A DNA stretch of 33,051 nt from a virus (taxonomy: Duplodnaviria > Caudoviricetes): positions 1 through 33,051 of the IMG/VR virus record IMGVR_UViG_3300016265_001126; one strand, written 5' to 3'. The notes below the pieces were generated by a model. The model searched no databases. It was not told the origin of the DNA and saw only the letters and a program-made list of their open reading frames with translations. This document shows, in pieces, positions 1 to 33,051 of the stretch; position 1 is the stretch's first letter, and each line of letters opens with the position of its first letter. The translations under genes were made by a program, and so were the position numbers.

Positions 1-32
1 TTCTGCTCCTGTTGTTCCTTCTGTTCGTTCAT
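1..32 (-). CDS. 5' end of an ORF running off the left edge (MNEQKEQQEQ...); could be the terminase small subunit if the genome closes to the right edge
   Basis: ATGAAC start downstream of a terminator; the identity is positional inference only. Confidence 0.3.
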   Translation of the reverse strand, partial: MNEQKEQQEQ

Positions 33-105
33 AAATCGGCTTGATGTTGCTTCCGCTCCTCCGCCATTGCCCGCAAATAAAAACGCGCTGGCAAGCTTTG
101 TGTGC

Positions 106-134
106 AGAAAGAAACCCGCGTGGTTAGTGCGGGT
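106..134 (-). terminator. Intrinsic terminator
   Basis: Stem ACCCGC(114-119)/GCGGGT(129-134), followed on the minus strand by UUUCUUUCU, just after the 145 stop. Confidence 0.65.
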
Positions 135-144
135 CTTGCGTTAT

Positions 145-387
145 CTATTTAGAAAGTTTTGCCATAGCTTTAGCAAATCCTTTTTTAAGTTCCGGAGTTG
201 GCGAGAAGTGAGTTGGTTTACCGAAACGTGCGCGGACTTCGCATCGCGCTTTAGAAACTGTAATCGCCCAGATTCCTGCACCGCTTTCGCCGATTCCAAA
301 TTTAATTGCAGGAGTATTAAAATACCAGTGGATTGCCGAAAGTGCTTTTTCTGTTTTAAGCTTTTGGATTACTTGCGCGAGTTTCAT
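145..387 (-). CDS. Hypothetical early protein (80 aa, MKLAQVIQK...)
   Basis: Start moved from TTG 489 to ATG 387, which follows the phage's AACAGAAAAACAGAAA leader; 440-490 looks like a promoter. Confidence 0.65.
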   Translation of the reverse strand: MKLAQVIQKLKTEKALSAIHWYFNTPAIKFGIGESGAGIWAITVSKARCEVRARFGKPTHFSPTPELKKGFAKAMAKLSK

Positions 388-444
388 TTTCTGTTTTTCT
401 GTTTTGATGTCGTCTCCGGTCCCGTCGTGGTCCCGTTTGACGTT

Positions 445-489
445 CTTTGTTTTAAACTTTTCCGCAGAAATGTCCACAACTATTTTCAA
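445..489 (-). promoter_or_regulatory. Putative early promoter
   Basis: TGGACA-N16-TAAAAC; 14 bp (476-489) identical to 13896-13909 in the other early promoter. Confidence 0.5.
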
Positions 490-671
490 TTATTTTCACT
501 TTTCTTTCAAATCAAGCATTGGTGCGGGTTTCCGGCCAATCGCTTTTTTCTTTTTCGCGGAATTTTTTCTTTTTTCTCATCGTACAATGTACGGTAACGG
601 TACAAAAACAGAGTTTTATCCGGTCTTAGAGTTAGTCGAATCGTTGTTTTACTTACTCGGTTATCGTAGGG

Positions 672-739
672 CGTCGCTCCGCTCCTTGTATATTATATTT
701 GTCAGTTGATGAAAAAAATAAATAAGGAGCGAAGCGACG
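672..739. repeat. 16-bp inverted repeat around an AT-rich spacer (candidate origin or structured leader)
   Basis: CGTCGCTCCGCTCCTT (672-687) vs AAGGAGCGAAGCGACG (724-739), 15/16 complementary. Confidence 0.8.
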
Positions 740-796
740 ACCTTAACGGTGGAAAGGTAAACCGACGAGCCTCCGCACCCTGCGCTCCACCCCTGC

Positions 797-825
797 ATTG
801 TAACGAAAGAAAAAATTTCTGTCAA
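797..825 (-). promoter_or_regulatory. Near-consensus sigma70-type promoter
   Basis: TTGACA (825-820), 17 nt, TACAAT (802-797). Confidence 0.8.
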
Positions 826-929
826 GCTACAAACTAGACCGGAAGAAAAAAATTCAAACTGAACCGCTTATTGCGAAATTGAACCGGCCTCAAATTAAGC
901 ATCCATGAGCCTTTCCAGACTATTTAGAA

Positions 930-976
930 AAAAGATGAAAAAAGGCTTTGACGAATGAGCGGAGTTCTGGCTTACT
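930..976 (+). promoter_or_regulatory. Putative rightward early promoter
   Basis: A-rich upstream tract, TTGACG-N17-CTTACT, then CGTCA and an AACAGAAAAACAGAA leader like the other early promoters. Confidence 0.5.
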
Positions 977-1032
977 TCACGTCGTCAGCGGCAATCACGC
1001 CAAGGATAAACAGAAAAACAGAATCAAAAAGC

Positions 1033-1152
1033 ATGAAAACGAAACGCATCAACGGACAGAAATTCGCACTCATCAACTATTCCAACAACGGATGGATTTA
1101 TCGCTTGACATACTTTCCTGTTGAGAATCTCCGGACACTTCGTGAAATTTGA
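1033..1152 (+). CDS. Small hypothetical protein (39 aa)
   Basis: ATG after the AACAGAAAAACAGAATCAAAAAGC leader. Confidence 0.5.
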   Translation: MKTKRINGQKFALINYSNNGWIYRLTYFPVENLRTLREI

Positions 1153-1183
1153 CGTTGTTCGTTTTACCTTTTGAAATAACGCC

Positions 1184-1378
1184 ATGAACGAGAAGGAAAA
1201 ACTAGATTACGAATCGCACATTGCGGCATGGCATCTTGTGTGGCTTGTTGAGAACGGCCACTTAAACGACCGCACAAGCCTCAAGGTCGCGTTTGATTAT
1301 CTTTCCGCATACGCTGACGTTTACGCTGACGAGAATTGCAGATTCCGGGCGCAGAAATTGAGAGAGAAAATTAAATAA
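1184..1378 (+). CDS. Hypothetical protein
   Basis: 64-aa ORF in a compact plus-strand operon. Confidence 0.65.
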   Translation: MNEKEKLDYESHIAAWHLVWLVENGHLNDRTSLKVAFDYLSAYADVYADENCRFRAQKLREKIK

Positions 1379-1382
1379 AAAC

Positions 1383-1601
1383 ATGAACGATTACTGGAAT
1401 GATATACCTGACTACCCTGAACCGCCAGAATGCTGCGGTGATTACATGGACGTTGAACATGACGGCGCGTGTGTATGTCCAAAGTGCGGAAAACGCATTG
1501 AGCATGTGCCGGACATTGAACCGACTTATGTTCCCGAAGAGGATTTCGGGAACATGCCGGACGCGAACGGAGAGTCTTTAAGCGATAGAAAAACCAACTA
1601 A
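1383..1601 (+). CDS. Small acidic zinc-ribbon protein
   Basis: ECCG...CVCPKCGK motif. Confidence 0.7.
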   Translation: MNDYWNDIPDYPEPPECCGDYMDVEHDGACVCPKCGKRIEHVPDIEPTYVPEEDFGNMPDANGESLSDRKTN

Positions 1602-1610
1602 ACCAAACCA

Positions 1611-1907
1611 ATGCAAAAGCTGAAAATAGACGTTACAAAAATCAATAAATTGCACCTATTCCGCGGTGCAAAAGGAACATATCTGGACGTGACGCTGATG
1701 GAGAATAAAGACGGCCCCGATCAATATGGCAACGATGGTTTCATCGTGCAGGATATCGGGAAAGAGGCCAGAGAAGCAGGCGAGAAAGGCCCGATTATCG
1801 GGAACTGGAAGCACCTACAAAAACGGACTGCCGATAAGCCTGCGCCGGTTGCTAAAAAGCCTGCGCCAAAGGATGATGATGTTGCGCCGGATGACATTCC
1901 ATTCTGA
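1611..1907 (+). CDS. Putative phage single-stranded DNA-binding protein
   Basis: Small beta-rich core, Pro/Lys/Ala linker, acidic C-terminal DDIPF tail typical of SSBs. Confidence 0.7.
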   Translation: MQKLKIDVTKINKLHLFRGAKGTYLDVTLMENKDGPDQYGNDGFIVQDIGKEAREAGEKGPIIGNWKHLQKRTADKPAPVAKKPAPKDDDVAPDDIPF

Positions 1908-1925
1908 GCCAATCACAACTCCACT

Positions 1926-1963
1926 AAAAACCCCGCTCTTTTAACGGAGCGGGGTTTTGTTTT
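1926..1963. terminator. Bidirectional intrinsic terminator
   Basis: AAAACCCCGCTC/GAGCGGGGTTTT hairpin between convergent genes. Confidence 0.9.
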
Positions 1964-2237
1964 ATTCATCAGTCTGTTTCTTGCACTTCCGGCACCTAAA
2001 AAAACAAGTGCCGTCCGGTGCGTAGCCGTAGAATGTGAACTGATGCTCGCATTCGTATGGTTCTGGTTCAATTAAGTATTCGCACTCGAAAGCAATTATT
2101 GCTGGCGGTTCCATCATCACAACTCTTTCCGTCCTCGGTGCGGTGCGTCTAAGGCAAGTCTCGCATCCTTCTCGCCAGTATTGCACTCCGTTTTCAATGC
2201 TTCCAACTCCATTGCAGCGGGCTGTGTCGGATGTCAT
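1962..2237 (-). CDS. Cys-rich hypothetical protein
   Basis: CETC, CEH, CRKC motifs; ATGA-coupled to the RuvC-like gene. Confidence 0.7.
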   Translation of the reverse strand: MTSDTARCNGVGSIENGVQYWREGCETCLRRTAPRTERVVMMEPPAIIAFECEYLIEPEPYECEHQFTFYGYAPDGTCFFRCRKCKKQTDE

Positions 2238-2734
2238 AGTTTTTTAATCCTCGCATATTCCGCTAAAAGTGCCGCGTCCACGATGTTGTGATTTGGCACC
2301 TTGCTTCGTTCTGTTGCCAAAAAAGTCTCATCCGGCCAGAGTCGTTTTGCAAGTTCTAATGCGCGTGGCTTTGTGTCTCCCGCGCTGCATCCCGGCATCA
2401 TTTCCTTTTGCCATTTCTGTGGCGTGATTCTATGCCAGCGGATGCCCGCTAGCGTTAGCACAGTCCTGAGCGCGTGGAAGCTCCCTGCCATACTTGTAGC
2501 TGCTTTGGCTGACTTGCTACCGCCCGGCTCCTCAAGAATCGCGCAGTGGACGTTGTGAAAGCCTGCGGCGACGTGTTTAATCCATCGCTCAACTTCTATC
2601 ACGTCAATTTCATTCCCCTTCCGAGCCTTTTGTATCGGCATCGGAATTGCTTCGATGAATGCGCCGTTGTGCGACGAGATAGCAGCTAGAGATCCGCTGA
2701 CGCCGTTGTCAATGCCGATTATGACGTTACTCAT
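2234..2734 (-). CDS. RuvC-like Holliday junction resolvase
   Basis: IIGIDNG, ILEEP, ITPQKWQK, VDAALLAEY motifs. Confidence 0.88.
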   Translation of the reverse strand: MSNVIIGIDNGVSGSLAAISSHNGAFIEAIPMPIQKARKGNEIDVIEVERWIKHVAAGFHNVHCAILEEPGGSKSAKAATSMAGSFHALRTVLTLAGIRWHRITPQKWQKEMMPGCSAGDTKPRALELAKRLWPDETFLATERSKVPNHNIVDAALLAEYARIKKL

Positions 2735-2934
2735 TCGGCTCCTTTCATGGCTTTCCGGCTTAGTTCAATTTCTATCGCCTGCTGCGCCATGCGAAAGGCA
2801 AATGCCGTGTCGATTCCGAAGAATGCTGCAACCTCTCGCCATTTCAGTCCTTCGCGCTTTTTGGCGAGGACTGCAAACCATCGTTTCTCCGCTTTTTCGC
2901 GCTTTCGTTTGTAGTATGCTTCGTGACTTGTCAT
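2731..2934 (-). CDS. Small HTH DNA-binding protein (67 aa)
   Basis: REGLKWREVAAFFGIDTAFAFRM; start placed at the ATGA overlap. Confidence 0.7.
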   Translation of the reverse strand: MTSHEAYYKRKREKAEKRWFAVLAKKREGLKWREVAAFFGIDTAFAFRMAQQAIEIELSRKAMKGAE

Positions 2935-3404
2935 ATGGTAATTTGGCGCGCGTAACGTGTGTCGATTACTACCCAGTCCGCGAACTTGCTGCACAATGAC
3001 GGCTTGTCGTGGCTTCGTGTGTCGCCAACTGCTAGGGCTGTCCGGCACTTAGCGCGTAGCTCTTTCAGTTCTTTTCCTCGCTCAGAATCAATAGGGAATT
3101 GCTCGCATCCGCATTCGCATTCCATCCGGCTTTTCCCGTCCCAATAGACTTTGTCGAGGCAATAAAAGCGTTTGTTTTCGCAAATGACAAACGTCCGCGT
3201 TTTCAATGGCTTTATTGCAGGTAACCCGTTTTTCTGCCGCTCGATGTTCTCCGCTTTTTTCGCCATGCGTGGAAGCGAATCGGCGTTGCACTGAAAATGC
3301 GCTGCAATTTCCCTCCATTTGAGTCCATCACGTCGTTTTGCTAAGACCGCAAACCAGCGTTCAATTTCCTGCTCTCGTTTTGTTTTTGTGTCTGTTGTGT
3401 TCAT
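2931..3404 (-). CDS. HTH protein with Cys-rich C-terminal region
   Basis: RDGLKWREIAAHFQCNADSLPRM; ECECGCE; coupled to the dnaB stop. Confidence 0.7.
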   Translation of the reverse strand: MNTTDTKTKREQEIERWFAVLAKRRDGLKWREIAAHFQCNADSLPRMAKKAENIERQKNGLPAIKPLKTRTFVICENKRFYCLDKVYWDGKSRMECECGCEQFPIDSERGKELKELRAKCRTALAVGDTRSHDKPSLCSKFADWVVIDTRYARQITI

Positions 3405-4777
3405 AGGTTCTCAAATCGTGCGTATTCTTTTACGTAGCGCAGTTCGACGGTTTCCTGTGCAGGTCCGTTGCGTTGCTTGGCAATATCAATGTCGGCTTTT
3501 CCGGCGAGGTTGGTTCGCTCTGGATCGTCCGGCTCACAATCCATTTCGGGCCGAATGATGAACGCAACATTGTCGGCATCCTGTTCGATGCTTCCAGATT
3601 CTCGCAGGTCACTCATTCGCGGGCGACGTTTTTCTTTCACAGAGGCGCGATTTATTTGCGCCAACGTCACAACCGGAATGCGTAGCTCTTTCGACATGAG
3701 CTTCAAACCGCGTGAAACCTCGGCGACTTCTTGCTCGCGGTTACCTGCCTTTTTCCCGTCGCTGTGCATTAGCTGGAGGTAGTCCCCGATGAAAACAACG
3801 TGAGCGTGTCCGTTCTTGCGAAGCTCTCGGACCTTGGCGCGTGTTTTTGAGCGTATCTTTTGAATGCTCCCGCCTGTCTCGCCCGTGTCGATAATCGTCA
3901 CAAGCGAGGCTGCCAACTGTTGCGCTGCGGCTGTAAGTGCAGGCCAATCTCGCTCTGTCATGTGTCCGTCTCTGACTCGCTGCTGATTGAGGCGTGCGAG
4001 CGAATAGACAAGCCGTGCCATGAGTTGTTTCGGACTCATTTCGAGCGAAACGAATATGACGGGAATGCCGAGGCGGAGTATAACGTGCTCCGTTATAGCT
4101 AGGGCGAATGCTGTTTTCCCGACCGATGGGCGAGCGGCAAAAACGGTCATCTCTTCGGGATGGAGTCCGTTTGTCAGTTGGTCGTAGCCGTGGAATCCGG
4201 TTTCGATTCCCGTGATTTTCCCTTTGTTGTCATACAAGGTTTTCACGTCCTGAATGACTTCCGTGACGAGTTGTTTATTGCTTTGCTCCGCGCGTCCGGC
4301 CTTGCCTTCCGATAGCGTCAACACTTTGCTTTCAAACTCTGATGCCAGTTCCTCCGCCTCGTGTTGCTCATCGTAAGCTCGCGATGCAAACTCTGTGCCG
4401 AGAGCGATGATTCTCCGCAACCTCAATTTCGCGCCTGCCACGTCGATATAGTATTGCAAGTTACTTGCAGTAGGTACGAAGGTCCATAGCTCGCTGATGT
4501 AGCCTGCGCCACCTACGCCATCGAGCTTGTTTCGGTCGCGTAGATACGTTGTGAGACTGATGAAAGAAAGCTGCAAGTTTGGAATGTCGAGAACTGCCCT
4601 TATCGCCTGCCAGATTTCAGCATGCGCCGGAATATGGAACCAATCGGAATCAACTCCGGCATCGTCGCAGATTGCAATGCATTCGTAAGGGGCGAGGATG
4701 ATGCTCGCCAGAATGCCTTTCTCCGCGTCTGGGTTTTGCGGAAGTAGTCTGTGAATATCTGGTAGGTAGCTAATCAT
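3401..4777 (-). CDS. dnaB: Replicative DNA helicase DnaB
   Basis: AARPSVGKT Walker A, SLEM, DYLQL, SDLRESGSIEQDAD, AKQRNGP. Confidence 0.97.
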   Translation of the reverse strand: MISYLPDIHRLLPQNPDAEKGILASIILAPYECIAICDDAGVDSDWFHIPAHAEIWQAIRAVLDIPNLQLSFISLTTYLRDRNKLDGVGGAGYISELWTFVPTASNLQYYIDVAGAKLRLRRIIALGTEFASRAYDEQHEAEELASEFESKVLTLSEGKAGRAEQSNKQLVTEVIQDVKTLYDNKGKITGIETGFHGYDQLTNGLHPEEMTVFAARPSVGKTAFALAITEHVILRLGIPVIFVSLEMSPKQLMARLVYSLARLNQQRVRDGHMTERDWPALTAAAQQLAASLVTIIDTGETGGSIQKIRSKTRAKVRELRKNGHAHVVFIGDYLQLMHSDGKKAGNREQEVAEVSRGLKLMSKELRIPVVTLAQINRASVKEKRRPRMSDLRESGSIEQDADNVAFIIRPEMDCEPDDPERTNLAGKADIDIAKQRNGPAQETVELRYVKEYARFENL

Positions 4778-4947
4778 TTTCCAACTAATCTACCGGCGTA
4801 TCGGTAAGCGCTAATCTCGCCTTCGTATCTTCGCGCTGATTCAAACTTGTGATTTAATCGTGAGCTACGTTTGCGCTTTCGGCACCATCGAATTTGTTTC
4901 GCCAGTTCGTTCCTGATTCTCTGTTTCTCCGGGTCTGTTGTTTTCAT
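4774..4947 (-). CDS. Small basic hypothetical protein (57 aa, MKTTDPEKQ...)
   Basis: Hand-translated; fills the gap, and its stop overlaps the dnaB ATG. Confidence 0.6.
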   Translation of the reverse strand: MKTTDPEKQRIRNELAKQIRWCRKRKRSSRLNHKFESARRYEGEISAYRYAGRLVGK

Positions 4948-4949
4948 GT

Positions 4950-5144
4950 TCATTTATCCCAAAAGCTAAACCCGTTCTCGTCCTGTAGAAAAGTGATTTG
5001 CTCGTTTTCCGTGATGTCCTCTGTAATTAGCTGAAGCTTCGCACCGCATTCGCACACGATAAACTTCATCCGCATACGATTTGTTTCGTGCTCAATTCCG
5101 CAACGCGGGCATTCCCTCGGTTCGATTAGGTTTTTCTTGCTCAT
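4950..5144 (-). CDS. Zinc-ribbon hypothetical protein
   Basis: CPRCG...CECG; start at MSKKNL. Confidence 0.6.
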   Translation of the reverse strand: MSKKNLIEPRECPRCGIEHETNRMRMKFIVCECGAKLQLITEDITENEQITFLQDENGFSFWDK

Positions 5145-5256
5145 GTTGAATTTTGTTTCTCCACTCGTCTGCCTCAATCCTCGCCTGCCTTTCGGTCCTC
5201 CCGAGAGACAAGGCCTCGTTGTAGCGATATTGCCACTCGCGCTCAATGTCGGTCAC
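5092..5256 (-). CDS. Small hypothetical protein (GTG start, MTDIEREWQYRYNEAL...)
   Basis: Hand-translated; GGAGG upstream of the GTG. Confidence 0.55.
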   Translation of the reverse strand: MTDIEREWQYRYNEALSLGRTERQARIEADEWRNKIQHEQEKPNRTEGMPALRN

Positions 5257-5294
5257 AGTACCTCCAATTCAGCCGCCTTTAGTTCTTCTTCAGC
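5248..5294. repeat. 47-bp direct repeat, copy 1
   Basis: 43/47 identical to 6627-6673. Confidence 0.95.
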
Positions 5295-5628
5295 AATTAG
5301 GGCAGCAATTAGGTGCGCCGCAAAAGCAGCAATCTTCAATTATGTCGCTTCCGCAATCATCGCAAGTTAATGCGTTGCCATATTTAAAGAAATCATCATT
5401 CTCGCGGTCTCGAATCAGTCCGTAAATTTGTTTCTCCATGTTTTCAATTCTGATTTTTGCTTCTATGTATTTCTCGTTTAATTCCAGCAATTCCGCATAG
5501 CTATATCCTAAGCCTGTCGCTAAAAAAAGCTCATTGATTAGGCTGAAAACATCTGTGTCCGTGAGCGTGTATTCAGTGCCGCCTATTACGACGCAAATGC
5601 GGCCTCGTTCGTCTTTAATTATTTTCAT
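5290..5628 (-). CDS. Hypothetical protein with coiled coil and C-terminal Cys cluster
   Basis: CDDC...CCFCGAPNCCPNC, ending at the repeat junction; start uncertain. Confidence 0.6.
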   Translation of the reverse strand: MKIIKDERGRICVVIGGTEYTLTDTDVFSLINELFLATGLGYSYAELLELNEKYIEAKIRIENMEKQIYGLIRDRENDDFFKYGNALTCDDCGSDIIEDCCFCGAPNCCPNC

Positions 5629-5842
5629 GGTGTAAAATACGTGGTTGTTTGTTATGTTCATTTTGTGGTGCTGTAGGCCATCTTTCAAGCATACATTTAT
5701 CTCCAATGTCATACGTGCTTGTGCCGTCACTATTGCGTGACAAAAGCCATCATTCCATTAATCTCCCGCCGTGCCCGATGAAATAAACTCTACGTGTTAT
5801 TTTCCTACGAATCCAGCGGTATATTCTTATGATTATTTTCAT
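5615..5842 (-). pseudogene. 76-codon ORF interrupted by one in-frame TGA (5750-5752)
   Basis: ATGA-coupled start; after the TGA the frame stays open until it overlaps the next start. Confidence 0.4.
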
Positions 5843-6180
5843 GGCAAGACCCCCTTGGCCTCAAGGTATGACACCGCGTATTCCCTTGCGGTTGCTAGGC
5901 ATGAGTATCCTTTGACATTATTGAATAGCCTTTCGACTGCTTTAGAGCACACCAATGGCGGAAGTGCACGTATAAGTGGAACAATAGCATCTAGCGATCC
6001 ACAATAATCTGGCAAATTTTCCGTAGTGCAATCGGTGCCAGCATTGCTCAGTTGCCGCCACCACTTAACTGGCCTGCCATCAACTAGGCTGTTGTATTCT
6101 TGTATGACTGCGTAACCTATTGTTTTTGCTACCGCAATGTTTATCTCTTTCTCGTTTTTCGTTAACCAAACATTTTGCAT
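5839..6180 (-). CDS. Phage hypothetical protein (resembles the phage ABA-sandwich/Yop-like small family)
   Basis: EINIAVAKTIGY...LPDYCGSLDAIVPLI...ATAR pattern, recognised from memory. Confidence 0.6.
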   Translation of the reverse strand: MQNVWLTKNEKEINIAVAKTIGYAVIQEYNSLVDGRPVKWWRQLSNAGTDCTTENLPDYCGSLDAIVPLIRALPPLVCSKAVERLFNNVKGYSCLATAREYAVSYLEAKGVLP

Positions 6181-6260
6181 GATAGAATCCTTTTTGTAAT
6201 TTCAATTTATTATTTTTCAACTCGACCAGCGATGAGCATGGCTTTCCTCAAGCAAGGCAT

Positions 6261-6635
6261 TTATTCATGTTTTTTATCGCAAAGCGGACACGGCCATTCA
6301 TCTTCGTATTCTTGGCATCTACCGCTCCCCTTGCATATCGAACAGTAATGTTTCTGGAGTTTATTGTCCAGAAGGAAAGTAATCTTATCTTGCCATATTG
6401 TTTTCTTAATAATCACATTGCCATACCCACGAAACGCTTTAATTTTTACCGCAATGTCATCATGCGTGTCCCTGCCTCCTACGACTATGCAGAAATAATC
6501 TCCGTTGTGCCAGCCACTAGCAAGGCGGTGCTGCTTTCGTCTTTGATCACAATTGCACCATGACGCTGCACAGTGTCCGTCTAGGTTTTCACAACTAATT
6601 GGGATGCCCCTATCGTCAAGTTCTTCGTCCGTCAT
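6261..6635 (-). CDS. Cys-rich hypothetical protein with DnaJ-like CxxCxGxG finger
   Basis: CSICKGSG...CPLC. Confidence 0.65.
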   Translation of the reverse strand: MTDEELDDRGIPISCENLDGHCAASWCNCDQRRKQHRLASGWHNGDYFCIVVGGRDTHDDIAVKIKAFRGYGNVIIKKTIWQDKITFLLDNKLQKHYCSICKGSGRCQEYEDEWPCPLCDKKHE

Positions 6636-6673
6636 AGTGCCTCCAATTCAGCCGCCTTTAGCTCTTCTTCAGC
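6627..6673. repeat. 47-bp direct repeat, copy 2
   Basis: 43/47 identical to 5248-5294; spans a stop/start junction. Confidence 0.95.
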
Positions 6674-6853
6674 GTCCTGCAACTTGTGCGCTGCCTCGCC
6701 AATTTCCCACTTCACGCTTGCGGTCTGCGCGTCGTAGTTGTCGCGGGCGTCTCGGAGGCTGTCGTAATGCTCCTGCGCTTTCTGCACGGCGATTCTCGCG
6801 GCTCGCAGTCGGTTTGGCTTTGACTCTGGTATCTCGGTGAATAATTCGTTCAT
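6632..6853 (-). CDS. Coiled-coil hypothetical protein
   Basis: Coupled ORF with A/C-rich leader. Confidence 0.75.
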   Translation of the reverse strand: MNELFTEIPESKPNRLRAARIAVQKAQEHYDSLRDARDNYDAQTASVKWEIGEAAHKLQDAEEELKAAELEAL

Positions 6854-7422
6854 TGTTTTGTTTCTGTTTTTGTTGTGTTGGTGTTACTGTTTAACTGTCG
6901 CTGTTTCTGAAATTCCTCTTTCATGTAACCTCTGGCTTTCGAGTATTCCGTGAACGGATAGCCTTTTGATCCCATCCATTCTCGCCAGCCTTGCGGGTCG
7001 ACTGTCGGCTCATGCTTCGCTTTCGGCAACTTCGCTTTTGCGTTGTCCACTTCCCCGAGGTAGTTGTTCAAAAAAGTCAAGAGGCTCGTGCGTTTGAATT
7101 GATACCCGCTGGCGTAGAGCTTTTCCACAAGCGCAAGGTCGGCTAGGTCTATCTCTCCGCAGTTTCGGAACGCTCTGATTTCACGCTCGCTCCATTCAGT
7201 CGTCAGCTTGCGCCCAAATAGCGTGGCAATTCGCTTCGCCGCTTCCGTTGTCGGAACGCGGGTTGATTGCTGGCGTTCCTTCGGGCGTGACTGATGCTCG
7301 CCGCAAAAGTGGCCTTTTAGCACCTTTGGCCAAGTATGGTCATACACTGGCGGGTAACGCTTGCAATATGCGTTAAACTCGTTCTCTTCGTAATGAATGC
7401 AGGTTTCACAGGTGCGGGTCAT
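6850..7422 (-). CDS. Hypothetical protein: Cys/His N-terminal module plus helical domain, possibly replication-related
   Basis: CETC..YCKRYPP..FCGEH followed by a helical domain; lies upstream of dnaB. Confidence 0.55.
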   Translation of the reverse strand: MTRTCETCIHYEENEFNAYCKRYPPVYDHTWPKVLKGHFCGEHQSRPKERQQSTRVPTTEAAKRIATLFGRKLTTEWSEREIRAFRNCGEIDLADLALVEKLYASGYQFKRTSLLTFLNNYLGEVDNAKAKLPKAKHEPTVDPQGWREWMGSKGYPFTEYSKARGYMKEEFQKQRQLNSNTNTTKTETKQ

Positions 7423-8390
7423 ATCAGTTGATCTTGCTCGCGGTGATTTTCAACGTCTGACAAATTGAGAACAGCCTGCTTAAAATAGCTGCTTTTCAGT
7501 TCCGCTCCCATGCCTCGCCGTCCGTTAATCACGGCTCCGTAAACCTCACTTCCAACCCCCATGAACGGAGTGAACACAACCTCGCCGGGATTGCTCCAAA
7601 GGACGCACGCACGCTCTATAACGTCCAATTGCAACGGGTGGCAATGGCGTTCGTCATCGTTGTCTTTTGCCTCACGATGCGGGAGAACGTTATCAATGCG
7701 AATGTCATCCCAAAAGGCATCCGCGTAACGTCGCCAAATCCAATGCGAAAAACGGTTCTTCTTTTGGTCGCCTTCCATACCTTTCAAATGCAGCAACTCT
7801 GCGGGCATCTGTTCCTCGCCAGCGTAGCGATGCAATCCGGTCGGATGTGCAACAGGAATCTGATTTTCACCACTGCGCCGGAATATCAAAAGCTGGTCAG
7901 CGTTTGCCATAGAGCAACGGGTTGAATCCTCGCACATTGTCCGGTGAGCAAGGCTCTTCATCATCGTGCGATTGCGAACCGTGAGCGGCTCTTTCCAGAT
8001 GAAATACCGATGAGTGAAACGCCATCCGTTCTTTTCGTGAAGTCGAATCACATCGCCGGGAAAATCCAAAAGAGCGTCACATCCACTGTTGCCGGTAGGA
8101 ATATCCATACAATGAACCGCGCTCATCCGTCCCGGTTTTGTCAGCCTGTGAAGCTCGCGAATCACGAAGCCGTAATGGTCGTAAAACTCGTCACGGTTGA
8201 TGCAATTCGACAAATCCTGCTCATCGCTACTGTATTGGTATAGCCCGCAAAATGGCGGAGAATACAATGAAAGGTCAACGCTCCCGCCCGGAAGTTGCTT
8301 CATTACTTCAACGCAATCGCCGTGATAAAGCGCGTATTTGTCTGTGATTACTTGGTTCATTGGTTCGGTTGTTTCTGTTTTTGTTGTCAT
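7419..8390 (-). CDS. DNA methyltransferase, N4-C/N6-A family (beta arrangement)
   Basis: GDC, SPPF motif IV before TPFMGVGS motif I, HPLQ. Confidence 0.92.
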   Translation of the reverse strand: MTTKTETTEPMNQVITDKYALYHGDCVEVMKQLPGGSVDLSLYSPPFCGLYQYSSDEQDLSNCINRDEFYDHYGFVIRELHRLTKPGRMSAVHCMDIPTGNSGCDALLDFPGDVIRLHEKNGWRFTHRYFIWKEPLTVRNRTMMKSLAHRTMCEDSTRCSMANADQLLIFRRSGENQIPVAHPTGLHRYAGEEQMPAELLHLKGMEGDQKKNRFSHWIWRRYADAFWDDIRIDNVLPHREAKDNDDERHCHPLQLDVIERACVLWSNPGEVVFTPFMGVGSEVYGAVINGRRGMGAELKSSYFKQAVLNLSDVENHREQDQLI

Positions 8391-8397
8391 AGAGTTG

Positions 8398-9828
8398 TTA
8401 TTTTATCCACGCTGGGAGCGTCGGTTTGATTGTTTTGATTTGGCGTTCAAGTTTTATTGCGTTTCCCATGTGCTTCACAAGCTCCTCAAACATTTTGTCA
8501 GCCTGTTGAGCCTTTCGCATCATGTTGTCGCGGACTCGCTGCTCTCCCTCGCTAGCGATAATGTCCACGGTAACGGGTTTCTTTTGCCCGAAACGCCAGC
8601 AACGGCGGGTTAATTGGTAGTATTGCTCGTAAGAGTGCGAAGCAAAAGTCACAACGTGATTGCAAAATTGCCAGTTTAACCCCCACGCTCCGATTTTTGG
8701 CTTCACAATGAGAACCCGCTTTTCCTGCGCTTGAAACGCCGCGTAAGCCTCTTCTTTCTCGTCGTCATCCATCGCGCCTTTCACTTGCACGCTGTCTGGA
8801 ATCATCTTTTCCAAAAGGTCGCCTTCGTTATTCATGTGGCACCATACAACGGCAGGCTTTGAATGATTCACGAGATCCGCCGCCATACGGCAACGCTCGT
8901 TTATAGTGCGCCTGCGCTCGTCCCGTTCTTCCGCTAGTCCGAAGGCTGGCATTGTGAAAAGCATTCCTTCCGGTGGGGTTGTCGGCTTCACTACGTGCTC
9001 GCGTTCGATAAGGTCTGGGAGAACGTATCCGGCATCTGAGAAGCCAAGGTCAGAAGGTTTTCGGCAAGCTCGCGCCCAACTGCAAACCCAACGCCAGAAA
9101 TGATCATGCGCGTGGCCTTTTAGTCTCCAGCCGTTAATCGCCTGAGAAACACGAAACGAGATTTTCCCGAAGTGGTTCGCCTGCTTTTCAAGGTTGTCGA
9201 TTTTCTTCTCGTATTGGTCCGTTGTCTTTTGGTCCATCTGCTTGAAGAAACGGGAAAGCATTTCGGAATTGTTCAAGCTCCCTAAAGCCTCTGATGACGT
9301 GCCAAGCTCCGTGAAGTCATTAGGCGCGGCTGTAGCTGTCCACAGTGAGCGGTAAGGCAGTTTAGACATAAACCGCGTAACGGCCTTTTGCGTTGCTCCT
9401 GTCGCGTGCTTAATGATACTGCTTTCATCGCACGCAACTCCGGCAAAATCTTTCGGGTCAAACAAGTGAAGCTTCTCGTAGTTTGTCACCGTGATTTTTC
9501 CTGCCGGTTTCCCGTCGCGTGAACGTGCCGCGTGAAGCCCAAACTTCAAAGCCTCTGCAACCGTCTGCGCTCCGACCGCCAGCGGAGTAAGAATCAAAAC
9601 GTTCCCGTTTGTTTTCTCAACTACGTTCTGGCACCATACAAGTTGCATGGCTGTTTTACCTAGTCCGCAGTCCGCGAAGATTGCCGCTCGCCCTTTGCTG
9701 ATTGCCCACTCCAATAAAGCCCGCTGAAAAGGGAAAAGGAAATCCGGCAGAAATGACGGGTTGAATCCAAACTCTCCGCCGAGTTGAGATTTTTGGTGTA
9801 AGAACTGTTCGTATGTTTCTGTATTCAT
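8398..9828 (-). CDS. SNF2-like superfamily 2 helicase
   Basis: ADCGLGKT, DESS, TATAAPN, C-terminal QLTRRCWRFGQ; start at MNTET after AACAGAAAAAC. Confidence 0.9.
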   Translation of the reverse strand: MNTETYEQFLHQKSQLGGEFGFNPSFLPDFLFPFQRALLEWAISKGRAAIFADCGLGKTAMQLVWCQNVVEKTNGNVLILTPLAVGAQTVAEALKFGLHAARSRDGKPAGKITVTNYEKLHLFDPKDFAGVACDESSIIKHATGATQKAVTRFMSKLPYRSLWTATAAPNDFTELGTSSEALGSLNNSEMLSRFFKQMDQKTTDQYEKKIDNLEKQANHFGKISFRVSQAINGWRLKGHAHDHFWRWVCSWARACRKPSDLGFSDAGYVLPDLIEREHVVKPTTPPEGMLFTMPAFGLAEERDERRRTINERCRMAADLVNHSKPAVVWCHMNNEGDLLEKMIPDSVQVKGAMDDDEKEEAYAAFQAQEKRVLIVKPKIGAWGLNWQFCNHVVTFASHSYEQYYQLTRRCWRFGQKKPVTVDIIASEGEQRVRDNMMRKAQQADKMFEELVKHMGNAIKLERQIKTIKPTLPAWIK

Positions 9829-9956
9829 GTTTTTCTGTTTTAGAGTATCACCGCCGCATTCCACAGGTCTGCGGATCGTCGCAAGTCTCTTTCAAACCCT
9901 AGCGAAAGTTATTTCACATTGTTTGCCATGCGCGACTGGCGTTTTGCCACGGTAAA

Positions 9957-10202
9957 TTAGTTGATTGCGTATTTTGATTCTCCAAGAATCCTCAGCATTT
10001 CGGCTGCAATTTCGCCGTCTGTTCCATCATTACAAAACGTGATTGATGCTCGTTTGATGATGTCTCTAAGCTTCGCGACTTTATCGCGTTCTGCTTCCAA
10101 TTCGGTTTCGAGTTGCCGCGCAAATGAAGCCGGAACATGGCCTTGCGCAACGTAATCGCCCTCGTGGAGGTAGCATTCCGCGTCTGTTCTTGATGTGCTC
10201 AT
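9957..10202 (-). CDS. Hypothetical protein (MSTSRTDA...FARQLETEL)
   Basis: Start moved so that it follows the 10204 stop; coiled-coil C terminus. Confidence 0.65.
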   Translation of the reverse strand: MSTSRTDAECYLHEGDYVAQGHVPASFARQLETELEAERDKVAKLRDIIKRASITFCNDGTDGEIAAEMLRILGESKYAIN

Positions 10203-10203
10203 G

Positions 10204-10482
10204 TTATTTTGTGCGTTTTGAAAGATGCGGTTCCGTCGGCTTGTAAATCGTGTCGCCATCAGCAAAAAGCGCGTATTGCTCCGTATCTTGATCTTGCGGA
10301 AGTTCAATTCCTTTGACGATAGCGCAATAATCGGAATGTTCCGTAATCTGTTGCGCCATCCGGTTTGCTCGTTCAACATCTCCGGTTCGCCACGGTGCTT
10401 TGGTTGCTGACACGTGCAAAGTCCAAGTCCACGAACCGGGCGGGCGAACGAAGATAAAGTAGTGTATTGGTGTTGGTTTCAT
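10204..10482 (-). CDS. Hypothetical protein
   Basis: 92-aa ORF tightly packed in the operon. Confidence 0.7.
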   Translation of the reverse strand: MKPTPIHYFIFVRPPGSWTWTLHVSATKAPWRTGDVERANRMAQQITEHSDYCAIVKGIELPQDQDTEQYALFADGDTIYKPTEPHLSKRTK

Positions 10483-10485
10483 TTG

Positions 10486-11601
10486 TTATTTCAGTTTCTG
10501 AACCGGCTGTTGCTGTTCTGCTGTTTCGATTAGCTCGCTGAAAAGCTGCTCAAAGTGGTCGAAAGCCTGCTTGCCTTTTAGTTCGGAAAGTTTGGCGTGC
10601 AGTTCCTGCAACTTAGAAACTGAGATTTTGCAGCATCTGGCAAGCTCAATCGTCTCGAAAGAATCAAAGTGCGCTGCGAGCGTTGCGCCGATTAGCGGGA
10701 TTTTATCCGGTGAAATCTCGCGGCTTTTCTTCGCCTTACCGAGTCCCCATCCTTCCGCCCATCCGTTGCCGTTTTTCCGGATTCCGTCCTTTAGTTCCGC
10801 AATGCTCTTCTCTGCTATCTTTGCTATCATCGTTAGCTTGTCGAGCCAATCGGCACGTTCGGAAGGTGAAGCCGTATCAATGTCGAATTGAGCCGTTCCG
10901 AGCGTCACAAGTGCCTTTTGCGACTCGGGGCAACGTGACGTTCCTGCGGCCTTGCAAAACTGGCATTGCTTCAAGCCCGGAATGCGCGGCGAGGTTGGCA
11001 GGTTTGACTTCAAAACCCGCTCGTTCATTTCGCGGTAGGCTCGCATCAGGTCCTTTTCGGAATAGCGGACAAGTTTTACATCCTCTACCTTCCAAGCTAC
11101 GTTTGGCTGGTTAATAAACGCCGTCACGCTTTGGACTCCATAATTGCAATAAATCAAAGCGGCAAGGTCGCGAAGCTGCTCGTTCTCATCCGCGTCGTCA
11201 TGTTCCCCGTAAAGGCTCTTCAAGTCCTCTAGAAGCGCGTGTTTTCCGTTCTCCGCGTCAACTGTCCAGAAAGCATCTGCCTGCCCGCTATGGTCCTCTA
11301 CGTAGTTCCAAAGGCGTTTCTCGCGGTGGCACTCTGCCGGACCTTTCACGTCTATTCCACAAATCCAGTTGCCGAGGATGATTGACTCTATTTCTTTTGC
11401 TCGCCGTAATGTTTTAGCGCTTTCGCTATCAAGAACGGTTTCCGGCTTTTCTCCAGCAAATACCGAGTGAATCAGCGTCCCTTGGCTTGCCTCTGCACTT
11501 TCGGTCTCTTCCATCCCACGTTGCGCCAAGTGCCTGCCGGGGCAAAGCCTGTCTGACGCTGCATTTGAAGCGGAGGTGTGTCCGCGTCGTTCGTCGGTCA
11601 T
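10486..11601 (-). CDS. Cas4-like/DUF2800-type PD-(D/E)xK exonuclease, likely RecT partner
   Basis: SAS..LCPG, GTLIH, GQAD..EDLKS, QL, CQFCK..RCP Fe-S cysteines. Confidence 0.82.
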   Translation of the reverse strand: MTDERRGHTSASNAASDRLCPGRHLAQRGMEETESAEASQGTLIHSVFAGEKPETVLDSESAKTLRRAKEIESIILGNWICGIDVKGPAECHREKRLWNYVEDHSGQADAFWTVDAENGKHALLEDLKSLYGEHDDADENEQLRDLAALIYCNYGVQSVTAFINQPNVAWKVEDVKLVRYSEKDLMRAYREMNERVLKSNLPTSPRIPGLKQCQFCKAAGTSRCPESQKALVTLGTAQFDIDTASPSERADWLDKLTMIAKIAEKSIAELKDGIRKNGNGWAEGWGLGKAKKSREISPDKIPLIGATLAAHFDSFETIELARCCKISVSKLQELHAKLSELKGKQAFDHFEQLFSELIETAEQQQPVQKLK

Positions 11602-11810
11602 ACCAGTCCCTCCCATGCGGTGATGATTTCACTAGCGAGAATCTCATCAAAAACAATCAGAGCGTTATCAATCGCCGCAATCGTAGCTTTCCAGCCAGCC
11701 TCTGCTGCGCCTGTCTCTTTACCTAGGCATACCGTTCCATATTTTTTGGAATCTTCCAAAAGTTCAACGCACTTCTCCCTGATTTTAGTTAGTTTCTGTT
11801 CTGTGTTCAT
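11598..11810 (-). CDS. Hypothetical protein
   Basis: ATGA overlaps at both ends. Confidence 0.7.
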   Translation of the reverse strand: MNTEQKLTKIREKCVELLEDSKKYGTVCLGKETGAAEAGWKATIAAIDNALIVFDEILASEIITAWEGLV

Positions 11811-12025
11811 GCTGTCCTCCATACTCGCAATTCTGTTCTAGAAATTGCACGAATAGTTACTTTGATTCCGATCCTCTTGGCCGGAATATAAATATCGCAA
11901 TGTCTTGCTGTTATTGCGATAGAGTCTCCAATCTGCATTTTTCTGAGTGTTTCTGTAATCCCTGTCTTATTGCGTATTGTTGGGATTTCGATTCCCTTTT
12001 CGATCTGTATGTTTTCTGAGTTCAT
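11807..12025 (-). CDS. Small basic putative DNA-binding protein
   Basis: IEKGIEIP...MQIGDSI...LRVWR, a common phage pattern. Confidence 0.75.
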   Translation of the reverse strand: MNSENIQIEKGIEIPTIRNKTGITETLRKMQIGDSIAITARHCDIYIPAKRIGIKVTIRAISRTELRVWRTA

Positions 12026-12045
12026 TTGGTTTTCTGTTAAACTTT

Positions 12046-12216
12046 GTGCAGTTCTCTCCTGCTGTCACGCCCTTTGCTTACGGTTGCGACCCGTTATGAC
12101 TGGATGACGTTCCCAATGTGTATTGCAGCCGAGCAAGTTGCCGGAACTTTCCAGCGTTCGCGCTTGCTCGTTTATCCCGAAGATTCCGGTTTATTCCCGC
12201 GAAGGAACTGCAAAAT
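12046..12216 (-). ncRNA. Putative structured RNA downstream of recT
   Basis: Nested stems UUGCAGUU/GGCUGCAA, CGAGCAAG/CUUGCUCG, ACGG/CCGU, GCAG/CUGC in a 190-nt gap. Confidence 0.6.
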
Positions 12217-12219
12217 TTG

Positions 12220-13020
12220 TTACATCAAATCGTGGTCCGCAAGTTCCGGCTCCGGTTCTCTAGGTGATTCGGTTGCCTCAATCGCTTTCTGTTCTCCAAA
12301 AATTGAGCTTGCAATTTGCTTTTCCGTGAACTTCGGAGCAAATACCTGCGTCAGTGAGTATTCCTCTTTCGCCTCGGTATCAAGTGCCGCCGACTGTTCC
12401 GGCGACAACGGCCAGCGTTTCGACATGCGACGGAGAACGGTCTTTTTCCCCATCTCCGCGTAATCCGTTACCCAAGGTCCAGAACCGCTCGCTTTGCTGC
12501 GTTTGCGGATCGCGTCAACTTCTGCCCGCGTCATAACCTCAACGTCCGTGTTTCCGTCGCGAATGCAGGTTGCTGCGAATGCGACAAGCTCGCCACGGTC
12601 TCCGAGGAAATTCGGCTGCCACTTGAAGGTGACGCTTGCGCCGTCCATGCCGTATTCAAAAACGTCATTTTTATGGACTGCGATTGCCCGAATGTTTTGC
12701 ACTCCGTTGCGTTCGGCAATTTGAACAAGCCCCTTGTAGTCGAAGATGACCTGCACGTTGTTCCCGTAAGGAATCAAATGCGCGCTCCGACCGTCTGGCA
12801 ATAGTCCGGCCTGAGCGCACAACATAAGAGCGTTTAAGAGACTCGCTGGCGTGCATTCCGCTAGCTTCGGGACTCGGGCAATCGTTCCAACCATTACGCG
12901 AGTCATTTGCTCTGCGGTGAGATATTTTGGCAGAACCTCCGCGATTTTACCGCGCATTTCGTCTGACGTAATAAGGCTGCGGATATCCTGCTTCTGTGCT
13001 TTTTGTAGTTCGTTGCTCAT
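12220..13020 (-). CDS. recT: RecT/Redbeta single-strand annealing protein
   Basis: CTPASLLNAL..AQAGL..AHLIPYG..YKGL..GPWVTDYAEMGKKTVLRRMSKRWP. Confidence 0.95.
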   Translation of the reverse strand: MSNELQKAQKQDIRSLITSDEMRGKIAEVLPKYLTAEQMTRVMVGTIARVPKLAECTPASLLNALMLCAQAGLLPDGRSAHLIPYGNNVQVIFDYKGLVQIAERNGVQNIRAIAVHKNDVFEYGMDGASVTFKWQPNFLGDRGELVAFAATCIRDGNTDVEVMTRAEVDAIRKRSKASGSGPWVTDYAEMGKKTVLRRMSKRWPLSPEQSAALDTEAKEEYSLTQVFAPKFTEKQIASSIFGEQKAIEATESPREPEPELADHDLM

Positions 13021-13169
13021 TTCGTCTCCTTTCTGTTTTCGAGAATGTAGGCAATATGCGCCGATAGAGAGCGCATCCAGTTCTTCGCCTCGTGCCGCAG
13101 TTGTTTTTTGAGTGTTGGCTTGAGATGAACCGCTGTCATCTCTCGCTTTTCTTTTTTTGGTGTTGTCAT
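13017..13169 (-). CDS. Arc-like ribbon-helix-helix regulator (50 aa)
   Basis: Hand-translated MTTPKKEKREMTAVHLKPTLKKQLRHEAKNWMRSLSAHIAYILENRKETK; beta-helix-RS-helix pattern; stop overlaps the recT ATG. Confidence 0.8.
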   Translation of the reverse strand: MTTPKKEKREMTAVHLKPTLKKQLRHEAKNWMRSLSAHIAYILENRKETK

Positions 13170-13180
13170 GTTGTTAAAGT

Positions 13181-13280
13181 GTCCCGCAACCCCATCGGCA
13201 TTTCAGAGCCTGATTACTCATTGGAGCCGAGTGATAGTCAGTTGCGGGTTGCCTTTCGGCTGTGTCATCCTCTCGGAAGA
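13181..13280 (-). ncRNA. Putative structured RNA unit A
   Basis: CC-GAGA-GG and GCC-GAAA-GGC tetraloop hairpins, CCCGCAAC/GUUGCGGG closing a branched domain. Confidence 0.6.
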
Positions 13281-13290
13281 TTGTTAAAGT

Positions 13291-13408
13291 GGTGAGCGCA
13301 CCGCACTTATCAGTTGATTGTTTCCATCCGGTCTCTGTAGTTTGTGGCCCTCCGGCTTTGTTGCAATCAATGATAAACACGTTAGCTAGACGCGACGGTG
13401 CGCTCAAA
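13291..13408 (-). ncRNA. Putative structured RNA unit B (long irregular hairpin)
   Basis: GAGCGCACCG/CGGUGCGCUC, UUAUCA-UUGAUUG/CAAUCAA-C-UGAUAA, CCGG/CCGG nested stems. Confidence 0.6.
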
Positions 13409-13411
13409 TTG

Positions 13412-13642
13412 TTAAAGTTCCCCGAGTGCCTTAGCGATGCAGTAAATCGCATACCAGAGCACGGCGTTAAAGGCGAGGACGCAAACGCATCCGAGTCCGC
13501 GAGCTTGCAACTGTTCTTTCCGCTCGAGTTCAAGTTCCGCGTCGCGGTGCTTAAGCGCGTCAAGGTATGCAAGGGCTTTCTTGTTTCGTTCGTGACGCTC
13601 ATTTGCTGAGCTATCGTGGATTGAGTCTGATTCGGTGTTCAT
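13412..13642 (-). CDS. Small protein with C-terminal transmembrane helix
   Basis: GLGCVCVLAFNAVLWYAIYCIA. Confidence 0.7.
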   Translation of the reverse strand: MNTESDSIHDSSANERHERNKKALAYLDALKHRDAELELERKEQLQARGLGCVCVLAFNAVLWYAIYCIAKALGEL

Positions 13643-13646
13643 GTGG

Positions 13647-13811
13647 TTATCCGATGAAGTTTACTGAGAGGACTTCATGTCCGGCCTGCTTTGCGCGTTT
13701 AGCGGCTTGCGAGCGCGTGTCAGCGTCAACGCTCACATAGCCGTCTTTCGTTTCAATTTCGTATGAATGCTTCGCGGTGCGGTCTGCAATTCGGGCGTGT
13801 TCTTTTTTCAT
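13647..13811 (-). CDS. First early protein, hypothetical (54 aa)
   Basis: ATG after the AACAGAAAAATAGAACAGAAC leader. Confidence 0.65.
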   Translation of the reverse strand: MKKEHARIADRTAKHSYEIETKDGYVSVDADTRSQAAKRAKQAGHEVLSVNFIG

Positions 13812-13865
13812 GTTTTCGATGTTCTGTTCTATTTTTCTGTTCGCCAGCTTTGTTGCTGACGGTTG

Positions 13866-13920
13866 AGATAAAAGCAGGCCCGCAAAAAATACGCAACAAC
13901 TATTTTCAAATTTTTTCAAA
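13866..13920 (-). promoter_or_regulatory. Putative early promoter for the recombination/replication arm
   Basis: A-rich tract, TTGCGT-N17-TTTTAT; shares 14 bp with 476-489. Confidence 0.55.
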
Positions 13921-13969
13921 GTGACGAAAAAAGAGCGAAAAAGGGGATTGACTTTCCGGATGGAAAATA

Positions 13970-14533
13970 TCAGCGCGTGGCCTGCGCGTGCATCGCGTCG
14001 CGTCCCCAAAATGCGCCTGCGGAAATCCATCCTTCACGCGCAAAACACTCCATGACACAGAGCGGCATATCGCTCGCAACCGGCCATGCTGCATGATTCC
14101 CGTTCGTTTCCGGCGCAAGGTCAATGGCTGCTCCGCGTGCGTGTAATGACGGCAGCAAGCCTCCTCGCATCGGTCGGTTATTATAGACGCCTGCATACTC
14201 GCGAAGAATCAACGGCGCGACTTCAAACACGGCGACAAGGATGCGCGAAAGACTGTCAGCAACTCGCTCGTGGCATAGAATCGTTGAAACGTTGCGCCCT
14301 TCGTATTGCACCGTGACGCCTGCTGGAACTGGCATTTTTACAAGCCTCGTCTCGTCTCCTGCTTTGCCGTAAAACTTCGTGAGAGCTTCTTGCGACGTAT
14401 CCGGCCACGGGTTGGATTGTGGCATCATTCCGCGTAAATGCGCTTGCACTGCGCGAATGCTTTTTGGTCCCCAGAATCCATCTGGTTCGGCTCCGATGCG
14501 TCTCTGAATCGCTTTGATTTGTTCCGTATTCAT
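13970..14533 (-). CDS. Endolysin: PG-binding segment plus M15 zinc peptidase
   Basis: IQRRIGAEPDGFWGPKS; R..SLHARGAAIDL..DAMH. Confidence 0.92.
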   Translation of the reverse strand: MNTEQIKAIQRRIGAEPDGFWGPKSIRAVQAHLRGMMPQSNPWPDTSQEALTKFYGKAGDETRLVKMPVPAGVTVQYEGRNVSTILCHERVADSLSRILVAVFEVAPLILREYAGVYNNRPMRGGLLPSLHARGAAIDLAPETNGNHAAWPVASDMPLCVMECFAREGWISAGAFWGRDAMHAQATR

Positions 14534-14658
14534 GGCAGCGGCGTAGCCTTAATTTGCACACTTGGCGAGACGGTGACAATGCAGGTTTTCGCGTGAATCG
14601 TTGCGCGTGTGACGCAACTGGAAAGCATAGCGGCGAATAGAACAAATATGAGCTTCAT
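14530..14658 (-). CDS. Small lipoprotein, candidate spanin (42 aa)
   Basis: Hand-translated MKLIFVLFAAMLSSCVTRATIHAKTCIVTVSPSVQIKATPLP; LSSC lipobox; ATGA overlaps on both sides. Confidence 0.7.
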   Translation of the reverse strand: MKLIFVLFAAMLSSCVTRATIHAKTCIVTVSPSVQIKATPLP

Positions 14659-15074
14659 ACAAAAGCGAGTAAAGCCCGTGTCATCCTCTCGGTTTCTCCG
14701 GTCGCGTCAGAGTATCGCGTCTGCGCTAGTTGAGCGTCCGCTAATGCCTCGCGAATGTGCCCGGAGTGGAATGGTTTTCTAAGGACTGAATCGACGGCAT
14801 ATTTCGCGTTGCCAATATCTGAGGAATGTCCGGTCATTAGAACGAATGCAGCATCGCCCGCGAGCCTTCGCAGCATTGGCATCATCTCAAAAGTCTTTTC
14901 AGCCGTGGAATCCGGCAATTTCAAATCCAGAAACACAACGTCATATTCATGCTCCTGCAACGCCTTTATTGCTGCGCTCATCGAGTGAACGCATTTTTTT
15001 GCGTAGCCGATTAATACCGTGGAAATGGAAGCGGTTGCGCCAACGTCATCGTCGATAATGAGTGCAGACTTCAT
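14655..15074 (-). CDS. Single-domain response regulator (CheY-like receiver)
   Basis: LIIDDD, VVFLDLKLPD, LMTG, LRKPF. Confidence 0.92.
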   Translation of the reverse strand: MKSALIIDDDVGATASISTVLIGYAKKCVHSMSAAIKALQEHEYDVVFLDLKLPDSTAEKTFEMMPMLRRLAGDAAFVLMTGHSSDIGNAKYAVDSVLRKPFHSGHIREALADAQLAQTRYSDATGETERMTRALLAFV

Positions 15075-15373
15075 TGGGATGCGACTCTCTCCGCAGTCCG
15101 GATTGCTTCGATTCTTTTGCTCGCAAGGTCTGCCATCACGCGGGCGGCATCCTCATTGTTAATGTTCTTGTAAACCAACGCAATGATTGCATCCGCCAAG
15201 CATCCGAGCATCTGCTGCGACGCCTGCTGTTCTTTCATGCGCTCATCATGGAAACGCTTATCTTGTTCCAATTTCAAGCTGCAATACCATTTTCCGAAAG
15301 CCAAGGCAGCAATAAGGAAAACAAGTGGCCAGCCGCCTTTTTCCCATGCTTGGTAAAGTTGAGTCGGTTCCAT
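15071..15373 (-). CDS. Holin-like membrane protein
   Basis: One N-terminal TM helix plus coiled coil, at the head of the lysis cassette. Confidence 0.55.
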   Translation of the reverse strand: MEPTQLYQAWEKGGWPLVFLIAALAFGKWYCSLKLEQDKRFHDERMKEQQASQQMLGCLADAIIALVYKNINNEDAARVMADLASKRIEAIRTAERVASQ

Positions 15374-15376
15374 CGG

Positions 15377-16384
15377 TTACCTTGAAACTACTGCGCGAAG
15401 TTTTATTGCGTCGAGGATGAATGACTTTGCCGCTGCCGTCGCGTCGTTTCCGATGATGCCGCAAATGTAGCGCGTAATTCCCCCGACGCTGTTTGTGTTT
15501 GTAACAGTGACCTCATTTCCAAACGCGCCTCCGCTCGTGTTCATGCTCATTTTGTATTCGAGATTGGTGCCTGTGTTTCTGATTCTAAGCGTGTGCCAGT
15601 TTGTATCCGCTGCGACACCGAGGCTTGTCGCCGTCTCTGCCCCTCCATCTTTTACTACGGCCATGAAGTTAGTGTCGCCGCTGCTTGTGTCGTAGCGCAA
15701 ATACTCGCCGCGCCCCGGAGATACGGCAGAGTAGTCATTCATCACTCCAATGCGAAAACGAGTTACCGTTGTCTGGTTTAGCTTGAACGTAATTCTGACC
15801 TCAAACTGAATCGGCGTAGAAGCGTCAACAAAAACAAACGGCGAGAGCGCGCTGCCTCCGACATAGAGCGAAGATGCATTCCCTGATGCCGCCGCGCATG
15901 CGGTTTGATACTGCCCCGGATTGTTCAGCGTTCCGGCGATGTAAGCGTAAGAACCGCTGCCACTGATTGCGCCCTGCCGCCATCCGAGCATTCCAATTTG
16001 GCCGTCAGCATTATTGCCGCCGATGAAATCCTCCTCGAGAACAACAATGTTTTGCGAGACGAATAAGTCCGTCACGGACGCGATAAGGTTCGCTGATGTT
16101 GGAGTTGCGAGAAGCGTGCCGACGCCAGTGCCAAGTCCGGAAACGCCGGTGGAGATTGGCAGTCCGGTGCAGCTTGTCAGAGTCCCGCTTGATGGTGTTC
16201 CCAAAATCGGAGTTGTCAGCGTCGGACTTGTGAGCGTTTTGTTCGTAAGCGTCTGCGAACCTGTCAGCGTCACAAAAGCCGAGGGCATCGTGATTGTTGC
16301 AGCGGAAAGGTTTATAGTCCCGCCCGTCGCAGTGCCGTCAAGCGTTCCCTGAATCAGTCCGTTTTTTATAGGAAATTGAGCCAT
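15377..16384 (-). CDS. Tail fibre / receptor-binding protein
   Basis: QTLTNKTLTSPTLTTP..LGTPSSGTLTSCTGLP shaft motif, beta-sandwich-like C terminus. Confidence 0.8.
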   Translation of the reverse strand: MAQFPIKNGLIQGTLDGTATGGTINLSAATITMPSAFVTLTGSQTLTNKTLTSPTLTTPILGTPSSGTLTSCTGLPISTGVSGLGTGVGTLLATPTSANLIASVTDLFVSQNIVVLEEDFIGGNNADGQIGMLGWRQGAISGSGSYAYIAGTLNNPGQYQTACAAASGNASSLYVGGSALSPFVFVDASTPIQFEVRITFKLNQTTVTRFRIGVMNDYSAVSPGRGEYLRYDTSSGDTNFMAVVKDGGAETATSLGVAADTNWHTLRIRNTGTNLEYKMSMNTSGGAFGNEVTVTNTNSVGGITRYICGIIGNDATAAAKSFILDAIKLRAVVSR

Positions 16385-16385
16385 G

Positions 16386-17540
16386 TTAAAGCGTTACTTT
16401 GTAGTCGAGGCGGTAATCAGTTGTCGCGTCTCCATTGAAATAAACCGTGAATCCCGTGGTAGCTTTATCGTCGATTGTTTGCGGCGACAATTTTAATCCC
16501 GGCGAGCCTGCTCCGGTGTAGATGACTTCGAGGCTGATAATGTCATACGTCGAAGCCGAAAGCGCGGTGGAAAACGTAACCGTTGCCGAGTCCGTTGTTG
16601 AAAGTGTGACACTGCCTTCTCGGTAGTTGCTGGAAGCCGTCCCTGAAGGGAATGTCTGCCCGTCGCGGTAAAGGCTGTTGACAATTTCAAGAGTGAACAA
16701 CGGCGAAATCTGAGGGGCTGTTCCGTCGAGATAAACAAGTTGCGCGTTGTAGCTTGCGCTTGAAACATCAGTCGTGGCGTTTGGGAATCCGCCAGCCGTC
16801 ACAACGGTAATCGTAAATCCAGTTGTCTGCGGGTCGTGCGTTCCAAGTCGCGCAAATGTTTCGCCAATAATAGAAACCGTGTCCGATGATGCCCCGCACG
16901 TCCCGAATGCCGCTCCGGGTCCATAGAAATTTGCATCTGAAATTAGAGCCGACGATAATTCGCTTGCAACTTGCGTCGCAGTTAAATCATCAGATGATAA
17001 CGCAACTTCCAAAAGATGGTTGGCCCCACCTGTTGCGGGCTGGGTTCCGTATGACGGGCAGGAAAACCAAATACGGAAAAAACCAGATGTTCCTGAATTA
17101 TCAAAGTAGATATCAAAATATCTATTCCCCAATGAACCCGCTGCATTTGCTTGGCATTGGATTGAAATTTCCTCTTTTGCTGGAGTTGAAAGATTAGCCC
17201 CAAGTGCTTTTAGGAAAATGGGAACTGAAAAATCCATGCTCCCCTCGTAATAATAGTCCCCGAGGTCATCTACCGTCGTGCGAGTGAATACGGGAGATGC
17301 GACAACGGGCGCAACGTCAAAGCGGTTATTGCCCGTGGAAGGTTTGACGATAAGTTCAATCGACGGGTCTGCGCCGAGATCGAGATACCTGCGCGTATCT
17401 CCGCTTCCGCCACGGTAAAAGCCAATGCGGAAGGTCTGCTGAGACGGCACGGGAACTGTCAGCTTGTCCTGTAAAGCCGTGTCGAGTCCGGACAAGTCCA
17501 GAATGTTGTTGTCAATATCCCATGTGATTAGATTCGGCAT
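16386..17540 (-). CDS. Putative baseplate/tail protein
   Basis: Position; S/T/G-rich; C-terminal TVTFSTAL..TTGFTV H-lectin-like module. Confidence 0.65.
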   Translation of the reverse strand: MPNLITWDIDNNILDLSGLDTALQDKLTVPVPSQQTFRIGFYRGGSGDTRRYLDLGADPSIELIVKPSTGNNRFDVAPVVASPVFTRTTVDDLGDYYYEGSMDFSVPIFLKALGANLSTPAKEEISIQCQANAAGSLGNRYFDIYFDNSGTSGFFRIWFSCPSYGTQPATGGANHLLEVALSSDDLTATQVASELSSALISDANFYGPGAAFGTCGASSDTVSIIGETFARLGTHDPQTTGFTITVVTAGGFPNATTDVSSASYNAQLVYLDGTAPQISPLFTLEIVNSLYRDGQTFPSGTASSNYREGSVTLSTTDSATVTFSTALSASTYDIISLEVIYTGAGSPGLKLSPQTIDDKATTGFTVYFNGDATTDYRLDYKVTL

Positions 17541-17558
17541 CCTTCTAAAGTAGTTTCG

Positions 17559-18338
17559 TCAAATCGTTTCTCCCGTCAAAACGCTACGGAGTTGTGCGCC
17601 TGTTGCTGAGTTCCAGATTGCGTTTGCGTTGTCTGCGTCCAAGTATTGCCAATAGCTTTCCGGCTCAAGTGACATTTCAATATCCCCGAAGTCGTCGCCA
17701 GCAAAAACAGTCCACCGAACCGTCAGAGTTTCGCCGTCCATTGATGCGCTTGATTCGTGGTCATTCGCCGCGGTGTCATCGTAGCTTGTCCCGATGTATT
17801 GCCCGCTAATTGAAATTCCGTCATTCCAAGCAAGGTCGCAGTAGAATCCCATTGTCGGGAGAAAGCTAGCCGTGTCCGGACTTGCAACATCCGTCATTTG
17901 ATACGCCGGAATACCTTCAAAACCCTGTCCTAGATAGTAAAACCTTGGCGTGACGTTTAGCGTGCCTGCGCCGATTGACGCCGTGAACATTCCGCCGCCG
18001 CTTGTGTATTCAAAAAGATGCCCGCCAAGGCGATTGAACCAATCGCACAAGTCAAGCTCTTTCGTGACCGCTGCGTTCTGCAAAGTGATTTCCTGTGGAG
18101 TAAAGCCGCTGATTCCGGTTCCTTCAATCGTCAATTTCCATGACTTAACTCTCCACCACCATTTGACGCCTTTAGAGACGCTGATTTGTAGCGGTCGCCA
18201 CGATAGCGTAACAGGCGCATCCAAGCTCGTCGCGTATTCGCCCTTGATAGGAAACGCCATGCAAAGCGGGTCGGCTGGCAAGTCCGTAAAAGCATCCGAT
18301 TCCGCAAACGACGACGGCAGAAAATGCGGAACTCTCAT
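17559..18338 (-). CDS. Putative minor tail protein
   Basis: Position in the tail module. Confidence 0.55.
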   Translation of the reverse strand: MRVPHFLPSSFAESDAFTDLPADPLCMAFPIKGEYATSLDAPVTLSWRPLQISVSKGVKWWWRVKSWKLTIEGTGISGFTPQEITLQNAAVTKELDLCDWFNRLGGHLFEYTSGGGMFTASIGAGTLNVTPRFYYLGQGFEGIPAYQMTDVASPDTASFLPTMGFYCDLAWNDGISISGQYIGTSYDDTAANDHESSASMDGETLTVRWTVFAGDDFGDIEMSLEPESYWQYLDADNANAIWNSATGAQLRSVLTGETI

Positions 18339-18583
18339 GCGTTCGGGTCAACCGTGATGAAGATTGGAATCATTGCAGGCACTAGCGTGCCGTTGGCAAT
18401 TATCCAACAGAAACGAGACGACGCAAACTCAATAGAAACTCCGCCTTCCGCGTCCTCAACTACGTTTATTTGATTCTCCGTCCCGTGAACGTCAGTTGAA
18501 CGTCGCAGAAGGTCTTTCAGCCGTTTGCCGCTAATGACATACGTCTTATTAAAATCAATCTGGTTCCATCTAGGGTCTAACAT
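18335..18583 (-). CDS. Putative small tail protein
   Basis: Start at MLDPRW after the 18588 stop; coupled downstream. Confidence 0.55.
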   Translation of the reverse strand: MLDPRWNQIDFNKTYVISGKRLKDLLRRSTDVHGTENQINVVEDAEGGVSIEFASSRFCWIIANGTLVPAMIPIFITVDPNA

Positions 18584-18587
18584 AGCG

Positions 18588-19271
18588 TTACTCCATAGCA
18601 GGGACAACAATCCATTGCAGGCTTGTCGTCACCTCATAAACATGACCTTCCGCAATATCGCCGGGACAACGAATGTTTAAATCTGTTCTTACCCATCCTT
18701 GAAAAAGCGGAGTCAGTGCCGGATAAAAGCCGTTAAAAGCCGTTTCAATAGCTGCGTTTTCCACGGATTGTGTGCCGAGCGGATTGACTACCTCTTCTCC
18801 AGATTGTGCCAAGCTAGGGCGTTTCCCGATTAGACAGAAAACATATGTCAGTGTCGGTTTCGGTTCGTTGATTATGGAAACGTAATTTGTTCCCGGCTTG
18901 ATCGTTGCCTTTTGCTGGTAAGTCGTCGAGCGAATGCAAGTCGGCTCTTTCGGCTGTGTGCCTAGAAGCCCGAGAAAGTTAGCCGTGATATGCGCCGTGC
19001 TTCCATCGTCATACGTAATGTCTGCCGAGTCCACGCACATATACTTAAAAACCTCGCGTGGAGTTCCGTGGGCGGTGTTGATTAGTCCGGCGAGTTGTGC
19101 AATGTCCCTGTCACTGCGTCCCGGCTTGAATACCTTTTCGAGATACGTGCGGGCGTTAGAGCTTGCGACCTTATAGACGCGCTGCCCCTCGTCAAACCCG
19201 CCGCCTTTTGTCCGTGTGAACGACGGTCCTGCTTGCGGTAAGATTGTTAGTGTGCCGTGTGCAATGTTCAT
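18588..19271 (-). CDS. Putative distal tail/hub protein
   Basis: Immediately after the tape measure; beta-rich. Confidence 0.55.
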   Translation of the reverse strand: MNIAHGTLTILPQAGPSFTRTKGGGFDEGQRVYKVASSNARTYLEKVFKPGRSDRDIAQLAGLINTAHGTPREVFKYMCVDSADITYDDGSTAHITANFLGLLGTQPKEPTCIRSTTYQQKATIKPGTNYVSIINEPKPTLTYVFCLIGKRPSLAQSGEEVVNPLGTQSVENAAIETAFNGFYPALTPLFQGWVRTDLNIRCPGDIAEGHVYEVTTSLQWIVVPAME

Positions 19272-19275
19272 ATCT

Positions 19276-20715
19276 TTACGCTACGGTCAAACGCTGGTTG
19301 AGCTTAACAAGTTCCTGCTCAACCTTGTTTAGAACTTTGTTGCCTTCATTAACTGCATTCTCCACGGGGTCTTTCCCCGCTGCCGGAACTAGCTTCATTT
19401 CAGCCGGACGCGCCTTTTCTCCGCGTGCTGCGGCATCTGCGTCACGAATCTTTTGCCGCGCGTCTAGGATGCGTTCAGCCCGCGCCCGTGCGCGTTGCTC
19501 GCGACGTTCTGCGCGTTGTGCCGCCGCTGCGCTTGTTGAGCCTCCCATGATGCGCTGAATTTGTTCTTCGCGCACGTCTTGGAGTTTTGATTGCGCTTCC
19601 GCTAAGTCCGCTTGCGCCTTTTCCATTCCTTTGCCTCCCCTGCGGAAACGCTGTTGAGCTTCCCTCACTCGCTCGCGTGCAAGTGCCATCCGCTGGTCTA
19701 GTGTTAGTTGTTTCTCTACTTTTTCGCGTTGTGATTTTTCAGCCGCCTTTCGTCTTTCCTCGTCAGCGTCAATCTCACGCGCCTGCTTTTCGCCTTCGCG
19801 AATAACCGCTTGCGCCTTTTCTTCTTCCAGCTTCCGCGCTTTATCGCCGCGCCTTTTGTTGATTCTGTCCTCGTCGGCTTCTATGCCTTCAAGCAATTCA
19901 GTAACAGCCTTTGCCACCCTCTCCTTTTCCTTAATCTCCTTGTCTGCATCGCTGCGCTTTTTAGCAGTGTCTATCAACGCGTTTTCTGCTGTTCTATCAA
20001 GACGCAATGCTTTGATTGAGTTAATCTCAACCGTCAGTTTTCGCTGACGTTCTAACTCGTCAGCGATATCTTTCTCTCCGCGCAGTCGTGCGTCAATAAT
20101 TGCATTATCCTCTTCGTTCAACATCAGCATTTGCTGGCGTGCTTCGATAGACTGCCAATAAAGGTCTCCTTGTGCGCGAAGGTTTGCTTCAAGCTCTTTC
20201 TGGTCTGACTTGGAAAAGAAACCATCCTGCAAATCGGCGGCTTTCTGCTTTAACTCGTCCATCGCTTTCGATGTCGATTTTAACGCGCGAGCGATATCAA
20301 TCGTCGTCCCTGTTGCCGTTGCTTTCCCAAGTGACTCTGAAACCTCGTCAACTTTAATGCGTAGCTTTTCTGCTTCTTCCCCGCCGCCAGAAAACGAGTT
20401 GTAAAGCAACAATCCAAGTCCTAGAACACCGCCAGCGATTGCCCCGCCGGGACCAAACACAGAAAGCAACTGCGTGCCTTGCTGCATCATTATCGTGCTT
20501 GCCTTTGTGCCTTGCTGGATTTGAACCGCAACGTCTTGAATCTGCAATGATGCGCCACCTAGCCCGCGAATGCCCGATCCGTATTTACCTCCTGACATTC
20601 CGCCAATCGGCTTCTCTGCCTCTTTCTTAAATCTCTTAACGGCTTGCTCTGCCGTCTGAGTTGCTTTCTCTACGCCAGTTGCGTCTCCTCTAAGTGTGTA
20701 AGTTAATCCCGGCAT
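19276..20715 (-). CDS. Tape measure protein (short)
   Basis: LQIQDVAVQIQQG..QQGTQL lambda-type TMP motif, hydrophobic segment, long coiled coil. Confidence 0.85.
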   Translation of the reverse strand: MPGLTYTLRGDATGVEKATQTAEQAVKRFKKEAEKPIGGMSGGKYGSGIRGLGGASLQIQDVAVQIQQGTKASTIMMQQGTQLLSVFGPGGAIAGGVLGLGLLLYNSFSGGGEEAEKLRIKVDEVSESLGKATATGTTIDIARALKSTSKAMDELKQKAADLQDGFFSKSDQKELEANLRAQGDLYWQSIEARQQMLMLNEEDNAIIDARLRGEKDIADELERQRKLTVEINSIKALRLDRTAENALIDTAKKRSDADKEIKEKERVAKAVTELLEGIEADEDRINKRRGDKARKLEEEKAQAVIREGEKQAREIDADEERRKAAEKSQREKVEKQLTLDQRMALARERVREAQQRFRRGGKGMEKAQADLAEAQSKLQDVREEQIQRIMGGSTSAAAAQRAERREQRARARAERILDARQKIRDADAAARGEKARPAEMKLVPAAGKDPVENAVNEGNKVLNKVEQELVKLNQRLTVA

Positions 20716-20718
20716 GTC

Positions 20719-21561
20719 TTATTTTTTGCGCCGTTCGCGCTCTAGTATCTTCTTAGTTGCGGTGTCTATTTCTTTTCGGAAACTACGGTCAAACGCTTCC
20801 ATTGCGCCCGTCTCGTTCAATTTCTTATCAATCCACGGAACACGGCTGGAAAGGACAGCCTCCCCGATTGCGCCAAGCATCTTAAAAGCTCCGTGTGCAG
20901 GTGCGTTGTGTTTTGTGATCCACTTGGCGCGAAGTCCGTTTTTCCCGCCTGCCATGCGTCCGGCTGTTATCCATGCGGACTTTGTGAATCCGACTTGCTC
21001 GCGTTTGTGCCTTACGTATTCGCGCAGTTTTTGCGAGTCTGCTACAATCTTTTGACGTGCATTTTTTCGAACGCGCCCGCCGTTGCTCCCGCCTTTGTAT
21101 CTATTGCTTTTGTGCCACTTCCCGCCATCCCACGGAATAACGTCAACGCTCGCAAACTCAGCTTGCGTGCGTATTATCTTTTGCGCTCTATCAAGTCGCC
21201 CTTCGCTCACGAACCTTGTGAAAAGCGATGAAATAGAAACGCCGCCTTTTTCTTTTGGCGTGCGCTTTCCTTTCAAAAAACTTTTCAGTTTTTCCGGTCC
21301 TAGATACACGCGGCCAATGTCACGCGAAACAGCCGATTGCCCGAGATTGCGAGCGGCTAGGCTTTCGCCGTCAGGATTGCCTTCCGCGTTCTTACCAAAG
21401 TTTGCAACCGGCATCGTCCAGCTTGCCAAGTAACGCGCCATAGTCGGCGCACGGTCTTTCACAAGCTGATTCACGTCTTTCTTGGTGAGTTCTGCTAATG
21501 TCCGCAGACTCTTTTGCATATCAGCGGCATAAACGTCGCCTCTTACTTGCAAGTCACTCAT
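20719..21561 (-). CDS. Putative tail completion/neck protein
   Basis: Basic protein in the tail module; function is positional inference. Confidence 0.5.
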   Translation of the reverse strand: MSDLQVRGDVYAADMQKSLRTLAELTKKDVNQLVKDRAPTMARYLASWTMPVANFGKNAEGNPDGESLAARNLGQSAVSRDIGRVYLGPEKLKSFLKGKRTPKEKGGVSISSLFTRFVSEGRLDRAQKIIRTQAEFASVDVIPWDGGKWHKSNRYKGGSNGGRVRKNARQKIVADSQKLREYVRHKREQVGFTKSAWITAGRMAGGKNGLRAKWITKHNAPAHGAFKMLGAIGEAVLSSRVPWIDKKLNETGAMEAFDRSFRKEIDTATKKILERERRKK

Positions 21562-22313
21562 GCCGGAACCTCCGTTAGCTCTCCCGCTTCGATGCGCTTA
21601 ATCAACTCGTCCGTCTCGCGCTGGATCTCCGCGAGCATTGCGTCATCCACGATTACCGCTGATTTCTTTTGCTGCCTAGCAATCGCAGTTCCGACGAGAT
21701 TCGTGATTCGATTTTCCGCTTCGATTTCTTCCACAGTCTTTTCAACTGGCTCGTCAGTTTCCGCGATATGCGTAACGTCATCGTCGAGTTCCCGCAGGCT
21801 CCAATACAGCCATAGAACTTGTGAAACCGGCCAGCGGTAAAGCAGTTCGTCAAACGATACTCCGCCTTTTGTCATGCGGAGTAATTGGCTGATTACAATG
21901 TGCGGATATGGCGCGTTTAGTTCCTTTGGCGTGCCGCTGGATTTCACGTCACGAAGTCGAGGTCCGGATAAATAGCAGGCCTGCACGTATCTTCCAAACC
22001 GCTCGCTTTCCTTGTCCAAATCGAACGCTTCGCACTTCACGCGGAAGGATTCAAACTCTTCCTCAGTCTCCGGAATCCCTAGGTCTAAACACGGCTTTTC
22101 TTCGCTGCAAATCTTTGTTGCGATTTCGAGCAAAGCGAAGTCCGCAAGGTCGTCGAGGAAAACAAAGTCATCGCCAAGTGCTTCTTTCAAAAGCTCCGCG
22201 TGAAACAATGATAGAGGACGTAACACGCGCCCCATGCACGAAAACTCGCCCGCATCCGCACGGCTTTGTGCGGTGTGCGCTGTCGCATAGCGGCTAAATT
22301 TTGCAAATGTCAT
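21558..22313 (-). CDS. Putative tail assembly chaperone
   Basis: Follows the tail tube gene; acidic and helical. Confidence 0.55.
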   Translation of the reverse strand: MTFAKFSRYATAHTAQSRADAGEFSCMGRVLRPLSLFHAELLKEALGDDFVFLDDLADFALLEIATKICSEEKPCLDLGIPETEEEFESFRVKCEAFDLDKESERFGRYVQACYLSGPRLRDVKSSGTPKELNAPYPHIVISQLLRMTKGGVSFDELLYRWPVSQVLWLYWSLRELDDDVTHIAETDEPVEKTVEEIEAENRITNLVGTAIARQQKKSAVIVDDAMLAEIQRETDELIKRIEAGELTEVPA

Positions 22314-22318
22314 TGTCT

Positions 22319-22403
22319 AAAAAAGAAGCCCGACCCGGTGAACAGAAAACCGAATCGGGCTATGAACGCCGTGAGACATGAACAACTCACGGGAAACAGA
22401 AAG
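22319..22403 (-). ncRNA. Double hairpin / terminator with loops antisense to early start regions
   Basis: Stems 22327-38/22350-61 and 22369-75/22386-92, U-tract on the minus strand. Confidence 0.65.
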
Positions 22404-22406
22404 CTT

Positions 22407-22835
22407 TTAGCTAGGGTTTTGTGCCGTCACCGTCAAGTTGGCGTTGCGCCGGAGCGTGAGAGCAAAAACCGCCGCATCGTCGTTTGTGTAAGTGTGCGTG
22501 CAATCTTCAATCTGATAGTCGCCATTGTAGAGCGAAGGAGTAACGCTGGCAAGTGTCACCTTTGAGCCGGGCGTCAGGTCTGCCGTATTGCTAAACGCGG
22601 AAGGCACTTTGATTGAAAAAGAAAGCGTCTCTTCGTAATCAAAACGCCGCTCGCCAACAAGGTTCCCGGATTCGTTGATGTCCTCGTTTTTGCTACGGTA
22701 TTTCGGCGTATATGTGAACGGACCGACGATCCGGTAAGTCGTGCCTAGTGCCGCGCCTTGCGAATCAAGTGTGATATTCGCGCCGGTCAGCGGAAGGGCT
22801 TTAAGGTAGCCAAAAGAATGGGTGACGTCTGCCAT
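22407..22835 (-). CDS. Major tail tube protein (putative)
   Basis: 142 aa, beta-rich, after the terminator-like gene, followed by a transcription terminator. Confidence 0.65.
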   Translation of the reverse strand: MADVTHSFGYLKALPLTGANITLDSQGAALGTTYRIVGPFTYTPKYRSKNEDINESGNLVGERRFDYEETLSFSIKVPSAFSNTADLTPGSKVTLASVTPSLYNGDYQIEDCTHTYTNDDAAVFALTLRRNANLTVTAQNPS

Positions 22836-22848
22836 AATACTTTCGTGC

Positions 22849-23568
22849 TTATGTCAAATCGTTGCAATTCAAAGCATCCACCTCAAACTCGTAGTCCCGA
22901 ATACGCAAGTTTTCCTCTACGTTTGGTGATGCCGCAATAAACCGCATTCCGAAAATTGTCAGTCCGGTTGCGGGCTTGTAACTTCCTCCAGTCTGCCCGA
23001 TTTCTGCAATCACGTCTGTGTATTCTGCCGCTTGTTTTAAGACGTTCTCAATATACACCGGACGATTAGCTTGCAGCGTTACTGACTCTGTAAGCGTGAT
23101 ATTGTAATGATACCAACTGCCCGCAGAGACGCTGGAAATTGTCCGGTTTGTTCCGTTAAGTTGTATAATATCGTTCGCCGCTAAAAATGTTGGAGCCGTT
23201 CCGGGGACTTCCCAGTCGAGCACGAACGATGCGCTGTTTGATGTGTGTGCGTTTACTTTTCCAATCCTGCGCGGGCGGCTAATGATGTTCTCAAACTCTG
23301 CCGCATATTGGTCGATTGTTTCGCCAGTCATTTCCTCAGCAAGTCGAAAGCGGACAACGCAACGCTGCGGGCCTCGTATTAGTCCTCGCCTGTCTGGGTC
23401 TGAAAAAGGCGAAATGCTGCCCGTGAAAATTGCGAGATACGGCACGTTCACAACTTCAGTTTGAACGGAAGTCACAATGTCCACGCCGTCCAATAAAGGA
23501 GCGCGAACACCTTCCAAATAATCGCGGAATGCAATCTCTAGTTTTGTTCCGAGCGTTTGGTAGGCCAT
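22849..23568 (-). CDS. Tail terminator-like protein with an apparent insertion
   Basis: KLEIAFRDYL..VPYLAIFTG N terminus and C-terminal strand; position. Confidence 0.55.
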   Translation of the reverse strand: MAYQTLGTKLEIAFRDYLEGVRAPLLDGVDIVTSVQTEVVNVPYLAIFTGSISPFSDPDRRGLIRGPQRCVVRFRLAEEMTGETIDQYAAEFENIISRPRRIGKVNAHTSNSASFVLDWEVPGTAPTFLAANDIIQLNGTNRTISSVSAGSWYHYNITLTESVTLQANRPVYIENVLKQAAEYTDVIAEIGQTGGSYKPATGLTIFGMRFIAASPNVEENLRIRDYEFEVDALNCNDLT

Positions 23569-23891
23569 TATACGTTCCGTGAATCGAGGTTGATTTGATG
23601 CGTGTCGCCGTCGGTTTGCGTTTGCCCGATGACACGGAAAACCTTGCCGTCACTCACTCGCGTGATTAGTGCTCCGTGAGCCGGTGCCGTTGCAAGGTCG
23701 GTGATTGCTACTTCAATCGTTGCGGTAAACGATTCAACCTTTCCATAGACTTCGACTTGCTGCGTGTAGCCTAGTGAGTTGAAATCACACGGCACGTTTC
23801 CAGCAACGCCCGGAAAGGTGAAATTGACCGTTCCGAAAACGTCGTTGCTTGTCTCCCATCCTGCGGCCATGAATGTGTCGAATCGCGCCAT
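23568..23891 (-). CDS. Head-tail joining (gpFII-like) protein
   Basis: 107 aa, beta-rich, after the capsid genes. Confidence 0.65.
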   Translation of the reverse strand: MARFDTFMAAGWETSNDVFGTVNFTFPGVAGNVPCDFNSLGYTQQVEVYGKVESFTATIEVAITDLATAPAHGALITRVSDGKVFRVIGQTQTDGDTHQINLDSRNV

Positions 23892-23907
23892 TTCTTTCTT
23901 GTTTTAG

Positions 23908-23945
23908 TCAAAACAAAGGCCGCACTCAGTTTCCCAAGTGCGGCC
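23908..23945 (-). terminator. Intrinsic terminator after the capsid genes
   Basis: GGCCGCACT/AGTGCGGCC stem followed by UUUGUUUU. Confidence 0.85.
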
Positions 23946-23965
23946 CTGATGATTCCCCTTTTGTT

Positions 23966-24172
23966 TTATTCCTTTTCTGACTTAGGCTTTTCGGCCTCAG
24001 TCGAGCCGCTTGCGGCACATACCGGGGTCAGAGAAAAGCACGCAATGCGCTTTCCAGCTTTTACCTTTCCGCGTGCGTCCATCACGGCTTTCCGGTGGAC
24101 AACTCCGGGCTGGTCTGGTCCCAGAACCAGTTTCGAGCCTTTTCCGTCGAGTTCAAGCGTGATGAATTTCAT
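23966..24172 (-). CDS. Small hypothetical protein after the capsid gene
   Basis: 68-aa ORF between capsid and terminator. Confidence 0.65.
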   Translation of the reverse strand: MKFITLELDGKGSKLVLGPDQPGVVHRKAVMDARGKVKAGKRIACFSLTPVCAASGSTEAEKPKSEKE

Positions 24173-24181
24173 CGATTAAGT

Positions 24182-25018
24182 TTAGGCGGATTTGATGATT
24201 TTCAGACGGCTGGAATCTCCGCTTGCGGCACCGAACATGACGTTGAACGACGCCCACGGTGCGCGGCTTGCACGGCTAATCCAGCGCGAGAAACGGACGG
24301 AAAGGCCGAGCGAGTCGATTGTGATTACGTCGTTGCTCTGCATGTCGTTCGCAACTCCGTCGTCCATCGTCGGGAGTCCGCTTGCAACTGCGATTGCCTG
24401 CGGGTCGCAAAGGAATCCCGTGACGTTTGCTTGTGCTCCAGTCCAACGGTTATTTTCGAGGATGCGGTCGAATCCGTATGCGCCGCTTTCCCCAAGAGCA
24501 AACGAGTTGCGGTCCGTCGGGAGAATGCGTGCGACATAGCTGCCGTCGAGGACGAGGTGCTTCATGTCCAAATCCTTCCCGGCGGCGTAGAGCGTTACGA
24601 GGTCGTCAGTGCCGAAATCGGCTGCCGCTACAGTGAGCGCGGCTGCGCCCGTGACTGGTGCCAAGGCTGTATCCGCGATTTTGTAAGCAAGCTGCCGGAG
24701 GTTGATGTCGATGAGCTTCTGAAGCCGGAAGCCCTGCTGAAGTTGTGCGCTCGTCAGGTGAAACGAGACGGACAATTCGGAAGGCGTAACTGCGATATTC
24801 GACAACGTAGTGTCGCCGGATTCATAGTTGCTCGGGTCAGTTTGTGCGGTCGCTCCGGCAGTTGCTTTGGCGACTTGAACAACTGATTTCGGCGCGATTG
24901 TGTCGGCGGTGAAATCGGTTGAGTATGCGGACAAGAATGCAAGTTTGCTTCCGAGGACTGTGAGAACCCGGTCGCGCACTACATCTACTACGAGGTCGGC
25001 TGAGAGTGTGTTAGCCAT
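24182..25018 (-). CDS. Major capsid protein (P22-coat/HK97-like)
   Basis: MANTL start, position after protease and scaffold, C-terminal FNVMFGA..RL pattern. Confidence 0.85.
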   Translation of the reverse strand: MANTLSADLVVDVVRDRVLTVLGSKLAFLSAYSTDFTADTIAPKSVVQVAKATAGATAQTDPSNYESGDTTLSNIAVTPSELSVSFHLTSAQLQQGFRLQKLIDINLRQLAYKIADTALAPVTGAAALTVAAADFGTDDLVTLYAAGKDLDMKHLVLDGSYVARILPTDRNSFALGESGAYGFDRILENNRWTGAQANVTGFLCDPQAIAVASGLPTMDDGVANDMQSNDVITIDSLGLSVRFSRWISRASRAPWASFNVMFGAASGDSSRLKIIKSA

Positions 25019-25063
25019 GATGTTTTATTGTGTGTGTTGTTGTTGTTGGTTCTGCGTCCCTGT

Positions 25064-25501
25064 TTAGGAGAGCAAAGTTTTCTTGTTCTTTTGGAAAAAT
25101 GCGAATCGCTCCTCTCCGGTGAGCGTAGCGTAATGCTCTTTAATCTGCGCCGAGGTCGTGAATTCCTTTGGCCCGTTTGATGCGGTGCCGCCTGCCGGTG
25201 CCTTAGCTCCGTAGCGTGCGCCTTGTTCACGCGCCTTTGCCGCTTCAATCTTGGCTTCGTCGCGCTCTTTTGTCAGTGCCTCGTTTTCAGCGGTGAGCGT
25301 TTCGAGCTTTGCGGAAAGCTCCGTGTTTTCGGCGTTCGCGGTTTCGAGATTTGCAAGCGTCTCTTTTGCTGCATTCTGCGCTGTTTCGAGTTCGGTTTTC
25401 TGCGCGGCAATAATAGCTTTCGCCGCCTCAAGTTCAGCGGTCACAGTCGAAAGCGATGCGTTTGCGGTTTCGAGTTCCTGCGTGATTTCTTCAATGCTCA
25501 T
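25064..25501 (-). CDS. Capsid scaffolding protein
   Basis: A/E-rich coiled coil, short C-terminal helix pair. Confidence 0.75.
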   Translation of the reverse strand: MSIEEITQELETANASLSTVTAELEAAKAIIAAQKTELETAQNAAKETLANLETANAENTELSAKLETLTAENEALTKERDEAKIEAAKAREQGARYGAKAPAGGTASNGPKEFTTSAQIKEHYATLTGEERFAFFQKNKKTLLS

Positions 25502-26349
25502 TTGTTTTTGCGCGTTGTCAAATAGTCCGCCAGTTGAGTTGCTAGCTTGCGAGCCGTTGTTATGTTTCCGGTGAAATCCACAAGGCCGTTTTCAAGTGCC
25601 TGTTCTCCGGTGAAAACCTGCCCGCGCATTGATTCCATGCCGACTTTCTTGCGGTTCGCTTTTACGAATCCTGTGAAGTTCGCGTTGATGCTTTCGATGT
25701 GTGACTGAAACCAATTTGTTTCCGCTGCGGTAGGTGCTCGCATAGGCGTTCCTGCCGCTTTCAAGTCGCTAGCTGCGGGCGTGAAAATGTGCGGAGTTAT
25801 TCCCATTGCCGCGAGTGCGTTCCCGAAGTCGAGAAACTCAATACGCGTGCCGATGCTGCCAACCATTCCGCTTGCTTGCGCGACGATAGCCGATGCACCT
25901 GCCGCCAAGTAATACGCTGCGCTTGCTCCAATTTCTCCGATGTATGCAATGACTGGCTTCGTCTGTCTGCTGTCGCGAACCGATTGCGCTGCCTCTGGTG
26001 CTCCAATCGCACTTCCGCCGGGGCTATTAATGTCTAGCACAACTGCGCGGACGTTCGGGTCGCTCATCGCCTTGTCGAGTTCGCTTGTGACTTGTTCGTA
26101 ATCGGTCATGCCGAGCTTCCGGTCACTTCCAGTCGTATTCTGCGCTAGAACATCGTTGATGTGAATCGTAGCAATCCCATCAGACACGGAATAATCTCGC
26201 CGCTGGTTCACAAAGTCACCAATGCTCAGATTCTCCGGCATCGCCTCGCAACGGGCGCGAAGGTTTGCGAAACGCTGAATAAATGCTGGGATTGCCGTTG
26301 GCAACATCGCCAGCGGCTGCGTTAGTATGGTTTCAGGAATTGGAATCAT
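25498..26349 (-). CDS. S49 prohead protease (lambda gpC/SppA-like)
   Basis: LDINSPGG, ASAAYYLA, VGSIG, GQVFTGEQALENGLVD. Confidence 0.95.
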   Translation of the reverse strand: MIPIPETILTQPLAMLPTAIPAFIQRFANLRARCEAMPENLSIGDFVNQRRDYSVSDGIATIHINDVLAQNTTGSDRKLGMTDYEQVTSELDKAMSDPNVRAVVLDINSPGGSAIGAPEAAQSVRDSRQTKPVIAYIGEIGASAAYYLAAGASAIVAQASGMVGSIGTRIEFLDFGNALAAMGITPHIFTPAASDLKAAGTPMRAPTAAETNWFQSHIESINANFTGFVKANRKKVGMESMRGQVFTGEQALENGLVDFTGNITTARKLATQLADYLTTRKNK

Positions 26350-27934
26350 TTTGTGCGTTCTGGTTGTCTGACTCTATTAAATCTTCGGCTGTGTCCTCCG
26401 GTGAATCTTCAGCCTCAATCGGCTCTGCGGTCATCGCGCCTTTTTGCTGCGTTGTGCTTGTCGCACTTCCCGGAGGTAGAGGACGCCAGCGGTTCGCAAG
26501 CTGCTTCGCCTCTTCCGGCGTGTAACCTTGCAAAACAGCTTCATCTTCAAACTCGCGAAACTCGCGAATCCACTGGCGGATGTGCGTCAAGTAATCTTCG
26601 CCCTGTTCGTCGTAGATAAGGCGCATCGTCGCAAGTCCGTGATTGAGTTCTTCAATGCGTGCTTTTGAATCTCGCCCGTTGTCGAGCGTTACACGTCGCG
26701 GCCTGCGGTAGCTGATGCAGTCGCGCCAATTTACGGGAGGCTCCGCAAGCAATCCGCTTGCAACTCGCCATTCGATGAAACGAATGATAAACCGTTCAAA
26801 CCATCCATAAATCACTTTGTCCGCTAGTAGCGAGAAAGCCGCGTCAGCTTGTGCGAAAATGCCGCGAGCGTTTGCGCCGCCGAGCTTGTCGCGACTCCAG
26901 AAAAACTCAACTGGAATGCCGGTTCCTGCCGCTGCGTCACGTAGCAAAAGGTCGGTCACGTATTCGTTCACCAATGGCGAGGGCGTATTGCCCGTAATCA
27001 ACTCAACCTTTCCATCGTCACCCATGCGGGCAATCGCTGCGCCTGCGCCTTGGTAAAGGTTTTCCACGGCTTGCGTGTCCACTTGGTCAACTCCCTCAAC
27101 TGGTGCCGCAAGTGCCGCCATTGCTCCGCGTCCCTTTGCTGCCTTTGTTCCCTTGATGATAAGCGAAACAAGCCGCTGCGTTTTAGCGGTCTTGGTTTCC
27201 AGACGCTTTAACTCGTGAATGTCAACTAAATTATTGACTCCCGGCGCAAGCGGTGAAATTCCGCGGCTTTGGTTCGTTCCCTGCGCGTGAAAGATGTGAG
27301 AAACATCCCGTGCGTCGTAGGCTTGAAACTCTGTGCTTGCCAGCCTGACGTGGTAGTAACGTGCGCGGCCAAAGTCGCCGAGTTCGATTCCGTCGTGGAT
27401 GCCTTCCGTTGCTTTTCCGTTTTGCTGCGGCGGCGTGGCAACGTCGTTCGGCTCTATCGCGTAAAATGCCGGGCAATCGTCAACGCCAGAACGCGGAGAA
27501 GGGAAGTCGGGATTTTCAGAATGAAGAACGAAAGCCTCGCCAATGATTGCAAGCTGCTCCGCAATGTGCGCCTGCATTTCGTAAGCGTTGCGGCGTCCGG
27601 TAACGTCGCATTGCGTCGGGGTCATGCAGTAATTTTCAAGCGAAAGGTTCGCCGCCTTGTTCCACTCCGCATTTTCCGTGTTAAAACTCGCAAATATTCC
27701 ACGCCCTACCGTATGCCGTGCGATTCCACGGCCCCACTCCTGCACGATTCCAAAGTTTTGACGGCACCATTCAACCTTTTCGACAATCCGCTTGCGAGTG
27801 TATGCAGAAAGGTAAAGCCGCGAATCTTGCGGAATGAGAAATTGAACGTTTGCGCGGTCGATAGACGAATCAACTGTCTCACGGTAGCTCGTCGAACCTG
27901 CTCCTAGTTTTTTTGGCTGTTTTTTAGGCTTCAT
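26333..27934 (-). CDS. Portal protein, lambda family
   Basis: IHDGIELGDFGRARYYH, QSRGISPLAP; start at MKPKKQ via ATGA overlap. Confidence 0.92.
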   Translation of the reverse strand: MKPKKQPKKLGAGSTSYRETVDSSIDRANVQFLIPQDSRLYLSAYTRKRIVEKVEWCRQNFGIVQEWGRGIARHTVGRGIFASFNTENAEWNKAANLSLENYCMTPTQCDVTGRRNAYEMQAHIAEQLAIIGEAFVLHSENPDFPSPRSGVDDCPAFYAIEPNDVATPPQQNGKATEGIHDGIELGDFGRARYYHVRLASTEFQAYDARDVSHIFHAQGTNQSRGISPLAPGVNNLVDIHELKRLETKTAKTQRLVSLIIKGTKAAKGRGAMAALAAPVEGVDQVDTQAVENLYQGAGAAIARMGDDGKVELITGNTPSPLVNEYVTDLLLRDAAAGTGIPVEFFWSRDKLGGANARGIFAQADAAFSLLADKVIYGWFERFIIRFIEWRVASGLLAEPPVNWRDCISYRRPRRVTLDNGRDSKARIEELNHGLATMRLIYDEQGEDYLTHIRQWIREFREFEDEAVLQGYTPEEAKQLANRWRPLPPGSATSTTQQKGAMTAEPIEAEDSPEDTAEDLIESDNQNAQNDSNS

Positions 27935-28221
27935 GGTAGAACATTCGTGAAGCTCGCAACAGTGAACATCGGATTGCCGTCCGCTACGTCCATTGTGCGT
28001 AACGCATCGCGGCAACATTTCGCGACAGTCGCCGCGTCCATGCCTATTTGCATGGTGTAGCTTTTCCCATTGCGACTTCCGCTTGTCATCGAATCAATGA
28101 CGCCACCGCCTGCAACAATCTTAGCCTTTGCCGCCGTCAATAAGTCGGTGACAAATGACTCGTTCCCATCGTCAATCTCGTCGATGAGAAACTGTGTGAA
28201 ATCAGCGTTTGAAAGCGGCAT
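27931..28221 (-). CDS. gpW-like head completion protein
   Basis: Small gene directly before the portal; SGSRNGKSYT hairpin. Confidence 0.65.
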   Translation of the reverse strand: MPLSNADFTQFLIDEIDDGNESFVTDLLTAAKAKIVAGGGVIDSMTSGSRNGKSYTMQIGMDAATVAKCCRDALRTMDVADGNPMFTVASFTNVLP

Positions 28222-28245
28222 CTTTTTGACGCCGCCTTGTCAAAA

Positions 28246-28491
28246 CTAATCCGATTCAATTACCCTGACGCGATTGCGATAAAGGTTATCGGCAATGTAA
28301 GTCGCCAGCTTGGTGACGTATTCTTCCGTTAGTGAACCGTCAAAGCTGTGTACTAGCTCATGAATCAGCGTATCTAGCCTCGCCTTGCCCTTTAGCCTCT
28401 CGTCAATTTCAATCAAGCCGTCAGAATGGCAAAGCCCGTCTGCGCGTTCGCGGCCTAGTTTGCGTTCAACGATTTGCGGTTTTCGTGGCAT
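28246..28491 (-). CDS. Small HExxH metallopeptidase-like protein
   Basis: ADGLC..IEID..LDTLIHELVH..EEYV; start at MPRKPQ. Confidence 0.75.
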   Translation of the reverse strand: MPRKPQIVERKLGRERADGLCHSDGLIEIDERLKGKARLDTLIHELVHSFDGSLTEEYVTKLATYIADNLYRNRVRVIESD

Positions 28492-28596
28492 ATTATACGA
28501 ACAGGAGTTGCCCAAACATCGGTAGGCGGCTTTCGGCGAAACAGGCATGTGCAGAAAACGCCAGCAATCGCAGTGCTGTCTCTTGCGAGCCAAGCC

Positions 28597-28896
28597 TTAC
28601 TCACGTTCCACCTCCCCGATTTGTATGATTTGGATTTTGTGAGGATTCGCCATTTCGCTGTTTGCCCCATGGCAAGTGTAGCCTGCCCCAACCGCAAGCG
28701 CGTGCGCGATTAGCGGAATCCACTTTCGGGCTTCGTCTGCATCCGCGAGGACGACTTGGTGCGTTACAGACACATTCACCGATCCGTCATTGGTGCCGGT
28801 CAGCGGAGTCACGTCTAGATACGGAACAAGGTAGCCGTCCACGGATACTTTGTGGTGCGTGAACGGCCCGTGTATTTTTGTATTTTGGTAGTCCAT
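28597..28896 (-). CDS. Hypothetical accessory protein
   Basis: 99-aa ORF. Confidence 0.7.
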   Translation of the reverse strand: MDYQNTKIHGPFTHHKVSVDGYLVPYLDVTPLTGTNDGSVNVSVTHQVVLADADEARKWIPLIAHALAVGAGYTCHGANSEMANPHKIQIIQIGEVERE

Positions 28897-28901
28897 AAAA
28901 T

Positions 28902-29411
28902 TTAATGCTTTTCACCGGTAGTATGGGAACCAGTCACACCAGCGGACGTGCCGCCGCTGTGTTCATCGCTCTGCGACAGGGCGGCGTCTGCCAGTTGGCA
29001 GATTTTGCCAATGTCAGCGGGCGGCTTGGTGGCGTCCCATGTTACATTTGCTTCCACGAGGATTGAGCGCAGCGCAGTTCGCAATCTCAGGGTTTCATCG
29101 GCGGGCGTCACTGAGAACTGTTCGCAACCATCTGCGACGTATTTGTTGTCAATGGGCGGCGTTTGATTATCCCCCGGCATTGCGTCCTCGTAGAGCGCAC
29201 GTTGTTCTGGAGTCCATTGGTGATGGTGTTCTGTAAGCGCAATTGCCAGTGCGTCCAATGCCTTCCGCGCTATATCAAGCGATGATTGCAGTCCACGCAG
29301 TGCATCTTGATAGCACGCAATTATTTCTTCGTTGGTCGCAGAGCCAGTCACAGCAGGCGAACCCGCCGTTTTCGGTTCCGTTGGTTGGTTGTTTGTATCA
29401 GTTGGTTTCAT
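28902..29411 (-). CDS. Hypothetical cassette-borne protein
   Basis: 169 aa; both termini are encoded by the attC-like sites (AVTGSA / GVTGSH). Confidence 0.7.
   Translation of the reverse strand: MKPTDTNNQPTEPKTAGSPAVTGSATNEEIIACYQDALRGLQSSLDIARKALDALAIALTEHHHQWTPEQRALYEDAMPGDNQTPPIDNKYVADGCEQFSVTPADETLRLRTALRSILVEANVTWDATKPPADIGKICQLADAALSQSDEHSGGTSAGVTGSHTTGEKH
28924..28974 (+). repeat. attC-like site 1
   Basis: TGGGAAC-CAGTC-ACA(C)CAGC...GCTGTGT-TCATC-GCTCTGC. Confidence 0.65.
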
Positions 29412-29458
29412 ATTTTGATTTGTTCTCTCCGGCTGGTTCGCTGTGTTTGTCGTCCGTT
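29338..29458 (+). repeat. attC-like site 2
   Basis: GCAGAGC-CAGTC-ACA(G)CAG(G)CGAACC...GGTTCGCTGTGT-TTGTC-GTCCGTT. Confidence 0.65.
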
Positions 29459-29459
29459 T

Positions 29460-30443
29460 TCAAAACACTTTCCCTCCAATAACCTTCAAATTGCTGACCT
29501 CAAAATCCCCGTTTCGGTCGGTTTCCACGACGGCGAATCCGTGTGTCCACTTATTCACCCGCGCAAAATCCGGTGAAAGCCCGCAGAGGCATCCGGTGGA
29601 CCAACAGGAAACCAACTTTCGGTCAACTCCGACAGGTTCTGTGAAATTGTGCGTTTGGTGAAAATGCCCGCAAAGCATCGTGTCGAGCATCCGCAGAAAC
29701 AGCGTGCGTGCGGCGGACACCGTGTTCCCGATGCCTTTCGGTAGTTCATGCCCGTGAATCACGTTCAATTTGCCGATTTTAGCAAACTGCAAAAGGCCGA
29801 CTTCTTCAATCCCTAGCTCGTCGAACCGTAGCAGCTTGTTTAGCTGGAAGTCCTCAACTCCGAGTAGCTCAGGAGCCTTTCTGCGTAAATAATCCTCGCT
29901 GCGTGCCTCGTGGTTGCCGTGCTTGAATATCAGTCGCGCCTTCGGGAATCGTTCGCGAATGTATTTTAGCCCTTGCCGTGCGGTTTTGATTTCGTGAACC
30001 AAGTCTCGTTTGCGCGGGTCAGGCTCCCAACGGGAAAGCGCGTAGTTCTCTACCGTGTCGCCGTTGAGATAAACGACTGTCGGGTTAATCTTCATCCCGT
30101 GCTTTATCGCCGTCGCAAAAGCCTTCTCGTCGTGGTGTGGAATATGAATGTCGCTCAGAACAAGAACACGCTGTTTTCCGTCGATAACGAACGTCTTGCG
30201 AACCTCGTTCACGCTTTTCGGCATTGATTCGATGAATCGCAGCGGCTTTAAGTCCGTGGCTTTGCTTGCCATGTCGCGCCTAAGCGATCCACGAACGAAA
30301 CGCATCGTTGCGTATGCTGCCGCGAGCGAAGGAAAAAGATTAGGATGCGCCCGATATATCGCCCGCGCTACCGTTTTTGTTCCGTGATTTGGGAACTTTT
30401 TGGAAAACTCCGTCGCAACGCTCTTTTTGGTGAAGGTTTTCAT
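29460..30443 (-). CDS. Calcineurin-like metallophosphoesterase
   Basis: SDIH, NGD, GNHE, HGH, GHFH; start at MKTF. Confidence 0.92.
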   Translation of the reverse strand: MKTFTKKSVATEFSKKFPNHGTKTVARAIYRAHPNLFPSLAAAYATMRFVRGSLRRDMASKATDLKPLRFIESMPKSVNEVRKTFVIDGKQRVLVLSDIHIPHHDEKAFATAIKHGMKINPTVVYLNGDTVENYALSRWEPDPRKRDLVHEIKTARQGLKYIRERFPKARLIFKHGNHEARSEDYLRRKAPELLGVEDFQLNKLLRFDELGIEEVGLLQFAKIGKLNVIHGHELPKGIGNTVSAARTLFLRMLDTMLCGHFHQTHNFTEPVGVDRKLVSCWSTGCLCGLSPDFARVNKWTHGFAVVETDRNGDFEVSNLKVIGGKVF

Positions 30444-30997
30444 TGTGCTCCGCTTGCAATAAACGCTTTTGCTTTCATCCGTAGCAGTTCGATTTTCTCC
30501 GTGCGCGTCAGAAAGTCCACGACGTTCTCGCGGCCCCATGTGTTGACTTCGCGGGAAGTGTCAAACGAGAATTTCAGCGTGAACGGCATCGGTGGCAACT
30601 CGCTTTTCGGCTGTGGTTCCGGTTCCGGGAGTAGTTCCGCGTGCCTGAATGCGTTTGTGAGTGCTAACGGCGTCGGGTCTGCCGCGTCGATAACTTTGCC
30701 TTTGTTGTTCCATTGCTGCCTGAATCGGTTCGCCTGAACAAACGAGAACGGAAGTCCGATTTTCTCATACACTTCTTCCCATTTTGCGCCTTTGTGCCTT
30801 TGGTAGAGTTCCTCCAATAGCTGCCCGAGTCCAGCCGTCGATTGAATCGCGCTCCCGATTGCTGCCATTGCTTGCGGCATTATCTCGCGTTCTAGCGGCT
30901 CGTAACGGCCAAGAATAGCGGCGATAATGTCCGTTTCCGGCATCTTTTTCAATGCCGCGTCGTCGTAGAATGAAAGGCTGAGTTGTTTTTCGTTCAT
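30440..30997 (-). CDS. Hypothetical protein
   Basis: Start at MNEKQL after the 30999 stop; coupled downstream. Confidence 0.75.
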   Translation of the reverse strand: MNEKQLSLSFYDDAALKKMPETDIIAAILGRYEPLEREIMPQAMAAIGSAIQSTAGLGQLLEELYQRHKGAKWEEVYEKIGLPFSFVQANRFRQQWNNKGKVIDAADPTPLALTNAFRHAELLPEPEPQPKSELPPMPFTLKFSFDTSREVNTWGRENVVDFLTRTEKIELLRMKAKAFIASGAQ

Positions 30998-30998
30998 G

Positions 30999-31505
30999 TC
31001 AGTTGTAGGTCGGTTTCCACTTCGTTTTCTCGCGAATCTTCTGCGCTCCCTGTCGCCGTTGCGCTGCTTCTTCGCAGTATTCCTCTGATTTGTCAGCCGG
31101 ATTCGCAATGCCGGGATGCATCGCTTTTATTTGCCTGTAGGTGTGGCTAATGCTTGCCCGATGAAGTCCAAAGTCACTCCCTATTTCCGCCAAACTGCGT
31201 CCCTCAATTCCGAAAAGGCGAAGATAAAGAACGGCGCGAATCGCGAATCGCTTGTCCGTGTCTTTCGTGAACGCTCGCAAAAGTTCCATTGCCATGCGGC
31301 TCCCATCGCGTCCGGTGTTCGGGTCGATTCCTTCAATGCCCTTTTCGACAAGGTAGCGCGTGAGTTTCCGCCATTGCTCGCGATTCACGGGAAGCTGCCC
31401 GTTGTATTCCGCAAACGGCTCGTGTATCAAGTCCGCCGTGGAATCAATGCCCATGTTTGGCGTGTAGCTTGCACGAGGGTCGTCGCTGGAATCGTGGTTT
31501 CTCAC
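30999..31505 (-). CDS. HTH protein (sigma-70 region 4-like)
   Basis: LRLFGIEGRSLAEIGSDFGLHRASISH. Confidence 0.7.
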   Translation of the reverse strand: MRNHDSSDDPRASYTPNMGIDSTADLIHEPFAEYNGQLPVNREQWRKLTRYLVEKGIEGIDPNTGRDGSRMAMELLRAFTKDTDKRFAIRAVLYLRLFGIEGRSLAEIGSDFGLHRASISHTYRQIKAMHPGIANPADKSEEYCEEAAQRRQGAQKIREKTKWKPTYN

Positions 31506-31507
31506 GG

Positions 31508-33049
31508 CTACTCTGTTTCTGTTTTCACGTTATTACGCTTCTCTTTAATTAGTGTCAAGCGGCTCTCCATAATGTCCGCCAAAACAACCTGCATTTTCTC
31601 GCAGTCGCCGAGGTGGTTGTTTTTCCGGCGTGATACCCACTCGTCGCCGTCCTTGTATTCGTCGGTTAGCTGCGCTTTGTAGTCGTCATCAATGTTAATT
31701 GGTAGCCACCAATAGACGGCATTGTCTCCAGCTTGCCCGTGTTTGATTGCGTCGTAATACAGCCGCTCTGCGTAGTGACTAGACCAACAAAGTAGCAGCG
31801 TCAGTTGGTCGTCATATACGCTGCGCGGGCGGATACGGTTCCACTGGGTCTGAATCGGCCCCGAGCCTTTATACGGGTCGAAAATGCGGGTGCGTTTGTG
31901 GCAGAACTCAAACACTACGTCCTGATCGTTTCCGGCGTCGATAATGCCCGCGATGCAACGAAACTGATGAACCTTGCCCTTGTCATCGGTGAAGTCGAAC
32001 GTGCGATATTTTCCAGTCCCGTCCGGCTTTTCGCCTGCAAGAACGGTCAACTCGTCCATCGTCATCGCCGTCCCCCAGTCCACTAATGCACTCCACGTCT
32101 GCTGGTCCGGTGATTCCCATATCACGCCCCATGCTCTGATTGTGTAATACAGCATGTCCTTTTGCTTGTCCGCCGTAATCGTCAGCATTTCCGGCATTCT
32201 CGGGAGTTGCCCCTTTATATAGCGGATTGGAGTTCTCGCAAGAACGCGGTCTAGGTCGCCTTCGTTGATTGCCGCGCCTGCTCTAATGAACGGCAAGCCG
32301 AGGCTCATGTTCGTGAACGTGATTAGCTTCCCGATGTCATTCTTAGCTTCAAGAAACGCTTTCGCGATGTGATTCCACCCTCCGCCCAATTCTGGCGGTG
32401 CGTATCCTCGCCAAACGTGTGCGCTGATGCGGTCTTTAGAGGCTTTCGGATTGTGCGCCATCCATCGGTAACGGTTGAGCATCCAGCGCAATGACTGTTG
32501 CTCAATCTGCTTTCCGCAATGCCCGCATTGATACGTCGTCTCGTTCTCTACTTTGTCTTCGTTGTATCCGGTTTTGACGCGAATCATCTTCGTAGCGTCA
32601 TACGGTGCCGGTGCTTCCGCCCAAATCTCCGCACAAGAAAAGTCGATGCGCCCGAGCTTTTCCTCCATCGTGCCGTCGATTGGCATTAGGTCGTGATTGA
32701 AAGGAACGTGTTTAGCGGGCTGATACGCTGGATCGTTCGTGAAGACTAGCCGCTGCCATCCTGCCAGATACGGGTCACGGCTTTCTTCGCTCCATCCAAC
32801 CGGCCATTTGTCGGGCATCTGGCGCGGTTCTCCTTTGGCTTTTGCCTCCGCGCTGCAATGCGGGCAAGGTAAGTAGCAATAATGCTGACTTCCGCGCAAA
32901 AAGCTCTGCCAGATAGGGGAAAACTCGCCAGCCTGACGCGGAGAACTGTTCTCGATGATTTTCCGCGTGAATGGGAAAAGCTGCGTGCGGCCGATGATTT
33001 TGTCTGCGCTCGACGAGTCCTCTTTCCCGTCCTCGCTGGCTGATTTCTT
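31508..33049 (-). CDS. Terminase large subunit, lambda gpA family (5' partial)
   Basis: Frame open to the window edge; RTQLF..RKIIENSSP..GSQHYCYLPCPHC, YQCGHCG, ADKQ, IIDAG, NHLGDC. Confidence 0.93.
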   Translation of the reverse strand, partial: KKSASEDGKEDSSSADKIIGRTQLFPFTRKIIENSSPRQAGEFSPIWQSFLRGSQHYCYLPCPHCSAEAKAKGEPRQMPDKWPVGWSEESRDPYLAGWQRLVFTNDPAYQPAKHVPFNHDLMPIDGTMEEKLGRIDFSCAEIWAEAPAPYDATKMIRVKTGYNEDKVENETTYQCGHCGKQIEQQSLRWMLNRYRWMAHNPKASKDRISAHVWRGYAPPELGGGWNHIAKAFLEAKNDIGKLITFTNMSLGLPFIRAGAAINEGDLDRVLARTPIRYIKGQLPRMPEMLTITADKQKDMLYYTIRAWGVIWESPDQQTWSALVDWGTAMTMDELTVLAGEKPDGTGKYRTFDFTDDKGKVHQFRCIAGIIDAGNDQDVVFEFCHKRTRIFDPYKGSGPIQTQWNRIRPRSVYDDQLTLLLCWSSHYAERLYYDAIKHGQAGDNAVYWWLPINIDDDYKAQLTDEYKDGDEWVSRRKNNHLGDCEKMQVVLADIMESRLTLIKEKRNNVKTETE

Positions 33050-33051
33050 GA

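Follow-up and report, generated by a model that had tools for sequence, protein, structure and literature searches.

Why should the short gap between two tail genes of a phage encode a pair of hairpins whose loops read as the complement of translation starts elsewhere in the same genome? The window analyzed here, the whole stretch of 33,051 nucleotides, comes from a lambda-like tailed phage and is a partial virus record, 51% complete; it encodes a GpA-type terminase, lambda-type portal, S49 protease, tape measure, M15 endolysin, RecT and DnaB. Family scans of 54 window and 59 relative proteins, all from partial genomes, found no integrase, repressor or antirepressor families. The stretch was found in metagenome runs from fresh water, rivers, estuaries and other aquatic sites and, with a small share, in one organism transcriptome.

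The element (minus strand, 22403-22319) occupies the 93-nt gap separating a 142-aa gene from a 251-aa gene, and folding resolves it into two hairpins and a U-tract directly 3' of what is likely a tail-tube gene (Table 1). Refolding and shuffling reproduced the sequence, fold and coordinates given in a preliminary description of this locus: the minus-strand fold has z = -2.96, with none of 200 shuffles equally stable, and both loops are predicted to be unpaired (p mostly 0.8-0.9), while the 5' segment and the linker are predicted to be partly paired, the more so with upstream context. The core of the hairpin 1 loop, UUCAUGU, is the complement of ACAUGAA spanning a start codon; the core of the hairpin 2 loop, UUUCUGUU, is the complement of AACAGAAA, a tag found in the leaders of many genes of this phage family. 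A G/C-rich stem of 12-13 bp and a U-run follow the stop codon in all six known versions of the element, as in an intrinsic terminator; hairpin 2 is absent from the terminator-scan list because the scan allows loops of up to 8 nt, which this loop exceeds. Rfam returned no match at the element up to E=5, and two weak matches elsewhere in the window.

Table 1. Positions in the window of the element's parts, the neighboring features and the predicted target sites.
Feature	Position	Strand	Remarks
5' single-stranded segment CUUUCUGUUUC	22393..22403	-	extra anti-AACAGAAA seed copy; kept in 4 of 6 versions
Hairpin 1	22369..22392	-	7-bp stem, loop UUGUUCAUGU (22385-22376); fold and core kept in all six versions though the stems change
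Linker CGUUCAU	22362..22368	-	not conserved; GUUCAU kept in 2 of 6 versions
Hairpin 2	22327..22361	-	12-13-bp G/C-rich stem with U-G pairs, loop UUUUCUGUUCA (22349-22339); doubles as terminator stem
U-tract UCUUUUUU of predicted intrinsic terminator	22319..22326	-	T-run invariant in 6 of 6 versions
Gene for likely tail tube protein, 142 aa	22407..22835	-	element is its 3' UTR
251-aa gene	21558..22313	-	starts 5 nt past the U-tract; in no PHROG or Pfam family; its 18 homologs are hypothetical or unnamed
TTTGAC	22853..22858	-	23 nt upstream of tube start; candidate late-promoter element
Predicted target at 13811	13797..13910	-	promoter-like block, 5' hairpin, two AACAGAA tags, ACAUGAAA start; first gene after the lysis cassette
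Predicted target at 387	373..490	-	promoter-like block, tandem AAACAGAAA tags, AUGAAA start
Predicted target at 1033	1008..1047	+	tandem AACAGAA tags before ATG; 39-aa ORF, start picked by hand
Predicted target at 9828	9814..9840	-	helicase-family gene, AAACAGAAAAAC-AUGAAU start; tag and AUGAAU kept in G003 and G004
Predicted target at 6853	6839..6869	-	AAACAGAAA tag, AUGAAC start
Predicted target at 12025	12011..12038	-	AACAGAAAA tag, AUGAAC start
Predicted target at 13020	13006..13038	-	AAACAGAAA tag merging into GGAG motif before RecT

The product of the 142-aa gene is likely a tail tube protein: it matches PHROG 52, a tail protein family, weakly (E=0.0014), its nearest named Atlas cluster is PF06199 (on 25% of members), and with an AlphaFold model of pLDDT 65 Foldseek returned nothing at E<=0.001, the top rows being tail, baseplate and neck chains that include the tail tubes 8gtb and 6yeg. 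Judged from its position only, the 251-aa gene would encode a tail assembly chaperone. The TTTGAC motif ahead of the tube gene hints at a short transcript of this gene's own. All four RNA runs examined contain contigs of relatives in the tube region, and one spans the element and extends 21 nt beyond the U-tract, although such contigs give no strand, end or level; run X15 is probably DNA. RNA contigs ending at 22413 were considered as a sign of processing and set aside, since contigs from the probable DNA run stop at the same place, where strains merge. An internal sigma-70-like promoter at 22552-22524 was likewise rejected; three such sites occur where 3.3 are expected, and it varies among strains at 22524, 22527 and 22530.

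The element is present in all 11 clade loci that span the junction (locus L013 stops at the tube stop codon), in six distinct versions from which the structure model was built; protein scans place the relatives' tube proteins at 99, 79 and 58% identity to that of the window. On the model-fitted alignment of these versions, which leans to structure and in which helix 1 aligns poorly (83.3%), 94.4% of cells are paired and 7 of 18 pairs change on both sides; neither the pairing nor the covariation score was attained in any of 500 shuffles, and slid controls reached at most 48.5%. For hairpin 2, 98.7% of cells are paired and 5 of 13 pairs change on both sides, and single-sequence folds recover both hairpins in every version. 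The loop cores UUCAUGU and UUUCUGUU are fixed in all six although tube protein identity drops to 58%. Both loops thus present a conserved unpaired seed inside a co-varying structure, as looked for in an sRNA. The preliminary description had proposed four complementary unpaired segments and had asked whether the loops are conserved along with the stems; the loops are indeed kept while the stems co-vary, but of the four segments only these two are conserved, the linker and the 5' segment being variable. At the 5' end, UUCUGUUU is kept in four of the six versions, and extra copies of the seed shift between the 5' segment and the linker, one version having a second UUCUGUUCA in the linker. A single version (L011:2635-2655, and L012) reads UUUCCCUCC, which is anti-Shine-Dalgarno-like, in place of the anti-tag seed in its 5' segment.

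At closer range, the core differs between locus L001 and the window at 1 of 75 sites, the tube gene at 37 of 142 third positions; in three of the four runs examined, over 22318-22442, strains with divergent flanks merge into one contig and show a single difference. No second copy of the element was found in 22 + 19 sources. Pattern scans of viral contigs returned 81 and 17 stretches, with the element in just three and three, all on contigs that the protein scans had already given. Bacterial and archaeal genomes, scanned by way of the chaperone alignment and DnaB, gave no finds, and for the tube clade P0005-P0007 (53-54% identity) the scanned collections contained no DNA. The conservation sample is six related versions only. 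On these sequences the element is real, structured and strongly conserved.

Which strand is the functional one? A U-G pair present in all six versions becomes an A-C mismatch on the plus strand, and the minus strand is lower in energy in all six; together these features point to the minus strand. The preliminary description had raised, as its alternative, a plus-strand RNA that would act as a decoy for a protein that binds the leaders, presenting it with AACAGAAA and AUGAAC; the ribosome might be decoyed in the same way, and a small antisense gene would be a further use of that strand. The plus strand does resemble a start region and folds nearly as well (z = -2.98; 3 of 200 shuffles equally stable). 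Set against this are the U-G pair, the energies and the U-tract, which lies on the minus strand, as well as the ORFs that open at the loop-1 ATG, which run to 8-39 aa and are not conserved, so that the antisense peptide was rejected. We hold a plus-strand function to be highly improbable.

To which sequences, then, would the minus-strand loops correspond across the family? Genes were called in 11 sources by a codon model blind to motifs, leaving out weak calls, calls without ATG and calls with fewer than 30 nt upstream; 262 genes were retained, with 206 distinct start regions in 71 non-virion and 25 virion-module families. Among the 71 non-virion families, the top leader words are AACAGA (19), AACAGAA (17) and AACAGAAA (13), followed by AACAGAAAA (12, tied), and the commonest start context from -2 to +6 is ACATGAAC (7). 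AACAGAA(A) thus ranks first among leaders and ACAUGAAC first among start contexts, and the top leader words are exactly complementary to loop 2, the top context to loop 1. AACAGA occurs in the leaders of 16 of 71 non-virion and none of 25 virion families (p=0.0097), and ATGAAC starts occur in 16 of 71 and 1 of 25 (p=0.038); taken alone, neither AACAGAAA (9/71 vs 0/25, p=0.11) nor ACATGAA (10/71 vs 1/25, p=0.28) separates the two classes. AACAGAA reaches 11.07 per kb in non-virion leaders, compared with 0.099 in coding interiors, and is absent from virion leaders, those of the capsid and tube genes among them. It sits mostly at -18 to -6, is commoner than AACAAAA, and has single-base variants in at most two families each, except at position 5. 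Most tagged leaders contain no Shine-Dalgarno motif. We also considered the tag as an extended Shine-Dalgarno partner of the 16S end, which we take to read UUUCU; that pairing could account for AGAAA and would leave the invariant AAC unexplained.

The match between loops and starts exceeds chance. When both loops were shuffled jointly, 0 of 5000 shuffles matched the start regions as well, in keeping with the claim that the complementarity is better than in composition-matched controls. When each loop was shuffled by itself, 11 of 12 tests gave p=0.003-0.03; in the remaining one the short loop 2 variant failed at the 6-nt threshold (p=0.43). With CAU held fixed, loop 1 of the window was not significant (p=0.10-0.27) and the other loop-1 type gave p=0.009-0.05. 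Among the 14,241 11-mers of the late module, 13 of the 25 best anti-start 11-mers fall in the element. A seed complementary to several mRNA start regions above chance, the second property looked for in an sRNA, is therefore present.

Predicted binding was compared for the window only, on starts that were hand-checked and not blind; the median was -7.85 kcal/mol for 28 early starts and -3.55 kcal/mol for 20 late starts (p=8e-5), and 2 of 120 loop-scrambled versions bound as well. Over half of this early-late contrast is composition, because scrambling the loops still leaves a preference for early starts of 2.1 out of 3.6 kcal/mol. In the window, one or the other mark, tag or start, is carried by half of the early starts (14 of 28), by 1 of the 20 late starts and by 2 of the 6 between terminase and portal; the other 14 early starts have neither. 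The seeds are short (7-9 bp), with net energies of -8 to -11 kcal/mol for seven tagged starts; in cofolds, pairing went through the 5' segment or the linker and not the loops, loop-loop pairing being beyond the cofold method. When starts were compared by loop type, loop 1 did not track its own genome: in phages with the anti-AUGAAA loop the second codon is AAC at 14 and AAA at 6 of 59 starts, and in those with the anti-AUGAAC loop at 14 and 9 of 75. The early genes of relative G004 are 85-95% like those of the window, yet it has the other loop type; such mosaic genomes would blur any own-genome tracking of loop 1 and favor a family-wide target.

These data also bear on whether the element acts in cis only, as a 3' end whose match to starts is incidental. 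Hairpin 2 would then be a terminator that sets the tube-to-chaperone ratio, hairpin 1 would stabilize the mRNA, and a U-rich-binding protein would hold the loops fixed; the location between the tube stop and the next start, the G/C-rich stem and U-tract of all six versions, the share of composition in the binding contrast and the lack of own-genome covariation in loop 1 are all consistent with this account. It does not explain why both loops correspond to top-ranked motifs, each at its own position, to a degree reached by no joint shuffle, nor the invariant CAU of loop 1, nor the seed copies that move between 5' segment and linker; furthermore, the post-capsid terminator of the same operon has no such loops, its loops being variable and mostly of GAAA type (5 sequences). 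We consider a purely cis role rather unlikely. A target in cis within the late transcript was rejected, there being no AACAGA on the minus strand over 18687-31517.

Turning to the individual sites, the six AACAGAAA leaders (387, 1033, 6853, 9828, 12025 and 13811) and nine ATGAAC sites (32, 1184, 1383, 3404, 6853, 11810, 12025, 13642 and 30997) of the preliminary description are all present; its list had missed the tagged leaders at 13020 and 31505 and an ATGAAC gene of the late module at 19271. The 14/15 match of 22341-22355 to 12024-12038 that it singled out is correct, but the start at 12025 does not stand as a specific target: the extension beyond the 9-nt core appears to be incidental, because stem 2 accounts for six of the letters and a tblastn search of 14 loci gave no homolog of the 12025 gene. 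The tandem tags sit behind promoter-like blocks at 13904 and 484, and the 13811 cassette is kept in G003 and the 387 cassette in G004, with different first genes that still start AUGAA. Tagged genes also occur in the late region. The multi-target antisense reading therefore keeps its basis in conserved loops and above-chance complementarity, whereas 'early' is only approximate as a name for its targets, because the tag marks non-virion genes generally, some of them between terminase and portal.

We reasoned that the terminator-bearing 3' end of the tube gene supplies a trans-acting antisense RNA, which would pair with the start regions of non-virion genes and lower their translation late in infection; this is the reading we favor, at somewhat better than an even chance. 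Hairpin 2 and the U-tract would end most tube transcripts, and the element would accumulate with an abundant late mRNA, either attached to it or cut free. Loop 1, being 5', would lie on the AUG and loop 2, being 3', on the upstream tag, which is the antiparallel order, and extra seed copies in the 5' segment or linker would add avidity. If the tag is a translation enhancer for a Shine-Dalgarno-poor host, masking it together with the AUG would block ribosome loading, and virion genes would escape because their leaders lack the tag. What the sequences show is the structure, covariation, loop invariance, above-chance complementarity and absence of the tag from virion leaders; each step beyond complementarity we infer. 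As computational evidence, the case that the element acts as an antisense RNA on a signature of start regions is unusually clean. A bolder version, possible but on balance doubtful, is an early-to-late translational switch made of RNA only, in which the loops of the tail-tube mRNA would clamp together the AUG and a non-Shine-Dalgarno enhancer tag of early mRNAs, so that tail production would silence the whole tagged class and also the first genes of superinfecting relatives.

Pairing with the tagged starts might instead protect or activate them, or affect their decay rather than ribosome loading; phage sRNAs can both activate and repress, as the available part of the report on PreS describes (bioRxiv 10.1101/2024.10.31.621285). 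Loop 1, however, covers the AUG itself, and the local structure at the seven tagged starts is weak to begin with (-0.5 to -8.5 kcal/mol), leaving little to unfold, which makes this outcome very unlikely.

The main target might also be another one, an account that does not exclude the antisense reading: the tag would be a general start signature of the host, or one shared by the phage family, and the RNA would shut off host translation or block a superinfecting relative. The loop variants do fit the family-wide core ACAUGAA and not each genome, and the tandem tag stands at first genes behind promoter-like blocks, where it is kept when the gene is swapped. The likely host bears on this as well. 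Among the 10 DnaB clusters examined (41-46% identity, residues 1-200), the organism-named members are Verrucomicrobiota, Terrimicrobiaceae and Chthoniobacteraceae, and a host in the Chthoniobacterales is therefore likely; a closer DnaB match (51%), on a 3.9-kb contig, is named Undibacterium. The class into which these named cellular relatives fall is listed as Shine-Dalgarno-poor in the class table of PMC10783764, the part of that paper used here, where Spartobacteria are given as 10, a value that we read as the percentage of genes with stable Shine-Dalgarno pairing.

Against a general start signature stand the capsid and tube leaders, which would be expected to be strong and lack the tag, and two phages outside the clade. 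In the distant relative G007 (36% complete) the junction gap is 18 nt, the structure model finds no match and AACAGAA is absent from 31,378 bases, with GGAGG leaders at the non-virion genes inspected; in an Akkermansia phage, 0 of 41 leaders are tagged. The element-negative control is one partial genome, G007; the joint absence of element and tag there, and of the tag in the Akkermansia phage, fits a link between the two, although different hosts may explain it. As the main target, host or competitor starts seem to us quite unlikely.

The known enterobacterial sRNAs derived from 3' UTRs, of the CpxQ and DapZ type, are chromosomal and Hfq-dependent. They resemble the element in having the seed in an mRNA 3' UTR and in sharing its terminator. 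Like the element, the C4 antisense RNA of P1 and P7 (RF01695) directs two short unpaired segments against a ribosome-binding region and its neighbor (PMC5320573, in the text available); unlike it, C4 has three stem-loops, is cut by RNase P, is located in the immI operon and guards lysogeny by blocking ant, according to the accessible parts of PMC5320573 and PMC8198154. Here two hairpins lie in a late 3' UTR and the predicted targets are many; the element matches no Rfam family, RF01695 included, lies between tail genes and belongs to no c4-icd-ant operon, and is thus no member of the C4 family. GcvB is likewise multi-target and masks an ACA-containing enhancer upstream of the start (from the portion of PMC3879156 at hand), and AACAGAA contains ACA. 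GcvB is a chromosomal enterobacterial sRNA for amino-acid genes, with its site upstream of the Shine-Dalgarno motif. The phage-borne element differs in directing a second loop against the AUG and in that most of its tagged leaders have no Shine-Dalgarno motif; in the absence of an Rfam match at the element, the likeness is one of target type only.

RsaE, as described in the accessible text of PMC2790875, uses a conserved unpaired motif to bind several mRNAs and block initiation without Hfq-dependent expression, much as proposed here. Its motif is C-rich (UCCC), whereas the loops of the element are U/G-rich, and neither core, UUCAUGU or UUUCUGUU, holds an unpaired UCCC. The phage RNAs OOP, aQ, sar, sas, STnc6030, PreS and VpdS control phage or host genes by pairing, and those covered in the available part of PMC12197685, a 2025 review, are cis-antisense to one gene or have mostly host targets, none being a late 3' end directed against shared early starts; the PreS preprint, in the text available, names no such late RNA either. 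A literature search, outside which most subscription papers lay, found no description of the element or of any phage RNA made late and directed at a start signature that early genes share. In PMC10690425, with its 10,006 candidate viral RNAs, neither the element nor its contigs were matched in six supplementary files; three others, left out, may contain it. The element resembles GcvB and RsaE in logic and C4 in its use of two segments, and is a member of none of the three families.

Early-gene shut-off in lytic phages is usually credited to transcription control or to repressor proteins. If the favored antisense reading is true, a structural-gene 3' end that silences tagged early mRNAs would be a simple timing device, and would expose the translation-start code of a Shine-Dalgarno-poor host group, the loops reading out which leader letters matter. 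An 85-nt element and 40-nt targets are testable in vitro and in reporters without phage culture.

Several further features of these genomes were observed. In 6 of 25 virion-module families, TTTGAC precedes the ATG by 20-26 nt; the motif is found on the minus strand of the window at 28244, 25522, 23912, 22858, 19291, 17563 and 30565, in one case right behind the post-capsid terminator, and ranks first among leader 6-mers in G007. It is a candidate late-promoter element that would yield very short leaders. An AT-rich promoter-like block, a 5' hairpin and tandem tags are common to 13810-13910 (-) and 387-490 (-) of the window and to L096:8296 and L102:1162, and the early operon has non-coding gaps of ~195 nt and ~240 nt (12025-12220 and 13170-13410, minus strand).

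A stand-alone response-regulator receiver domain (PF00072, E=3e-10) lies inside the lysis cassette at 14655-15074 (-) and is conserved in relatives. Helicase-family and DNA methylase genes are separate in the window (7419-9864, minus strand) and form a single ORF of ~735-760 aa in G003 (L096:13849-16056) and G006 (L107:8827-11121). The gene at the capsid position (24182-25018, minus strand; 278 aa) has no PHROG match; in its place G003 encodes an unrelated major head protein of 386 aa (L095:12603-13763), while the flanks stay homologous. A sub-threshold Rfam match to rnk_pseudo (34.6 bits vs 55) at the convergent gene junction 1864-1966 (+) is probably a terminator. Lastly, after the capsid gene of G007, three hairpins occur at L121:7463-7597, the first loop of which contains GGUUUGGA, an exact 8-nt complement of UCCAAACC at the terminator loop; this region is a candidate kissing-loop element.
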